Assembly: GCA_965223705.1 (NCBI GenBank)
Contig: OZ245015.1
Location: forward strand, 3,264,001-3,328,000
Source of the DNA: Myxococcota bacterium
Lineage (GTDB): Bacteria > Myxococcota_A > UBA9160 > UBA6930
Direction: 5' to 3'
DNA length: 64,000 nt
The position numbers were made by a program, and so were the translations under genes. The stretch's first letter is position 1; each line of letters begins with the position of its first letter. Under the pieces are notes generated by a model, which worked only from the letters and a program-made list of their open reading frames with translations, had not been told where the DNA came from and ran no database searches. This document shows, piece by piece, positions 1 to 64,000 of this stretch.

Positions 1-189
1 ATCGCCCATCACCCGGTCGATCCACGCTTCGATCGGAAAAACGACCGTCTTGCCGCCGAACACACCGAAAAGCTGAGCGGAGGTGTGAAAGGTGGAACGG
101 ATCTTCTCGTCATCCGGCCCGGCACATCCGTCGATGTACCGCTCGATGACTTCCAAGACCGCCGGGTAGTTCGACAGTTCTTCACGCAT
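1..189 (-). CDS. NTF2/SnoaL-like (lumazine-binding-like) protein, N-terminal part; runs off the window edge
   Basis: Manual translation from ATG at 189 gives MREELSNYPAVLEVIERYIDG...KIRSTFHTSAQLFG, typical of NTF2-like 'I..Y.dG....D...l...FH..A' proteins; AGGAGA RBS upstream; not in the ORF track. Confidence 0.7.
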   Translation of the reverse strand, partial: MREELSNYPAVLEVIERYIDGCAGPDDEKIRSTFHTSAQLFGVFGGKTVVFPIEAWIDRVMGD

Positions 190-206
190 GAGGTCTTTCT
201 CCTGCT

Positions 207-1007
207 CTAGTCTTGTCGCGCCAGGAATTCGCCAAAGCGCTCGTTGAAGGCTGCCGGATCTTCCAGGTGTGGCGCGTGGCCGAGCGCCTCAAACATCACG
301 ACTTCAGCATTCGGGATGCGCTCGGCCATGAACTCCGCACCGTCCGGCGGGCAGAAGGCGTCGTAGCGACCCTGGAAGATGGCTGTCGGAACGGGAATGC
401 TCGGCAGCAACGAGATCAAATCTTCCGCGATCAGCGCTTCCATCAGCTGGATCCCGACGTACGCCGGACACATCATCGAGTTCTGCCAGACCCAGTCGAG
501 CATCTGCATGCTCGGCAATTTGTGGAAGCATCGCTCCATCACGACGCGTCGATTCGCCGGCCGGTCGTTTTTCTCGCCCGCGATCACCGCGCGGACGTCC
601 GCTTCCGCGAGGCCGTAGGGGTACTCGGGGCTCGAGACGAAACGCGGTGACGTCGGTCCGACGAGGGCCAGTTGGCTGACATGTTCTCCGATCGTCGCGG
701 CGTACTTCGTCGAGATCCCGCCTCCTGTCGACCAGGCCGCGAGTGTCGCGTTTTCGACGTCGAGCGCCTCCATGACGCACTTGAGATCGCGACAATGGTC
801 GTCGAACGCGTACCCCGTGGCCGGCTTGTCCGAGTGGCCGTGGCCCCGCAAATTGATCGCAATCGTTCGGTAAGAGGAAGCGAACTCCGTGACCTGGGGC
901 TCCCAAAACACGTGGTTCGCGCTCCAGCCATGGACGAGCACCACCGGGCGCCCCTCCCCGACAGCTTCGTAGTAAATCTTTCCCGCGGCACCGTCTACGT
1001 AGGGCAT
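207..1007 (-). CDS. alpha/beta hydrolase (non-heme chloroperoxidase/arylesterase-like)
   Basis: HGW oxyanion motif, LRGHGHSD, nucleophile elbow AWSTGG, C-terminal GHAPHLE. Confidence 0.85.
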   Translation of the reverse strand: MPYVDGAAGKIYYEAVGEGRPVVLVHGWSANHVFWEPQVTEFASSYRTIAINLRGHGHSDKPATGYAFDDHCRDLKCVMEALDVENATLAAWSTGGGISTKYAATIGEHVSQLALVGPTSPRFVSSPEYPYGLAEADVRAVIAGEKNDRPANRRVVMERCFHKLPSMQMLDWVWQNSMMCPAYVGIQLMEALIAEDLISLLPSIPVPTAIFQGRYDAFCPPDGAEFMAERIPNAEVVMFEALGHAPHLEDPAAFNERFGEFLARQD

Positions 1008-1008
1008 G

Positions 1009-2190
1009 TCAGATCAAGAAGGTTCCCGGCCCGCGCCCCAGGGCGAAGCTTCCGAAGCTCGCTCCATTGTTGTCAAAGTCCGCGGCAGCGTGATGCGACG
1101 CCGTCCGCAAGCTCTCCACCAACCGTAGGATCGGCTCGCGCTCATAGACGGTATTCGCGCCGGAAGACTCGAACAGCCGTTCCGCCGCTCGCGCGCAGAG
1201 CTTCACCGCATAGGCGGCGCGCCACTTGACCGAAACGCGCTCTTCGTCGCTCGGCAAGACACCCTCGGCGAGCCAGCGTCTGTAATCGGCTTCGATGGCG
1301 CGCACGAAGTGCCTCGCAGACTCGATTTCGGCCCACGACTCGGCCACCCGCAACTGCATCGTCGGTTTGTCCGCCTTCGAGGCGCCGTCGTAGCGATCGC
1401 GTCTGCCCGCGGTTCGCTCGACGTGCGCTTCGTAGATCCGATCGGCCATCGCCAGGACCGGTCCCGTCAGGAGATACGTCAAGGAGGGCAGGATCGGATA
1501 GCGGTAGATCTCCGTCGCGTGCCGCGAAGCTGCTGGGGTCGCGCCGTCAAAGAGATCGCCGGTGGGGAGCGCGCGATGCGCCGGAACGAAGGTGTCGTTC
1601 ATCACGACATCTTTGCTGCCGGTGCCCCGAAGACCCATCACGTGCCACGTATCTTCGATCGCGTAGTCCGAGGCCGGCACCATCGCGTGGATGTGCTTCG
1701 GTGCGCCTTTCTCAGAATCCGTCTGACGGGCGCAGAACAGCCCCCAACGAGCGTGGTCGCAGCCGCTCGCGAATTGCCACTGGCCGCTCAGGCGGAAACC
1801 GCCGTCCACGGGCGTCGCCTTCCCCTGCGCGGCGAGGGTCCCGGGAATCAGCGTGTCCGGGTCGTCCTCGAAAATTTCGTCCTGGACCTCTTCGGGATAC
1901 ATGCCCATCACCCACGTGTGTGCCCCCGTCACGGTGTAGACCCAGGACGCCGCCGTACAGCCCGCCCCGAGCGCCTCCGAGACGGCGTGGAGCGTCGGAA
2001 GGCCGTGCTCATACCCACCGATTCGCCGGGGCTGGATCACCTTGAAGAGTCCCGCGTCGCGCATGGCTTCGATGCTTTTGGGATGAAGCGAGCGACGCTC
2101 GTCACTTTCGAGCTCGTAGCGACGGACTTCGTCGGCGACTTTCCGGGCGCGCGCGACGAGATCGTCGTGTGTCGGTATCGATTCTGTCAC
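1009..2190 (-). CDS. acyl-CoA dehydrogenase-fold flavin-dependent monooxygenase, oxygenase component (HsaA/HpaH C2-like)
   Basis: LSGQWQFASGCDHARW and DTWHVMGLRGTGSKD motifs; 393 aa; GTG start. Confidence 0.85.
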   Translation of the reverse strand: MTESIPTHDDLVARARKVADEVRRYELESDERRSLHPKSIEAMRDAGLFKVIQPRRIGGYEHGLPTLHAVSEALGAGCTAASWVYTVTGAHTWVMGMYPEEVQDEIFEDDPDTLIPGTLAAQGKATPVDGGFRLSGQWQFASGCDHARWGLFCARQTDSEKGAPKHIHAMVPASDYAIEDTWHVMGLRGTGSKDVVMNDTFVPAHRALPTGDLFDGATPAASRHATEIYRYPILPSLTYLLTGPVLAMADRIYEAHVERTAGRRDRYDGASKADKPTMQLRVAESWAEIESARHFVRAIEADYRRWLAEGVLPSDEERVSVKWRAAYAVKLCARAAERLFESSGANTVYEREPILRLVESLRTASHHAAADFDNNGASFGSFALGRGPGTFLI

Positions 2191-2211
2191 GGTCGGGTTC
2201 TCCCTCGACGC

Positions 2212-3477
2212 TCAGTGGCGCCATCGTTCGGTTGCACCGGCGCGCAACGTCGGCTCTCTCCGCTCGAGCTCAACGCCGATTTTCGGCAGAACGCGCTCCA
2301 CGAGCAGCTCGTTGCTCCGCAACAACCCGTCGATGGGGGCCGGGCCTTGGAAGATCCAGGGTACGAGCAGCTCGGTCTTTGTCAGTTCGAGCATCGCTTC
2401 GAGCTTCCGAGCGACGGTATCGATGGAGCCCGCCATCGAATAGCCGCGCTCGCGGACCGAAGCGGCGGTGTTCGGAATGGCGCCTTGCTCCCCGGGTCGC
2501 CTGAGGGCCTCGTTGAAACCGAACCAATCGTGCCAGCTCGTCCAGACGTAACCCAGCCCCTGATCCGAAATGTATTCGGCCTCTTCGTCCGTGTCGGCGA
2601 CGACGATCTCCCGGAAGTGTCCGACCCCGGCGCCCCACGGCACGTCGCGACCGGCTTCATTCGCCGCCTTGTGATAGCCGTCGAGCGCTCCGCGGACATA
2701 CTCCGGAATCGGCGTAAAGAGGATCGGCCGTGCGTCTTCGCGCGCGCACCATTCGATCGTCTCCGCACTCATCGTGAACGGCACCATGATCTCGATGGCG
2801 TCGGGATCCTGCAGGGTCTGGGGCGCAATTCCGATCTGTGTCACCTCACCACGAGCGTCGACCATCCCCTGGGCGAGCCTCCGCGTCGCCGGGTGATCCC
2901 ATGAAATTCCCTTCGGTGGAATATCCCAATGTTCGCCGTGATGGGAGAACAACGGCTCGCGCCAAGCGCGGCGGATGATATCGATGTTTTCTTGAAACAG
3001 TTCTCGGTTGATCCGATCGTGCTCCTGATATTCGGGGTCGTTCGGTGCTGTCGAGAACGCATTGTATTTCTGGCCGATCGTTCGTACATGGCGTGCTTGG
3101 TAGCCGCGCGCGAATCCGGCGAACATGCGCCCTTCCGAGAAGTGATCGAGCATCGCGAGGTCTTCCGCGACGAGAATCGGATTTCTCGCGGGCAACACCG
3201 TGCCCATTTGCCCGATCCGCAGCGTCTTCGTGAGACCCGCCGCCCAGGAACCGAGCAGAATCGGATTGTTCGAAACCTCGAGACCTTCGACGTGAAAGTG
3301 GTGCTCGGAAAAGGCGACGAAGTCGAAACCCAGTTCTTCGAGCTGGCGAATGAGTCGCGCCCCGTCGCGCAAACCGCGCTGGTAGAAATTCGGGTTTTGT
3401 CCCGCAAAACCCTTCTCGATCTCCTCCGGCGGCGCCGTCACGCTGGGGAGGAGAAAGCCGCCCATCCGAAGTTTCAT
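2212..3477 (-). CDS. LLM-class flavin-dependent oxidoreductase
   Basis: FSEHHFH, RNPILVAEDLAMLDHFSEGR, ARGYQ; start re-picked at MKLRMGG (ATG 3477) so that it does not overlap the upstream LLM. Confidence 0.85.
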   Translation of the reverse strand: MKLRMGGFLLPSVTAPPEEIEKGFAGQNPNFYQRGLRDGARLIRQLEELGFDFVAFSEHHFHVEGLEVSNNPILLGSWAAGLTKTLRIGQMGTVLPARNPILVAEDLAMLDHFSEGRMFAGFARGYQARHVRTIGQKYNAFSTAPNDPEYQEHDRINRELFQENIDIIRRAWREPLFSHHGEHWDIPPKGISWDHPATRRLAQGMVDARGEVTQIGIAPQTLQDPDAIEIMVPFTMSAETIEWCAREDARPILFTPIPEYVRGALDGYHKAANEAGRDVPWGAGVGHFREIVVADTDEEAEYISDQGLGYVWTSWHDWFGFNEALRRPGEQGAIPNTAASVRERGYSMAGSIDTVARKLEAMLELTKTELLVPWIFQGPAPIDGLLRSNELLVERVLPKIGVELERREPTLRAGATERWRH

Positions 3478-3491
3478 CCGCTGCTCCGTTT

Positions 3492-4637
3492 CTATTTGCG
3501 AAGGCCGGCCTCGCGCATCAAGGGCATGACGCGTTCGCCGAAGTATTTCATTTCTTCGTGGTAGTCGAGCCAGGATAGCGCCAACCCATCGAGCCCGAGT
3601 CGATGAAGTGAGAGGAGCTGGTCCACCACCTGCTCCGGGGTGCCGATCAAATGGTAGCCGCCCCACCCCGCGACGAAGCGCGAAGCCAGCGTTCGGATGC
3701 TTTCGGCGTCGCCAAACGAACCGCTCTCCACGCCGAGCAGCGCCATGATGTTGTCCGCACCTTCCCAATCTCCTTGGTCGAGGATGCGGCGGCAGAGTTC
3801 CTGGGCTTCGGCTTCGGTATCGCGACACATGACGAGACCCATACTCAAGGTGCCGATCTCTCGGCCGTGCTCGTGCGCCCTCGCCTTCACGTCTCGGATG
3901 TTGCTCGCCGTCTCCTCGTGGCTCGTAATCCCAATAAAGTTGAAGTCCACGTGCTTGGCAGAAAATTCGCGGCCCGCGTCCGAAACGCCGGCGTTGACGA
4001 GGACCGGATGAGGTTGTTGGATAGGCTTCGGCAACAGGAAGCCGCCGCGAATCTCGAAATACTCGCCTGCGTGATCGAAATCCTGCTCCGTCCAGGTGCG
4101 TTTCATGACGGTGAGCCAGTCGTCGGCAACGCGATAGCGTTCGTCATGCTCTCGCATCTCCACTCCGAACATCTCCATCTCGGGGCGAAACCATCCGCAG
4201 ACGATGTTCAGACCGAAGCGCCCCCCGGAGATGTTGTCGATGCTCGAGCACTGTTTCGCGGCGAGAAGCGGATGCACCGTTGGGACGTGGGACGTCGCGA
4301 ACACCATGATGTTCTCGGTGTTGCAGGCCATCGCCGTGGCCCAGGTGTAGACCTCGAGGTTGTTCTCGTTGAAACGCGTCGAACCGCCGAAATGCTTCCA
4401 ACGCCCGACCGGAATCAGCATCTCCATCCCGAGCCGGTCCGCCAGTTGGCTGATCTTCACGTTGTGCTCGTAGGTGGGTTCGAAGGTCGTTTCCGCGTGG
4501 GTCATCGTGCAGCCGTTGCTGCAGTTCTGACCGAAGGTGCCGAGCTTGAACGGCTGGTCGTTGAAGATCGGGACGTTTTCGCGGCGCCAGTTCCGGATAT
4601 CGTCGGGGTGGGCGTCTGCGTTCGGCGCTTCGGACAA
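3492..4637 (-). CDS. LLM-class FMNH2-dependent monooxygenase (SsuD/SfnG/RutA-like)
   Basis: PVGRWKHFGG, HPLLAAKQ..IDNISGGRFGLNIVCGW, PKPIQQPHP; TTG start at 4637 with GAGGAG RBS. Confidence 0.85.
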   Translation of the reverse strand: MSEAPNADAHPDDIRNWRRENVPIFNDQPFKLGTFGQNCSNGCTMTHAETTFEPTYEHNVKISQLADRLGMEMLIPVGRWKHFGGSTRFNENNLEVYTWATAMACNTENIMVFATSHVPTVHPLLAAKQCSSIDNISGGRFGLNIVCGWFRPEMEMFGVEMREHDERYRVADDWLTVMKRTWTEQDFDHAGEYFEIRGGFLLPKPIQQPHPVLVNAGVSDAGREFSAKHVDFNFIGITSHEETASNIRDVKARAHEHGREIGTLSMGLVMCRDTEAEAQELCRRILDQGDWEGADNIMALLGVESGSFGDAESIRTLASRFVAGWGGYHLIGTPEQVVDQLLSLHRLGLDGLALSWLDYHEEMKYFGERVMPLMREAGLRK

Positions 4638-4740
4638 TGCGGGGCTCCTCGTCGACCAACAGTTTAGGCGCTCTTCCGCGTCGCTGGAACTACTTGAAAC
4701 TGCGTGGCTTTCCGTGTTTTCATCGACCGAGGAGGCAACC

Positions 4741-5970
4741 GTGACAACCCGTGAATCCAACAAAGACCTGGCCCTTTCCGACCTGCGCATTCTCGATCTC
4801 ACCCGGGCGGTGGCCGGACCGACCTGCACCCGCATGCTGGTCGAGATGGGCGCAGAAGTCCTCAAGGTCGAGCCCACACCGGGGGGCGATCTCGCGCGGT
4901 CGATCTCCGTGTTTCGCAACAACCGAAGCCTCTACTTCATGCAACAAAACCGCGGGAAGAAGGGGCTCTGCATCAACCTGAAGGATCCGCGAGGCATCGC
5001 GCTCGTTGCGGAGCTCGTTCCGACGGTCGATGCCGTCGTCGAGAATTTTCGACCGGGCGTGATGGATGCCATCGGACTCGGCTACGACCGGCTTCGCGAG
5101 TTGAAGGAAGACATCATCCTGTGTTCGATCTCGACATTCGGACAGAGCGGACCGTTGTCGGCGACGCCGGGTTACGACTTCATCGCGCAGGCCTACTCGG
5201 GCATCACGTCCATGGTGGGCGAGCCGGATGAGACGCCGGCGCTCACCGGCGCGGCGATCGGCGACGCGAGCACCGGGGTCCACGGGGCCCTGGCGATCCT
5301 CGCCGCCCTCCGACGCCGCGATCGAACAGGTCGGGGCGACCATCTCGACGTATCGATTCTCGACACGTACTACAGCTATCACGATGCCAATGTGCACGCC
5401 TACAGCGGCTCGGAAGGCGAACTCGTTCCGACGCGGCAGGGCTCGCATTTCGGGCCCATCGCTCCCTGCGGCATCTTCAAAGGCCAGGGCGGCTACGTCG
5501 TCATCATGGCGTTTCTCCATCACTGGCCGGATTTCTGTCGCGCGATGGACCGGGAAGACCTGATCGAGCACCCGGACTTCCGAGACGACAGCGTTCGCGT
5601 ACCTCGGAGGCCACAACTCACGGCGCTCATCGAAGAGTGGCTTCAGGGCTTTGCCGACATCAAGAGCGCGGTCGAGCGCATGAAAGCTTTCGACGTGCCG
5701 TGCGCACCGGTGCTGTCCGTCGCCGAAACGACGCAGAACCCGCACATGCGTGCTCGCGGCACGGTGCGAACCGTCGACGACCCGCTCCACGGCAAGGTCG
5801 ACATCCCCGGAATGCCGATCAAGTGGAAAGACCACCCGAGCAACATCCCGCTCACGGCCCCAACGCTGGGCCAGCACAACGCGGAAGTCCTCGGCGAGCA
5901 ACTGGGTCGAACACCGGAAGAACTGGACGAGCTTCGCCGGGAAGGCATCCTGCTCGAGAAGAACATCTGA
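4741..5970 (+). CDS. CaiB/BaiF family (class III) CoA transferase
   Basis: LRILDLTRAVAGP, NRGKK, VENFRPG, GYDFIAQA, APTLGQHN; GTG start after GGAGG. Confidence 0.92.
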   Translation: MTTRESNKDLALSDLRILDLTRAVAGPTCTRMLVEMGAEVLKVEPTPGGDLARSISVFRNNRSLYFMQQNRGKKGLCINLKDPRGIALVAELVPTVDAVVENFRPGVMDAIGLGYDRLRELKEDIILCSISTFGQSGPLSATPGYDFIAQAYSGITSMVGEPDETPALTGAAIGDASTGVHGALAILAALRRRDRTGRGDHLDVSILDTYYSYHDANVHAYSGSEGELVPTRQGSHFGPIAPCGIFKGQGGYVVIMAFLHHWPDFCRAMDREDLIEHPDFRDDSVRVPRRPQLTALIEEWLQGFADIKSAVERMKAFDVPCAPVLSVAETTQNPHMRARGTVRTVDDPLHGKVDIPGMPIKWKDHPSNIPLTAPTLGQHNAEVLGEQLGRTPEELDELRREGILLEKNI

Positions 5971-5983
5971 ACCGCGGTGTCGG

Positions 5984-6268
5984 CTACGACGCGTCTGGGT
6001 AGTCTCGCGCGAGGACGATATTCGCCGTTTGGGTTTCGGTATCGAAGACGATTACGGCGTCGCCCGAGTCGAGAAGGCGCAGGACGTCGGTGATTTTTTC
6101 GTCGAGGCTGCGCTCGACCCGCCCGTAGTCCGTCCCGTCCCGAGTGACGAATTCTTCCACCAGAGCACGCACCGTGTCCGCGGCAAGCGCATCGCGGGGA
6201 ATCGGCAATGTCTTCGGTTCGTCGGCCACCGACAAAGGGTAGGAGAGTTCCGGACGCGGTAAAGTCAA
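5984..6268 (-). CDS. yheU: YheU (UPF0270) family protein
   Basis: LVEEFVTRDGTDYG..ERSLDEK...L.SG.AVIVFD signature; the true start may be GTG at 6229. Confidence 0.8.
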   Translation of the reverse strand: MTLPRPELSYPLSVADEPKTLPIPRDALAADTVRALVEEFVTRDGTDYGRVERSLDEKITDVLRLLDSGDAVIVFDTETQTANIVLARDYPDAS

Positions 6269-6282
6269 CCGCGGGAGGTCCT

Positions 6283-6948
6283 ATGCTCAATTACGGACTG
6301 CAAGGCGATGTTGCGCTCGTCACACTCGACGACGGCAAAGCGAACGCCGTCGGTCACGCGTTTATCGAGGCTGTCAACGAGGGACTCGATCGCTCGCAGA
6401 AAGACGCGAAGGCCTGCGTGCTGACGGGTCGCCCCGGCGTATTCTCCGCCGGTTTCGATCTGAAAGAGTTCGAAAAGGGCGAGGAGGCCACCATCGCGCT
6501 GGTCGAAAAAGGTGCGGCGATGTTGTTGCGGATCTTCAGCCACCCGCAGCCCGTGGTCGCCGCCTGCACGGGACACGCCATCGCGGCCGGCGCGTTTACG
6601 CTCCTCGCGGCCGATACGCGAATCGGCGCCGAGGGCGCCTTCAAGATCGGGCTCAACGAAACCGCCATCGGGATGACCCTGCCCGTGTTCGGCCTCGAGC
6701 TGGCGAAATCCCGGCTCTCGAAGCGCGCCCAGACCGCTGCGGTCGTTCAAGCCACTCTCTATGACCCGCCCGCGGCGCGCGACGTCGGGTTCTTCGATGA
6801 AGTCGTCGCCCCGGACGCGGTCCTCGACACGGCGCTCGCTCACGCTGCGACCCTTGCGGAACACCCGCCCCAGGCCTACGCGGGGAATAAACTCGGGATC
6901 CGAGCCGAGAGCATCGCGGCCATTCAGGCGAGCTTGTCGACTTCCTAA
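6283..6948 (+). CDS. crotonase/enoyl-CoA hydratase-isomerase family protein
   Basis: LDDGKANA, FSAGFDL, GHAIAAGA, IGLNETAIG; ATG 6283 after GGAGG. Confidence 0.9.
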   Translation: MLNYGLQGDVALVTLDDGKANAVGHAFIEAVNEGLDRSQKDAKACVLTGRPGVFSAGFDLKEFEKGEEATIALVEKGAAMLLRIFSHPQPVVAACTGHAIAAGAFTLLAADTRIGAEGAFKIGLNETAIGMTLPVFGLELAKSRLSKRAQTAAVVQATLYDPPAARDVGFFDEVVAPDAVLDTALAHAATLAEHPPQAYAGNKLGIRAESIAAIQASLSTS

Positions 6949-7001
6949 AGCCAGAAGCTGGTAGACTGGCCTCGTTCCGCTGGGACTAGGAGGAGAACTA
7001 G

Positions 7002-7877
7002 ATGAGTGCACTGAAATGGAAAGTCGGCGACACCACGATCACGAAGCTCGAGGAAATCGTCTATCCCGAGTTCGCGGATGTCATTCCCGCAGCGACGCCT
7101 GAGCTCGTCAAGCAAGTCAAGTGGCTATTCCCGCATTTCGTGACGCCGGAAGGCGTATTGAGCCTCAGCATCCACTCTCTCATCGTCGAGACGCCGAGTG
7201 CCAAGCTCATCGTGGATACCTGCATCGGCAACGACCGCGATCGAAACCCGTTCGAGGTGATGCACATGTTGTCGACGAGTTATCTCGAAGACATGAAGGC
7301 TCTGGGTTACCAGCCCGAGGGCATCGACTACGTGCTGTGCACCCACCTGCATCTCGATCACGTCGGATGGAACACCCGGCTCGAAGGCGATAAGTGGGTA
7401 CCGACCTTCCCGAACGCGTCCTACCTGATGGGCAAGCAAGATCTCGATTTCTGGGGATCCGTCGATCCGAATCACGAAGAGGAGTTCTTCCAGATTCAGG
7501 CGAGGGTCTTCCAGGACTCGCTGCAACCGGTCCTCGACGCGGGCCTCGCCAAGCCGATCGAGGGCCCCGCGCCGGTGTGCGAAGGGGTCCGGCTCATCCC
7601 GACGCCGGGCCACACCCCCGGGCACTGCTCGGTCCTCATCGAATCGGCTGGCGAGTCGGCGATGATCACCGGCGACTTCATCCACCACCCGGTGCAGTTC
7701 CACGATCCCGGGCTGTGCAGCCCCTTCGACGTCGACAACGACGCCGCGGTTGCGACGCGGCGTCGCGTGTTCGCGGAATACGCGGATTCTCCGACGCTGA
7801 TCATCGGGACGCATTTCGCCGGCCCGACAGCCGGCAAGCTCGTGAAAGACGGCGACGCGTACCGCCTCGACGTCTAG
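7002..7877 (+). CDS. MBL-fold metallo-hydrolase
   Basis: THLHLDHVGWN, TPGHTPGH, GD..HHP, GTHF metal ligands; AGGAG RBS. Confidence 0.92.
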   Translation: MSALKWKVGDTTITKLEEIVYPEFADVIPAATPELVKQVKWLFPHFVTPEGVLSLSIHSLIVETPSAKLIVDTCIGNDRDRNPFEVMHMLSTSYLEDMKALGYQPEGIDYVLCTHLHLDHVGWNTRLEGDKWVPTFPNASYLMGKQDLDFWGSVDPNHEEEFFQIQARVFQDSLQPVLDAGLAKPIEGPAPVCEGVRLIPTPGHTPGHCSVLIESAGESAMITGDFIHHPVQFHDPGLCSPFDVDNDAAVATRRRVFAEYADSPTLIIGTHFAGPTAGKLVKDGDAYRLDV

Positions 7878-7916
7878 ACCGCACAGACGCCTGGCCCGGC
7901 GCGATCATCCGCCGGG

Positions 7917-8810
7917 CTAGGCGATCTCAATCTCGATCTGATCGATTACCGTCTTGTCCCCTTCGCCGCCGTCGGTCCGCGACGCGGCCGGTACGACCAA
8001 TCGGCCGAGGAGACGACTCTCCGCGTCCTTCCAGAGCCGCGTTTCCGTCGGCTCCGGCGGAAAATGGGGCGCGGGCATCGCCCCCACCGTGATCGACTGA
8101 ATCCGGGAAACGTCACCCTTGACCACCTCGCGAGCCGCGTCCTGCATCACGAGCGCCATGTTCCGAGGCCCATGGGTCAGCGGGGCGGGGTTCGGTTCCT
8201 GGACGACAAAGTGGGTCCGGTTCCAGTCGCCCGAGGGGACGGCCCAGTCGAAGGTGATGTTCTTGGCGGTGGGGCGAGCCACGGTGATATCCGCCGCGCG
8301 GTCCGGGATGGCGATACGCGGCGGCGAAAGCTTGCCGGCGTCCGGAGAGCCACAGCCCAGGAGGAAGAGCAGCATCCAGCCGTCCATGAGGCGCGTCCCC
8401 GTCGCGCTGTCCTCGATGTCAAAGTTGAAGCGGACCAGTGCGTGGCCCTTCGAAGTAGCCCCGACTTCCGAAAAACCGCTGTTGACCCGGGCACTTCCCT
8501 CGGGCGGGATGGGGGCCGCGGTCGCTACCCGACCCGAGCCCCAGCGCCCGACTTGCTGCCAGACGTCATACCCGCCGATCAGCCGATCCATGACCTCGGC
8601 GCGATTGCGCGCTGCGAGCGCCCCGTTGAAGAGCACCATCGGATGTCCGGTCGGCTGGGGGTCTCGAAGCATCCACGGACGATCTCGCTCATCGTCGATC
8701 GATGAGCCCGCCGCCCGGGCGATGAGCTGGGTGGTTTCCCAGGTCCAAGAGAACTCGTGTGAACTGAATGTGGCCCCAGCGACGCCGGGATCGACTGTGT
8801 GATTCGCCAT
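7917..8810 (-). CDS. double hot-dog (MaoC/hydratase-2-like) dehydratase
   Basis: SGDWNRTH...THG resembles the hydratase-2 motif SGDxNPxH..HG; about 297 aa, consistent with two hot-dog domains. Confidence 0.6.
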   Translation of the reverse strand: MANHTVDPGVAGATFSSHEFSWTWETTQLIARAAGSSIDDERDRPWMLRDPQPTGHPMVLFNGALAARNRAEVMDRLIGGYDVWQQVGRWGSGRVATAAPIPPEGSARVNSGFSEVGATSKGHALVRFNFDIEDSATGTRLMDGWMLLFLLGCGSPDAGKLSPPRIAIPDRAADITVARPTAKNITFDWAVPSGDWNRTHFVVQEPNPAPLTHGPRNMALVMQDAAREVVKGDVSRIQSITVGAMPAPHFPPEPTETRLWKDAESRLLGRLVVPAASRTDGGEGDKTVIDQIEIEIA

Positions 8811-8947
8811 GGCTCGAACCATACCGCGACCCGTCGAATGTCGGCACCGACCGAGGCCGGGGGCTCGCTGGGCGCTCGACGCCCGCCGGGTTAGTTGTTA
8901 CCACCCCGGCTCGCTGCGCGAGATGCGGGCGAACTCGGGGGACGACC

Positions 8948-9244
8948 ATGGATGACGAGACTCCGTCTCAGGTCGAAGAAGCGAATCCGTTTGCGCAGAC
9001 CGTGGCGAAAGTGCTGGCCGAAGCGCTGGCCGCCCTGCGCAAGAACGGCACGATTGAAGTCCTCGATGACAACCTCGAGCCGCTGACCCGGGAGGTCGTG
9101 GAATCGGTTCTGGAATCGAGCTCGACAAAGAAGATTCCACTACGCATCACGAAGACGTTGATCCACAGCGAGTACGTGGAAGAGGTGTACGGAACGGATG
9201 CGGAAATCGGGGAAGCGCTCCGCCCGTTCCTCGACGCGATTTAG
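8948..9244 (+). CDS. hypothetical protein (98 aa, acidic)
   Basis: Protein-like composition from MDDETPSQ to the stop; GGGGA RBS-like sequence upstream. Confidence 0.65.
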   Translation: MDDETPSQVEEANPFAQTVAKVLAEALAALRKNGTIEVLDDNLEPLTREVVESVLESSSTKKIPLRITKTLIHSEYVEEVYGTDAEIGEALRPFLDAI

Positions 9245-9471
9245 CGGCTCCCGAGGCGGAGCTTCCGCTCTGCGAAGCGGAGCGGCACGGCGAACAGCCA
9301 CCGGGCCCCACAGCCCCGCCCGAGGTGCCCAGAGGCCCGCTCGAGCGCGCGTTCATCGAGGCGCTGCAACCGCGTTCGGCGGTAATGCAGCAGCCACCGG
9401 CGCCACGCCCAATTCATAGGCAAGGCGTAGCGGACGGCTCAATCACCGTCGTCGGGTAAATCCACTACAGG

Positions 9472-10935
9472 TCAGAGCTGATCGTATGCTTCGAGCTTCG
9501 GCTCCCGCATCTCTTCCTCGAAGCGTGTGTAGCTCCACGGCCAGCTCGCGGGGACGCCGTCCTTGTCGAGGTACCAGCTCTTGCAGCCGGTCGCCCAAAT
9601 GCTCTTTTTCGATGCCGCGATGCGATCCGCATCAAACGTGTGGGTCGCCTCCGGGCTCGCGCTGATTTCGCGGCAGCGTCCACTGCGGAGTTCGTCCATC
9701 AGCTGAAGAACGTAGGCGAGCTGAAACTCGGCGATCTGGATCAGGGAAAAGTTCCCGACCGGGCCGTTGGGACCGTTCAACATGAAGAAGTTCGGGAAAT
9801 CCGGAACGGAAATCGACAAGTACGCGACCGGCCGGCGCGCCCAGACGCGATCGAGATCGCGGCCTCCGCGCCCTTTCACGACCGTCGGTCGGATGAACCG
9901 ATCGGGCAAGAAGCCCGTCGCGAGGACCAACACGTCGAGTTCGTGGAGGACACCGTCTTCGGTGCGAACGCCCCGCGGCTCGATCTGGCGGATCCCGGAA
10001 GTCACCAAGGTCGCGTTCGGTTGTTGAATGGCCTGGTAGAAATCGGGTGAAAAAATCAGTCGCTTGCACGCGGCTCGGTAGTCCGGTCGCAACCGCTCGC
10101 GAAGCTCGGGATCCCGCACACTCTTTTCGAGATTGTCGCGACAAGCGTCCTCGATGAACTTCATAGCCGGTGAATCGGCGTCGATCACGGCGTTCGCCAA
10201 GCGATCGATGAAGAGGGTGTTCATCTCCTCGCGCATCGTCTTGAGCGCTTCGAGATCGCTTGCGAAGGCCGCTTTCTCCTCCTCGCTGTACGACGGGTTG
10301 TCGCCGGGCATGATCCACTGGGCGCTGCGTTGGAACAACGCGAAGTGCGCCACCCGGGGCACGAGAGCGGACGTGATCTGCACGGCCGTCGATCCCGTGC
10401 CGATGACACCCACCCGACGGCCGTCGAGAGGAACGTCGTGATCCCATCGAGCGCTGTGAAACGAAGCACCGAGAAATGTCTCGATGCCGGGGAAGTCCGG
10501 GATGTTCGGGTGGTGCAACACGCCCGTCGCGGCAATGACGACATCGACGGTGTCGCGGCTACCGCCACTCATTTCGAGGTGCCAGCGTCCGTCCTCGAAC
10601 TCGCAGCTCGTCACCTCCTCACCGAAATGGAAGAACGGCGTGACACTGTACTTCTCCGCGACGGATTCGAAGTACGCCTGAATCTCGGGCCCGGGAGCGA
10701 ACATATGGCTCCAGTCGGGATTCGGTTCGAAGGAATAGGTGTAGAGGTGCGCGGGAACGTCGCAGGCGAGGCCCGGATACGTGTTCTCTCGCCAGGTTCC
10801 CCCGAGGCGATCCGCCTTCTCATAGACCGCGAATTCGTATCCGGCTTCTTTCAGACGGATCGCCGTCAGGATCCCGGCCATGCCGGCTCCGATCACTGCG
10901 ATTCGGAGTTTCCGAGCTGATTTCTCGTTCGCCAA
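9472..10935 (-). CDS. flavin-containing monooxygenase, Baeyer-Villiger type
   Basis: GAGMAG, GGTWRENTYPG..CD, BVMO fingerprint FLGASFHSARW, GTGSTA. Confidence 0.92.
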   Translation of the reverse strand: MANEKSARKLRIAVIGAGMAGILTAIRLKEAGYEFAVYEKADRLGGTWRENTYPGLACDVPAHLYTYSFEPNPDWSHMFAPGPEIQAYFESVAEKYSVTPFFHFGEEVTSCEFEDGRWHLEMSGGSRDTVDVVIAATGVLHHPNIPDFPGIETFLGASFHSARWDHDVPLDGRRVGVIGTGSTAVQITSALVPRVAHFALFQRSAQWIMPGDNPSYSEEEKAAFASDLEALKTMREEMNTLFIDRLANAVIDADSPAMKFIEDACRDNLEKSVRDPELRERLRPDYRAACKRLIFSPDFYQAIQQPNATLVTSGIRQIEPRGVRTEDGVLHELDVLVLATGFLPDRFIRPTVVKGRGGRDLDRVWARRPVAYLSISVPDFPNFFMLNGPNGPVGNFSLIQIAEFQLAYVLQLMDELRSGRCREISASPEATHTFDADRIAASKKSIWATGCKSWYLDKDGVPASWPWSYTRFEEEMREPKLEAYDQL

Positions 10936-11037
10936 GCGTCACTCCCCTCGTGGTCCCGGTCGAGGCTGCAGGCGAAACTAGCGGAGGGGTCGGCGCCCGC
11001 CCAAACCCGGTAAACTCGGGAACCGAGGAGGTCTGCG

Positions 11038-12252
11038 ATGCGATTTGGTGTGTTTTACGAGCTGCAACTGCCGAAGCCCTGGGACGAAGACGCCGAGTAC
11101 CGGCTCATTCAGGAGGCGATCGAACAAGTTCAGCTCGCCGACGAGATCGGCATCGAACACGCGTGGGCGGTCGAGCACCACTTTCTGGAGGAGTATTCCC
11201 ACTGCTCCGCTTCCGAGGTGTTCTTGTCGACGCTCGCCGCGAAGACGGAGAACATTCGGCTGGGCTTCGGCATTCGTCAGGTCATCCCGAACTACAACCA
11301 CCCGTCGCGCTCCGCCGAGGCCGTGGCAATGCTCGATCTCGTTTCGAACGGCCGCGTCGAGTTCGGCATCGGCGAAGGAGCGACTCGGCTCGAGCTCCAC
11401 GGGTACGACATCCCGTCTCGCCGGAAACGCGCGCTCTCGCTCGAAGCCGCCGAACAGATCGCCAACATGATGGTGATGGAGCCCTACCCCGGCTACGAAG
11501 GCGAAGGTTTCTCCATGCCGTGTCGGAACGTGCTTCCGAAGCCGCGCCAGAAACCCCACCCGCCGATGTGGATCGCGTGCACGAATCGAAAGACGATCGA
11601 GATCGCGGCGCGCAATGGTCTCGGCGCCCTGGCGTTCACGTTCGTCGATCCCGAAGAAGCCAAGACGTGGGCCGACACGTATTACTCCATCATCAAATCC
11701 GAAGAGTGCGTGCCGCTGGGTCATAGCGTCAACGCCAACATCGCGATGGTGGCCGGTTTCTCGATTCATCCCGACGCGCAAGAAGCGCACCGGCGTGGCG
11801 TCGACGGGTTTGCTTTCTTCCGGTACGCCGTCAACGCGCTCGTGGCCAACGATACGAAGCCGGGTCGCAGCAGCCTGTGGGACGAGTACCTGACACTGCG
11901 CGATCGCGATCTCCCGATCCTCGACGCGCCCGGTATCGGCACGCCGGAGAACTACCGGAGCCTGGTTCGAGAGTTCGACAACGTCGGCGTAGATCAGATT
12001 ATTTTCTTGCAGCAGGGCGGCAAGAACCGCCATGAGCATATTTGCGAAAGCCTCGAGCACTTTGGCAAGGACGTCTATCCCGAGTTTGCGGCGGAGCGCG
12101 ATCAGCGCGAAGCGGAGAAAGCGAAGGAGCTCGCTCCGTACATCGAGGCCGCGCTCGCGCGCAAGAAGAGGATGCCGGAGCTCCGCGATGATGAGATACC
12201 GGTCGTCGCGGCGTCACGAGAACGCGAGTCGTACTACCAACGGGCCGAGTAG
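11038..12252 (+). CDS. LLM-class flavin-dependent oxidoreductase
   Basis: WAVEHHFLEEYSH, LDLVSNGRVEFGIG, PKPRQKPHPPMW; GAGGAGG RBS. Confidence 0.92.
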   Translation: MRFGVFYELQLPKPWDEDAEYRLIQEAIEQVQLADEIGIEHAWAVEHHFLEEYSHCSASEVFLSTLAAKTENIRLGFGIRQVIPNYNHPSRSAEAVAMLDLVSNGRVEFGIGEGATRLELHGYDIPSRRKRALSLEAAEQIANMMVMEPYPGYEGEGFSMPCRNVLPKPRQKPHPPMWIACTNRKTIEIAARNGLGALAFTFVDPEEAKTWADTYYSIIKSEECVPLGHSVNANIAMVAGFSIHPDAQEAHRRGVDGFAFFRYAVNALVANDTKPGRSSLWDEYLTLRDRDLPILDAPGIGTPENYRSLVREFDNVGVDQIIFLQQGGKNRHEHICESLEHFGKDVYPEFAAERDQREAEKAKELAPYIEAALARKKRMPELRDDEIPVVAASRERESYYQRAE

Positions 12253-12302
12253 CGGCCGCGAGGCGCCAAAATCGTGATAGGGTAAACCGCACGGAGGCAC
12301 CG

Positions 12303-13373
12303 ATGAAATTCTCCCTGCTCTACGAACTCGAAATTCCGAAGCCGTGGTCCGCGACGGCCGAGCGCGACTGCTACATGCAAGCGCTCGAGCAGATCAAGCT
12401 CGCCGACGAGATGGGGTTCGACATCGTGTGGGAGGTCGAGCACCACTTTCTCACAGAGTATTCCCACTCCTCCGCACCGGAAGTTTTCTTGGCGGCGGTC
12501 TCGCAACACACGAAGAACATCCGAATCGGCCACGGCGTCGTGCTCCTGCCCTTCAACTACAACCATCCCCTGCACGTAGCGGAGCGTGTGGCCGCTCTCG
12601 ACATCATGTCGAATGGACGCGTCGAGTTTGGGAGTGGGCGTTCGACCACCATGATCGAACTCGGGGGTTTCGGGATCAATCCGGATGAGACCCGGGAGCA
12701 GTGGGAAGAAGGCCTCGAGGTCGTCCTCAAAGCCTGGCGGGACCAACCCATTGTGCACGAGGGGAAAAGGCTTTCGATCCCGGAGCGTGAGGTCTGGCCG
12801 AAGCCACTCCAAAAGCCGCACCCGCCGCTCTGGATGGCGGCGACGAGCCCCGACACATTCCACGTCGCCGGAGAGAAAGGCCTTGGCGTTCTCTGCTTCC
12901 AGCTCTCGGAAGAAGGCATTCTTCTGTGCCACGAGAACTATCGAAGCTCGGTGAAGAACGCGAAACCCGTGGGCGACTTCGTGAACGAAAACTTCGCCGC
13001 TCTCGCGATCAGCCACTGCGGCACGCATGCGGATACCCGACAGCGCGGCGTGGAAGCGGCGCGGTGGTTCATGCAGAAAGTGGTGGAGATTCTGATCGGG
13101 CTGCGGGACAGCGACAGCCACTCCTACGAGTACCTACGCGGCATGATCGATATGGATCACCAGCCGAAAGACGCGTCGTTCGAAGACTTGGATAACCACC
13201 CGCTCATCATCACCGGAGATCCCGAGCGCTGCATCCGAAAACTCGAGCGCGTGCAGAGCTACGGTGCGGATCAGTTCATCTGCTTCCACCAGTTCGGCGG
13301 GCTCGACCACGATCGGATCATGGAATCGATCCAGCTCTTCGGCGAGGAGATCATTCCGCACTTCAACAGCTAG
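12303..13373 (+). CDS. LLM-class flavin-dependent oxidoreductase
   Basis: WEVEHHFLTEYSH, HPLHVAERVAALDIMSNGRVEFG, PKPLQKPHPPLW. Confidence 0.92.
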   Translation: MKFSLLYELEIPKPWSATAERDCYMQALEQIKLADEMGFDIVWEVEHHFLTEYSHSSAPEVFLAAVSQHTKNIRIGHGVVLLPFNYNHPLHVAERVAALDIMSNGRVEFGSGRSTTMIELGGFGINPDETREQWEEGLEVVLKAWRDQPIVHEGKRLSIPEREVWPKPLQKPHPPLWMAATSPDTFHVAGEKGLGVLCFQLSEEGILLCHENYRSSVKNAKPVGDFVNENFAALAISHCGTHADTRQRGVEAARWFMQKVVEILIGLRDSDSHSYEYLRGMIDMDHQPKDASFEDLDNHPLIITGDPERCIRKLERVQSYGADQFICFHQFGGLDHDRIMESIQLFGEEIIPHFNS

Positions 13374-14641
13374 AGCTGCTGCAGTGCGAGGTCCACCGCG
13401 GCCAAGGTCTCGCGGACGTCGTCCTCCGTGTGTGCGAGGGAGACGTAGAACTTGCTGTCTCCCTTGAGCACGCCGTTTTCTCGTAGCACCTGATTGAAGC
13501 GCTTGAGCCTCGATCCATCGCTGCGCGCCGTGTCGCGGTAGTCCCTCACACCTTCGACGTCGAACAGGACATCGAAGATAGGCGGCTCTCCAACCACTTG
13601 CCCCGCCACACCGTGCGACTTCAAGCGATTCTCGATTCCGTGTTTCAGGGCGCGGCCTGTGGCGAAGATCTTTTCGTAAGCGCCGGGCCGCTCGAGAATG
13701 TCGAGCGTGGCGAGGCCTGCCACCGCTGCGACGGGATTGCCACTCAGCGTTCCGATCTGGGTCATGTGATGACCGGACGGGACCGCATCCACATCGAAAT
13801 GGGCCATGACGTCGGCCCGTCCGGCGATCGCCGCGAGCGGAAAACCTCCCCCCACGACCTTACCCAGCGCGCACAAATCGGGGACGACACCGTAGTATTC
13901 CTGCGCGCCGCCGTACGCGAGCCGAAACCCCGTGACCACTTCATCGAAGACGAGCAGCACGCCGTGCTCTCGGGTGACTTCTCGGAGCGCTTCGAGAAAA
14001 CCCGGCTCCGGTGGGATCAAACGCTGCATCGGCTCGACGATTACAGCGGCGAGCTCTTCGCTGTGCTCTGCAATCAATTGGCTCGCCCGTGGTGCATCGT
14101 TAAACGGCGCGATCAGGACCTCGGTGGGAACTTTCGCGGGAATCCCCGGTGAGTCGGGTAGCGCCTGGGGGAAGGCCACTGCTCGCTTCGGCGCCATACT
14201 CATGAGCGCGTAGTCGTTCATCCCGTGGAAGCCGCCTTCGAACTTCAGAATCTTGTCGCGTTGCCGGAAAGACCGAGCCGCCCGCATCGCGTAGAGCGTG
14301 GCCTCGGAACCGCTCGAGACGAAGCGGACCTTTTCGGCGCACTGGACCGCGTTCACAATGCGCTCCGCCAGCGCGACTCCGTGCTCATTGTTCGCGAAGA
14401 ACGTCGTTCCCTTCGGAATTTGCGCCTGGACCGCCGCGACGACTTCCGGGTGCGCATGACCGACGAGCATGGGCCCCGAGCCGAGCAAATAGTCGACATA
14501 GGACCGGCCGGCGACATCCCACACGCGCCCGGCCTTCCCTTCGCGAACGCCGAAGTCAAAGGAGAGGTTCCCGAAACCTCCCCCCGGCAGAACTCGGCGT
14601 GCTCTCTCAGTGAATTCGGATTCGGTTTGGGTCGGTTCCAT
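13370..14641 (-). CDS. class III PLP aminotransferase (glutamate-1-semialdehyde aminomutase-like)
   Basis: SSGSEAT, KFEGGFHG, FDEVVTGFR, LGKVVGGG, GTLSGNP; start re-picked at MEPTQTE. Confidence 0.88.
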   Translation of the reverse strand: MEPTQTESEFTERARRVLPGGGFGNLSFDFGVREGKAGRVWDVAGRSYVDYLLGSGPMLVGHAHPEVVAAVQAQIPKGTTFFANNEHGVALAERIVNAVQCAEKVRFVSSGSEATLYAMRAARSFRQRDKILKFEGGFHGMNDYALMSMAPKRAVAFPQALPDSPGIPAKVPTEVLIAPFNDAPRASQLIAEHSEELAAVIVEPMQRLIPPEPGFLEALREVTREHGVLLVFDEVVTGFRLAYGGAQEYYGVVPDLCALGKVVGGGFPLAAIAGRADVMAHFDVDAVPSGHHMTQIGTLSGNPVAAVAGLATLDILERPGAYEKIFATGRALKHGIENRLKSHGVAGQVVGEPPIFDVLFDVEGVRDYRDTARSDGSRLKRFNQVLRENGVLKGDSKFYVSLAHTEDDVRETLAAVDLALQQL

Positions 14642-14692
14642 ACACGCTATTGTGCCGGATTCAGCCGGCGAGCGGGCAACAAGGAGACTTTC

Positions 14693-15643
14693 GTGGCTCA
14701 TCAGACCCTAAAAGTGGGTCTTCAGCTTCCCCAAATCGAGGGGCTGCGCGGTCCTTCGGTACGCGGTTGGTCCGAGCTCCTCGAGATTTCCCGGGTCGCG
14801 GAAGACATCGGCATGGATTCTCTATGGGTCAGCGATCACTTGCTGTACCAGTTGGAAGGCGAAGATCGGGGACGCGGCTGCTGGGAAGTCTGGTCGCTCA
14901 TCTCAGCCCTCGCTGCCTCGACGAAGCGCGTCGAACTCGGAACGCTCGTCCTCGCGATGGGATGGAGGAACCCGACCCTGCTCGCAAAAATGGCGGATAC
15001 CGTCGACGAGATCAGCGGCGGTCGGCTCATTCTGGGCCTCGGCGCGGGCTACCACCGACGCGAGTACGAAGCCTTTGGATTCTCGTTCGATCACCGGGTG
15101 AGCCGTTTCGAAGAGGGTATTCAGATCGTGCACAGCCTGCTTCGCGAGGGAGCGGTCGATTTCGAGGGCCGCTACTACACCGCCCGCGAGTGCGAACTCC
15201 GCCCCCGCGGTCCGCGTGCAAATGGTCCTCCGATCTTGATCGGAACGGCCAAACCCCGGATGCTCGGACTCACTGCGCGCTACGCCGACTTGTGGAACGC
15301 GTACTACGACGATATTCACAACCAAGTGTCGGGGCTCGAACGTATCCAACCCGCGGTGGACGCCGCTTGCCGCGAAGCCGGGCGGGACCCAGGCACGCTC
15401 GAGCGCACGGTGACCCTCCTCGTCGCGGACGCAACGGCCGACCCGTGGTGGGATCGCCTGCCGGTCGAGCAGTTGGAAGGGGCTGCGCCCCTCCTCCCGC
15501 TTTCGGGCTCCGCTGACGAGCTCGCCGAGCAGTTCGCGCTCTATCACGCGCGAGGCATTTCGCAGATTCAGATTTGTCTCGAGCCGACGACCCCCGCTTC
15601 CGTCGAGGCACTCGCTCCGATTCTCGAACGCCTGAAGCGCTAG
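14693..15643 (+). CDS. LLM-class oxidoreductase (F420-dependent-like)
   Basis: SLWVSDHL, RNPTLLAKMADTVDEISGGRLILGLGAG, ARYADLWN; GTG start after AGGAG. Confidence 0.88.
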   Translation: MAHQTLKVGLQLPQIEGLRGPSVRGWSELLEISRVAEDIGMDSLWVSDHLLYQLEGEDRGRGCWEVWSLISALAASTKRVELGTLVLAMGWRNPTLLAKMADTVDEISGGRLILGLGAGYHRREYEAFGFSFDHRVSRFEEGIQIVHSLLREGAVDFEGRYYTARECELRPRGPRANGPPILIGTAKPRMLGLTARYADLWNAYYDDIHNQVSGLERIQPAVDAACREAGRDPGTLERTVTLLVADATADPWWDRLPVEQLEGAAPLLPLSGSADELAEQFALYHARGISQIQICLEPTTPASVEALAPILERLKR

Positions 15644-15671
15644 CGTATCCACGCGCTTCGAGGAGTTCCAT

Positions 15672-16211
15672 GTGAGACGAAAATTCTGGATTCTCGTACA
15701 TCTCTACGTCGCTGCCTTCTTCGCGCCGGCCTTCCTTCTCGTCGGAATTTCCGGCGGTCTCTACCTCGTCGGTGTCAAGGGCAGGACGGAGGCCACGGCG
15801 GTTCACTTACCGACGGACGTTTCGCTCGACCCGGCTTCGGACACCTTGGGCGAGGATGTCCGTCGGGTCCTCGAGCGCGCTGGGATCGCCCACGACTTCG
15901 AGACGATCAAACGAAACGGGAATACGCTGATCACGCGTCCCAGCTCCGGCCCGCACTACGTATTCCGCGTTTCGAACGAAGGCCTGAAAGCGACGCACCA
16001 CGTTCCCGATCTCCAAAAGCGCCTCATCGAACTCCACAAGGGCCACGGCCCGAAACTCTTCAAACAGTATCAACGCGTAGCCGCAGCCGGTTTGTTGACC
16101 GTCGTCCTGAGCGGTGCCTGGCTGGGTCTTTCCGCCGCTGCGCTGCGGACTCGCATGTGGTTGGCCACGCTCGTCGGCGCGGTGTTGTTTGCATTACTCA
16201 TTTCCCTCTGA
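15672..16211 (+). CDS. PepSY-associated TM-helix membrane protein
   Basis: N-terminal 'HLYVAAFFAP..L..GISG', internal 'LIELHKGHG' and two C-terminal TM helices. Confidence 0.7.
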   Translation: MRRKFWILVHLYVAAFFAPAFLLVGISGGLYLVGVKGRTEATAVHLPTDVSLDPASDTLGEDVRRVLERAGIAHDFETIKRNGNTLITRPSSGPHYVFRVSNEGLKATHHVPDLQKRLIELHKGHGPKLFKQYQRVAAAGLLTVVLSGAWLGLSAAALRTRMWLATLVGAVLFALLISL

Positions 16212-16220
16212 GGGGTCACC

Positions 16221-17060
16221 ATGGAACTCGAAGTTCTCGCCTGGGGCTATCAACTCGTCGAAGGGCCGCGCACGGATTCCGAAGACAACTTGTATTTCAC
16301 CGACGCGTTCGGCTCGAAAGTGCTGCGTCGATCACCGAACGGAGACCTCGAGACCCTGATCCGCGACCGATCGATGGTCGGAGGGCTCGCGCTCCATGCC
16401 GACGGTGGCTTCGTGATGTCCGGACCGACCGTCGCACACTGGAAGGACGGAGAAGTACGCACCCTCCTCTCCCGAAAAGGCGTCGTCTCATTCAACGATC
16501 TCCATCCCGATCAAGCGGGCCGGATCGTCGTCGGGGCGATTCGAAGCGACGTCAATGACCTAAAGGCCGACAAGATCCCCGGTGAGTGCGTTCGGATCGA
16601 GCTCGATGGAACGGTCGACGATCTCTACGATGGTGTGGAGATCAGCAACGGCATCGGCTTTTCGCCGGACGGCGCCACGCTCTACCACGTCGATTCAACG
16701 CGGAAGGGAGTCATCACCCACGACGTCGATTCCGCGGGAGCCCTGTCCGGGAGACGGCTGATCGGTCGAGACAGTTTCGCGAGAGGCATCCCGGATGGGA
16801 TGTGTGTCGACACCTCTGGAAATCTATGGGTCGCTCACGTCGGCGGACGGCGGGTGGTGAAGCTGTCGCCGGACGGCGACGAGCTCGACGAGATCCCCGT
16901 TCCCGCGAAAGCGGTAACCAGTTGCGCGTTCGGCGGACCGGAGATGAGCGATCTCTACATCGTCACGGCCGACAACCTGGACGATGCCAGCCGCGGTGGG
17001 ACCGTCTTTCGCTGCCGGCCCGGGGTCGCCGGAGTACCGACCCCACTCGCTCGGGTTTAG
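16221..17060 (+). CDS. SMP-30/gluconolactonase/LRE family protein
   Basis: EGP, FND, ISNGIGFSPDG, PDGMCVD, TSCAFGG motifs. Confidence 0.92.
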   Translation: MELEVLAWGYQLVEGPRTDSEDNLYFTDAFGSKVLRRSPNGDLETLIRDRSMVGGLALHADGGFVMSGPTVAHWKDGEVRTLLSRKGVVSFNDLHPDQAGRIVVGAIRSDVNDLKADKIPGECVRIELDGTVDDLYDGVEISNGIGFSPDGATLYHVDSTRKGVITHDVDSAGALSGRRLIGRDSFARGIPDGMCVDTSGNLWVAHVGGRRVVKLSPDGDELDEIPVPAKAVTSCAFGGPEMSDLYIVTADNLDDASRGGTVFRCRPGVAGVPTPLARV

Positions 17061-18406
17061 TGCGCCCTTCCTCGCCGGAAGGGATAAAGCACCAACCCGA
17101 TCGCGACCCAAACGCCGCAGATGACCCACTCTTGGGGCCAGATCAGTGCACCGGGGCTCCCGGGCAGGTAGAGCCCGATGATCCCGAGCGCCAAGACAAA
17201 CGCGAGAACGCCCACGGCCGTTCCAAACCGAACCCGGTATGGCCTCGGCAGGGACGGTTCCTTCTTGCGGAGGACCAAGAAAGCGAGCGCGACGATCGCA
17301 TACGCGATGATGACTCCAAGACTTCCCGCGTCGATGAGCCACACGAGTGCGGGCCGCCCGAACCAAGGAGCGAGGCACGACACCGCGCAGATGCACCACA
17401 ACACGATAGACGGCGTCGCGTAGCGCTTGTGAAGGACGGCGAACCGCGTTGGGAGCATCGCGTCCTCAGCGAGGGCGTACACCAGGCGACTCGATCCGAC
17501 GAGACAAGCGTTCCACGTCGTGACGATCCCTGCGATGCCTCCGACGATCAGGATGGTTGAGGCCCACCGCGATGACCACGCCGCCGCCGCCGCATCGGCG
17601 GTCGTCAAATCGCTCGCAGCTCGCGCCTCTCCGTCGAGGACGTACGCAACGGCCAGGATCATCGCGATATAGAAGAGTGCGGCAAAGATCATCGACGCGA
17701 CGATCAAGACGCCGATGCGCCTCGGGGGCAAGTCGATCTCCTCCGCCGCTTGGGGAATGATGTCGAAACCGAGGAACATCAGGGGGAGCATCACAACGAC
17801 AGCCAGTGCCCCGGACAGGCCGCCGTCAAACAGTGGAGCCATGTTGTCGGACGAGCCGCCCGCCGCCGCGCCGGCGATGAGAACCAAGCCGGAGAGCACG
17901 ATCACCGCCGTCACGGCACTTTGAAGCCGTGCCGCAGTGGCGATCCCGCGCACATTGACGACGGTGAGCCCGACGGCCCCGCCAATCCCGAGGGCGACAT
18001 GGCTCGCCCAGACCTCCTCTCCGGCCACCGTCCAAAGCCGCCCGATCCGAAACTCGGGAAACAGGTACGAGACCGCGACCGGAAGAGCGACCGTTTCAAA
18101 GGCGACGACCGAGACATAGCCGAGGAGCAACGCCCAGGTGCACGCGTACGACACCCCCGGGCCGAAGGCGCGAAGACTGTAGACGTGTTCGCCGCCGGTC
18201 TTGGGAAGTGCAGCGGCGAGCTCCGCGTAGGTCAATGCGATCAGCGCAACCGCGATTCCCGTGGCGAGAAAGGCCAAGACCGCGCCGAGCGAGCCGGCGC
18301 GCGCGATCCAAACGCCGGTCAGGAGAACCCAACTCCAGCCCATGATCGCACCGAAGGCCAGCGCGATGACTTCTCGTTGTCGCAGGACGCGTTTAAACGG
18401 CGGCAC
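17057..18406 (-). CDS. APC-family amino acid/amine permease
   Basis: AFGAIMGWSW, YAELAAALPKTGGE, FLGFDIIPQAAEE, SRLVYALA; about 12 TM helices; GTG start overlaps the amidase stop. Confidence 0.9.
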   Translation of the reverse strand: MPPFKRVLRQREVIALAFGAIMGWSWVLLTGVWIARAGSLGAVLAFLATGIAVALIALTYAELAAALPKTGGEHVYSLRAFGPGVSYACTWALLLGYVSVVAFETVALPVAVSYLFPEFRIGRLWTVAGEEVWASHVALGIGGAVGLTVVNVRGIATAARLQSAVTAVIVLSGLVLIAGAAAGGSSDNMAPLFDGGLSGALAVVVMLPLMFLGFDIIPQAAEEIDLPPRRIGVLIVASMIFAALFYIAMILAVAYVLDGEARAASDLTTADAAAAAWSSRWASTILIVGGIAGIVTTWNACLVGSSRLVYALAEDAMLPTRFAVLHKRYATPSIVLWCICAVSCLAPWFGRPALVWLIDAGSLGVIIAYAIVALAFLVLRKKEPSLPRPYRVRFGTAVGVLAFVLALGIIGLYLPGSPGALIWPQEWVICGVWVAIGLVLYPFRRGRAH

Positions 18407-19793
18407 GTCCGAGCTCGACGGGGCCGATCGCTTCCGCGATGGCGTGCGCGATCTCGAGCACGCCACGATCGTCCCCGACCCGACCGATGATCTGGAGACC
18501 GACCGGTAGGCCTTCGGGGGTCACAGAGAAGGGGATCGAAATCGCCGGACACCCGAGCAGGGAGATATAGAAGCACGAGCGCATCCAGTCGATGTACGTC
18601 TCCATCGGTACGCCGTCGATTTCGCGAATCCACTCCTGCTCGATATCGAAAGGCGGCACCTGCACGACAGGCGCGAGGAGGTAGTCGTAGGGCTCGAGGA
18701 ACCGAAGGAAGCGCTGGTACAGAATCCCGCGCTGAATCTCGGCCTCGGCGATTTGATCCGAGGTGAGGGCCCGACCCACTTCGATATTCCAGAGAAGCGT
18801 CTCCTTCAGCTGTGAGCACTGCTCCGGCGTGAGTTCTCGAAAGCTCGCCGCGAAGTGAAACGCCCGCAAGACTTGAAAGATGGCATCGGCGCCGTCGAAG
18901 TCCGGTTCGTCCGCTTCGATACGGCAACCGAGAGCGTCGAGAGCGCCCCGTTTGCGCTCGAGAGCGTCGCGCACCCGCCGATCCACGGGAAGCCCGCCGA
19001 GATCGGCGCTCCAAGCGAGTCGCATCCCGCGCACCTCCCGACCGAGCGGTTCGCGAAATACCGACCCGGGTTCCGGCCGTGCAAGAGGATCGCGAGGGTC
19101 CGGCCCAGCGATCGCACTCAGGAGCAACGCGCAGTCCGGGACATTGCGCGCCATCGGCCCGAGCACCGCGAGCCCGGACCAAGCCAAGGTCGCCGGCACG
19201 TTGGCCACCCGTCCCGGAGTCGGCCGCAAACCCACGACGTTGCAAAAGCTTGCAGGGTTTCGCAGCGATCCGCCCATATCGCTTCCGTCGGCAATCGAGA
19301 GCATGCCCGACGCGAGCGCAACAGCCGCGCCTCCGCTGCTACCTCCGCACGTCTTGGTCGGATCGAAAGGATTACGTGTCGCCCCGAAGACGGGATTGAA
19401 GGTCTGGGACCCGGCCCCGAACTCGGGCGTATTCGTCTTGCCGATGCTGATCGCGCCCGCTTGCCGCAACCGCGTGACGATGAGGGCGTCTTCGTCGGGA
19501 ACGAAGTCGCGAAAGAGCGGCGAGCCGTAGGTCGTCCGGATGCCCGCTGTGTCGACGAGATCCTTGTGCGCGATGGGCAGCCCGTGGAGAGGGCCGAGGG
19601 GATCCCCGCGCTGGCGCCGCGCATCGGCAGCCCGGGCGGAAGCGAGCGCACGCTCGGGACACAGCGTCACAATCGCGTTCAGTTCCGGATTCTTCGCTTC
19701 GATGATCTCGAGTGTTTCTCGAACCAGCTCTTCCGCGGAAATCGCCCCGCTAGCGAGTTGTGCCGCTCGTTCGGTTGCCGTGGCGTAGGGCAT
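18393..19793 (-). CDS. amidase (amidase-signature family)
   Basis: Catalytic Lys in GLPIAHKDL, GKTNTPEF, GGSSGG, GSDMGGSLRNPA; ATG at 19793 lies immediately after the reductase stop. Confidence 0.92.
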   Translation of the reverse strand: MPYATATERAAQLASGAISAEELVRETLEIIEAKNPELNAIVTLCPERALASARAADARRQRGDPLGPLHGLPIAHKDLVDTAGIRTTYGSPLFRDFVPDEDALIVTRLRQAGAISIGKTNTPEFGAGSQTFNPVFGATRNPFDPTKTCGGSSGGAAVALASGMLSIADGSDMGGSLRNPASFCNVVGLRPTPGRVANVPATLAWSGLAVLGPMARNVPDCALLLSAIAGPDPRDPLARPEPGSVFREPLGREVRGMRLAWSADLGGLPVDRRVRDALERKRGALDALGCRIEADEPDFDGADAIFQVLRAFHFAASFRELTPEQCSQLKETLLWNIEVGRALTSDQIAEAEIQRGILYQRFLRFLEPYDYLLAPVVQVPPFDIEQEWIREIDGVPMETYIDWMRSCFYISLLGCPAISIPFSVTPEGLPVGLQIIGRVGDDRGVLEIAHAIAEAIGPVELGRAAV

Positions 19794-19794
19794 C

Positions 19795-20817
19795 TCAACG
19801 GGGTTCCGCTGGGTGGAAAGGATCGCAGAACACGCAACCGTCGCCGATCCCTTTCGCTTCGAGTAGCCGAGTGACGTCGTCGCACATGGCGGGCGCGCCA
19901 CACAAGTAAGCGTCGAGCGCGCTCGCGTCGGGCAGTTCGCGTTGGATCGCCTGCGTGACCCGACCGACGATCCCGTCCCAACCGCACGCTTCGGTGGGCT
20001 GGGAAAGACATGGACGGTAATCGAGATCGATGCGCCGCCCGAAGTCGGCAAGCTCGGCCTCGTAGGGGAGATCGGCTCGCGTGCGCGCTCCGTAAAACAG
20101 CGTGAACGATCGCCGATCCTCGCGTTCCGCCGCGTCGGCGAGTATCGAGAGGAGCGGCGCCAACCCCGACCCAACGCCGACCAACAGGACGGACCGATCG
20201 CCTTCCCGCAAATAGCTCTGGCCGAACGGGCCTCGTAGTGGAATCTCCGCGCCTGCGGACAGCCGATCGAGTTGTCCGGAGAAAGCGCCGTTCGGCAGCC
20301 GCTTCATCAGGAAATCGAGTCTGCCCTCGTCGCTCGGCGGGTTGGCGATGGAGTACGCACGCCACGCGGAAGCCGCTCCCGGTACGCCCAATTCGACGTA
20401 CTGGCCGGGATAGAACGCGATCGGCTGATCGGGCTCGAGGGAGAGCCGCCACAGCGTCTCCGTGCGCGCCTCTACCGAAGCGACACGCGTCATGGTCTCG
20501 GTCGGCGTCAGGACGGGGAGACTCCGCGCGTCGTCGCCCTCTTCCGCTTCGATCTCGAGATCTTCGAGCGGTACCGCGCAGCACAGGAGAGCAAAACCTT
20601 CTTCTCGCTCTTCCCGGGACAACGCGAACGTCGAAGCCCGACCGAAATCCACGTCCCCCTGGCTGAGGAAGTATTTGCACGAAGAGCAGCTGCCTTGCCG
20701 GCATCCGTAGCGAAGCGGTACGCCCTCGCGGAGCGCGGCGTCGAGAACCGTCTCGCCGGGTCTTACGGAAAACGTCGCGCCGCCGGGCTCTACCCGAACG
20801 CGAAAGGAAGTGGCCAT
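19795..20817 (-). CDS. SDIMO-1 reductase (2Fe-2S/FAD/NAD(P)H)
   Basis: CRQGSCSSC...C ferredoxin domain, RAYSIAN, GVGSGLAP, YLCGAP. Confidence 0.93.
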   Translation of the reverse strand: MATSFRVRVEPGGATFSVRPGETVLDAALREGVPLRYGCRQGSCSSCKYFLSQGDVDFGRASTFALSREEREEGFALLCCAVPLEDLEIEAEEGDDARSLPVLTPTETMTRVASVEARTETLWRLSLEPDQPIAFYPGQYVELGVPGAASAWRAYSIANPPSDEGRLDFLMKRLPNGAFSGQLDRLSAGAEIPLRGPFGQSYLREGDRSVLLVGVGSGLAPLLSILADAAEREDRRSFTLFYGARTRADLPYEAELADFGRRIDLDYRPCLSQPTEACGWDGIVGRVTQAIQRELPDASALDAYLCGAPAMCDDVTRLLEAKGIGDGCVFCDPFHPAEPR

Positions 20818-20820
20818 CGC

Positions 20821-21120
20821 TCAGTCTTCAGAGAGCTGGAGCATCGCCGTCGTCACGAGGAAACTGTCGGGCTCGGTCTCGACGCGGCCGACGAACGAAC
20901 TCATGATGACCAGCCATTCGGAGAGCTCGATCGGCTCGCCGAGCTCTTCCCCGACACGATGAAGATCGATCCGGATCTCTTTTTCGTGGGTCAGCTGCCA
21001 ATACGTCTCTTTGTCTTCGATCGCGACGTCGGGGTGATCTTCTCGGAGCACGTCGAGCGTGGCGTCGGTCTCGGGACTCTTCATCAGCACCAGGACTACC
21101 CGGGAAATCGCCTCGCTCAC
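20821..21120 (-). CDS. SDIMO-1 coupling/effector protein (MmoB/DmpM family)
   Basis: 99 aa, 'VVLVLMKSPE', 'LVIMSSFVGRV'; lies between the beta subunit and the reductase. Confidence 0.92.
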   Translation of the reverse strand: MSEAISRVVLVLMKSPETDATLDVLREDHPDVAIEDKETYWQLTHEKEIRIDLHRVGEELGEPIELSEWLVIMSSFVGRVETEPDSFLVTTAMLQLSED

Positions 21121-22136
21121 TCGAACAACTCCGTGAGGCCGTACGACTCGACAACGTCGCGCTGGCTCTTCTGCGCGTTGTCGAACGCTTCATCGAATGA
21201 GCGGACGGGGCGGGGAATATCCTTCCAGACGGGCTCCAACGCCTTGGCCGCTTCCAGCGCGGGCGCTTGCCACGCCGCAAACCACTCTCGGATCACGTCG
21301 CGGTTTCCCGCCGCGTCGGGATTCTCGTCGGCGATCGCCATTCGAACGAGCTCACCGGCGACCGCCTGATTGCGCCGGCGGTCTCGCTCGGTGGTCAGCG
21401 CGATGACCGGGGTCGCTAAGTCTCGGTGGACCGGCGCGTTGTCTCGCAAGAGCGAACCGACACCCAGGTCGGCAACCACCGGAAGCACCGCGAAATTCGT
21501 GACGACACACAGCTCCGCCCAGTCTTCCAGTGCCATCGCCCGCTCGGCGAGCGACCGGAGCGGTTGATAGGCGGCTTCGGAAAGCCAGCGATCCTTCGCG
21601 CCGGTATCGGCAAACCCTTCGATTTCTTGTTCGAGATCCAGCATGAAGAGCACGATCGCCTGGGCGTGCCGCATGTGGTCAAAGCCTTGAAACGCCATCG
21701 CGTGCCCGATCGGGTCGGAGAGCGCTTCGCGATTCGCCACCGCGAAACTCCGAAAGAGTCCGTACTCGAAGAACGACCAGACGCGGTAGTGATCCCGCAA
21801 GACGTGCTCGACCCAGTCGCGATCGAAGGCTCGGAGAGACCCCGCCGCTTTTGCGTCGTCGACCAGGCGCGCAATCGCTCGTTCCTGCTCGGCTTGCATA
21901 CGAACGTAGCTCCGCTGCCAATAGCGACCCGGATCGCGAAAATCGTACCAGTGAGGGTGACGCAACCGCGTCGATTCCGGGCGCCACGCCGGGCGCCCTT
22001 CTTCGGTGCGCATGTAATACTGGGTGTAAGGCTGATCTGGATCCGGCTGGACGTAGGTCGAGACGGCCTCATAGTCCGATAGCCGCCGCCGCGACGGCTT
22101 GACGTAGGTGATGTCTCGAGGGGCGTCGACGCTCAC
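21117..22136 (-). CDS. SDIMO-1 hydroxylase beta subunit
   Basis: RRRLSDYE, WYDFRDP..YWQRSYV, EYGLF, D.MRHAQ, DWAE motifs. Confidence 0.92.
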   Translation of the reverse strand: MSVDAPRDITYVKPSRRRLSDYEAVSTYVQPDPDQPYTQYYMRTEEGRPAWRPESTRLRHPHWYDFRDPGRYWQRSYVRMQAEQERAIARLVDDAKAAGSLRAFDRDWVEHVLRDHYRVWSFFEYGLFRSFAVANREALSDPIGHAMAFQGFDHMRHAQAIVLFMLDLEQEIEGFADTGAKDRWLSEAAYQPLRSLAERAMALEDWAELCVVTNFAVLPVVADLGVGSLLRDNAPVHRDLATPVIALTTERDRRRNQAVAGELVRMAIADENPDAAGNRDVIREWFAAWQAPALEAAKALEPVWKDIPRPVRSFDEAFDNAQKSQRDVVESYGLTELFE

Positions 22137-23695
22137 GACGCGACGGCCTCCTCTCCTGCCATCACGGGCGGCGCGACGGTGCCTTCCTCCTCCATCACAC
22201 GGAGCGGATTCTTGATCTCAAAATCCATCCGGTCGATATCGTCGATCGTCCACATGCGATCGCGGTCGAGATGTGGCTGGCCGAGAAGCGTTTTGTTGTC
22301 CGCACGCAGAAGGCCGTTCTTGCGGATGTACTCCGACAAGCTCCAGCCGTCGTAGACTTCGTCGAATGCCAGGGCGTGCAGGTAGCGGCCCGGGCTTTCA
22401 CTGAAAATGTATTCGCATGCGTCGGAACAGAACGCGTGGAGCCGCCTCTCGTGGGTGCGCACGCGACCGTGGGATGCCTCGACCGTGGGGAATACGCAGG
22501 GCATCTGACACACGCGACACAGTGTCGGCAACGACTCGAAGCCCTCAATCGAGCACGTGCCCTGGGCCGGATCGCAGAGGTCGCGGTACTGGTTCCAGAA
22601 CGCCCCGTAGCGCTCGTACCATCCCGGGGATTTCTTCTCGAACCAATCCATATCGGCTTCGGTGGGCGGATCGAAGCGCCAATAGCTCAAGGGCCAAGCG
22701 GCGAAAGCGAGCATCGCAGCCGTGTGACCCGACCACGACATTCTTTCCTTGGCCAAGTCGAACCAGCGCGGGACTTTCAATCCGAAGGGCTGGAGCTTGG
22801 CGATGTAAGCACCGGCCCAATCTTCCGCGAGCCACTCGTTCCACTTCTCCAGGTAGGAATCGCCGCGCTCCTTCTGGAAGTAGTCGTAGACCACGTGCAC
22901 AAAGGGATCGAGAAACGCGTGTTGGCGCCAAAACGCACGATCGAAGTCCTGCTGGAGCATGGGCAGGTTGTCGGGCTCGGCGAGGACCGCCGCGAGCGTC
23001 GAATACCCGTTGGCCATGTGGCGCGCTTCGTCCGATTGGATACTGAGAAACACGGTCGGAGTCGCTTGATCGCCGTTCTGTGCGGCCATCTGCGTCATCG
23101 CCACGAAGATCGAGTTCGTGTACGCCGTCTCTGCGACGACTTGAAGGTTCAGCGCGCCTTCGATGGGATCGCCCACGAAAAAGCACTCGAGCGCACTTTG
23201 GCTGGCGCGCCCGAATACATTGAGGCTTTTCAGCGGAATCGCGCGATCGAAGCCCTCGGAATCCGGAGCGTGCTTCGCCATGTACCGGTTCAGGTACGTC
23301 TCCTGGTTGACGTGGCGGACCTCGTCGAGCATCTGCGCCATGTAACCCTGCCGGAGCGCCGCGTTGTCCACCGTGTCGACGAGTTGGCCGCAGCATTTCA
23401 TCGCCCCGTACTCACCGAAGGTCAGCACCGGCAACGCGATCTTCAAGATCTCGGTCCAGCGTTCTTCGGCTTGTCCGGTCGAGCCACTGCGGGCAATCGC
23501 GTCCTCGAGTGCACCGTATTGCCGGTCGTCCTTTTCCTGCTCCATCGAGCAGTAGTCGCGGATCAGGTGCCGGAACGGGTCCTTCGTCTTCGCGGGAATC
23601 TTGTACTTCGTGGGATAGCGCTCGGGCTTCGTGTGATACGTGGGTTCCCAATCAAAGTCCTTTACGCGGTTGTGAGCTTCGACGAGGTTCTTCAC
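22133..23695 (-). CDS. SDIMO-1 hydroxylase alpha subunit (group 6, propane/short-chain alkane-ether monooxygenase-like)
   Basis: Di-iron ligands EYGA / DEVRH / ETAYTN / DEARH; C-terminal CRVCQMPC and FCS..C; GTG start with GGAGG RBS. Confidence 0.93.
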   Translation of the reverse strand: MKNLVEAHNRVKDFDWEPTYHTKPERYPTKYKIPAKTKDPFRHLIRDYCSMEQEKDDRQYGALEDAIARSGSTGQAEERWTEILKIALPVLTFGEYGAMKCCGQLVDTVDNAALRQGYMAQMLDEVRHVNQETYLNRYMAKHAPDSEGFDRAIPLKSLNVFGRASQSALECFFVGDPIEGALNLQVVAETAYTNSIFVAMTQMAAQNGDQATPTVFLSIQSDEARHMANGYSTLAAVLAEPDNLPMLQQDFDRAFWRQHAFLDPFVHVVYDYFQKERGDSYLEKWNEWLAEDWAGAYIAKLQPFGLKVPRWFDLAKERMSWSGHTAAMLAFAAWPLSYWRFDPPTEADMDWFEKKSPGWYERYGAFWNQYRDLCDPAQGTCSIEGFESLPTLCRVCQMPCVFPTVEASHGRVRTHERRLHAFCSDACEYIFSESPGRYLHALAFDEVYDGWSLSEYIRKNGLLRADNKTLLGQPHLDRDRMWTIDDIDRMDFEIKNPLRVMEEEGTVAPPVMAGEEAVAS

Positions 23696-23750
23696 GGAGC
23701 GCTTTCCTCCATAGGGTCGTTGCGACCCTCACGATAGAGCTGTGGCCAGT

Positions 23751-23781
23751 TTCATGATGAACCTGGTGACAACTTTGTCAA
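23751..23781 (-). promoter_or_regulatory. sigma70-like promoter of the SDIMO-1 operon, overlapped by palindromic operator TGACAA-CT-TTGTCA (23767-23780) and a second IR TTCAT-G-ATGAA (23751-23761)
   Basis: Minus strand reads TTGACA-16 nt-CATCAT in an AT-rich patch about 60-85 bp upstream of the alpha-subunit start. Confidence 0.65.
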
Positions 23782-23802
23782 TACAATTTTGGCGCGAGCG
23801 AC

Positions 23803-24579
23803 CTATTCCTCTACGAAGTGACGGGGTGCCTTCGAAAAATAGGTCTCCCGGGCAATCCGGCTGTTCTCACTGTGCCCCATCAGGGCAGCGGAGAGGTGAT
23901 CCAGGTGGTGAATCGAGCGGTCGAGGGCCTTGGCGTAGGCGTTGATCGACGCCTTGGTGCTGAAGGTCGGCCAGGCGGGTTGCCGTGCGATCTCCTCCGC
24001 CAACTCGGTCGCTCTCGCGAGAAGCGCATCCTCCGCCACCACTTCGTTGACGAAGCCGTAGTCGAGCAGCTGCTCGGCGCCGTACGTGTGGCCGAGGATG
24101 ATCATCTCTTTCGCTCGCGCGGGTCCGACGAGCTGGATCACGGCTGGGATCGTGTGCCAAGTTAAGTTGAAGCCGATGCTCACCTCGTTGATCGTCAGCG
24201 ACGTGCTCGAAGCGGCGAGCCGGAAATCGCAAGTCGCCGGAAGCACGGCTCCGCCGCCAATGCAGTACCCGTGCATACAAGCGATGGTGATGGGCGAGAG
24301 GTTCGTCAACAGGTCGGCCATTCGGGCACCCGCTTTCGACATGTCGATCGATTCCGTGGTGTTCATGCGAGGCACCTTGAGATCGGCCCCCGAGCAGAAG
24401 CTCTTCCCCTCTCCCCGGAGAATCACCACGCGAACGTCGCGCAGGCGATCGAGTGCCGCGGCCGCCGTCGTCACGTCGGCGATCAGCTGTGGGTTTACGG
24501 CGTTGTGGACCGCGGGGCGGTTCAGCACCAAATGACGGATCGGTCCGTCGCCTTCGACACGAACGGTTTCGAGTTCCAT
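23803..24579 (-). CDS. enoyl-CoA hydratase/isomerase family protein
   Basis: LNRPAVHNA, FCSGADL, HGYCIGGG, NEVSIG. Confidence 0.9.
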   Translation of the reverse strand: MELETVRVEGDGPIRHLVLNRPAVHNAVNPQLIADVTTAAAALDRLRDVRVVILRGEGKSFCSGADLKVPRMNTTESIDMSKAGARMADLLTNLSPITIACMHGYCIGGGAVLPATCDFRLAASSTSLTINEVSIGFNLTWHTIPAVIQLVGPARAKEMIILGHTYGAEQLLDYGFVNEVVAEDALLARATELAEEIARQPAWPTFSTKASINAYAKALDRSIHHLDHLSAALMGHSENSRIARETYFSKAPRHFVEE

Positions 24580-24669
24580 ACATCCTCCTCGTGCGGGTGT
24601 ACCTTACGCCCCGCCACTTCGCGAGGCTCGGCGGTTCCGGATAAACTCAGGTCTCAACCAGGAGTCACC

Positions 24670-24999
24670 ATGAGCGAAACACTGCACCCGATCGCCACTC
24701 GAATGGTCTACGAAGATGAGTTTGTGCGCGTCTGGCACCAGCACGTACCGAAAGGGGGGCGTATCGAACGCCACGAACACGAGCTCGACTATTTCCTCCT
24801 GAACGTCGCCGGCGAAGGCCCCATCGATGTGACGTTTCACGACGGAACGGGAGGTGAGCTCGGAGAATCGTTTCAGTTCGTGCCGAAACCGGGCGAGTCG
24901 GTCTTCATCCCCAAAGGACACATCGAGACCGCCGTCAACCACGGCGAGGATTTTCGCGCAGTGCTCGTCGAGCTGAAGCGTCCGGAAGGCTCCGACTAG
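24670..24999 (+). CDS. cupin domain protein
   Basis: E..FVRVW, HEHELDY, FIPKGHIETAVN, VLVELK; ATG after AGGAG. Confidence 0.75.
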   Translation: MSETLHPIATRMVYEDEFVRVWHQHVPKGGRIERHEHELDYFLLNVAGEGPIDVTFHDGTGGELGESFQFVPKPGESVFIPKGHIETAVNHGEDFRAVLVELKRPEGSD

Positions 25000-25005
25000 C
25001 GCCGG

Positions 25006-25995
25006 ATGCGCCTCCGGTGGGCACTCGGCGCGCTGGCCTCACTCCTGTGCATCGTGGGCGTTGCGCTGGGCGGCGGGGTCCTTCTGGCTCACAGCGATGC
25101 CCCGAAACCCGACGCTACGGTAGACGTGTTCGGCCTCTCCGAGCTCGCCTCCCTCCCGCGACCGAACCTGCCACCCCTCCTCCGCTATCCGGCGCGGGAC
25201 GGCGCCGCTCTTCCCTACCGCTTCTACGACGCCAGGTCGGACCGCATCCTGATCCTTCTGCACGGCTCGAGCTACCACGGCGGTGGCTATCACTTGCAAG
25301 CCCATACGCTCAGTGTTTCGGATACAGCGAAGATCGTGTTGCCGAATCTGCGCGGACACTTTCAGTCGGGCGACACCCGGGGCGACGTCTCCTACATCGG
25401 CCAGTTGGAAGACGACATCGCGGACCTCATCGGGCACCTGCGCGAGCGTGGACACGATGGACCGGTCTTCCTCGCCGGCCATTCAAGCGGGGGTGGACTG
25501 GCGCTGCGCTTCGCGGGCGGGCAGCACCGCGCGCTCGTCGAAAGCTACCTCCTCCTGGCACCGGCGATTCCCGGCACGCCGGCGCTTGCGCCCGGTGCCG
25601 GGGGTTGGGCCACGCTTCACTGGAAACGGCTGGTGGGGTTGTTGTTTCTGAATCAATTCGGCGTCCATCGCTACGACGGCCTACCGATCATCGCCTTCAA
25701 TGTGCCCGAAGCCTTGCGCGACGGGTCCGAGACCCTCTCATACTCCCACCGCTTGAATCTCTCCTACCACCCGCGGCGGGACCTGCGAGGCGACCTCAAG
25801 GGCCTTGCGCCGGGCAGCCTCGTGATCGTCGGCGGCCGAGACGAAGCGGTCGACGCAAAGCCGCTCGCAGAACTCGTTTCACGACACGCGCCAGCGGTCG
25901 AGATCTCTGTGATTGAGCCCCTTACCCATTTCGGCATTCTTCGGGATGCCGGCGTCCTCGCGAACGTCCAACGCTGGCTTCGAACGTCGCAATAG
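25006..25995 (+). CDS. membrane-anchored alpha/beta hydrolase (lysophospholipase-like)
   Basis: N-terminal TM/signal segment, LLHGS, NLRGH, GHSSGG, LTHFG. Confidence 0.85.
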   Translation: MRLRWALGALASLLCIVGVALGGGVLLAHSDAPKPDATVDVFGLSELASLPRPNLPPLLRYPARDGAALPYRFYDARSDRILILLHGSSYHGGGYHLQAHTLSVSDTAKIVLPNLRGHFQSGDTRGDVSYIGQLEDDIADLIGHLRERGHDGPVFLAGHSSGGGLALRFAGGQHRALVESYLLLAPAIPGTPALAPGAGGWATLHWKRLVGLLFLNQFGVHRYDGLPIIAFNVPEALRDGSETLSYSHRLNLSYHPRRDLRGDLKGLAPGSLVIVGGRDEAVDAKPLAELVSRHAPAVEISVIEPLTHFGILRDAGVLANVQRWLRTSQ

Positions 25996-26001
25996 CCGCG
26001 A

Positions 26002-27207
26002 CTACTGGTAGATCTCCGCCTTCGCCCGTGCGGCTCTCACGACGGGAATTGCATCGTCCGCGGGCGCTTCCATCCAGGTTTTTCGCGCGAGCGCAGCTTC
26101 GATAAAAGGCGCAAGCTCGTCGGCCTTGCGGGCGTCGCGAGCTTCACGACGATCGACAAACTCGGGCAGCACTTGATCCCCAAAGAGCTCGAGGCTCTCG
26201 CAGATATGCTCGTGTCGGTTGTTCCCGCCCTGCTGCAGGAAGATGACTTGATCGACACCGACGTCCTCGTATGCGCGCACAAGCTCGGCGAAGTCGCTCG
26301 GCGTGCCGATTCCGGGCGCGGCGCGTTTCAGGGTCTTTTTCTTTGACTGCGCTTTGTAGTCCGACCAAAGCGTCGTCCGCCCCGGCACGTTGTCCTTCGT
26401 GACGAGGGCTCCCATCGCGTAGTTGAAGAAACGAAAGCCATCGATTCCGCGACGAACCGCTTCGTCGCGCTCATGATGCAGGGAGAACGGAGCGACCATG
26501 GCGATGTTCGCGTTCACGCAATGTCCGAGAGGGACGCAGGCCTCACTTCGAATCGTCCCGTAGTAGATATCCGCCCAGCGCTTCGCCTCGTCCGGGTCGA
26601 CGAAGCTGAACGCGAGGGCGCCGAGGCCGTTGCGTGCAGCCGTTTCGATGGTGGATCGATTCGTGCAGGCCATCCACATCGGCGGATGTGGTTTCTGCAG
26701 GGGTTTGGGGAGCACGTTTCGTGCGGGCATGGAGAAGCCCTCGCCGTCGTAGCCGGGATAGGGGTCCATCGCCATCATGTTCGCGATTTGCTCGGCCGCT
26801 TCGAGTGCGAGGGCGCGCTTCTTCTTCGCGGAGATCTGAAAGCCGTGGAGCTCCATCCGCGTCGCGCTCTCACCGATCCCGAACTCGACGCGGCCGGACG
26901 AGACAAGATCCAGCATTCCGACCGCCTCGGCGGTGCGAGCCGGGTGGTTGTAGAGGGGGATCACCTGCCGAATGCCAAAGCCCACCCGGATCCTCTCCGT
27001 CTTGGCGGCCAATGCCGAAAGGAAGACCTCGGAGGCCGAGCAGTGCGAGTATTCGTCGAGGAAGTGGTGCTCGACGGCCCACGCGTGGTCGATGCCCAGC
27101 TTGTCCGCGAGGACGACCTGTTCCATGGCCTCGCGGACCAGACGGTGCTCGGCATCGTCGTCCCAAGGCTTGGGGAGCTGCAGTTCGTAGAACACGCCGA
27201 ATCTCAT
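26002..27207 (-). CDS. LLM-class flavin-dependent oxidoreductase (close paralog of 11038..12252)
   Basis: Same N-terminus MRFGVFYELQLPKPWD, AVEHHFL.EYSHCSASEVFL; GGAGG RBS. Confidence 0.92.
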   Translation of the reverse strand: MRFGVFYELQLPKPWDDDAEHRLVREAMEQVVLADKLGIDHAWAVEHHFLDEYSHCSASEVFLSALAAKTERIRVGFGIRQVIPLYNHPARTAEAVGMLDLVSSGRVEFGIGESATRMELHGFQISAKKKRALALEAAEQIANMMAMDPYPGYDGEGFSMPARNVLPKPLQKPHPPMWMACTNRSTIETAARNGLGALAFSFVDPDEAKRWADIYYGTIRSEACVPLGHCVNANIAMVAPFSLHHERDEAVRRGIDGFRFFNYAMGALVTKDNVPGRTTLWSDYKAQSKKKTLKRAAPGIGTPSDFAELVRAYEDVGVDQVIFLQQGGNNRHEHICESLELFGDQVLPEFVDRREARDARKADELAPFIEAALARKTWMEAPADDAIPVVRAARAKAEIYQ

Positions 27208-27286
27208 GCGACCTCCTATAACAAAGCACCGGGAGCGACCGTGCCGCGCGATGCTACCGCGATATCCTCTCCTCCCGGAGGTTCTC

Positions 27287-27748
27287 ATGATCTCAGCCAG
27301 CAAGCCTTGGAGCCGAGCGGTTCTCGCGCTCGCGCTGATCACGGGAGCGCTCGCCTGTAGCGGCCCCTTCGTCCTGCTGCCCGGCGGCGCCCTCGAGGGC
27401 AGCGTCGCGCCGACGCCGGACAACTGGGCCGCCACCGACGCGATCCAGACGATCCAGCTCGAAACCAATCCCCGAGACCCTTATTCCGTCAACCTCTGGG
27501 TCATTGCCGATGGTGAGCAGCTCTATGTTCACGCAGGCGCGAGTCGAGCCACCTGGGTCGAGCATATGGAGTCGGATCCGAACGTCCGCCTCCGCGTGGA
27601 TGACGAGATCTACGAACTCACCGCGACGCGCGTGGACAGCCAGGAAGAGTTCGACCGCTTTAGCGACCTGTATGAGAAGAAATACGATCGAAGACCGCGA
27701 AACGAGAACGTGGACGAAGCGTACTTGTTTCGACTCATCGGGCGCTGA
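27287..27748 (+). CDS. putative lipoprotein with an FMN/F420-binding split-barrel-like fold (DUF2255-like)
   Basis: Lipobox-like ALAC; 'PYSVNLW', 'W..HMESDPNVRLRV', 'Y.KKY' are typical of split-barrel proteins. Confidence 0.55.
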   Translation: MISASKPWSRAVLALALITGALACSGPFVLLPGGALEGSVAPTPDNWAATDAIQTIQLETNPRDPYSVNLWVIADGEQLYVHAGASRATWVEHMESDPNVRLRVDDEIYELTATRVDSQEEFDRFSDLYEKKYDRRPRNENVDEAYLFRLIGR

Positions 27749-27763
27749 TCGCGAGGGCGACGA

Positions 27764-28315
27764 ATGAACATCCGCGAACTCAACGTACAGCCGGCTTCAC
27801 CGGCAGCGCTAGCACCCTACGGAGAGCTACTGGGACCCGATCGGCCCATCGCTCATCACATCGGCGATTTCTACGAGGGCGCCGTCTCGATACACGAACC
27901 GGTGTCCTTCGTCTCAGACGAAGACACCTGCCTGTCGCTCGCGACGGTGCAGCCGCGTCCGCTCGAGATCGACTACCTCGAGCGCCACTTCAAGCACACG
28001 CAGACTTTCCTTCCGCTCGGCGGCAAACCGTTCGTCGCCGTGTTCGGTGCCCCGAACGAAGGGGACATGCCTGAACTCGATCAGCTTGAGGCGTTCCGTT
28101 TCGATGGCCGCTCGGGTTTCTGCATGCGCGTCGGAACTTGGCACGAGTTCCCGTTCGCCCTCGAAGCCGACACCCAGCTCGTCATCGTGTTGCGCAACGA
28201 AACGACGCGCGACTTAGCCGGTGACAACATCGTCGACAACGAGGCCCAGGGCGGCGATCTCGACAAAAAGAACCTGCTGAAAAGAACGGGTGTTCGAATC
28301 CGACTCCGCGTGTGA
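27764..28315 (+). CDS. allA: ureidoglycolate lyase-like protein
   Basis: A.APYGEL, LERHFKHTQTFLPL, GTWHEFP motifs. Confidence 0.75.
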   Translation: MNIRELNVQPASPAALAPYGELLGPDRPIAHHIGDFYEGAVSIHEPVSFVSDEDTCLSLATVQPRPLEIDYLERHFKHTQTFLPLGGKPFVAVFGAPNEGDMPELDQLEAFRFDGRSGFCMRVGTWHEFPFALEADTQLVIVLRNETTRDLAGDNIVDNEAQGGDLDKKNLLKRTGVRIRLRV

Positions 28316-28333
28316 ACCCCAGGGAGGCGTACG

Positions 28334-28795
28334 ATGAGACGACGCTACGACAAGCCAATCGCGGCGATCCTGTTTGCCGCGCTCGCGTCGGGTATCGGCG
28401 CATCGGCGGGTGCAGAGGAAGACGTCAACAAGAACTGGTGGGGTGTCGCGATCCGAGGCTACGACCCGGTTGCTTATTTCACGATGGGTGAACCGGTAGA
28501 GGGTTCGTCGGATTTCGAGCACGAGTGGCAAGGCGCAACCTGGCGCTTTGTGAATGCGTCGCATCGCGATCGATTCGCCGCCGACCCGGAAGCCTTTGCT
28601 CCGCGATACGGGGGCTACTGCGCCGGCGGTATGGCCCTGGGACGCAAGGCTTCGATCGATCCCCAGGCGTGGGTCATCGTCGACGGCAAGCTCTATTTGA
28701 ATTACGACAAGAAGAGTCGAGACAACTTTGCAAAAGATCCGGGGCCCAAAATCAAAGAGGCAGATGCCAACTGGGAATCCCTCGGACAGCGATAG
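28334..28795 (+). CDS. secreted YHS-domain protein
   Basis: Signal peptide; AIRGYDPVAYF, F.ADPE.FAPRYGGYCA, W.IVDGKLYLNY. Confidence 0.88.
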   Translation: MRRRYDKPIAAILFAALASGIGASAGAEEDVNKNWWGVAIRGYDPVAYFTMGEPVEGSSDFEHEWQGATWRFVNASHRDRFAADPEAFAPRYGGYCAGGMALGRKASIDPQAWVIVDGKLYLNYDKKSRDNFAKDPGPKIKEADANWESLGQR

Positions 28796-28799
28796 CCCC

Positions 28800-30578
28800 T
28801 CACTCAAGCCCCGCATTGCGGAGCGCCACGGCTAACCGGCTGCGATGGGCGGAGTCCTTGAACGGCCCGTAGTTGCTGAACATCTCGACCTCGAAGAACG
28901 GGCTCAACCGCTTGACTTGTTCCGCCGAGCGTTTGGCTTCCTCAAGTCTCCCCTGCTCGGCATAGACAGCGGTCAAGACGATGTGGCCCGGAGCGAAATC
29001 GGGGTTCTGCGCGACGCTCCCCTCTAGGGTCCGCTGGGCATCGTCCAAGCGGCCCGCCAAGTAGTACGCGGTTCCGAGGTCGGCAAAATGACCCGCCTCG
29101 AGGTTCGGGTCGTAGCGAAGCGCGTTCTCGAGGGATCGTATCGCTTCGTCGGGCTGACTGAGATAGACGAGGACGGTCCCACGCATCGCGTGACTGGACG
29201 GATCGTTCGGGTTCAGGTCGATCGCACGATCGATTTGTTCTAGCGCGAGCTCGTGTTGGCCGCGCACGCTGTGAACGCGGCCCAGAATCGCGTGACCGTG
29301 CGCGAGGTTCCCGTCGATCTCGACCGACTTTCGAGCCAAGGCCAATGCGCGCTCAAGCGCGCGGTCCGGCCACTCCGTCCACCCGTCTGCCGCGTCGTCG
29401 TGATAGGTCTCGGCCAACCGCGCGTACGCCGCCGCGTAGTTCGGGTCGAGCGCTACCGCGCGCTCGAGAAAGCTCCGCGCTTCGAGGTTTCCGGAACGGG
29501 TGCGCTCCTTCAGCAACTGACGAGCGCGGAGAGCGTATTCGTAAGCAGCGAGGTTCTCCGTGGGCCGCGATGACGCGCGCGCTTGCTCGACGGCGGTAAG
29601 CCTGACGGCGAGCTGACTCGCAACTCCCTCGGTGATCTCGTCCTGAACTTTGAAGATGTCGTCGATCTTCTGGTCGTAGCGTTCGGACCAAAGCAGCACG
29701 CCGCGGGCCGCGTCACTGAGCTGGACGGCCACCCGCACGCGTTCGTCGGACCGTCGGATGGCGCCGCGAACAACGTACCGAACACCGAGTTCTGTTTTCA
29801 CCCGCTCGAGAGCGTTCTCTTCGTTGCGGTACGGCAAGACAGCGTCCCACGACATCACCAGCAGATTGGAAAAGCGGCCGAGTGCCGCGATCACGTCCTG
29901 AGTCACGCCATCGCTGAAATAGGCCTGGTCGGTGTCGCCGCTTTGATTGACAAACGGGAGAACGGCAATCTCGGGGCGACTCGCGGACGGTCTGTCGGAT
30001 CGATCGATCAGGGATAGCACCGCCGCAATCAGTAGGGCAATGCCGATCGCTGGGATCGCCCAACGCCACCCCCGGCCTCTCGTCCCCGCCGTGAGGACGT
30101 ACGGAGCGGATCCCGTGCCGCGTCGCAGGACGCGGAGACCGTCGACGTCGAGCAGAGCGCGGCGAATGACGTCCGTCACACGGACCGCGCCGCTCGCTGC
30201 GTCCGCGCGGTCGGGCCGCGGCCGACCGCGCTCAAAGATCACAACCGTGGTCTCGCTGCCTTTGCCGAGGTCGAGTGCCGCGTGTACCTCGAGTGCCGCA
30301 CGCGCCGCCTCATCCGCGTCGGCGAACGTCGCGGTGACCTCGTCGTCTTCGGCCGTCGCTTGCCCGCCAAAACCGCCGAGGAGCGAAAGCAGCCGCGAGC
30401 GATCCGCAGGAACTGGCCTTACGACGAGGGTTGCGGGGACGGGCTCCCGGGCGGAGAGGCTCGCGCGCTGTTTGCGCAGCGAAACGAGCAGAGTCGCCGC
30501 GCCCCCGAGCATGGCGACGACTTGGAGCAGACCCTCGTTTTGGTTGGCCCAATCGGCGAGGCTTGAGAACCAATCCAT
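28800..30578 (-). CDS. membrane protein: degenerate cyclase-like region + TM + TolB-N-like domain + TPR repeats
   Basis: IAVLPFVNQSGD.DQAYFSDGVT.D.I..L; multiple 'RAV.LDPNYA.AY' TPRs. Confidence 0.85.
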   Translation of the reverse strand: MDWFSSLADWANQNEGLLQVVAMLGGAATLLVSLRKQRASLSAREPVPATLVVRPVPADRSRLLSLLGGFGGQATAEDDEVTATFADADEAARAALEVHAALDLGKGSETTVVIFERGRPRPDRADAASGAVRVTDVIRRALLDVDGLRVLRRGTGSAPYVLTAGTRGRGWRWAIPAIGIALLIAAVLSLIDRSDRPSASRPEIAVLPFVNQSGDTDQAYFSDGVTQDVIAALGRFSNLLVMSWDAVLPYRNEENALERVKTELGVRYVVRGAIRRSDERVRVAVQLSDAARGVLLWSERYDQKIDDIFKVQDEITEGVASQLAVRLTAVEQARASSRPTENLAAYEYALRARQLLKERTRSGNLEARSFLERAVALDPNYAAAYARLAETYHDDAADGWTEWPDRALERALALARKSVEIDGNLAHGHAILGRVHSVRGQHELALEQIDRAIDLNPNDPSSHAMRGTVLVYLSQPDEAIRSLENALRYDPNLEAGHFADLGTAYYLAGRLDDAQRTLEGSVAQNPDFAPGHIVLTAVYAEQGRLEEAKRSAEQVKRLSPFFEVEMFSNYGPFKDSAHRSRLAVALRNAGLE

Positions 30579-30587
30579 CGTTCCGTC

Positions 30588-31973
30588 TCAAGACCGGGCT
30601 TTCCGGACGTCTCGGTACCGGGCTCCCGGATGATCATCCGCGAGTGCCACCTGCCCGACTCCGAAATAATGTTCCCGGAGTGTCGCGGCGTCGTAGCTCG
30701 TGCGAAACAAGTTGCGCCGTTGAAGCTCGGGGACGACGAACTCGACGAAGTTCTCGGTGCCCAAAGGCTCGACGGGACACAAGAGGTTGAATCCGTCGAC
30801 TCCGCCCTCTTCCGCCCAGCGCTCGAGTTCGTCGGCGACGCGACGGGGCCCTCCCACGACGACGTGCGTAATGCTTCCCACGGAGAGATACTCGGCGACT
30901 TCGCGAAAGGTCCAAACGCGCGTCGGGTCGATGGACTGAAAGTAGTCCGAGAAGAACTGCATCCCGTCCCGTTCGGTCGATCGAAGTTCGTCGTCCGGAG
31001 CGAACTTCGAGAGATCGATCCCCGTCCAGCCGCCAAACAAGGCGAGGGCTCCCTCTGGGCTCCGTATGGCCGCAACTTCCGACCAGAGCTTCGAGGCGTC
31101 TTCGTCGGTCGCCGCACAAACGACGGCGACGCCCATCAGAATCTTCACGGAATCCTGTGCGCGACCTTCTCCACGAATCGCCTCGCGATAGCGGTCGGTG
31201 TAGGTCCGGGCGACACGGAGGTTCGGGAAGACCGTGAAGAGCACTTCTCCGTGACGCGCCCCGAAAGCGATGCCGCGTTCCGAAGACCCCGCTTGATAGA
31301 CAACCGGGGTGCGCTGGGGTGAAGGCTCGCAGAGGTGCGGTCCTTCGACGCTGTAGTACTTCCCCACATGGTTGATCTCGTGAACCTTTGCGGGATCGAT
31401 CAAGCAGTCTCCGTCCTTGTCGTAGACGATCGCCCCGTCGTCCCAGCTCTCCTCCCAAAGCCGATACACGACTTCCATGTATTCATCGGCTTGGTCGTAT
31501 CGTTCGTCGTGCGGAAGCTGCTTCGGCAAGCCCTGCCGTTGCGCGTCGGTCAAGTACGAGGTCACCACGTTCCATCCCACCCGCCCGTTCGTCAGATGAT
31601 CGAGGGTCGTAAAGTGCTTCGCGGTCAAGTAGGGCGGGAAGTAGGAGGTGCTGTAGGTGCTGGCGAATCCAAGGTGGCGGGTCTCCCGCGCCATGGCAGG
31701 AATGAGGACGGTCGGGTCATTGCACGGAATCTGCACCCCGTGGCGGATCGCATCGTGTCGAGAGCCCCGAAAAATGTCGTACGTACCGTGGACGTCGGCG
31801 AAGAAGAAGGCGTCCAGACATCCGCGCTCGGCGGTCTTCGCGCGCTCGATCCAATGGTCGAGCTGGCGATAACCGGGCACCGAGCGATCGCTTGGATGTT
31901 TCCACTGCCCTTTCGACTGCGGACACGGTGAGCACTGCGAAAATGCGTTCAGATGAAGGGTTCCCGCGGACAT
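30588..31973 (-). CDS. NtaA/DmoA/DszA-family FMNH2-dependent monooxygenase (LLM)
   Basis: FFADVHG, NDP..LIP, TLDHLTNGRVGWNVVTS, HDERYDQADE, PSPQRTPVVYQAGSS; start re-picked at MSAGTL. Confidence 0.92.
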   Translation of the reverse strand: MSAGTLHLNAFSQCSPCPQSKGQWKHPSDRSVPGYRQLDHWIERAKTAERGCLDAFFFADVHGTYDIFRGSRHDAIRHGVQIPCNDPTVLIPAMARETRHLGFASTYSTSYFPPYLTAKHFTTLDHLTNGRVGWNVVTSYLTDAQRQGLPKQLPHDERYDQADEYMEVVYRLWEESWDDGAIVYDKDGDCLIDPAKVHEINHVGKYYSVEGPHLCEPSPQRTPVVYQAGSSERGIAFGARHGEVLFTVFPNLRVARTYTDRYREAIRGEGRAQDSVKILMGVAVVCAATDEDASKLWSEVAAIRSPEGALALFGGWTGIDLSKFAPDDELRSTERDGMQFFSDYFQSIDPTRVWTFREVAEYLSVGSITHVVVGGPRRVADELERWAEEGGVDGFNLLCPVEPLGTENFVEFVVPELQRRNLFRTSYDAATLREHYFGVGQVALADDHPGARYRDVRKARS

Positions 31974-32094
31974 GATCGTCTCCTCCCGGGGGAGCATATG
32001 CCGGACCGGCGCGGCGCTTCGAGCCACCGCCCAGGCTCGCCGGTGAAGCCATTGTGGCGTAGCGGCAGTATTCCGGGCCCCCGATTCACGATGA

Positions 32095-32484
32095 ATGCCG
32101 CAAAAGGATCCCGGTTACGTCACGCGCGCTCAAGAGGCGTTCGGTAGGTTCACCGGCGTATCGGAGGGAATCGAAGGGGGAATCGTGACCGGACCCGTGC
32201 TGGCTCGACTCGTGGGCGATGGGCGCTTGTCGAAGCGCGCCATCGATGAGTGCCTCGAAGCTCTGTCCGACCGGAGCGTGCCCCGACCTGCCGGAGACGT
32301 GACGGTTCGCTTGGACTCCTGCCTCCGCGAAATTCCGAAACCCGAGCGAGACGAATGGGTCTCCGACTTGTTGCGAGAACATTTCGGTCTGTCTGTGCCG
32401 GGAAGCACGCTCGGGCGTGCATCGCAGATCGCGAGACGAAGGCGTTGGAGACGGCGTTCCGCTGGCTCTGCGATTTTTTTGTAA
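32095..32484 (+). CDS. hypothetical protein
   Basis: Most protein-like frame filling the gap between divergent and convergent neighbours; no motif recognised. Confidence 0.35.
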   Translation: MPQKDPGYVTRAQEAFGRFTGVSEGIEGGIVTGPVLARLVGDGRLSKRAIDECLEALSDRSVPRPAGDVTVRLDSCLREIPKPERDEWVSDLLREHFGLSVPGSTLGRASQIARRRRWRRRSAGSAIFL

Positions 32485-32491
32485 CGCCAGC

Positions 32492-32875
32492 TCAACGGAC
32501 CGGCCACAGCCGGGGAACAACCGCCTCCCCGCGCTCGTTCACGTAACAACGTTCGGCAATACTCGCCTCGATGTCGCGCTCGCCCAAGCCCGGGCTCGCG
32601 TAGACGAGATCGATGATCTCGAGCAGGGCTCCCAGGGTGCGCTCCCGGTCGCTTACAAACGGGTTGTCCACGCTCTCCCGTGCCATTTCAATCTGCTCTT
32701 GTCGCGACTCACCGCGCGCTTTTCCAGCGGCGACGATGCGAAACGCTTGAGCGAGCTCACCGCACACGTCGTCGCGACGCGGCGCCGAGACGTCTACGTC
32801 CGCGACCGGCCCAAGGCGCACACAGGCGCCGGTGGCGAGAACCACGCTTACAAGAACGAGCGCGCGAAACATCAT
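32492..32875 (-). CDS. hypothetical lipoprotein
   Basis: MMFRALVLVSVVLATGAC signal peptide with lipobox Cys; two further Cys. Confidence 0.6.
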   Translation of the reverse strand: MMFRALVLVSVVLATGACVRLGPVADVDVSAPRRDDVCGELAQAFRIVAAGKARGESRQEQIEMARESVDNPFVSDRERTLGALLEIIDLVYASPGLGERDIEASIAERCYVNERGEAVVPRLWPVR

Positions 32876-33060
32876 CCGTTCGACGCTAGCGCCTATTCCG
32901 TGAGGACGAATCCTCTCGCAATGCGCGGTGATTCCGCTTACGAGCCATCGTCTTGCCACACACGTTTCGTAGTCTCACAGCTCCAGAGGGGGGGCGAGGC
33001 GTCGCGGAATGGGGGTTCTGCCGCGCTTTGCGTGCTGTACGAGATCGCACAGTGCTCGAG

Positions 33061-33091
33061 CCGGATCGGTGTTGCGTGACCACCGATCCGG
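33061..33091 (-). terminator. perfect 11-bp stem-loop downstream of the tetR-CoA transferase unit (possible terminator)
   Basis: CCGGATCGGTG-TTGCGTGAC-CACCGATCCGG, 30 bp after the 33122 stop; no clear U-tract. Confidence 0.45.
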
Positions 33092-33121
33092 TTCACCCCG
33101 CCAACAGCACATATGGCGTAG

Positions 33122-34306
33122 CTAGGAGATCGCTCCACAGCTTCGCAGTCGCTCAATCGAGGCGTCGTCGTGCCCGAGCTCCCGGAGAACCTCATCCGTG
33201 TGCTCGCCCAGCGCAGGCGCCATGAAGCGTACTTCCGAGGGCGTGGCTTCGAAACGGGCGGTCGGTCGGGCCATGCGCATGGGGCCGCCGGCCGGGTGCT
33301 CGGCCTCAAACAGGCTGTTTCGATGGAGGATCTGCGGGTCGGTGTGGACCTCACTCAGTCGTCGAACCTTGGCGAAGGGAACTTCCTGAGCGTCGAGGCG
33401 GGCGCAAATCTCATCGGTCTTCCACTTCGCGAGTTCGCTGTCGAGGAGTTCGACCACTTCGTCGATTCGCGAAATCCGCGCGACCACCGTCGAGTACTTC
33501 GGATCCTCGGCGAGTTCGTCGCGGCCAATCGCCCGGCACATTCCACGCCACTCGTCGTCGGAAACGGTGAGGTACGTGATGCTTCCGTCGAGCGTTCGGG
33601 CGACCCGGTAGATGTCGCCCAGCGAGGGCATCGGGCGGACGCCCTCGCCGAGCCAAGTGTGGTTCCACATGCCGTCGGGCCACAAGAACGCGAGGCCGAC
33701 GTCCATCATCGTGACTTCGAGCGCTTGTCCCCCGGCGCCGCGTTCGCGCGCGTAGAGTGCAGCCGTGATCGCCTGCGCGGCATTCAACGCTGTCGCTTTG
33801 TCACAAACGATGTTCTTCACGAGTTCCGGCCGCGCATCGCCGCGCCTGCTCTGCACGTCGACGAAGCCGGTCAAACCCTGGATCACCGGATCGTACACAC
33901 GGCGGTCCGCATAGGGCCCGTCGGCGCCGAAACCGCTGATCGAAGCGTAGATGATGTCTTCCCGGGCGGCGCGGAGCACGTCGTAGCCGAGCCCCATTCG
34001 CTCCATCGCGCCCGGCCGAAAGTTCTGCACGACCACGTCCGCGGTCTTCACGAGATCGATGAGCAGCGAGCGACCGGATTCTTGGTGCGTGTCGATCACA
34101 ATCGACCGCTTGTTCCGGTTGAGCACCGCGAACATCGCGGCAGCCCCGTTTCGCACGGCGCCCATCTGGCGCGAGATGTCGCCACCCCTGGGCTGTTCGA
34201 CTTTGATGACGTCCGCGCCCTGGTCCGCGAGGACCTGAACGGCCATCGGGCCGGACACAACATTGGAGAGATCGATGATCCTGACGTCCGAGAGCGGACC
34301 GCTCAT
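33122..34306 (-). CDS. CaiB/BaiF family (class III) CoA transferase
   Basis: IIDLSNVVSGP, NRNKRS, QNFRPG, VYDPVIQ, APALGEHT; 4-bp overlap with tetR. Confidence 0.92.
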   Translation of the reverse strand: MSGPLSDVRIIDLSNVVSGPMAVQVLADQGADVIKVEQPRGGDISRQMGAVRNGAAAMFAVLNRNKRSIVIDTHQESGRSLLIDLVKTADVVVQNFRPGAMERMGLGYDVLRAAREDIIYASISGFGADGPYADRRVYDPVIQGLTGFVDVQSRRGDARPELVKNIVCDKATALNAAQAITAALYARERGAGGQALEVTMMDVGLAFLWPDGMWNHTWLGEGVRPMPSLGDIYRVARTLDGSITYLTVSDDEWRGMCRAIGRDELAEDPKYSTVVARISRIDEVVELLDSELAKWKTDEICARLDAQEVPFAKVRRLSEVHTDPQILHRNSLFEAEHPAGGPMRMARPTARFEATPSEVRFMAPALGEHTDEVLRELGHDDASIERLRSCGAIS

Positions 34307-34932
34307 TGCGCAACTCCTTCACGGTGCCGAAGGGCACCGTAGATCACGGTTTCGAGAAAGCGCTGGACCCGCGCCGGATCTCGTCGCGTGAACATCATTT
34401 GAGCGATCATGTTCCCGGATCCCACGACGAGATAGGCGGCCGCTTCGGGATCCACCGTCCGCATGAGTTCCCCGGATGCCTGGCCTTTGCGGATCACTTC
34501 GACGAAGGACCGGATGACGCGCGTCTGGAAGTCCTCGTAGAGGGGCCAGATCTCGTCCCGAACGGCGGTACTCCAATCCAGCCACACCTTGATGTGATCG
34601 GGGTGGCTCTCCGCGCGATGGGCGAACTCGCGGACGACAGCGAGCAAGGTGTCCGCGGCGCCTTCCTTGCGGGCGACGACATCCTGAATCATTTCGATGA
34701 GGAACCGGTCGACCTCGAGCAGGACCTCCCGGACGAGCTCCGCGCGCGTCGGGAAGTAGGAAAAAACCGTCGGCACAGCGACGCCGGCCTCAGCGGCGAT
34801 GGCCGCGTGGCGAGCCGAGCCGATCCCCTGCCGAGCGAACACGCGAATCGCGCAACCCAGCAGCTGGTCGCGCCTTTCCCCCCGGGGCAGACTCGGTGCC
34901 CTTTTTCGGACGAAAGCGGCGTCTTCGCTCAT
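34303..34932 (-). CDS. TetR-family regulator, LuxR(Vibrio)/HapR/SmcR-like
   Basis: HTH 'VFARQGIG..RHAAIA.EAGVAVPTVFSYFPTR..LV.EVL' and 'KVWLDWSTAVRDEIWPLY', matching the recalled HapR/LuxR motif KVWFEWSASTRDEVWPLF. Confidence 0.85.
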   Translation of the reverse strand: MSEDAAFVRKRAPSLPRGERRDQLLGCAIRVFARQGIGSARHAAIAAEAGVAVPTVFSYFPTRAELVREVLLEVDRFLIEMIQDVVARKEGAADTLLAVVREFAHRAESHPDHIKVWLDWSTAVRDEIWPLYEDFQTRVIRSFVEVIRKGQASGELMRTVDPEAAAYLVVGSGNMIAQMMFTRRDPARVQRFLETVIYGALRHREGVAQ

Positions 34933-34935
34933 CGC

Positions 34936-34974
34936 TTGCAGAGTACCCGAGATCGAGTGATAATTTTATCATTC
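34936..34974 (+). promoter_or_regulatory. sigma70-like promoter of SDIMO-2 (TTGCAG-17 nt-GATAAT) overlapped by palindromic operator TGATAA-TT-TTATCA (34958-34971)
   Basis: Read directly in the 63-bp divergent intergenic region between tetR and the beta subunit; flanks extend the IR (GAgTGATAA/TTATCAtTC). Confidence 0.7.
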
Positions 34975-34995
34975 AACCGTGAAGGAAAGCAGCTG

Positions 34996-36027
34996 ATGTG
35001 CCCCCGTCCCGGACGCAAGCGCGGTAGCCAGCCGCACTTTCGCTACTTCGAACCCGCCAAGAAGCGCGCGTCGCAGTACGAAGAAGTCACCGTCCACACC
35101 CAGTGGGACCCGAAGAACTACGCCGCACAGGGATGGTTCAACCTCGATTCCCAAGGACGGGGAGCTTGGCACGACGATTCGACCGAGCTCCGGTCCGAGA
35201 ACTGGTGGGGCTACCGGGATCCAGGCCAGGAATGGTTCCGCCCGTTCGTCAATCGGCAGGCGTCGGTCGGCGATTCGATTACACAAGCGGTAGACGGCGC
35301 GAAGCGAAGCGGCGTGTTTCACGGCTTCACGCCCAAGTGGATCGAGTTTCTTCGCACTCATTACGCCGCCTACCGTTTCCCCGAGTACGGGCTCTTTCTC
35401 TGTCTGAGTCATGCGCAGCGTGAAGCGCTTTCCGACGTCGTCGCGAGTCCCTTGATGTTCCAGGGCCTCGAGAAGGATCGACACGCTCAGGACATCGCCC
35501 TCTACGGCATGGAGCTCGAAGACGCCATCCCGGGCTTCAGCGACGCGGACTGCAAAGCCGTTTGGATGGAGTCAACGGAGTGGCAACCGCTGCGCCGCTT
35601 CATCGAGGAACTCCTCGCCGCGCGAGACTGGGCAGAAATCAATCTCGCGATCAACCTGATTTACGAGCCCTTGGCCGCGGCACTGTTTGCGCGAGAGCTC
35701 GTGCTGCGTTTTGCGCCGCACCACGGCGACTCGGTCACGCCGGTGATCGTCGCCGGCGCCGAGGCCGACCGCGCGGTACGCGCAGAGAGCACCCGGGAGT
35801 TTGTTCGCTTCATCGTCGCGCAGGACGAAGGCAACCGAGACATCATCGACGGCTGGCTCGCCAACTGGAGCCCTCGGATGATCGATGCTTGCCGAGCCTT
35901 CGAGCCGTTCTTCACCGCTCCTGAGCACCCACCACAATCGTTCACAGAAGCCTTCGCCCGTGTGGTCGATGAGTGGCAAGCGAACCTCGGAGAACTCGGG
36001 CTGACCTGCCCGGCGGAGCGCTCATGA
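34996..36027 (+). CDS. SDIMO-2 hydroxylase beta subunit
   Basis: YFEPAKKRASQYE, W.GYRDP..EW.RPFV, EYGLFL, DRHAQD, RDWAE, APHHGDSVTP; ATG at 34996 after AAGGA. Confidence 0.92.
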   Translation: MCPRPGRKRGSQPHFRYFEPAKKRASQYEEVTVHTQWDPKNYAAQGWFNLDSQGRGAWHDDSTELRSENWWGYRDPGQEWFRPFVNRQASVGDSITQAVDGAKRSGVFHGFTPKWIEFLRTHYAAYRFPEYGLFLCLSHAQREALSDVVASPLMFQGLEKDRHAQDIALYGMELEDAIPGFSDADCKAVWMESTEWQPLRRFIEELLAARDWAEINLAINLIYEPLAAALFARELVLRFAPHHGDSVTPVIVAGAEADRAVRAESTREFVRFIVAQDEGNRDIIDGWLANWSPRMIDACRAFEPFFTAPEHPPQSFTEAFARVVDEWQANLGELGLTCPAERS

Positions 36028-36323
36028 GCCCCACCGAGCTCCGCGAGAAGCACACGGTCAGCGCCAAGCTCATGGCGGGCGAAGAAGCGGAAGCCATCGC
36101 CGATGCCGTGCTCTCGAGCAACGCAGCCGCCGTCGTCGAGGACCACGGGGCGTACCTCGTGATCGAAGCCGAGCGCGAGCTCGTCTTCGATATGGAAGAC
36201 ATCGCGCTCGAACTCGGCCGCCCGTATGACGTGGCCGCGTTTCAGGTCGTCTTGTCGAGCTACACCGGGGAAGTCGACGTGCAAGATCGACAAGTTCTCA
36301 TCCGCGAAGCAATGAGCGGTTAG
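36024..36323 (+). CDS. SDIMO-2 coupling protein (MmoB/DmpM family)
   Basis: LMAGEEAEAI, D.GAY..IEA, FQVVLSSYTG; ATGA overlap with the beta stop. Confidence 0.9.
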   Translation: MSPTELREKHTVSAKLMAGEEAEAIADAVLSSNAAAVVEDHGAYLVIEAERELVFDMEDIALELGRPYDVAAFQVVLSSYTGEVDVQDRQVLIREAMSG

Positions 36324-36342
36324 TGCAAAGGGAGTCCGCGCC

Positions 36343-37869
36343 TTGTCCACATCATTCACGCGTGCCTACGACCGGGTGAAAGCCATTGACTGGGAGCCGA
36401 CCCACATCTCGCCATCCGACAAGATGACGGAGACGACGCGGTTCCATCTCGAAGGCCTGACGCCGGCGGATCCGTTCAAGACGTCTCTGCGCGAGTACTT
36501 CAACATGGAACGCGAAAAGGACAGCCGTCACTACGCGATCCTCGAAGCGGCGAGTCGCCTTCAATCGGGAAGCCCCCATCCGCGTTGGATGGAGAGCATG
36601 AAGTTCGGTCTCTCGAACCTGATCGCCATCGAGTATTCCGCCGGCCGGCAGATGGGCCGGATGGTTCGAAGCGTTGCGCCGATGGAGCTCCGGCAGGGCT
36701 ACATGATGCAAGTGCTCGACGAGATCCGGCACTCGCAACTCGAGATGAACACCTTGCGCCACCACATGAGAACGTGGAGCGATCCGGCGGGCTACGACAT
36801 CGCGCTTCACGCGTCGGGCAACAGCGTGGGAGCGGGCATTTTCCGCTCGCTGATCGAGGACTTCATGACCGCCGATCCGGTGGAGACCTCGCTCGGGTTC
36901 CAGATCTTTATCGAAACGGCGTACACAAACTTCTTTTTCGTCGGGATGTCGACGGCGGCGGCGGCGCACGGCGACAACGCGCTCGCCTCTACCATGTTGA
37001 CCATCCAATCCGACGAGTCGCGTCACATGGCGAACGGCTGGACCACCCTCGCGACGCTCCTGCAGGACGACCGGAACCTGCCGCTCATTCAACAGGTGCT
37101 CGACAAGTGGGCCTGGCGAAGCCATGTGAGTTTCGGCGTCGGCAACGCGCTGTTCGGCGACTATTTTGTGAGAAATCGAACCGAATCGTCGAAAGAGATG
37201 GCCTTGCGCTGGGTCTTCGACGAGTTCTACGGCGCGTTCTACCAGAAGCTCGAGCGCTACGGAATCAAGCCGCCGCCGCACCTCGACCGCATGATTTCGG
37301 ATCTCGACACCATCTCCCACGCAGCGGCGATCTACCTGTTCGGTGCTTGGCCCGCGTTCTACCACCGCTACGACCCGCTGACGCCCGAAGAGATGGACTG
37401 GTTTGAGGAGAAGTACCCGGGCTGGTACTCGCACTTCGGCGGATTCTGGGAAGCCTATAACCAGATGACCGATCCCGACAACGCGACTCTCATCTTGAAA
37501 GAGCTGGGAGGTCTGCCGAACTTCTGCCAGGTCTGCCAACTGCCCACCGTCTTTCCGCGACCCGATGCGAACACCGGCCGCTCGGTGGAGCACGACGGGA
37601 AGACCTACGTCGCCTGCTCCCAAGGCTGCGAAGAGATTTTTCTGAACGATCCACTGCACTACTCGGGATTCAGGAGCTTCTACGATTTGTACAACGGGGA
37701 GGATCTGGCCGATGCGATACGCGACCTCGGCTACCTTCGCTCTGATGGAGAGACGTTGATCGCGCAACCGGTGCTCGAGCCCAAGCGCATGTGGACGCTC
37801 GAAGACATTCGCCGCTGCCAGTATCAAGTCGAAGCCCCGCCGCTTCCCCCGCCCGCTGTCGCGTCCTAG
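36343..37869 (+). CDS. SDIMO-2 hydroxylase alpha subunit (divergent, alkene monooxygenase/group 4-like)
   Basis: Di-iron ligands EYSA / DEIRH / ETAYTN / DESRH; WFEEKYPGW; CQVCQLP; TTG start with GGGAG RBS. Confidence 0.93.
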   Translation: MSTSFTRAYDRVKAIDWEPTHISPSDKMTETTRFHLEGLTPADPFKTSLREYFNMEREKDSRHYAILEAASRLQSGSPHPRWMESMKFGLSNLIAIEYSAGRQMGRMVRSVAPMELRQGYMMQVLDEIRHSQLEMNTLRHHMRTWSDPAGYDIALHASGNSVGAGIFRSLIEDFMTADPVETSLGFQIFIETAYTNFFFVGMSTAAAAHGDNALASTMLTIQSDESRHMANGWTTLATLLQDDRNLPLIQQVLDKWAWRSHVSFGVGNALFGDYFVRNRTESSKEMALRWVFDEFYGAFYQKLERYGIKPPPHLDRMISDLDTISHAAAIYLFGAWPAFYHRYDPLTPEEMDWFEEKYPGWYSHFGGFWEAYNQMTDPDNATLILKELGGLPNFCQVCQLPTVFPRPDANTGRSVEHDGKTYVACSQGCEEIFLNDPLHYSGFRSFYDLYNGEDLADAIRDLGYLRSDGETLIAQPVLEPKRMWTLEDIRRCQYQVEAPPLPPPAVAS

Positions 37870-37877
37870 AGCTCGCG

Positions 37878-38903
37878 TTGGCACACGAGATTACGCTTCT
37901 ACCGTTCGGAATCACCTTCGCGTGCGAAGAGGACGAATCGATTCTCGACGCCTCGATTCGCCAAGGCATACAACTTCGCTACGGATGCAAGCACGGAGGC
38001 TGCGGGAGCTGTAAAGCCCAGATCGCCGATGGAGAGGTGGACGTCGAAGAAGCTTCGACGTTCGCGTTGATGGACTACGAGCGCGCCCAGGGACTCGCGC
38101 TGTTGTGCTCGGCCTATCCACTGTCGGACATCTCGATCGCGCTCGCGGATGACTACGAAGAAGCGGATTTGCATGGCGGAATCCCGGTCGGGGACTTCCG
38201 AGCGCAGGTCCGCGACGTGACGGAGTTGACCCACGACATCACGCACTTAGCGCTCACGGTGACGGACCCTTCTCCCATGGAGTTCCGAGCGGGCCAATAC
38301 GTCGAGATCAACGTGCCGGGAAGCGATGAATGGCGCGCATTTTCCATGGCCAACGCACCGAGCGACGCCGGACAGCTCGACCTCGTCCTCAAGATCCTCC
38401 CGGACGGGCTGTTCTCCCAACACGTCGCATCTGCGATCCGCTCGGGCGATCAGCTGGACCTTCGCGGTCCCTTCGGCCAGTTTGTTCTCACGGAGGGCAC
38501 GGCGCCGATCGTCATGGTCGCCGGTGGCTCCGGCATGGCTCCAATCTGGGCGATGCTCGAACAACTGGTCGCCGAAGGCTCGAAGCGCCCGGTAACGTTC
38601 TTCTACGGCGCGCGGTCCGTGCGCGATCTCTTCTGGACGCGCAAAATCGAAGCGCTGGGAGCCGAACTGCCAGAGTTCACCTACGTCCCGGCAATCTCGG
38701 ATCCGCGTCCGGAAGACGAATGGTCGGGTGAAGTCGGCCTCGTCACCGAGGTTGTCGACCGGCGCTGCGAGAGCTTGCGAGGGAGCGAGGCCTATCTGTG
38801 CGGCCCGCCGGCCATGATCGACGCGGCGATCGACGTACTCCGCGGAAAGGGCCTCTTCTCGACGCGAATTCGCTTCGACAAGTTCGTCAGCTCCGAGAGC
38901 TGA
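37878..38903 (+). CDS. SDIMO-2 reductase (2Fe-2S/FAD/NAD(P)H)
   Basis: CKHGGCGSC...C, RAFSMAN, AGGSGMAP, YLCGPP, C-terminal FDKF; probable TTG start at 37878. Confidence 0.92.
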   Translation: MAHEITLLPFGITFACEEDESILDASIRQGIQLRYGCKHGGCGSCKAQIADGEVDVEEASTFALMDYERAQGLALLCSAYPLSDISIALADDYEEADLHGGIPVGDFRAQVRDVTELTHDITHLALTVTDPSPMEFRAGQYVEINVPGSDEWRAFSMANAPSDAGQLDLVLKILPDGLFSQHVASAIRSGDQLDLRGPFGQFVLTEGTAPIVMVAGGSGMAPIWAMLEQLVAEGSKRPVTFFYGARSVRDLFWTRKIEALGAELPEFTYVPAISDPRPEDEWSGEVGLVTEVVDRRCESLRGSEAYLCGPPAMIDAAIDVLRGKGLFSTRIRFDKFVSSES

Positions 38904-38923
38904 GTCCGCGGTATGCTCCCGCT

Positions 38924-39328
38924 ATGGACGATCACGCACGCGACGAGTTAGCTCGGGCGACTCGAGAATTCACGGACGCCTTCAACCGAAACGACCTGGA
39001 TTCGGTGTTGTCGCACTTTGCGCAGCACAAAGCGGTTTACGAGCAATTCGATGGTCGGATCGCGGACGGCCTCGAGGCGATTCGCGACGCGCTCGTGCCC
39101 CAGTTCCGGGGTGATTTCGGCGAGATGAAGTTTCTCGAGGAAGATGCGTTTGTCGATCCCGAACAGCGCAAGACACTGATTCGGTGGCGCTGCACCCTCG
39201 ACACTCGACAGGGCCCCGCGAGCTGGCGTGGGCTCGATATCCTGCACTTCGATGCCGACGGAAAAATCCGCGCGAAGCTGACCTACGCCAAGGCGAAGAA
39301 GCTCGCCTTGGAGAACGACCCCGGCTAG
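38924..39328 (+). CDS. SnoaL/NTF2-like protein
   Basis: F.DAFNRNDLD...F, G.EAIR, W.GLDILHF..DGKI..K motifs; 20 bp after the reductase stop. Confidence 0.85.
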   Translation: MDDHARDELARATREFTDAFNRNDLDSVLSHFAQHKAVYEQFDGRIADGLEAIRDALVPQFRGDFGEMKFLEEDAFVDPEQRKTLIRWRCTLDTRQGPASWRGLDILHFDADGKIRAKLTYAKAKKLALENDPG

Positions 39329-40566
39329 AAGAAGACGAACGACCTCACCACGACGTTCTTGCGGCACCGCGCGTCTCCGGGTGCCGTCGGATCGACGCAT
39401 GCGGAGTGGAAGGACCAGCGCGACACCGAGCCGTCGCGAACCGAGTCGTAGCACTTCAGCATGGAGACCTCGGTGGAAGTCTGCTGCGGAATCCAATACC
39501 ACTCGTGGTCGGGGCGGTGCGTGAAGCGCGTCGTTTCTCCAACGCGGTCGTCGTAGATGCGATAGTTCGTAATGTAGGGCTGGTCCGCGAACGAAGGCCA
39601 CGCACACAGCACAAACGGGTACTGCTCCACCGTCTCCATGGGCTTGGCCAAGTTGATCGACATGAACCGGCGCGACATCTTCGCGTCGGCTTCCGCTTCG
39701 GTGTAGTGCTGCTCGCGTCCGAAGTTTCGCAGGTTCTTCGTCAGGAGCTCGCGACAGCGGACGCGCCCGCTGTTGTCGTTGAGATCGTTGTGAACGATGT
39801 TGGCGTAGAAGTTGTTGACGCCCGGATTCTTATTGTCCTGATCCTCGGTGCGGTCGCCCTCGTAATCCTTGTCGAAGACGTCGTGGTTGTAGACGAGCGC
39901 GTCGGTCGCCCCTGGGAAGAACTCGAGGAGCAGCTTCTCCATCTCGGGGTAGAAAACGCGCTCGACTTCCGCGGCGTCGTAAAAGTTCTCGCACTTGGAC
40001 TCGCAGTGGGCCAAAGAGACACCGAGGCGATCCATGCATTCCGGGCTGCTGGGCGAGAGACCGGGATAGTACGTCGCGATCCTTCGCGCGTCGCGCAGGA
40101 CTTGCGGGAAATAGAGACAGCGCCGGTCGTTGTCGCGTTCGTCCTTGCGGAGCGCGTGTGCGTCCGCTTCACGGGCCGGATCCCTCCACAAGGCGTTCGA
40201 CGAAACCACGGAATAGGAAGGTGCCTCGAAGATCGAGTAGCGAAGCGGCAGCACGACGCCGCCCTCCGGCGCGGTCAAGCCACTCTCGCGGATGTAGTCG
40301 ACGCACTCGGCCCATTTGCGGAAGCCGAGGCCCCATTTCGTCTCGATCGGCCCCGGCGGAGCGCTCTCGATCATGTCGGTGACGGCCTGACCCTCCCCAC
40401 TGGCGATCTGGTCGAGCGCCGCGCGGGTCGCCGCTTCCGTGCCTGCGTCGCCGCCTCGGTCGAGGGACATGTACGAGAGCCCACCGTTCGCCGCGATGGG
40501 CGGTGGCTGCCCTTCCGTGAGCTCGAGGGTCGGTACGAATGCCGAGGCTTCTTCGGCGTGATCCAT
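39325..40566 (-). CDS. CmcJ/NvfI/AsaB-like 2OG-Fe(II) oxidoreductase with an N-terminal extension
   Basis: VH.D (VHNDL), INL..P...V.QYP..LC, HEWYW.PQQ...EV..LKCYDS, FHSA..DP, R..V.VR..VF. Confidence 0.8.
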   Translation of the reverse strand: MDHAEEASAFVPTLELTEGQPPPIAANGGLSYMSLDRGGDAGTEAATRAALDQIASGEGQAVTDMIESAPPGPIETKWGLGFRKWAECVDYIRESGLTAPEGGVVLPLRYSIFEAPSYSVVSSNALWRDPAREADAHALRKDERDNDRRCLYFPQVLRDARRIATYYPGLSPSSPECMDRLGVSLAHCESKCENFYDAAEVERVFYPEMEKLLLEFFPGATDALVYNHDVFDKDYEGDRTEDQDNKNPGVNNFYANIVHNDLNDNSGRVRCRELLTKNLRNFGREQHYTEAEADAKMSRRFMSINLAKPMETVEQYPFVLCAWPSFADQPYITNYRIYDDRVGETTRFTHRPDHEWYWIPQQTSTEVSMLKCYDSVRDGSVSRWSFHSACVDPTAPGDARCRKNVVVRSFVFF

Positions 40567-40655
40567 GAGCGGGTCTCCGATCGGGTGCCCTACATCGTGA
40601 CACAATCGGCGCGGATCGGCCTATCGGGGGCGGGATTGCAGCGCGAGCCCTCGGG

Positions 40656-41354
40656 CTAGTTCGCGGCACCCGTGCGAAACGCCTGTGCGGAGAGCCCCTG
40701 GGCAGTTCCTCCCGCGTAGTGTGCATAACGCGGAATGAAGTACGCGAGATCGTGACAGGTCTCGGCGACGGCGGGCCGTTCCGCCACGACCGCGAGCCAG
40801 CGGCGCAAGCGGGCACAGTCCCCGGGAATCCGTAGGCCACGGTAGTGCTCGAAAACAGGGACGCGCTCGAAGAACGGAAAGAAGGCCGCGTCGACCAAGC
40901 TCATCTGCGGGCCCAGCCAGTACGGTCCGTCGCCCTGAAGCGCCTCGAGGCGCCCCTCGAGAAATCGCATCCCGTCCTCGACCTCACCGCGCAGCTCCGC
41001 CTGCTCCGCGGGCTCTTGCGAGAAGAGCATGCGATAGAGCACCGGCAAGAACACGTTGTCCAAATGTCGGATCTCGCCCCGCATGACGGCCAGTCCACGC
41101 TCATCGCCCGGGCGCAGCGCCTCGCCGGGAAAGCTGCCGTCCAGGTATTCGTTCACGATCGCGGATTCCCACAAGACGAAGTCGCCGTGGCGGATGACAG
41201 GAACGCGGCCCGTCGGCGTGAGCTCGATCAGCCAGTCCGGCTTGTCGTCGAGATCGATCTCGACTTGCTCGTGGGCGATCCCCTTCTCTCCCAGGACAAT
41301 GCGTGTTCGTTGCGCGTAGGGACAGACTTCTGCGGTGTAGAGGGTGAGGCTCAT
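40656..41354 (-). CDS. glutathione S-transferase (omega-like, CPYA active site)
   Basis: CPYAQR, P.GRVPV, ESAIVNEYLD, SLVDAAFFPFFER. Confidence 0.9.
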   Translation of the reverse strand: MSLTLYTAEVCPYAQRTRIVLGEKGIAHEQVEIDLDDKPDWLIELTPTGRVPVIRHGDFVLWESAIVNEYLDGSFPGEALRPGDERGLAVMRGEIRHLDNVFLPVLYRMLFSQEPAEQAELRGEVEDGMRFLEGRLEALQGDGPYWLGPQMSLVDAAFFPFFERVPVFEHYRGLRIPGDCARLRRWLAVVAERPAVAETCHDLAYFIPRYAHYAGGTAQGLSAQAFRTGAAN

Positions 41355-41443
41355 CGCGAGGCAGTTTAGCCGAGTTGGATTCCCAGAGACGGTCGGGAGC
41401 CGATTCCCTACAATGGCGTGCGACCCATCAAACGGAGCTCATC

Positions 41444-41914
41444 GTGAACATACCCACGACGCCCGCGCAGTTCGCGGATACGTACGACACCGACAAGCTC
41501 GACTGGATTCGCGTTACGGGGACACCCCGTTTCACGTATCCCATCGACTACTGGGTCGCGGTGCTCGGCGTTGACGAGGCAGCGGGACGGATCGACTTCC
41601 TCTCGCGCTGGGAGCCCGACTCCTATTGTCACTACCACCGCCACTTGGGAGAGACATCGCTTCTCGTCCTCGAGGGCGAACATCACGTCGTCGAGACGAC
41701 CGAGACCGAGACCATTCACAAGACGCGGCGACCGGGATTCTTCACCACGAACCCCGGCGGTGACTTGCATATGGAGTACGGCGGCCCCGACGGCACCCTG
41801 GTCTATTTCAGCTGCCTCGCCGTAGATGGCAAGGTGTTCGACGTCGTCGGGGACAACGACCGGATTCTCAAGACCGCGACCGTCGAAGACTTTACGTCCG
41901 GAAAAATCGCCTAA
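41444..41914 (+). CDS. cupin-fold protein (ChrR/2,4'-dihydroxyacetophenone dioxygenase-like)
   Basis: RWEPDSYCHYHRH, VLEGEH, GDLHMEYGG; GTG start after GGAG. Confidence 0.7.
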   Translation: MNIPTTPAQFADTYDTDKLDWIRVTGTPRFTYPIDYWVAVLGVDEAAGRIDFLSRWEPDSYCHYHRHLGETSLLVLEGEHHVVETTETETIHKTRRPGFFTTNPGGDLHMEYGGPDGTLVYFSCLAVDGKVFDVVGDNDRILKTATVEDFTSGKIA

Positions 41915-41918
41915 CCGA

Positions 41919-42548
41919 CTACCGAAAGACCGTTCGAAGCGTCAGGTTGATCCGCGGGCGGGCGATGCGCTTTCGCTTCGGCAACTGATGGGCCCACCGC
42001 GTCTGTGATCCCCGCCCCATGAGCAGAAGAGAACCGTGGCGGAGAGCGCACTTCACGTGGGGAAGCTCGCGCCGGTAACGGTGCCTGAGCACGAAATCGC
42101 GGGTCTCTCCAAAACTCACCGAGCCGATGATCGGGTCTTCCCCGAACTCCTTCTCGTCGTCACTGTGCCAGCCGACGCTGTCGTTCCCGTCGCGATACAG
42201 CGTGACCAACACGCCGTTGAACGAAACCCCCGTGAGCTTCCGCACGCGCTCCCGAATGGCATTGAGGGGGTCGGTCATGGCAAGGGGCTCGACCTGCAGA
42301 CCCGAGTAGCAAAGCGTCAGGCCCTCCTCCGCATACCAGGCTTGAAGGCGAGGAATCGGCACAAGTTTTCCGTGAATCCGGATCCGATCGCTGCGCCAGG
42401 GAGTCTCGGCGCGGAGCGACTCAAAAAATCGATCGGACTCCGCCGCGGAGAACGCGCGTGGGTAGTAATCCAACTCGGCGTCAGCCAGACCGATCGACTG
42501 TTTCTGTGCGGAAGCAGCCCCCACCGCGAACAGCGATTGCTGAGTCAA
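41919..42548 (-). CDS. alkB: AlkB-family (ALKBH2/3-like) 2OG-Fe(II) dioxygenase, alkylated-DNA repair
   Basis: PRLQAWY, YRDGNDSVGWHSDDE, HGSLLLM, W.HQLPK, RINLT.R. Confidence 0.88.
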   Translation of the reverse strand: MTQQSLFAVGAASAQKQSIGLADAELDYYPRAFSAAESDRFFESLRAETPWRSDRIRIHGKLVPIPRLQAWYAEEGLTLCYSGLQVEPLAMTDPLNAIRERVRKLTGVSFNGVLVTLYRDGNDSVGWHSDDEKEFGEDPIIGSVSFGETRDFVLRHRYRRELPHVKCALRHGSLLLMGRGSQTRWAHQLPKRKRIARPRINLTLRTVFR

Positions 42549-42560
42549 CGCGCCGTGCCG

Positions 42561-44150
42561 TCAGCCCAGCTGGAACCCGGCGTAGCCCGAGGCGGCGACT
42601 TCGTCACACTTCTCTCGGTAGACCGCCATACCTCCGATGTACGGCATGAAGATACGCGGCTTGCCAGGGACATTCGCGCCGACGTACCAAGACGCCGCCT
42701 CGGGAAAGAGCGTCGCGTCGGCGACTTGGTTGACGTGATCCACCCAGGATTGCTCGGCGTCGGGGAGTGCCTCGATGACATCGTGCCGGTGATCTCTCAG
42801 GTAGACCAAACAGTCCGCGATCCATTCGACGTGCTGCTCGATCGACAGAATCATGTTCGACATGACCGAAGGGCTCCCCGGTCCCGTGATCATGAACAGA
42901 TTCGGGAATCCCTCCACGGCGAGCCCGAGATAGGTGCGCGGGCCCTCGCTCCATTTTTCCTTCAGGGGGCGCCCGCCCTTGCCGCGGAGGTCGACGTTCT
43001 CCACGGCACCCGTCATCGCGTCGAAACCCGTCGCCAGCACGATCGCATCGTAAGGATGCTCCGCCTCGGACGTCTGCACGCCATCCTCGGTGATGCGCTG
43101 GATCGGCGTCTTGCGAAGGTCGACGAGCTTTACGTGGGATTGGTTGAATGTCGCGTAGTAGTCGGTGTCGAGGCAGATTCTTTTCGTGCCGATCGGGAAA
43201 CTCGTCGGACACAGCAGTTCCGCCGTCTCGGGATCGTGCACGACCTCACGAATCTTTCCCCGCACGAAATCCGCAGCCGTCGCGTTCGCAGCCTTGTCGA
43301 TGAGCAGATCGTTGAACTGCTGCATCACCGCCACGATTTCGCCCCGTTCCCAAGCCGCCTGGTATTTGCGCTCGCGTTCGGCGGCGTCGACCTCGAACGC
43401 ACCCGTATCGAGCGGGGCATCGGGCACGCCGAACGAGGAATGGCGCGAACGGTGACGATGTTCGGGGTAGCGCGCTTTCCAAGCCTCGCGCTCGTCTTCC
43501 GCAAGTTCGCGGTTATAGGCCGGGAGACTGAAAGCCGGCGTGCGTTGGTAGACGGTGAGTTCGGACGCTTGCTTCGCGATCAGGGGAATCGATTGAATCG
43601 CCGAGGAACCGGTGCCGACGACACCGACGCGCATCCCGCTGAAATCGACGCCTTCCTCGGGCCAGCGAGCGGTGTGGTAGACCTCTCCTTCGAAGCTCTC
43701 GAGGCCCTCGATATCGACTTCTTTCGGCACGGAGAGGCAGCCCGTCGCGAACACGCAATACGCCGCTTCGAACGCCTCGCCCGCTTCGGTCCGAATCCGC
43801 CAGCACGTGTTCTCCTCGTCGAAGTGAGCCGATGAGACCCGCGTATCGAATTGGATATCGCGCCGAAGGTCGTAACGGTCGGCGACGTGATTCGCATAGC
43901 GGAGGATTTCCGCCTGGGGCGCGTATTTCTCACTCCAGTTCCATTCGCGCTGGAGCTCTTCGTCGAAGGAGAAGCAGTAGTCCATACTTTGGACGTCGCA
44001 GCGCGCGCCCGGATAGCGGTTCCAGTACCAAGTACCGCCCACGCCGGAGCCCGCCTCGAGCACTCGGACGGAAAAGCCCAGCCCCCGGAACTTGTAGAGC
44101 GAGTACATCCCCGCAAAACCCGCTCCGACCACAATGACGTCGTACTGCAT
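42561..44150 (-). CDS. type I Baeyer-Villiger monooxygenase (cyclohexanone/phenylacetone monooxygenase-like)
   Basis: GAGFAG, GGTWYWNRYPGARCD, FEGEVYHTARWP, GTGSSA, SWYVGANVPGKPR. Confidence 0.93.
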   Translation of the reverse strand: MQYDVIVVGAGFAGMYSLYKFRGLGFSVRVLEAGSGVGGTWYWNRYPGARCDVQSMDYCFSFDEELQREWNWSEKYAPQAEILRYANHVADRYDLRRDIQFDTRVSSAHFDEENTCWRIRTEAGEAFEAAYCVFATGCLSVPKEVDIEGLESFEGEVYHTARWPEEGVDFSGMRVGVVGTGSSAIQSIPLIAKQASELTVYQRTPAFSLPAYNRELAEDEREAWKARYPEHRHRSRHSSFGVPDAPLDTGAFEVDAAERERKYQAAWERGEIVAVMQQFNDLLIDKAANATAADFVRGKIREVVHDPETAELLCPTSFPIGTKRICLDTDYYATFNQSHVKLVDLRKTPIQRITEDGVQTSEAEHPYDAIVLATGFDAMTGAVENVDLRGKGGRPLKEKWSEGPRTYLGLAVEGFPNLFMITGPGSPSVMSNMILSIEQHVEWIADCLVYLRDHRHDVIEALPDAEQSWVDHVNQVADATLFPEAASWYVGANVPGKPRIFMPYIGGMAVYREKCDEVAASGYAGFQLG

Positions 44151-44258
44151 TCCCTGTCTCCTCCGGCCCGAAAGGCCCCGCTAGTTTACCCGGCCTCTCC
44201 CGACCCCTCGAGTCTGGTAGAATGCTCGGCGCCAATCACCCAAGCCCCGAGGTCCAAG

Positions 44259-44705
44259 ATGACTACCGTCCCTTTCAGCCTCTATGACCAGGAAATCAGC
44301 TGGCAACCCTTCGCCGGGATCGAAAATCTCGAGCTCTCTCTGTGCGACGTCGATCCCAGGCGCGGTATCGTGGACCTGGTGGTGCGCTTTGCACCGAACA
44401 AGACGGTGACGATGCACAATCATCTCGCCCCGACCAATATGTTCATCATTCAAGGGGAGCTTCGGATGTACGAGCCCGACGGCTCGGTACGCGAAGCCCG
44501 TAGTGCTGGACACTACTTCCCGGGTACCACGAACGATGTCCACAGCGAGGGGGGCGGCCCCGATGGCGCCGTCGTCTTCTACAGCGTTCGCTCCGACGGA
44601 AACGCCGCACTGTTCGAGGTGATGAACGACGATCAGACCGTCGCCGCGACCGTGACGATGGACGACGTCATGGCTCTTTGGGAAGCCCAGCAGGCCGCTG
44701 CCTAG
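44259..44705 (+). CDS. cupin-fold protein (paralog family of 41444 and 61753)
   Basis: DLVVRFAPN...MHNH, IIQGEL, DVHSEGGGPDG; ATG after GAGG. Confidence 0.7.
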   Translation: MTTVPFSLYDQEISWQPFAGIENLELSLCDVDPRRGIVDLVVRFAPNKTVTMHNHLAPTNMFIIQGELRMYEPDGSVREARSAGHYFPGTTNDVHSEGGGPDGAVVFYSVRSDGNAALFEVMNDDQTVAATVTMDDVMALWEAQQAAA

Positions 44706-44746
44706 GGTTCTTTAGGGTCCCCTGCGGCGGGCTACACTCCGGCGCG

Positions 44747-45871
44747 ATGAAATTCCACGTAATCGTCTACTGCACGATGGGCACCCGCGCCGAAATTGAA
44801 CTCGGCATGGCGGGTAAGCGCCCCGAACTCTACCAGCGCATGCTCCGCAATTTGCGCGAATACATCGAGATCTGTGATGAAGGGGGCTTCGAAGGCTTCG
44901 GGCACCCCGAACATCACCTGCAGATCGAGGGCATGGAGGCGACGGGAAGCCCAGGCATCCTCAGCATGTTCATCGGCCAGCACGCGAAGCGGATGAAGGT
45001 CGACATCCTCGGTTACGTCATGAGCACCCACAATCCGCTGCGGGTCGCCGAGGACGTCGCGATGATGGACCACATGTTGGAAGGCCGGCTCAACGTCGCC
45101 TTTGTTCGCGGCTACCAAGCGCGTTGGGTGCAGAACTACGCCACGCGCGCCGAGTTTCACCCGGTCGGCCCGTGGAACAAGCAGAGCGAAGACGACCGCC
45201 GCAATCGGCGGGCTTTCGAGGAAGCGGTCGCAATCGTTAAACGCGCCTGGACCGAGGACACCTTCTCTCACCGCGGTGAGTTCTGGACGATTCCGCCGGA
45301 GGGAGCGAAGAACCCGCATCCCATGGATGCGTACACCCGCTATGGAGCCGGGGTCGACGATGCGATGCAGATCCACGAAGTCGGCATCGCGCCCCGGCCG
45401 TTCCAGTCACCGCACCCGCCGCTCTATGCGGGCTTTACACACAGTACGGAGTCGGTCCGTTTCTGGGGACGCGAAGGCGGAAAGCCGATCGTGATTCTGC
45501 TGAACGAAGAACTCTGCGCGAAGCTACGCGACGCGCTCCGCGAAGAAGCGGAGAAGGCGGATCGCTGTGTGACGCCCGGAACGGAGTTGGCGCTCGGCGG
45601 CCAGCTCGTGCTGGCGCGCAGCGACGCCGAAGCGCGTGCGATTCAGAACGACACGGACTGGTTCTGGAGCCAGTGGGGCGTGCCGTTCGGCTTGGGCACG
45701 CCGGAGTACATCATCGGAGACGCCGACACGATTTCCCGGCAAATCGAGCGCGCCGAGAAGATCGGGACCGACGAGATGTTTTTCCTGTTGGGCGATGGGC
45801 TCCTCGACCACGACATTGTGAAGCGTACGCTTGAAACGTTCTCGGAGAGGGTCCTTCCGCGTTTCTCGTAG
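44747..45871 (+). CDS. LLM-class flavin-dependent oxidoreductase (related to 2212..3477)
   Basis: PEHHLQIEG, HNPLRVAED.AMMDHM.EGR, RGYQARW, PRPFQSPHPP. Confidence 0.88.
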   Translation: MKFHVIVYCTMGTRAEIELGMAGKRPELYQRMLRNLREYIEICDEGGFEGFGHPEHHLQIEGMEATGSPGILSMFIGQHAKRMKVDILGYVMSTHNPLRVAEDVAMMDHMLEGRLNVAFVRGYQARWVQNYATRAEFHPVGPWNKQSEDDRRNRRAFEEAVAIVKRAWTEDTFSHRGEFWTIPPEGAKNPHPMDAYTRYGAGVDDAMQIHEVGIAPRPFQSPHPPLYAGFTHSTESVRFWGREGGKPIVILLNEELCAKLRDALREEAEKADRCVTPGTELALGGQLVLARSDAEARAIQNDTDWFWSQWGVPFGLGTPEYIIGDADTISRQIERAEKIGTDEMFFLLGDGLLDHDIVKRTLETFSERVLPRFS

Positions 45872-45898
45872 CGATTCGCTACACGCTAAGATCTCGCC

Positions 45899-46789
45899 AT
45901 GTCTGTGCTCCCCGGAATCGTCGGCGTCTCGCGTCCAAACTTTCTGACGCTGTCCGTCATGCTCATCGCTTCGGCGACGGCTGCCGCACGCTGTGCGGGT
46001 CCGTGGTCGCTGGGCTCCGCTTTGCTGGCGCTCATCGGTTTGGTGGCGCTTCACGCCGCCGTCGATGCCATCAACGAAGGCGCGGATGCGATCTCGGGTA
46101 TTGACGATCGAACGGTGCGCACCCCGTTTAGCGGGGGCACCGGAACGATTCAGGCCGGGACGATCAGCGCGCGAGGCGCCTACCTGTGGGGCTTCGTCTG
46201 TTGCGCCATCGGCGCGGGAATTGGTGTCTGGTTCTTGCTGCGGGTCGGCGTTGCCCTACTCCCGATCTTGGCGCTCGGCGCGGTCTCGGTCCTCGCCTAT
46301 ACACACCTCTTGCTGCGAGTCGGCTTGGGTGAAGTCTTTGCTGGCCTGGGTCTTGGTGCACTTCCGGTACTCGGCGCGAGCATGATCCAATCCGGGGTCA
46401 TCCCACAGGAAGCCGCTGCGATCGCGGTTCCGTCTTTCTTCATGACGTTCAACTTGCTGCTGCTCGCGGAGTTCCCCGACACCGAGGCCGATGCTTTCGG
46501 CGGCCGGCGGCACCTCGTCATCCTGTTGGGTCGGCGCTATGCCGCGTGGGTCTACGCCGCTGCAGGTCTCGCTGCGCCCCTTTCGATTGCGGCGAGCGTC
46601 GCGATGGGATGGCTCCCGGCGGTTTGCTTGCTCGCGTGTCTCCCGACGCTGTTTCTAGTCCCTGCGTTTCGCTGGGCGTTTCTCGAGCCGGAACACCCGA
46701 CTCCGATTGCCGCCCTCACGGGCAACGTCATCTGGAATCTCTCAACTCACGCCGTACTCGCCGGTACGCTTTTTTGGGCGTGTTCCTAG
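45899..46789 (+). CDS. UbiA-superfamily prenyltransferase, MenA-like
   Basis: SRPNFL, NEGADAISGIDD, TPFSGG, EFPD.EAD..GGRR; multiple TM helices. Confidence 0.82.
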   Translation: MSVLPGIVGVSRPNFLTLSVMLIASATAAARCAGPWSLGSALLALIGLVALHAAVDAINEGADAISGIDDRTVRTPFSGGTGTIQAGTISARGAYLWGFVCCAIGAGIGVWFLLRVGVALLPILALGAVSVLAYTHLLLRVGLGEVFAGLGLGALPVLGASMIQSGVIPQEAAAIAVPSFFMTFNLLLLAEFPDTEADAFGGRRHLVILLGRRYAAWVYAAAGLAAPLSIAASVAMGWLPAVCLLACLPTLFLVPAFRWAFLEPEHPTPIAALTGNVIWNLSTHAVLAGTLFWACS

Positions 46790-46804
46790 GAGGTAAGGAA
46801 TCAC

Positions 46805-47185
46805 ATGGACCATGACCGTGAGATCCGCGAAATGTTCGCTTGTCTCGACCGAGACGGTGTGCCGGGCCTGTTCCCCTATCTCACCGAAGACGTGCTGTTT
46901 CGCTTCGCCGGCTACCCGGAAGGTCGGGGAAGAGAGACTTTCGCGACCGTCTGGGAGCAGATGTCGCCCAAGATTCGGACCCTGGAACACGCGATCGCCG
47001 AGACCATTCGATCGGGAGACACCATCTATTGCCACGGTACGGTGACGTACCACCTGTTCGATGCCGACCCCATCTGTGTGCCCTTCGCGAACCGGTTCTG
47101 CCTGGCGGGCGATCTCATCAGCGAATATCACATCTACGTCGATGCATCGCCGGTGTTCGGAGCGGCCCCTCCTCCCGAGAGCTAG
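46805..47185 (+). CDS. SnoaL/NTF2-like protein
   Basis: TEDV.FRFA..P...GR, G.VTY, PFAN.F...GDLISEYHIYVD. Confidence 0.8.
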   Translation: MDHDREIREMFACLDRDGVPGLFPYLTEDVLFRFAGYPEGRGRETFATVWEQMSPKIRTLEHAIAETIRSGDTIYCHGTVTYHLFDADPICVPFANRFCLAGDLISEYHIYVDASPVFGAAPPPES

Positions 47186-47190
47186 GCCCG

Positions 47191-47991
47191 CTACGCGTCG
47201 ATCAACCAGTCGCGAAGCAGCGCGTTCGTGTGCTCGACTTCCTCCTCCATGAACCAGTGAGAGCCGCGCGGGAGGCAGACGCTCCGTCCGCCGGACTTTT
47301 CCACGATTTCGAGCCAACGGTCGGTGTGAAACATCAGCGGTTTCTTGCCGCCGTACAGGTACAGCACCCGACACGTCGGCGTGTACGCGCCCAACAGGCG
47401 AGAGCGCATCTTCGGCAGCAAGGTCGAACGCCAAAAATAGAAATACGGGTAGTTGCACCGCGACCGAACGCTGTCGGCTTGACGGGCAGGGACGTTCAGT
47501 AGACGAGCGAGGAGCCGGGTCAACCCGGTGCCGACCGCTGGGATCGCGCCACCGATCAGCCAGAAGCTCGCCAACGCCCACTGGTAGCTGACGAACAGGG
47601 CAGCATCCCGGAAAGTCGACGGTTCAAAGTGACCCCCGACGTCCATCGCCACCATCGTTCGAACGCGCTCGGGATACTTCTGCTCGTAGAGGTAGCCGAT
47701 GTATGCCCCCCAATCGTGGGTCACGAGTGTGATCGGCTCTGTCGTCACCGTCGCGAGGGTGGCGTGAAGTCGCGCAATCAGGTCCGGAAAGTCGCAACCG
47801 CCGGATTCGATCGGGGCGCCCCCGAAGTTTGGAAAGGTCGGAACGATACAACGGTACCGATCCCGCAGCGCCGCTACCTGGTTTCTCCACAACGAAGCGT
47901 CATCCGGCCACCCATGCAGGAAGACCAGAACGGGCGCGTCCTCAGGCCCTTCCGTGCAGTAAGTGAGATCGCCGCTCTCGTTGATACTCAT
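47191..47991 (-). CDS. alpha/beta hydrolase, epoxide hydrolase/dehalogenase-like
   Basis: FLHGWPD and Asp nucleophile in THDWGA; C-terminal SHWFMEE. Confidence 0.82.
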   Translation of the reverse strand: MSINESGDLTYCTEGPEDAPVLVFLHGWPDDASLWRNQVAALRDRYRCIVPTFPNFGGAPIESGGCDFPDLIARLHATLATVTTEPITLVTHDWGAYIGYLYEQKYPERVRTMVAMDVGGHFEPSTFRDAALFVSYQWALASFWLIGGAIPAVGTGLTRLLARLLNVPARQADSVRSRCNYPYFYFWRSTLLPKMRSRLLGAYTPTCRVLYLYGGKKPLMFHTDRWLEIVEKSGGRSVCLPRGSHWFMEEEVEHTNALLRDWLIDA

Positions 47992-48089
47992 CGCAAGCTC
48001 CTGCTGAGAAGTTACAGAAGTGAAGCCCACGACGCGGAACTTCGCACACCGAGCTATGACATACTGCGGGCAGACGCCACGGAGGAAGC

Positions 48090-48458
48090 ATGCCCTCGAT
48101 CGAACCGACCGCCGAACAACTGCGCGCTTTTGCCGAGTCTCCGGACATCGGCCCTATCGTGATGGTGAACCTGCTCCGATACGACGGGGAGCACGGCCGC
48201 GTGCGCTACGGCGAATACGCCACGGCGGTGACGCCGCTGATTCGCGAGACCGGAGGGCGGATCGTCTACCGCGGCGATGCGGGCCCCGACGTGATCGGCG
48301 AAGACGGGTGGGATGAAGTCATCCTCGTCGAATACCCCGATCGAAAACGGTTCCTCGGCATGCTGCAGAGCGAGGCTTACCAGTCGATCGCTCACCTTCG
48401 AAGCGAGGGACTCAAGGACTCACGCCTCTTTCAGACGTTGCCGACGCTCTCGTCCTAG
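48090..48458 (+). CDS. DUF1330 family protein
   Basis: GPIVMVNLLRY, GGRIVYRG, WDEVILVEYP, YQ.IAHLR..GL. Confidence 0.85.
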   Translation: MPSIEPTAEQLRAFAESPDIGPIVMVNLLRYDGEHGRVRYGEYATAVTPLIRETGGRIVYRGDAGPDVIGEDGWDEVILVEYPDRKRFLGMLQSEAYQSIAHLRSEGLKDSRLFQTLPTLSS

Positions 48459-49483
48459 GGGCGATCGAAGTCGCCCCAGGTGGCGCGCCAGAGAGATCTT
48501 GCGACCTCTCCCACACGGATATTCCTTCTGCGGCCATACCGGACGATCGGGCCTGCGCGGCGACCCTCGGCGTCGTATACCGCGCGGATGCCCCAGATCC
48601 CTTCGCTCGGCCGGTTGTTGGGCCAGCCATAGCGAAGATCGTCGACTTCGACTGTCGCGTAGGGGCCATCCAGCCGGACTCGCCACGTGATCTCCTCCAT
48701 GGCGAACCAGACGAACGTGCGCCCCTCCCAAGTCGCGAGGAGGTCGTCGACGCGCGCGTCCGCAGGAGGGTTCGCGAAGGCGCTTGACGAAGGCTCGCCG
48801 CGACGCCACATGGTGTAGAGACCAACGCGCGTTTCGTCCGGTGTCCGAGCGACGAACCGCCGGAGCCACGGTTGCAGAAGTGTCGGATAGACCCGGATCT
48901 CGAGCGGCGCGGCGTCAGTCGCGAGCGTCTCGCGCAGATCGTTTCCAGCGACGTGATTGAGGAGAACCCCGTATCCCAGATAAGCGGTCGAAACCCCGAG
49001 CGCTAGTGCGGCGGCCAGTCGCCTCTTGCGAACAGACCACCACCCCCCCGCAACGCCCAGGACGAGACACGCGGTGTAGATCGGATCGATGATTCCGATG
49101 CCATTCCACGCGAAGCGTTCGCGGGAAAACGGCGCGAAGAGCTGCGTGCCGTAGGGCGTAAACGCGTCGAGAAGCGGATGGGTAAAGAGCGCGAGGACAG
49201 CGAGTCCAATCCACGCGAGGCGATGTTCCGGCGCACCGTCCCGCCAGCGCCAAAGCAGCCATCCGATTGCAGAACCGACAACGGGACCGAACCAGAGACT
49301 GTGGGTACTTCCCCGGTGATAGACCATTTCGCCGAAGCCGCCGTGCAGCGACGCGGCCAGGATGTCGAGATCGGGGAGAAGCCCGATAAGCGCGCCCCAG
49401 CCGACGGCGCGGTATCCCAAGCGATGCGCGAAGCCGACCTGCCCCACGGCGGCGCCCAACAAAGCCTGGGTAACGGGTTCCAC
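48455..49483 (-). CDS. membrane-bound metal-dependent hydrolase (YdjM/DUF457-like)
   Basis: EPVTQALLGA, LPDLD, HRGSTHS, HPLLDAFTPYG, IIDP. Confidence 0.87.
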   Translation of the reverse strand: MEPVTQALLGAAVGQVGFAHRLGYRAVGWGALIGLLPDLDILAASLHGGFGEMVYHRGSTHSLWFGPVVGSAIGWLLWRWRDGAPEHRLAWIGLAVLALFTHPLLDAFTPYGTQLFAPFSRERFAWNGIGIIDPIYTACLVLGVAGGWWSVRKRRLAAALALGVSTAYLGYGVLLNHVAGNDLRETLATDAAPLEIRVYPTLLQPWLRRFVARTPDETRVGLYTMWRRGEPSSSAFANPPADARVDDLLATWEGRTFVWFAMEEITWRVRLDGPYATVEVDDLRYGWPNNRPSEGIWGIRAVYDAEGRRAGPIVRYGRRRNIRVGEVARSLWRATWGDFDRP

Positions 49484-49560
49484 GACCGCGGAAACTACTT
49501 GATCAGCTGGACACTCGCATTGCGCAGCCGGGTGGCAAGCTTCTACCGACGGCGTAAGGT

Positions 49561-50931
49561 TTGCCGACGGTGTCTGGAAGTGATCGTCCGAACGTGTTCT
49601 GGTTTCGCAGAGACTTGCGTCTCGCGGATCACCCGGCCCTCGCGGCCGCAGCGGCCCTCGGCCCCGTTCTTCCCGTGTTCGTCGTCGATGACGCGCTATG
49701 GAAACCGGCCGGAGCGAATCGCCGCTCCTTCCTCGTCGATTCCCTCGCGTCCTTGCGTGACGCGAGCCAGGGCGCGCTCGAGGTGCTCGCGGGGAACCCG
49801 GAGGACGTCCTTCCCGACCGCGCTCAGGCGATCGGTGCCCCGTTCGTCTTCGCGACGGAAGACTTCGGGCCCTACGGCCGCAGCCGCGACGAGCGCGTGG
49901 CGAAAGCGTTAGACGATCGAGGCATTGAGCTTCACCTCCTCGACTCGCCGTATGCGGTACGCCCGGGCTCGATTCGCAGTGGAAGTGGGACCTCGTACAA
50001 GGTCTTCACGCCCTTCTTCCGCGCCTGGAAAGCCCACGGCTGGGAAGCCCCGATCGAGGCTCCGTCGATTTCGTGGCACCGCACCGGGTCGGCGCGATGG
50101 GAGCTTCCGGACGCGCGCGCCGATTCCGCCTCACTTCCCGACGCGGGCGAAGAGGCCGCGGCAGAGGCGGCGAGCCGGTTTCTCGCCGAAAGCGTCGAGC
50201 GTTACGACGAGACTCGAGACCAACCCGGCCGGGATGCCACATCGCGCCTGTCGCCCTATCTCAAATGGGGTGCACTGCACCCGCGCCAACTGCTCCACGA
50301 GCTCGGCGATTCTCCCGGAGAGGAGACTTTCCGCAGTGAACTCTGTTGGCGGGAATTCTATGCCGAAGTGCTTTACGCGCGACCCGATTCGGCCCGGAAG
50401 GCCTACGTCGCGAAGATGAGTCGAATGGAGACCGACACAGGCCCCGAGGCGGACGAAAAGTTCGATGCGTGGTGTGCCGGTCAGACCGGCTACCCGATTG
50501 TCGACGCCGGCATGCGGCAGCTCGCTGCCGAAGGGTGGATGCACAATCGCGTGCGGATGATCGCGGCGAGCTTCCTCTTGAAGGATCTCCACATCGACTG
50601 GACCCGAGGAGCTCGGCACTTTATGAACCTCCTCGTCGATGGAGACCTCGCATCGAATCAGCACGGGTGGCAGTGGGTCGCCGGGACGGGCACCGACGCC
50701 GCGCCCTACTTTCGCGTCTTCAATCCCGTATCTCAAAGCAAGAAGTTCGATCCGGAAGGCGAGTATTTGCGACGCTTCATACCGGAGATCGCACATCTCT
50801 CGGACCGATCGATCCACGCGCCGTGGACCGAAAAAGCAGGAGCGCCGGCGGGCTACCCCGCACCGATTGTCGACCATGCAGCAGAGCGACGCGAGGCTCT
50901 CGCCCGGTACGACCGGCTCAAGTCCGGTTGA
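49561..50931 (+). CDS. phrB: deoxyribodipyrimidine photolyase (class I CPD)
   Basis: WFRRDLRLADH, TSRLSPYL, WREFY, TGYPIVDAGMRQL..EGWMHNRVRM, DAAPYFRVFNP. Confidence 0.92.
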   Translation: MPTVSGSDRPNVFWFRRDLRLADHPALAAAAALGPVLPVFVVDDALWKPAGANRRSFLVDSLASLRDASQGALEVLAGNPEDVLPDRAQAIGAPFVFATEDFGPYGRSRDERVAKALDDRGIELHLLDSPYAVRPGSIRSGSGTSYKVFTPFFRAWKAHGWEAPIEAPSISWHRTGSARWELPDARADSASLPDAGEEAAAEAASRFLAESVERYDETRDQPGRDATSRLSPYLKWGALHPRQLLHELGDSPGEETFRSELCWREFYAEVLYARPDSARKAYVAKMSRMETDTGPEADEKFDAWCAGQTGYPIVDAGMRQLAAEGWMHNRVRMIAASFLLKDLHIDWTRGARHFMNLLVDGDLASNQHGWQWVAGTGTDAAPYFRVFNPVSQSKKFDPEGEYLRRFIPEIAHLSDRSIHAPWTEKAGAPAGYPAPIVDHAAERREALARYDRLKSG

Positions 50932-50945
50932 TTCGTAGAATCCGC

Positions 50946-51467
50946 ATGAGTTCCCGCTTCGCTTCCGCCACCGACTTCGACGCGATCCTGTCCACGATCA
51001 ACGATGCGGCCATCTCGTATCGCGGCGTCATTCCGGACGACTGTTGGCACGATCCGTACATGCCGGAAGACGAGCTGCGTCGCGAAATCGATTCCGGTGT
51101 GGTGTTCCGCGTCTTCGATCACGGGAACGGCATCGCCGGCGTCATGGGACTCCAAGACGTCGACGACGTCGTGCTCATTCGCCATGCCTACGTGAGGAGT
51201 CGCGCGCAGAGCGGCGGGATTGGCGCTGCTCTCCTAGCGGAATGGCGGCTTTCTACCGAAAAACCCATGCTGATCGGAACCTGGGCGGCGGCGCACCGCG
51301 CGGTAAAGTTCTACCGGCGTCACGGGTTCGAGCTCGTCGATCGGGATGAGAAAGACCGGCTGCTGCGCCGTTACTGGACGGTGCCAGAGCGCCAGATCGA
51401 CACGTCGGTCGTGCTGGCCGACGAGCGCTGGCGAGAACTCTCGAACCATCGTCGAAAGCTACGATGA
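50946..51467 (+). CDS. GNAT N-acetyltransferase
   Basis: LIRHAYV...QSGGIG..LL, LIGTWA, FYRRHGF; start re-picked at 50946. Confidence 0.85.
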   Translation: MSSRFASATDFDAILSTINDAAISYRGVIPDDCWHDPYMPEDELRREIDSGVVFRVFDHGNGIAGVMGLQDVDDVVLIRHAYVRSRAQSGGIGAALLAEWRLSTEKPMLIGTWAAAHRAVKFYRRHGFELVDRDEKDRLLRRYWTVPERQIDTSVVLADERWRELSNHRRKLR

Positions 51468-51555
51468 GCCGATCCATACGGACGTTTGCATAGGTATCGA
51501 GAGGGCCGGGATGCCTCGCGTCGAAAGCGGGATTACGCGATCGCGCAGGGGGTCC

Positions 51556-52431
51556 CTAGACCACGACGGTGCTCATCTGCCGCAGGAAGCGCCTGGCCTT
51601 GGGGTCGAAGCGATCCCGCGCGTGAAGCACTCCGAAGGAATCGAACAACACCATGTCGCCCGCACGCCACCGATGCGAGTAGATAAATTCGGCCCGTTCT
51701 TGGTGCTCGAACAGGGTATGGAGGAGCTCGTCGCTCTCGGCCTCCGCTAGCCCTTCGATGCGCGACGTCATGCCCCGACTCACGTAGAGCACGTCTCGAC
51801 CGGATTCGGGATGGCGGCGCACCATGGGATGCACTTGAGTCCAGTTGCCCCGTTGGCGACGCCCTTCGCGGCGGTGGCGCTCACGCTTCTTGTGGAGTTC
51901 CGCGCCGAGAAACTCCTGATCCTCCTGGGGGACGCTGCCGTCGATGTCATGAAATGCTTTGAGCTCGCGAACGCGTGCAGCCAACGCCGCCGGCAGACTC
52001 TCGAGAGCCGCGTAGGAATCACAGAAATGCGTGTCGCACGGAGCTTCGGGAATCACGAGCGCCTGGAGAAAGGTCTCCTTCGCAGTTTGCTCGAGATAGG
52101 AGTAGTCGTGGTGCCAACTGAGAGCGACCGAACTCGCGGTGCCGACCGGCTCGCCCCGCTCGTTCTGCTCGTTGGTAATCGGAATGATTTCTGGATGCGT
52201 TGAAACATCGCCGAAGATCTCCGCGCCCGGCGCGAGCCGCCCGAATGCTCGGCCGAAGCGCACGAACTCCTCCGCGCTCGGCGTTGCCTGCCCCCGGAAA
52301 ACCAGCACCAGATGTCGACGCAGTGCCCGCATCAGCAATTGCTTGGCGTCGGCGTCGAGAAATTCACCCGGTTCGAAGCCCTCGACACAGGCCCCTAGAG
52401 CTTCAGAAAGGGGATGGACTTCGAGGTTCAT
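51556..52431 (-). CDS. TauD/TfdA-family 2OG-Fe(II) dioxygenase
   Basis: WHHDYSY (HxD), T.FCD.YAA, HPMVRRHPESGR, W..GD.V.FD....LH.R; GGAGGG RBS. Confidence 0.9.
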   Translation of the reverse strand: MNLEVHPLSEALGACVEGFEPGEFLDADAKQLLMRALRRHLVLVFRGQATPSAEEFVRFGRAFGRLAPGAEIFGDVSTHPEIIPITNEQNERGEPVGTASSVALSWHHDYSYLEQTAKETFLQALVIPEAPCDTHFCDSYAALESLPAALAARVRELKAFHDIDGSVPQEDQEFLGAELHKKRERHRREGRRQRGNWTQVHPMVRRHPESGRDVLYVSRGMTSRIEGLAEAESDELLHTLFEHQERAEFIYSHRWRAGDMVLFDSFGVLHARDRFDPKARRFLRQMSTVVV

Positions 52432-52449
52432 CGCCGATCCCTCCACACG

Positions 52450-52917
52450 CTAAGACTTCTTGATGAAACTCACGAGCCCGCAGACGTCACCGGCGTCAGT
52501 GCGCGCGAGAGGCCCATCGGAGTAACTCGCATTGATGATGGTTCCGTCGCCCCTCATCACAAACTCGGTGGGTTGTACGATCTGGCGTCGCTCTTCCCAC
52601 CACGACCCGAGTTTCTCCCCGATCTCGCGACTGACACCCTGAGCGACCGGAAAAGACACCTCCCCGGCGACGTCTTCCGCGTGGTCACCCGTGTCGACAC
52701 TCCCAGCAAAGACGCTGATACCGAGCGCTTCGAGCTCGTCCTTCTTTTGTTCGAATGCGACCAACTGCCGCCGACAAAACGGTCACCAGTGGCCGCGATA
52801 CAAGAGCAGAACAGCGAAATCGGACTGGATGTCGTCCGGAAGCGTCAGCGAGCCACCGCCGACCAGGCCGAGTTCGATCTGCGGGAGCTTCTCACCCGCG
52901 CGTAGTTTCTCGCCCAT
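52450..52917 (-). CDS. AhpC/TSA peroxiredoxin-like protein with in-frame TGA (codon 45) in a UxxC motif; probable selenoprotein
   Basis: Manual translation MGEKLRAGEKLPQIEL...LLLYRGHW*PFCRRQLVAF... continues in frame into the 52450..52764 ORF; TGA at 52785-52783; GGAGGG RBS upstream of ATG 52917. Confidence 0.85.
52745..52779 (-). promoter_or_regulatory. putative bacterial SECIS hairpin
   Basis: mRNA after the UGA folds as UUUUG-UCG-GCGGC[AGUUG]GUCGC-AUU-CGA-A-CAAAA; the upper stem starts at +12. Confidence 0.6.
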
Positions 52918-52931
52918 TCTCGATTCCCTCC

Positions 52932-55076
52932 CTAGCGGTAGTGGAGGATACGGTAAGCGTCGAGCTCCATCCGCTTGCCGGGGGGCACGACGACGGTCGT
53001 CATCGGATCGCGGATGATGGCCGGGCCCTCGACGGTATTCCCCGCTGCCAGCTCTTGCATCTCGTAAACGCGGAACGGTGTAAAGGCGCCGCGGTGATAG
53101 ACCTCTCGGGTCCCGACGTAAGCCGAGTCTTTCGGCGTCGCGCCCTCGAGCGGAAGCTCGCGTAGGATCGGCTGCGGCTTCGGAGCGATGGCTTCGAGAT
53201 GAATCGCGGTGAGCGAATAGCCGGCGTCCGGAAAGCGCGCGCCTTCGGGGTAGAGCTTGCGATACATCGTCTCGAACGCTGCAATCATCCGGTCGATGTC
53301 AGCTCGACTCTTCATCTCGCCAAAATCGAGCCGCGTCTCAAAGCTCTCCAACTGCCCGATATAGCGCGCCGAGACGCCGTAGCGGAACGTGACCTTCGAG
53401 GTATCCACCTCCTCTCGTGCCATCTCCTCCCGCGCTTCATCCTCGAGCTCACGCCAAGTCCCATCGATTTCCCGAGCCGCCGCGGCACTCGCTTCGTCGC
53501 TCATCCCGTTTGGCAACAACATGCGAGAACCGCGGTCGTAGCGATGCATGTACTCGGCGCACGCCGCGCCGAAGGCGGAGAAACCCGCCGCCCAGGGCAA
53601 CGTGATGACATCGGCGAAGTCGATGCCCTCGGCGAACCCCCACATGTGCACCGGGCCGGCGCCCCCGTAGTAGAGCATCGTAAACTCTCGTGTGTCGTAG
53701 CCCTTCGATGCGACCATGGTCCGCAGCAGGTCTCCCATCTCGGCGTTCACGATGTCGAGGACACCGGCACCGGCTTGGTACACGTCGAGATCGAGAGGTT
53801 TGGCGACGCATTCTTCGAGAGCGGCGAGCGCGCGCTCCCGGTCGAGCTTCACGTGGCCGCCGAGAAAATAATCGGGATCGACATACCCGAGCGCGACGTT
53901 GATATCGGTGACAGTCAGTCGGTCGAACTCGTAGCAAATGCCGACCTTGGCTCCGGCACTGTCGGGGCCGACATGCAGGCGCTTGTATTCGTCCACGGAA
54001 ACCACGGAACCCGCCCCGCTTCCGACGGAGTCGATCTCCACCATCGGCAGCGCCAGACGGTGTCCCGCGATGTCCGCGCTTTTCGTAATGCCCATTCTTC
54101 GATCGATGAGCAGACCCACATCGAAACTCGTTCCACCCATGTCGGCGGTTACGAGATTGTCGAGCTCGAGCTTCTCGGCGATGAACTGAGCGCCGATCAG
54201 ACCGCCGATGGGTCCGGAAATCATTGTCTCGTAGAGACGCGGGTATTCCATATTGACCGCGCCACCGTACGATAACAGCGTCAACAGTCGCCCGGCGTAG
54301 CCGCGCCCCTTCGCCTCGGTTTCGACACTGAGAAGCGACTCGCGTACCTGTTCTGCAGCGAAACACTGAAACAGAAGACTCTTGAGTCGGTTGTTCTCTT
54401 TGGCGACCGGAGCCACGTCCGCGGAACAAACAACGGGAAGCGATCGGCCGCTCTCGGCCAGAACTTCTTCAACGATCTCTTTCGCGCGGTGTTCGTGTTC
54501 GGGGTTGACAAAGGAATAGACGAAGAGGATTCCGATCACCTCGACCCCGCGTTCGATGAGAGTCCTCGCCCCCTCGCGAACGTGCTCTTCGTTGAGCGGG
54601 ATGAGCGCGTGGCCCGCCGGGAGATGGATGTTTCCCTGATAACAACCCCCGCCGATGCGCTCGGAAACCCCGACGACATCGCCCGGGTCGACGAGCGGCA
54701 CGGTGTGGCGATGCAGCTGCTGATGAAGCGCTTCCGCTTGGCTCTGACCCAAGTAGGTCAAGCCTCCCTCCATCACCGTGATGTCCTCGAAGCCGCGGGT
54801 CACTAGAAGACCGACGCGTCGCCCCTGCCCCGTGAGCACGGTGTTGAGCATCCCCGTACCGCAGTAGATGTCCGCACCGCAGGCGGCATGAACCGCTTCG
54901 GAACTCATTCCGATCGATTGCGCCGCATCAGCTACGGAATCCCGGTAACTGCGGGGCTCGTCATCTTTCCGCGTAATCGACTTGCCGACCGTAAAACTGC
55001 CGTCCGGCAGTACGAGAATGGCGTCGGTCATGGTACCGCCCGCGTCCAGGGCGAGGATGTACTTCCGGTCGGGCAT
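52932..55076 (-). CDS. acxA: acetone carboxylase beta subunit-like (hydantoinase A/oxoprolinase family, ATP-binding)
   Basis: DAGGTMTD, SGPIGG, DMGGTSFD, GSGAGS, GPDSAG, YYGGAGPVH, EGPAII; start re-picked at MPDRKY. Confidence 0.85.
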   Translation of the reverse strand: MPDRKYILALDAGGTMTDAILVLPDGSFTVGKSITRKDDEPRSYRDSVADAAQSIGMSSEAVHAACGADIYCGTGMLNTVLTGQGRRVGLLVTRGFEDITVMEGGLTYLGQSQAEALHQQLHRHTVPLVDPGDVVGVSERIGGGCYQGNIHLPAGHALIPLNEEHVREGARTLIERGVEVIGILFVYSFVNPEHEHRAKEIVEEVLAESGRSLPVVCSADVAPVAKENNRLKSLLFQCFAAEQVRESLLSVETEAKGRGYAGRLLTLLSYGGAVNMEYPRLYETMISGPIGGLIGAQFIAEKLELDNLVTADMGGTSFDVGLLIDRRMGITKSADIAGHRLALPMVEIDSVGSGAGSVVSVDEYKRLHVGPDSAGAKVGICYEFDRLTVTDINVALGYVDPDYFLGGHVKLDRERALAALEECVAKPLDLDVYQAGAGVLDIVNAEMGDLLRTMVASKGYDTREFTMLYYGGAGPVHMWGFAEGIDFADVITLPWAAGFSAFGAACAEYMHRYDRGSRMLLPNGMSDEASAAAAREIDGTWRELEDEAREEMAREEVDTSKVTFRYGVSARYIGQLESFETRLDFGEMKSRADIDRMIAAFETMYRKLYPEGARFPDAGYSLTAIHLEAIAPKPQPILRELPLEGATPKDSAYVGTREVYHRGAFTPFRVYEMQELAAGNTVEGPAIIRDPMTTVVVPPGKRMELDAYRILHYR

Positions 55077-55111
55077 AGAGGGGGCGCCTCGGCTTGATTG
55101 TGGGAAGGGGC

Positions 55112-55681
55112 TTACCGGCGCTCGGCCCAAGCGCGGGTCTGTTCCGCGCTCGCGTCCCGGTACCAATCCGGGGATTCATCGGGGAGCGGCTCGCCCAAAT
55201 ATTCGCGATAGAAAAGGTCGAGGTCGGGCAACATCTCGAACACCACCGGATAACCGGGCGCCACCACCTCTACCGCGAGTTGTGTAACACAGTCGGGGCA
55301 GAAGAATTCGCGGATCTCTTGCCAGCCCGCTTCGGGCACCGCGGGCGCGGGGTCGTAGACCGCGCTCATCTCTTCCGTCGTTCGGCGCGTCCGGACGCGA
55401 CACCCGAGCTTCCAGTTCTTGCGATAGTCGCCGAAGGAGTGACCGCACTCGCACTTCGTGACGCGCTGGCCCGCGTCGTCTCGCACGATGTAGAGCTTGT
55501 CGGCGAGTCGCAGGAGGATCGTGTCCTCCCAGGAGACGCGCTCTTGCAGTACCTCGAGGTACTTCCAAAAGCGGTCGCGATCCTTACGCTCCATCTTGAG
55601 GAGTCGGTTGGCGTCCTGCGGGTCGATGGTGCCGTCGACCAGCTGCTTCACCAGGCCCTTGTCGACTTCTTGATCGGCCAC
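55112..55681 (-). CDS. acxC: acetone carboxylase gamma subunit
   Basis: KDRDRF..YLEVLQERV.W, Zn ligands CECGH and FCPDC, NWKL, PD...FYREYLG. Confidence 0.88.
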   Translation of the reverse strand: MADQEVDKGLVKQLVDGTIDPQDANRLLKMERKDRDRFWKYLEVLQERVSWEDTILLRLADKLYIVRDDAGQRVTKCECGHSFGDYRKNWKLGCRVRTRRTTEEMSAVYDPAPAVPEAGWQEIREFFCPDCVTQLAVEVVAPGYPVVFEMLPDLDLFYREYLGEPLPDESPDWYRDASAEQTRAWAERR

Positions 55682-57924
55682 TACGCGTCACCCACGGGCT
55701 CGAACGCGAAGTCGTCGTCCACCTGCCAAAAGCCGCGGAACTCGCGATCGAACTTGTCGAAGGACAAGCTCTGCTCGTACATCTCGTGAACTTCGGGCAC
55801 GAAATTCTTCGCGATAACGCGCTGACGCTCTTCGGCCCACCACTCGTCGGCAGGCCGCGACTCGGCCAGGCGCTCGTCGCGGAGCCTCGCGCGCTCTTCC
55901 CGCGTCGCCTTCGCGTCGAGCTGCCACGCACCCTTTTCGTCCCGACGCGCGACGACGCCGTGCATCGCGCGCACGAACTCGTACTTCGGGGTCATCCCCT
56001 CGTTCAAGTCTTGGATCACCGATGCGGGATCGCGCTCCAGCGGATCGCCCCATCCCCCGGCGGCGCCGGCGGCGTCGACGAAAAGATCGTTGTCCTTGAG
56101 CGCGAGCTCCGGGCAATCGGTCTTCCAGATTTCGAGGTTCCCCACCTCCAGGCGCCCGTCGTCGACCATCTCCAGCAGATCTCGCGCGTCGCGGGGAGTC
56201 TCGCCACTCTCGAGCAGCGTGCCCAAGTTCGTGTCTCGGGCTGAGATCATGAAACAGCCCGGCGCGGGGTACGCGCCGCTCATACCGAGGCCCACTGCCG
56301 CGGTGCAAGACAGCCCGCCGTTCGGCCGGGTGAGCGCGATATGGCGCCCCGGCTCGACGCACCAGTGGACGGCCGAATTGCCCGGGCCGCCCCGGTACTT
56401 CCCGTACCCGAAGTAGCCCTTGAGAAGCTTGCGACCCAGGTAAAAGAGCGGCGGAATCGTGCTCTCGAACTCTTCGGCATCACCGATGGTCGCGAGCTGC
56501 GACCAGGCTGCCCAGACGAGCGGCTCGCCGTCGCGGTAACAGAACGCTCCCCGCCCCGTGCCGCCCAACCACTCGAAGTTGGTAAAGCCGTAGGCCGTGC
56601 CGTCTGCGGCGGTGCCGGCGCCCTGAAACGCGCCCCAGCAACCGTCGACGGTGAACGCCTCCTCGAGGTAGCCGCGGGAGAACATCGCCCGGGAGACCGC
56701 GCCGAACCCGATGCTGTTGATCGACACGGTCTGGGCCCAGAGGTTCGCGTTGCTCGCAAATTCATTGTCGGGGTTGTAGATACTGCCCTTCGGATAGTGG
56801 CGCTTGATCGCCAGGTCGATCCCGCCCGTCACTTTCGTGTTATGTGAGAACGAGTTGATCATGCCGAGGAACACCGCGCAGTCGACACCACCGGGGGTGG
56901 CGTTGTAGGAGTGGTAGCCCCAGCGCGAGCTGCCTTCGGTGTCGAGCAGCAGGCCATCCTGCCCCGGCTCGACCGAACCGCGCACGTGAATCAGCGTGTT
57001 CTTGTTCGCGTGGGACCAGACATTCTGCAGGCCTTCGTATTTCACCAACCGGAAAGCACAACCGTTGTAGGTCCCCGGTACGGTGGTCTCGCGAATGTTG
57101 TCGACGACGCGCCGGCGGCTCTCTTCGACGATCTCACGAATCGCGCGCTTGTAGTAGTCGAGCCCGAACTCTTCGATGAGCTTGTGGGTCGCCTCGTGGA
57201 TCATGGTGCAGCCCGCAAGGCGCATCTTGTCGTCCAAGATGTTCATCGTGGCGGCGCGGGTGCGCCGCTCCCACAACGCCTTCCACCAGGCGGCTTGCTG
57301 AAGGTTCTTCCCCGTCTTCATCGGGGGACACACGAAGCCGTCCATAAACGTGTCGACCGAGAACGTCGCCCAACTGCCGGCGACCGGTGCACCGTTTTCC
57401 ATCAGGTGATTGATGCCGACCGACCAGGCCACGACTTCGCCTTCAATGACGATGGGTACGAACGTGTAAAAGTCGCCTGGGTGGGGAACACCACCGGTCA
57501 GACCGTCGGACACGGCGTAGACATCGCCGTCGTCGATGCCGTCTTTCAGGTCGTAGTCGTTGTCCGCCATGTAGCGGATGGCGACCGGAAGGATCGCCGT
57601 GTGCGAGAGGAAACCGAGCGACACCGCGAGCGCATCGCCTTCGGGTGTGGCCAGCCCCCAGAGCACCTCGCCCATCTCACGAGAGCCGGGGCTCGCAGCG
57701 ACAAAGCGAGCGGACTCGCGAGCCGCGAGCACGGCCGAGTGGATCTTGGAGTAGAAGCGCTCGTATCGGATCGGGTCGGAGTCGCGAAGGGAGAGCTCCT
57801 CGACTCCGTAGTAGTGGCCGGTCTCGTTCGTCAGTGAGTCCCGCCGCTCGAGCTGTTCCCGTAGCGTGGGTCGCACCGGTTCCGGGTCGGCTATCGAGGT
57901 CGGCTCGTGAGCGATCATGGCCAT
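55681..57924 (-). CDS. acxB: acetone carboxylase alpha subunit-like (hydantoinase B family)
   Basis: GHYYG.E.L.LRDSDPIRYE, EMGE, metal-site-like HPGD and NHLMENG, GYGKYRGG, GGWGDPLERDP. Confidence 0.85.
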   Translation of the reverse strand: MAMIAHEPTSIADPEPVRPTLREQLERRDSLTNETGHYYGVEELSLRDSDPIRYERFYSKIHSAVLAARESARFVAASPGSREMGEVLWGLATPEGDALAVSLGFLSHTAILPVAIRYMADNDYDLKDGIDDGDVYAVSDGLTGGVPHPGDFYTFVPIVIEGEVVAWSVGINHLMENGAPVAGSWATFSVDTFMDGFVCPPMKTGKNLQQAAWWKALWERRTRAATMNILDDKMRLAGCTMIHEATHKLIEEFGLDYYKRAIREIVEESRRRVVDNIRETTVPGTYNGCAFRLVKYEGLQNVWSHANKNTLIHVRGSVEPGQDGLLLDTEGSSRWGYHSYNATPGGVDCAVFLGMINSFSHNTKVTGGIDLAIKRHYPKGSIYNPDNEFASNANLWAQTVSINSIGFGAVSRAMFSRGYLEEAFTVDGCWGAFQGAGTAADGTAYGFTNFEWLGGTGRGAFCYRDGEPLVWAAWSQLATIGDAEEFESTIPPLFYLGRKLLKGYFGYGKYRGGPGNSAVHWCVEPGRHIALTRPNGGLSCTAAVGLGMSGAYPAPGCFMISARDTNLGTLLESGETPRDARDLLEMVDDGRLEVGNLEIWKTDCPELALKDNDLFVDAAGAAGGWGDPLERDPASVIQDLNEGMTPKYEFVRAMHGVVARRDEKGAWQLDAKATREERARLRDERLAESRPADEWWAEERQRVIAKNFVPEVHEMYEQSLSFDKFDREFRGFWQVDDDFAFEPVGDA

Positions 57925-58071
57925 CGGAAAACCCTCTCTCGTCCTCTACCAAACATTGTGAAACAGGCTCTACGGGGGCGCGAGGGTAGCATACGGCCAC
58001 CTTCGTCGGTCCCTGATCCTCGCTATCTTGTAGGGCTCAAACCAGGACCGCACTGGGGAGGATTCCGTCGA

Positions 58072-58644
58072 ATGAAACGAAGCATGACCAAGGAGGAGAT
58101 CGAAGAACGGACCGCTCGTTACACCGATCTCGAGCCGATGAACGTCCCGATCGACCGCGAGGTCGTTTCTCAGGACGCAATGGACGTGATCTTTGCCCGC
58201 ACGATCATGCCGGTCATCATGGAGCGTACGAAGAATCCGTTTGGCGACACCGGCGCAATCTATGGTGCGAACGGCATGACCATGAATATCTCCGTGCTTC
58301 CGCCGAGCCAGGGCCCCTGCCTGCACGCCCACAACGCCACGTTTGAAACTTTCGTCGTCCTCGAAGGGAAAATCACGTTCCGGGTCGGAGACCCCGGCGA
58401 GGAAGAGCAGGTGACGCTTCAACGGTGGGACAGTTTCAGTTGCCCGCCTGAGGTCTACCGCGGATTCACCAATGCGAGCGATACGGATCAGGCCGTGCTT
58501 TTGACCGTGATCAACGGCGACCCCGACGCGCGAGACGACGTGAACGTTCCAGCCGCTATCACGGAGCAGCTTCGGCGCGATCACGGAGAGCCCGTCGTCG
58601 AGGCGTTTCGGGCGATCGCGAGCCTTCCCGACGCGGAAGCGTAG
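58072..58644 (+). CDS. cupin domain protein
   Basis: GPCLHAHNATFETFVVLEG, PPEVYRGFTN; GGGGAGG RBS. Confidence 0.8.
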   Translation: MKRSMTKEEIEERTARYTDLEPMNVPIDREVVSQDAMDVIFARTIMPVIMERTKNPFGDTGAIYGANGMTMNISVLPPSQGPCLHAHNATFETFVVLEGKITFRVGDPGEEEQVTLQRWDSFSCPPEVYRGFTNASDTDQAVLLTVINGDPDARDDVNVPAAITEQLRRDHGEPVVEAFRAIASLPDAEA

Positions 58645-58654
58645 GATCGCCCCG

Positions 58655-59458
58655 ATGTCCGAGACCGTGCTGTACGAAAAAGTGGGGCCTGTGGCTCGGA
58701 TCACGAAAAACCGCCCCCGCTACAGGAACGCGCAATCGCGCGTTCTTCTCGAGGAACTCGACGCGGCGTTCGGCGAGGCCATGCGCGACGAGGACATCCG
58801 CGTCGCCGTAGTCTTCGGTGCGGGCGACCATTGGTCCTCGGGCCACGACCTGGGCACTCCGGATGAAATGGCCGACCGAAAAGAACGGCCTTACCCGCCC
58901 GGTGTCGTCGGCCACCATCAGCGCAGTTGGGACTGGAACGTTGAGAACACGATGCGTTGGCGCGATCTTCCGAAGCCGACGATCGCCGCCGTCCAAGGGA
59001 TGTGCATCTACGGCGGGTTCATGGTGGCGTCAGCGATGGACCTCATCGTGGCAGCAGACGACGCGAAGTTTCTCCCGTTTCTGCTGCAGTACCAGTCGAC
59101 CCCTTGGGATATCGGCGCACGGCGGACCAAGGATCTCTTGTGGGAGCAAGGTCACCTGACCGCCGCGGAAGCGCACAACCTCGGTTTCGTTTCGGAAATC
59201 TGCACATCGGCAGAGCTCGAATCGGTCGCCATGGCGAAAGCCGAGCGAATCGCCAGCCTTCACCCTCTGGCCGCGCAAATGATCAAGCGGCAGGTCAATG
59301 AAGCGCAGGATGCCATGGGCTTTCGGTTGGCGATCTCAGCCGGGCATTCCGCCTACATGGTCGCGAATTTGGGACACGTGTTCTTCGACCGCGACAACCC
59401 GTTCGGCTCCCGCAAGAAGATGCCGTGGGTACAAAACTCGAAATCAAGCGACGAGTGA
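58655..59458 (+). CDS. enoyl-CoA hydratase-like protein
   Basis: NRPRYRNAQ, WSSGHDLG, PKPTIAAVQG.CIYGG. Confidence 0.88.
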   Translation: MSETVLYEKVGPVARITKNRPRYRNAQSRVLLEELDAAFGEAMRDEDIRVAVVFGAGDHWSSGHDLGTPDEMADRKERPYPPGVVGHHQRSWDWNVENTMRWRDLPKPTIAAVQGMCIYGGFMVASAMDLIVAADDAKFLPFLLQYQSTPWDIGARRTKDLLWEQGHLTAAEAHNLGFVSEICTSAELESVAMAKAERIASLHPLAAQMIKRQVNEAQDAMGFRLAISAGHSAYMVANLGHVFFDRDNPFGSRKKMPWVQNSKSSDE

Positions 59459-59513
59459 CGCCAACTGCGAGAAACCGTCGGATGCCGCTACACCCCGCCG
59501 GATCGGTGCCGCG

Positions 59514-60392
59514 CTACGCGTCGCCTTCCGCGGGGAGCTTATCCGCTGTACGGGTTTCGAAATCGCTCGCGTCGTGTCGCTCCGGTAATTGGGACTCCGG
59601 TTTCCCCCAAACGCGGTTCACCATGCGTCCTCGCTTCACGGCCGGGCGCTCGGCGATCGCTTGCGTCCAGCGTTGGACGTGCGTGTAGCTCTCCGCCTCG
59701 ATGAACTCGCCGGCTTCGTAGAGAAGCCCCTCGACGAGCGCCCCGTACCAGGGCCAGATCGCCATATCGGCGATCGAGTAGTCCGCACCGGCGATGAACG
59801 GGTTGTCTGCAAGACGCCGATCCAACACGTCGAGCTGGCGCTTCACTTCCATGGTGAAGCGGTCAATGGCGTACTCGATCTTCTCGGGTGCGTACGCGTA
59901 GAAGTGGCCGAAACCACCTCCGAGGTAGGGTGCGCTGCCCATTTGCCAAAAGAGCCAGCTCAGACACTCGGCGCGCTGCGACGGCTCGCTGGGCAGGAAC
60001 GCGCCGAACTTTTCGGCCAGGTAGAGAAGAATCGCCCCCGACTCGAACACGCGCGTCGGGGGGTCGGTGCTGTGATCGACCATCGCGGGGATCTTGGAGT
60101 TCGGGTTTGCCGCCACGAAGCCACTGCCGAACTGGTCACCGTCATTGATCTTGATCAGGAACGCGTCGTATTCCGCGCCGTTGTGCCCCAACGCGAGGAG
60201 CTCCTCGAGCATCACGGTGACCTTGACGCCGTTCGGCGTTCCGAGGGAGTAGAGCTGCAGCGGATGCTTCCCCACCGGCAGCTCCTTCTCGTGCGTCGCT
60301 CCCGCGATCGGGCGATTGATATTCGCGAAACGACCACCGCTCCCAGATTGCCATTTCCATACTTTGGGCGGCGTGTAGGACGTCTCGGTCAT
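59514..60392 (-). CDS. yghU: glutathione-dependent disulfide-bond oxidoreductase (Nu-class GST, YghU)
   Basis: YTPPKVWKW, LPVGKHPLQLYSLGTPNGVKV, WQMGSAPYLGGGFGHFYAYAP, ERHDASDF. Confidence 0.92.
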   Translation of the reverse strand: MTETSYTPPKVWKWQSGSGGRFANINRPIAGATHEKELPVGKHPLQLYSLGTPNGVKVTVMLEELLALGHNGAEYDAFLIKINDGDQFGSGFVAANPNSKIPAMVDHSTDPPTRVFESGAILLYLAEKFGAFLPSEPSQRAECLSWLFWQMGSAPYLGGGFGHFYAYAPEKIEYAIDRFTMEVKRQLDVLDRRLADNPFIAGADYSIADMAIWPWYGALVEGLLYEAGEFIEAESYTHVQRWTQAIAERPAVKRGRMVNRVWGKPESQLPERHDASDFETRTADKLPAEGDA

Positions 60393-60502
60393 GAAAACTC
60401 CTCGGGAAGGGGTGGTCGGGCGAGTAACGAACGGCTGATCCGGTTCGTATGAAAGGTACCATGCACCCTCACGTGGGCAGAGACCTAGTTGGAGCCAAGA
60501 AC

Positions 60503-61756
60503 ATGTCGCGCGAAGTCTTCCAGGATGCCGTCCAACGCGTCGAAACGATCGGAGCCCGGGCGGGAGTCGGCTCTGACGTGCTCGCCGCCTTGCGAGAGCC
60601 TCTCGAGACGCTGTCCGCGAGCTTGCCCGTGCGCATGGACGACGGATCCATGCGCTACTTCCCTGCATTTCGCACTCGCTACAACGATGCGTGCGGACCG
60701 ACGAAAGGCGGCGTGCGCTTTCACCCGAACGTCACCCGAAGCGAAGTCCAGGCTCTCGCACTCTGGATGACCATCAAATGCGCGGTCGTCGGTCTGCCTT
60801 ATGGTGGCGGAAAAGGTGGCGTCGTCGTCGACCCCAGGGAGCTGTCGACCCTCGAGTTAGAACGGCTCTCTCGGGCCTTTGTGCGTGCCATGGCCGATTT
60901 CATCGGGCCCGAACGCGACATCCCGGCGCCCGACGTCTACACGAACGCGCGCATCATGGGCTGGATGGCGGATGAGTACCAGTCCATCCACCGGCGCCGC
61001 GCCCCGGGTGTCGTGACCGGCAAACCCGTGGTCCTCGGAGGGAGCCTCGGCCGCGACGAAGCCACCGGCCGGGGGGCCTTCCTCGTGATCCGCGAGTTCG
61101 CAAAACGTCGCAACATGACGCCCGCGGAGACGCGGGTCGCCGTCCAGGGTTTTGGAAACGCCGGCACCCACGTCGCACACCTTCTCAACGCCGACGGTTT
61201 TCGGGTGGTCGCGGTGAGCGATTCCCGGGGTGGAGTCTACGATGAGAACGGGTTCGACATCCCGAGCCTGATCGAACACAAGCGCGCCAAGGGTGGACTG
61301 GGCGAGCACAAACCTCTTTCGAACGAGGAGCTTCTCGAACTCGATGTCGAGCTCCTCATACCGTCCGCGCTCGAAGGGGTCATCACGGCGGAAAACGCGA
61401 GCCGCATCCGCGCGCAAACCATCGCCGAAGTCGCGAACGGCCCGATCGCGAGCTCTGCCGATCCGATTCTCCGCGAACGCGGCGTGACCGTCTTGCCCGA
61501 TGTACTCGTCAACGCGGGCGGCGTCACCGTCAGCTACTTCGAGTGGGTCCAAAACCGCATCGGCGAAGCGTGGAGTCTCTTTACGGTTCGCGAGCGCCTG
61601 GAAGAGACGATGGTCTCCGCGTTTGACGCGATCTGGGAACTTCACGAAAGCGAAGACTTCAGTGTGCGAGAAGCCGCCTATGTCCGGGCGCTTCGGCGAA
61701 TCGCCGAGGCCATCGAGGCCGGTGGCGCGAGCACGTCACTCGTCGCGGCTCGCTAG
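60503..61756 (+). CDS. gdhA: Glu/Leu/Phe/Val dehydrogenase (glutamate dehydrogenase)
   Basis: GPTKGGVRFHP, GGGKGG, DIPAPDV, TGKP...GGS.GR.EATGRG, QGFGNAG, NAGGVTVSYFEW. Confidence 0.9.
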   Translation: MSREVFQDAVQRVETIGARAGVGSDVLAALREPLETLSASLPVRMDDGSMRYFPAFRTRYNDACGPTKGGVRFHPNVTRSEVQALALWMTIKCAVVGLPYGGGKGGVVVDPRELSTLELERLSRAFVRAMADFIGPERDIPAPDVYTNARIMGWMADEYQSIHRRRAPGVVTGKPVVLGGSLGRDEATGRGAFLVIREFAKRRNMTPAETRVAVQGFGNAGTHVAHLLNADGFRVVAVSDSRGGVYDENGFDIPSLIEHKRAKGGLGEHKPLSNEELLELDVELLIPSALEGVITAENASRIRAQTIAEVANGPIASSADPILRERGVTVLPDVLVNAGGVTVSYFEWVQNRIGEAWSLFTVRERLEETMVSAFDAIWELHESEDFSVREAAYVRALRRIAEAIEAGGASTSLVAAR

Positions 61757-62199
61757 TCCAAGCGACCCGTGACGAGGTTTTCCACCGTGGCCACGGAAAG
61801 CACGTTCTCATCTTTGTCGAGGATCTCGAAGAGGCGACCGTCAGGAGCGTACATGTTGAACAAGAGTACCGATCCCGACGATCCCGCGTACTCCATATGG
61901 ACGTCGCCCGCGGGCTTGTGCGCATAGTCGCCGGCGAGGCGTACCTTGTGATCGAGCTCGACGCCCTTCGCCATCTCGATGACGTGGTGTTCCCCTCGAA
62001 GTACGGTCGTCGTCGTGTCGACCAGGTGCCGATGAAAGTGGCAGTAGGAATTCGGCTCCCACCGGAAAGCGACGTCGATATGCCCGTCGGGTCGGGCACT
62101 CAAGACGGAGAAGGAATAATCGATCGGGTATTCGAATCCATCCCCTCCTTCCAGACGTACCCAATCCAAACTATCGGTATCCAGTAGTCTCACGGGCAA
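61753..62199 (-). CDS. cupin-fold protein (close paralog of 41444..41914)
   Basis: YPIDY, RWEPNSYCHFHRHL, VLRGEHHV, GDVHMEYAG; TTG start after GGAGG. Confidence 0.72.
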   Translation of the reverse strand: MPVRLLDTDSLDWVRLEGGDGFEYPIDYSFSVLSARPDGHIDVAFRWEPNSYCHFHRHLVDTTTTVLRGEHHVIEMAKGVELDHKVRLAGDYAHKPAGDVHMEYAGSSGSVLLFNMYAPDGRLFEILDKDENVLSVATVENLVTGRLD

Positions 62200-62286
62200 C
62201 CTCCGAAGGCGTGTTGTGTCGATTCATTTTAGCAAGCTTCCCGCAGGGGTAACCGTTTTCCGCGCCGCCCGTACCATAGGTGAGTC

Positions 62287-63966
62287 GTGGCTATGACGAG
62301 TACTGCTGACCTGACGACGCACATCCAAGATCCGCTCCGACTCGCAGCGTTGCGTGAAGTCGCCCTGCTCGATTCGCCGGAGGAGGAGGCGTTCAATCGA
62401 CTGACACGCTTGGCCGCCCGCTTCACGAGGGCGCCTGTCGCGCTGGTCACGCTCATCGACTCCGACCGGCAGTTCTTCATGAGCTCTCTCGGGCTGCCGA
62501 CTGAATTCCAGGAGTTGCGGGAGACCCCGCTCGACCTCTCCTTCTGTCAGTACAATCGCTTCGCGGGCCGGCCGATGGTCGTGGAGGATTCCCGTTCCGA
62601 TCCCATCCTGCGGAACAACCCCGCAACGGAGATGCTTCCGCTCATCGCTTACTTGGGCTTTCCCTTGGTCACGTCGGAGGGCCACGTGCTCGGCGCACTG
62701 TGTGTCATTGACACGCGTCCGCGACAGTGGACCGATGAGGAAATCGTTGTGGTTGAAGAGCTCGCACACGCAGCGATGGATGAGATCCGGCTCCGAACGG
62801 AGAGGAACAAACGAGATCTGGCGGAGACGCGCAACCGCGAGCTCGGCGAACCCACCGAGCAGTCGGACAAGTTGCATCAAGACCAGAAGATGGAGGCCAT
62901 CGGCCGCCTTGCCGGTGGCGTCGCACACGATCTCAACAATCTGCTCACTCCGATCTTGGGCTACACGGAGTCTCTCCTCCACGAACCTCAGATCACGCCT
63001 CGTCAGAGACGCTCGCTTGATGAAGTCTTTCAAGCGAGCTTGCGCGCCCGAGATCTCGTTAAGAAACTACTCGCGGTCGGCAGGAAACAGCGCTTGGAGC
63101 TCCGCGCTGTCGACCTGAACACGATCGTTCGCGGCGTGAAAGACTTGCTGCGGCGGACCGTCCCCGAGGACGTGCGGGTCAACACCGAGCTGGCGCCGAA
63201 CCTACGACCGGTTCTTGCCGACGCCGGTGAGGTCGAGCGCTTGGTCTTGAACCTCGCCGTGAACGCGACCGATGCCATGCGCGATGGTGGCGAACTCTCG
63301 ATTGCGACCGCGATGGCCGGTACCGAGAACTCCGGCGCGTCATCCGAGCGCGGTCACGCGGTGTTGTCCGTTCGCGACACCGGTCATGGAATGGACGAAG
63401 AGACTAAGCAACGGGCCTTCGACCCGTTCTTTTCGACAAAAGGCAACGGGGGCACCGGCCTGGGGTTGGCGACCGTTTTCGGTGTAGCGGAGCAACATGG
63501 GGGTAGCGTCGAGTTGGAATCCCGCGAAGGCGTCGGGACGACCGTCCGTGTCTACCTGCCGATTGCCAGGGGGGAGCCGGTCGACCCGGTGCGCCCGACG
63601 TTTCGGAAGGCGGACCTTCGGGGAACCGAAACCATCGTGCTCGTAGAAGACAACACCCAGGTGCGAGAGCTTGTGCGAGGCACTCTCGAGCAGCATGGAT
63701 ACCACGTGTTGGCCCACGCAAACGGTTCTTCGGCGCTCGAACAACTTTCCGCTTACCGCGATGCAGTCCATCTTCTGCTGACTGATGTTGTCATGCCAGG
63801 AATGAACGGTCGAGAACTGTTCGAGCGGTGCACCGAGCTTCGTCCGAGCCTCAAGGCCCTCTACATGTCGGGGTACGCGCACCACTTTGTGACCACCGGC
63901 GTGCAACTCATCGAGAAGCCCTTCTCGACCGAGGAATTGCTGCGGCGGATTCGCGAACTGTTGTAG
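62287..63966 (+). CDS. soluble hybrid sensor histidine kinase (GAF-HisKA-HATPase-REC)
   Basis: RLAALR...LLD.PEE..F.RLTRLAA GAF; H-box VAHDLNNLL; NLAVNA.DAM, DTGHGM, FFSTK, GTGLGL; receiver LLTDVVMPGMNG...KP. Confidence 0.92.
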   Translation: MAMTSTADLTTHIQDPLRLAALREVALLDSPEEEAFNRLTRLAARFTRAPVALVTLIDSDRQFFMSSLGLPTEFQELRETPLDLSFCQYNRFAGRPMVVEDSRSDPILRNNPATEMLPLIAYLGFPLVTSEGHVLGALCVIDTRPRQWTDEEIVVVEELAHAAMDEIRLRTERNKRDLAETRNRELGEPTEQSDKLHQDQKMEAIGRLAGGVAHDLNNLLTPILGYTESLLHEPQITPRQRRSLDEVFQASLRARDLVKKLLAVGRKQRLELRAVDLNTIVRGVKDLLRRTVPEDVRVNTELAPNLRPVLADAGEVERLVLNLAVNATDAMRDGGELSIATAMAGTENSGASSERGHAVLSVRDTGHGMDEETKQRAFDPFFSTKGNGGTGLGLATVFGVAEQHGGSVELESREGVGTTVRVYLPIARGEPVDPVRPTFRKADLRGTETIVLVEDNTQVRELVRGTLEQHGYHVLAHANGSSALEQLSAYRDAVHLLLTDVVMPGMNGRELFERCTELRPSLKALYMSGYAHHFVTTGVQLIEKPFSTEELLRRIRELL

Positions 63967-64000
63967 ATCCCTGCTAAAGACCGAGTAGCCGAGTTCGAAC

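Follow-up and report, generated by a model that had tools for sequence, protein, structure and literature searches.

Gene arrangement and the two palindromes

The window (the whole stretch of 64,000 nucleotides that was analysed) comes from a Myxococcota genome with a GC content of 64.7% and contains two different di-iron monooxygenase (SDIMO) operons about 11 kb apart (Table 1). The SDIMO-1 proteins matched the Pfam families Phenol_Hydrox (twice), MmoB_DmpM and Fer2/FAD_binding_6/NAD_binding_1. The top PDB matches of the SDIMO-1 alpha subunit were the sMMO protein MmoX (E 1e-111), and its start codon was confirmed from ortholog N-termini. The SDIMO-2 genes are ordered beta, coupling protein, alpha and reductase. 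Group 7 SDIMOs are defined by this order and by an alpha identity of at least 60% to ZmoC of Solimonas soli (PMC11825192, supplementary Table S1). Relatives of the SDIMO-2 alpha subunit formed a clade at identities of at least 58%, followed by a drop to 45%; the clade included the Gammaproteobacteria Nevskia (68%) and Sinimarinibacterium (64%), and also Myxococcota and other MAGs. SDIMO-2 is probably a group 7 SDIMO, as judged from its gene order and alpha clade.

Table 1. Positions of the genes and candidate regulatory elements in the window
Feature	Position	Strand	Remarks
SDIMO-1 operon	19795..23695	-	alpha 22133-23695; beta 21117-22136; coupling protein 20821-21120; reductase 19795-20817
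Promoter-like element of SDIMO-1	23754..23781	-	TTGACA-16-CATCAT; -35 hexamer inside site 1; match to the consensus only
Site 1 box	23763..23784		22-bp LuxR-type CTGGTGACAACTTTGTCAATAC; core palindrome 23767-23780
Enoyl-CoA hydratase gene	23803..24579	-	upstream of site 1, same strand as SDIMO-1; Pfam ECH_1 1.1e-40
Family III CoA-transferase gene	33122..34306	-	Pfam CoA_transf_3 4e-103
tetR	34303..34932	-	209 aa, LuxR/HapR-like TetR-family regulator; Pfam TetR_N
Site 2 box	34954..34975		22 bp, CGAGTGATAATTTTATCATTCA; core palindrome 34958-34971
SDIMO-2 operon	34996..38903	+	beta 34996-36027; coupling protein within 35973-36323; alpha 36343-37869; reductase 37791-38903 (start uncertain); from Pfam and ORFs

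The tetR gene is divergent from SDIMO-2, and the CoA-transferase gene is translationally coupled to it through an ATGA overlap at 34303-34306. For the region 18.4-44.1 kb, 29 ORFs picked by hand were scanned, and for the rest of the window 31 of the 32 non-overlapping ORFs of at least 150 aa; no other DNA-binding regulator was found among them.

The two palindromes announced in the preliminary description, with the core TGACAACTTTGTCA in site 1 and TGATAATTTTATCA in site 2, were both present at the positions it gave. It had described their difference as a symmetric C/T and G/A exchange, which holds for positions 4 and 11, but the cores also differ at the first spacer base. A 107-bp gap between the stop of the enoyl-CoA hydratase gene (23803) and the GTG start of SDIMO-1 alpha (23695) contains site 1. 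Site 2, rightly assigned to the 63-bp gap between tetR (ATG at 34932, minus strand) and SDIMO-2 beta (ATG at 34996, plus strand), occupies its centre, with 25 bp to the start codon of tetR and 24 bp to that of SDIMO-2 beta.

The exact pattern occurred twice in the window, where 100 shuffles gave an expectation of 0.00. A scan of the whole 4,559,241-base genome, as had been proposed together with the remark that the motif was not noticed in other intergenic regions, returned only these two copies of TGAYAANNTTRTCA, each upstream of an SDIMO operon. The looser TGAYANNNNTRTCA found the same two sites only, and spacer variants of 0, 1, 3 or 4 bases gave zero matches in the whole genome. With up to two mismatches allowed, the four matches in the window did not significantly exceed the expected 1.73, as 8 of 100 shuffles also reached four.

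The right arm of site 1 carries a minus-strand TTGACA (23781-23776), in line with the overlap that had been claimed with a consensus -35 hexamer of SDIMO-1. The promoter-like element to which it belongs agrees with the consensus at 10 of 12 positions, was found once against 0.1 expected, and is the sole sigma-70-like match of the site 1 region. A scan of the gap region revealed no terminator-like site between the enoyl-CoA hydratase gene and SDIMO-1. The corresponding claim for site 2, an overlap with the -10 of SDIMO-2, was unsupported, as the promoter scan revealed no sigma-70-like promoter around this site.

A LuxR/HapR-like regulator and its family operator

Searched against the PDB with phmmer, TetR matched OpaR (8.8e-27), HapR (7.5e-26) and SmcR/LuxR (about 5e-23), with the next TetR at 4.3e-9; all matches from 8.8e-27 to 5e-22 were Vibrio LuxR-type proteins. 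The best NCBIfam family was NF040929 (6.5e-27), and the next family (6.3e-12) was 15 orders of magnitude behind. The recognition helix VAVPTVFSYFPTR aligned with the Vibrio helix VSVATVFNYFPTR, and the signature KVW(L/F)(D/E)WS...(D/E)(I/V)WP(L)(Y/F) was conserved between TetR and the Vibrio proteins. PDB, NCBIfam and helix alignment therefore agree with the LuxR/HapR-like character first noticed in the sequence. The genome encodes a second LuxR/HapR-like TetR, 40% identical to the first, which is P450-linked (second gene after the P450) and located 220 kb away. TetR scored 94.6 bits with the NF040929 model, this paralog 94.9 bits and the ortholog in G099, another genome of the class, 89.5 bits. 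Because the equivalog cut-off is 350 bits, TetR is by sequence similarity a relative of the Vibrio quorum-sensing regulator LuxR/HapR and not a Vibrio equivalog.

At the positions of the LuxR helix alpha-3 base contacts Ser49, Ala51, Phe54 and Asn55, TetR contains A52, P54, F57 and S58. Only Phe is identical, and the flanking TVF-YFPTR is conserved. The arm residues Arg9/Arg11 of Vibrio LuxR, which serve the outer minor grooves, align with A12 and S14 of TetR, so that the arm is not conserved; the arginines R9 and R11 of TetR sit three residues upstream of the aligned positions. In more distant homologs, the Arg11 position still carries an Arg. The C-terminal domain gave generic matches (TetR_C_24, TetR_C_6 and TetR_C_13). 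The Qrr sRNA model RF00378 had no match in the host genome, which is uninformative since the control search gave a match in 0 of 14 genomes.

The operator of the family is 22 bp long with a 9-4-9 arrangement, TTATTGATA-N4-TATCAATAA. The consensus of 70 foreign boxes, TTATTGATAATATTATCAATAA, equals the Vibrio LuxR box TTATTGATAAATTTATCAATAA, as published in PMC8034623, at the 18 conserved positions. The four central bases of the LuxR box are weakly conserved, and the agreement of the consensus lies outside those four. The site 2 core is identical to positions 5-18 of the Vibrio motif TTATTGATANTTTTATCAATAA reported from DNase-seq. The 14-bp cores of both sites fit the LuxR-family consensus; among the outer flanks, only one, at site 1, does so. 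In geometry and core, the suggestion that both sites are LuxR/SmcR-type palindromes thus agrees with the Vibrio box as published.

Two position weight matrices were used, PWM1 from 24 boxes of 18 foreign loci picked by eye and PWM2 from sites collected with PWM1; the two are not fully independent for this reason. Sites 1 and 2 of the window were excluded from the matrices of the genome scans. Of the metagenome loci, 62 of 70 had the best PWM1 match of the whole locus within 250 bp upstream of tetR, and of the loci from species-representative genomes 52 of 65; this zone makes up about 6% of the scanned DNA. The top three PWM1 sites in the genome were the box of the P450-linked paralog (23.7 bits), site 1 (21.8 bits) and site 2 (18.5 bits); with PWM2, site 1 ranked first (20.3 bits) and site 2 fourth (14.8 bits). 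The genome contained three sites of at least 18 bits and eight of at least 14 bits, against 0.75 and 10 expected by chance, and 20 bits were reached in 0 of 4 Markov-simulated genomes. Site 2 taken alone is near the noise level of the matrix (18.5 bits with PWM1, rank 4 with PWM2). A Vibrio-style global regulon of hundreds of sites was rejected in view of the three sites of at least 18 bits.

The Fur box is a 7-1-7 or 19-bp arrangement of GATAAT hexamers, and the GATAAT-like hexamers in site 2 recall it. We consider it very improbable that the palindromes belong to another regulator, such as a Fur-like repressor that responds to iron and controls iron enzymes, or are chance AT-rich palindromes, even with site 2 scoring near noise. 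By eye, site 2 has its arms closer together by one base than the 7-1-7 box; site 1 has no GATAAT and is not Fur-like; the same box type stands upstream of LuxR/HapR-like tetR genes in the foreign loci counted above; and both sites are unique in the genome.

Predicted control of the two operons

We propose that both palindromes are LuxR-type operator boxes to which the adjacent TetR would bind as a dimer. Until some ligand released it from the boxes, TetR would repress SDIMO-2, SDIMO-1 and the tetR-CoA-transferase operon to which its own gene belongs. As judged from the sequence, we give this reading a probability of somewhat under 60%. The only two LuxR-box-like palindromes of the genome front the two SDIMO operons, and control of both by this TetR is therefore likely. 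Ligand-induced release and the presence of the SDIMO-linked TetR, not the P450-linked paralog, at site 1 are parts of it that we infer.

Repression rather than activation is suggested by the mid-gap position of site 2, so close to each start codon, and by the position of site 1 over the -35 hexamer. According to PMC3511530, a TetR regulator that lies less than 200 bp from a divergent gene is generally the repressor of this gene, as seen in five of five cases tested, and tetR here has the features of such a divergent local repressor (a TetR_N helix-turn-helix, the 63-bp gap and a centred perfect palindrome). Vibrio LuxR activates and represses from one box type, as described in PMC8034623 and PMC3705450, so TetR might activate one or both SDIMO operons, or repress one and activate the other. 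This appears improbable given the same positions of the two sites and the five of five divergent pairs. In addition, symmetric palindromes are reported for V. alginolyticus to go with repression and asymmetric half-palindromes with activation, and both cores here are perfect palindromes.

The conservation of the sites, which had been named as a check, was confirmed for tetR/SDIMO-2 and failed for SDIMO-1. G099 contains tetR (TetR 72% identical) divergent from an SDIMO-2 ortholog with boxes in the gap. The only two TGAYANNNNTRTCA sites in its 4.7 Mb are the tandem boxes TGATAAAACTATCA and TGACAAATCTATCA in this gap; therefore both half-site types are in use by an ortholog. A divergent tetR/SDIMO-beta pair with boxes of at least 14.5 bits was also found in L051, L059, L113, L122, L139, L140, L142, L143, L146 and L149. 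In L139, where tetR is 1.3 kb off, the boxes still precede SDIMO beta by about 100-160 bp. The tetR/SDIMO-2 module with its predicted boxes is thus conserved across phyla, in about ten other records. Among 224 other genomes of the class, two (G099 and G100) yielded an SDIMO-1 ortholog, at 80-81% identity, and the box was absent from the upstream gap in both; G099 retains both boxes at tetR/SDIMO-2 although its SDIMO-1 promoter has none.

The idea of one repressor for both SDIMO operons and itself, with which the preliminary description ended, therefore holds as a prediction for tetR and SDIMO-2 and is weakened for SDIMO-1, where the orthologs have no box and the paralog is an alternative binder. 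From these comparisons, control of SDIMO-1 by the SDIMO-linked TetR appears less secure than control of SDIMO-2. Control may instead be split, site 2 being the operator of the adjacent TetR for the tetR operon and SDIMO-2, and site 1 being bound mainly by the paralog or being a recent orphan box with little effect, with no single shared regulon. The genome indeed has two LuxR/HapR-like TetRs and three strong boxes, and the paralog and TetR share the residues (A, P, F) at three of the four base-contact positions, those aligned with LuxR Ser49, Ala51 and Phe54. Box similarity did not discriminate between the paralogs: the nearest of 201 boxes to site 1 was SDIMO-linked, but one in the top ten equals the base rate of 21 of 201. 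We regard split control as rather unlikely, though a more serious alternative than activation, since the SDIMO-linked tetR is 11 kb away from site 1, against 232 kb for the paralog's own box and about 230 kb for the paralog gene, the ortholog has the TGACAA half-site of site 1 in its own operator region as well, site 1 overlaps the -35 hexamer, and a chance site of at least 20 bits within a 107-bp gap is very unlikely.

Relation to known regulators and possible wider meaning

The Vibrio regulators LuxR/HapR/SmcR/OpaR are the nearest solved structures and the nearest NCBIfam family to TetR; they share with it the 9-4-9 operator, with a family consensus identical to the published one at the conserved positions, and a box at the regulator's own promoter, which suggests autoregulation. 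However, TetR is only about 35-40% identical to them, the host is a GC-rich non-Vibrio, and 3-4 strong boxes per genome stand against hundreds of Vibrio targets. Moreover, tetR is here paired divergently with an oxygenase operon, and the Arg9/Arg11 arm is not conserved in the subclade of the window TetR.

The divergent local repressors TetR/tetA and ActR/actA (the "200-bp rule" of PMC3511530) resemble the locus in the divergent pair, the short gap with a palindromic operator, and the simultaneous control of the own gene and the neighbour, which is predicted here. They differ in that a second, remote operator is found here 11 kb off at another operon, and both the operator and the DNA-binding domain belong to the LuxR/HapR subfamily. 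According to PMC8784404, the TetR protein AlkX of Dietzia sp. DQ12-45-1b represses the alkane hydroxylase gene alkW1 and is released by fatty acids. A TetR-family repressor of a hydrocarbon monooxygenase operon with a pathway-derived ligand would be common to AlkX and the predicted system here; AlkX is however encoded downstream in the same operon, controls an AlkB-type enzyme, and is described as a TetR subfamily of its own, not LuxR/HapR-like.

The known or proposed SDIMO regulators given in PMC8784404 are MmoR/BmoR-type activators (group 3) and the EtnR1/EtnR2 pair of CdaR plus MEDS type (group 4). Their genes also lie beside SDIMO operons, but they act as activators or resemble two-component systems, and they belong to other families; the relevant passages of that paper name no TetR-type regulator for any SDIMO. 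ZmoABCD of Solimonas soli (group 7) has the gene order of SDIMO-2, whereas section 3.7 of PMC11825192 mentions no TetR regulator for group 7 and states that inducers, native substrate and pathways are unknown. The conserved divergent TetR with its defined operator would give a handle on the induction of group 7 SDIMOs that is testable by reporter fusions. If the proposed control is true, the tetR-box pair could serve directly as a biosensor for their inducer and native substrate.

Considering that the orthologous SDIMO-1 promoters have no box, the unique box pair linking two different SDIMO operons looks like regulon growth by operator gain. We might tentatively speculate, with rather less confidence than for the control of the two operons, that the Vibrio quorum-sensing regulators are one branch of a cross-phylum LuxR/HapR-type TetR family that kept one operator code (TTATTGATA-N4-TATCAATAA). 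Elsewhere its members would sense ligands and locally repress oxygenase operons, often those of di-iron enzymes, with one clade dedicated to group 7 SDIMOs and here rewired by the gain of a second box to couple two SDIMO operons.

To our knowledge, LuxR/HapR proteins are treated as Vibrio quorum-sensing regulators, and we know of no natural ligand. The non-Vibrio relatives beside oxygenases bear on the origin of the Vibrio regulator and on what its pocket may once have bound, and the present case, if true, would point towards the class of natural ligands for the LuxR/HapR pocket. By database labels, the same DNA-binding domain and operator consensus occurred in MAGs of Myxococcota, Binatia, Alpha- and Gammaproteobacteria, and the neighbours of LuxR/HapR-like tetR genes elsewhere included SDIMO, luciferase-like, AurF-like and P450 oxygenase genes.

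Two palindromes and their promoter setting

Two palindromes were found exactly where the preliminary description had placed them, TGACAACTTTGTCA (site 1) before the SDIMO-1 operon and TGATAATTTTATCA (site 2) between tetR and SDIMO-2. The symmetric exchange claimed for them was also borne out: they differ at positions 4 and 11, and in addition at the first spacer base. The motif TGAYAANNTTRTCA had two matches in the window against 0.00 expected (100 shuffles), and occurred exactly twice in the whole genome (G000; 4,559,241 bases, 64.7% GC, 2 contigs, with the window at C1:3264001-3328000). The looser TGAYANNNNTRTCA matched the same two sites only, and spacer variants of 0, 1, 3 or 4 bases gave no match in the whole genome. 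With two mismatches allowed, the window held 4 matches where 1.73 were expected, which is not a significant excess.

For tetR, SDIMO-2 beta and SDIMO-1 alpha, ortholog N-termini bear out the start codons. As previously described, site 1 overlaps a TTGACA −35 hexamer before SDIMO-1, which is part of its right arm. The element TTGACA-16-CATCAT (10/12) was the sole sigma-70-like match in the site 1 gap, and no terminator-like site was found there ahead of it. Around site 2 no sigma-70-like promoter was found, so the claimed overlap with the −10 of SDIMO-2 is unsupported. Readings of site 2 as a Fur or FNR box were rejected because of the arm spacing, set against the general consensus sequences of these boxes.

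Coordinates of the features discussed (window positions unless a contig is named)
Feature	Position	Strand	Remarks
Site 1	23767-23780		within 107-bp gap between enoyl-CoA hydratase gene and SDIMO-1
Enoyl-CoA hydratase gene	23803-24579	minus	
SDIMO-1	alpha 22133-23695, beta 21117-22136, coupling protein 20821-21120, reductase 19795-20817	minus	
Site 2	34958-34971		centre of 63-bp gap between tetR and SDIMO-2; start codons 25 and 24 bp away
tetR	34303-34932	minus	
SDIMO-2	beta 34996-36027, coupling protein within 35973-36323, alpha 36343-37869, reductase up to 38903	plus	
Family III CoA-transferase gene	33122-34306		translationally coupled to tetR via ATGA overlap
Paralog tetR and box	G000 C1:3518057-3519948 (L044 6049-7949)		outside the window; box at C1:3519927-3519948
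Luciferase-like monooxygenase genes, examples	2215-3828, 11038-12249, 12303-13370, 14225-15640, 26002-27468, 30588-32027, 44678-45868		
FMO/BVMO-like genes (2)	9475-10935, 42561-44150		
TauD gene	51559-52446		
2OG-Fe(II) oxygenase gene	41919-42548		

The regulator and the operator of its subfamily

The earlier view of the TetR as LuxR/HapR-like held, as its closest solved structures were all Vibrio LuxR-type proteins (E-values of 8.8e-27 for OpaR, 7.5e-26 for HapR and about 5e-23 for SmcR/LuxR; 4.3e-9 for the next TetR). In the alignment the recognition helix is nearly identical to that of the Vibrio LuxR-type proteins, and the conserved tryptophan-rich motif is also present. The best NCBIfam match was the LuxR/HapR/OpaR model with 94.6 bits against a cut-off of 350; judged by its sequence, the SDIMO-linked TetR is a relative of LuxR/HapR/OpaR, not an equivalog. 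Of the base-contacting residues of V. alginolyticus LuxR (Ser49, Ala51, Phe54 and Asn55), Phe alone is identical in the window TetR, and the alignment places A12 and S14 opposite the minor-groove residues Arg9 and Arg11. A search of 1.84 billion representative proteins found 296 homologs at E ≤1e-10 and 56 at E ≤1e-30; relatives carry the JGI name [quoted passage not shown]. A search for RF00378 (Qrr) gave no match in any genome, the control search included.

TetR homologs were present in 11 of 61 genomes of the class and in 34 of 225 in a larger set. The metagenome and species-representative loci described below were gathered with an alignment of homologs; the single window TetR as query found no relatives in genome contigs. 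Roughly 200 bp upstream was inspected at each of 33 foreign homolog loci, and a first matrix (PWM1) was built from 24 boxes chosen by eye at 18 of them, the window's own sites being excluded. The remaining 15 loci, most of which directly follow another gene, had no box in this region. Run blind on independent metagenome loci, PWM1 gave the best match of the locus, with at least 14 bits, within 250 bp upstream of tetR in 62 of 70 cases (80 fetched, ten omitted for want of upstream DNA); this zone amounts to about 6% of the scanned DNA. Among 65 loci from species-representative genomes, 52 had their best match in the same zone, and at several of the remaining 13 strong boxes were present 1.2-1.6 kb upstream of tetR, a distance to be expected where tetR comes second in an operon. 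Seventy distinct boxes gave the consensus TTATTGATAATATTATCAATAA. The motifs given for V. alginolyticus LuxR in the available text of PMC8034623 are TTATTGATAAATTTATCAATAA (ChIP-seq) and TTATTGATANTTTTATCAATAA (DNase-seq), a 9-4-9 palindrome. The site 2 core is identical to the DNase-seq motif over positions 5-18 of the latter, which supports the proposed likeness to Vibrio LuxR sites.

Over G000, PWM1 ranked the box of a P450-linked paralog first (23.7 bits), site 1 second (21.8) and site 2 third (18.5). An order-1 Markov null (4 simulated genomes) gave 0.75 expected sites of at least 18 bits, and sites of at least 20 bits in none of the four. The fourth-ranked site (C1:2184979, 17.9 bits), upstream of a PEP-CTERM protein gene, was taken as chance. 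With PWM2, built from the metagenome boxes, site 1 was first (20.3) and the paralog box second (17.0), whereas site 2 (14.8) came fourth, after a site upstream of a PEP-CTERM protein gene that was likewise taken as chance; the two matrices are not fully independent, because the PWM2 sites were gathered with PWM1. The genome contains four SDIMO clusters. The two outside the window (C1:1844111-1847622 and C1:2769662-2771531) have no LuxR-type boxes and no site above 10.2 bits; the 10.2-bit site is an isolated ATATTGAT half-site, which precedes the 2.77-Mb cluster by about 485 bp.

The SDIMO-linked subclade, like its 53-55% relatives, has boxes in overlapping tandems (L019 and, it appears, L131 of the related genome G099, L051-L059 and L132-L137), with a 15-bp period, TCA-n-TGA junctions and degenerate outer TTAT/ATAA flanks. 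At the position of LuxR Arg11, the Arg has been lost in the SDIMO-linked subclade (motif RAPSLPR), and together these features may reflect co-variation of the protein arm with the DNA flank.

Conservation and predicted reach of the control

We predict that the LuxR/HapR-like TetR and its LuxR-type operator control SDIMO-2 and tetR itself, which is well supported by sequence comparison; control reaching SDIMO-1 through the shared operator is plausible. Thus, from the earlier proposal of one repressor for both SDIMO operons and itself, the SDIMO-2 and self-control part gained comparative support, and the SDIMO-1 part was not secured.

The closest TetR ortholog (72% identity) is in G099 (4.7 Mb), where its divergent neighbour is an SDIMO-2 ortholog (alpha 89%). 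In that genome TGAYANNNNTRTCA occurs just twice, as the tandem boxes TGATAAAACTATCA and TGACAAATCTATCA in the tetR/SDIMO-2 gap; therefore both half-site variants of the window are used in the operator region of an ortholog. Divergent tetR/SDIMO-beta pairs with boxes were also found at ten foreign loci (L051, L059, L113, L122, L139, L140, L142, L143, L146 and L149), of which L122 and L146 have identical boxes; another locus, L131, appears to be the G099 contig. At L139 the boxes are about 100-160 bp before SDIMO beta, and tetR is 1.3 kb off behind another gene. By record title the modules belong to Gamma- and Alphaproteobacteria and Myxococcota MAGs. The L143 contig with its module is titled as a Klebsiella pneumoniae MAG among otherwise environmental Gammaproteobacteria MAGs, a label that may be a binning error.

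SDIMO-1 differed in this respect. Of the 224 other genomes in the class, just two, G099 and G100, were found to have an ortholog of SDIMO-1 alpha (80-81% identity), and G100 has no TGAYANNNNTRTCA match at all. Because the upstream gaps of both orthologs are without a box, site 1 is, on this comparison, specific to the lineage of the window.

A second LuxR/HapR-like TetR in G000 (40% identity), the second gene after a cytochrome P450, could also be considered as the binder of site 1. At three of the four positions that correspond to LuxR base contacts it has the same residue as the window TetR, and its own box, CTATTGAAGTCATCATCAATAA, located in a 58-bp divergent gap, is the top PWM1 match in the genome. 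Box similarity was non-discriminating: the nearest of 201 foreign boxes to site 1 (19/22 bases) belongs to an SDIMO promoter (L139), but the SDIMO-linked share of the ten most similar boxes (1/10) equals the base rate (21/201). The SDIMO-linked TetR is the favoured predicted binder, since it is encoded 11 kb from site 1 against about 230 kb for the paralog locus, and since an SDIMO operon would then be the target at each site. The window ORFs scanned revealed no further DNA-binding regulator; outside 18.4-44.1 kb they comprised 31 of 32 non-overlapping ORFs of at least 150 aa, and inside it 29 ORFs of at least 99 aa picked by hand. The only other signalling protein detected in the window is a hybrid GAF-histidine kinase-receiver protein at its end (62287-63963), without a DNA-binding domain. 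The metagenome locus L116 was rejected as a precedent for a remote second operator because its second boxes (27.5 and 23.3 bits, at 4330-4400) are immediately upstream of a second ORF, whose N-terminus, judged by eye, looks TetR-like of the same subfamily.

Most likely, a TetR dimer on site 2 would block both divergent promoters, those of the tetR-CoA-transferase operon and of SDIMO-2; TetR would likely also sit on site 1, covering the −35 hexamer of SDIMO-1, and a ligand would release it from the boxes. We infer repression from three features: the site geometry, boxes that are perfectly symmetric, and the "200-bp rule" given in the available part of PMC3511530 for TetR regulators with a divergent neighbour; symmetric sites go with repression for V. 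alginolyticus LuxR in the corresponding part of PMC8034623. Such a system would work in the same mode as a classical divergent TetR repressor. It has a DNA-binding domain and operator in common with the Vibrio quorum-sensing regulators, whose regulon is global whereas the present one is tiny.

The gene order of SDIMO-2 is that of group 7. Relatives of its alpha subunit make up a clade with ≥58% identity (Nevskia 68%, Sinimarinibacterium 64%), below which identity drops to 45%. By gene order and alpha clade, SDIMO-2 is thus probably a member of group 7, the group of ZmoABCD of Solimonas soli, for which the accessible text of PMC11825192 gives inducers and native substrate as unknown; Table S2 of that paper lists Pseudomonas putida KT2440 as a host that expresses ZmoABCD. 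In the portion available of one review, SDIMO regulators are activator-type or two-component-like, and TetR repressors appear for AlkB- and CYP153-type systems only (PMC8784404). Our literature coverage, which is incomplete and no proof of absence, contained no LuxR/HapR-type TetR outside Vibrionaceae and no TetR regulator of an SDIMO.

Oxygenase neighbours

Scanning of 44 divergent ORFs revealed eight luciferase-like monooxygenases, two AurF-like proteins and two SDIMO beta subunits, and 30 had no Pfam match. Among these 30 is a protein of 395 aa for which weak leads suggest a ferritin-like or AurF-like nature. Most often, these TetRs are paired divergently with a protein of about 395 aa that has no Pfam match (L064, L065, L071, L089, L090, L094, L116, L129 and others). 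In NCBIfam it weakly matched R2-like ligand-binding oxidase, its features gave leads to clusters of AurF-like and ferritin-like proteins, and it may be another di-iron oxygenase family.

The window as a whole (1-64000) is an oxygenase island with at least eight luciferase-like monooxygenase genes. It also contains two family III CoA-transferase and two glutathione S-transferase (GST) genes. The tetR-coupled CoA-transferase gene and nearby GST genes (33122-34306, 40656-41354 and 59517-60668) form a set that we take to resemble the isoprene-epoxide genes isoG and isoI/isoJ, which hints at an alkene or epoxide route. SDIMO-2 alpha has a weak C-terminal YHS match (PF04945, E 9.9e-5, below cut-off), and the same Pfam label is common to many of its relatives.
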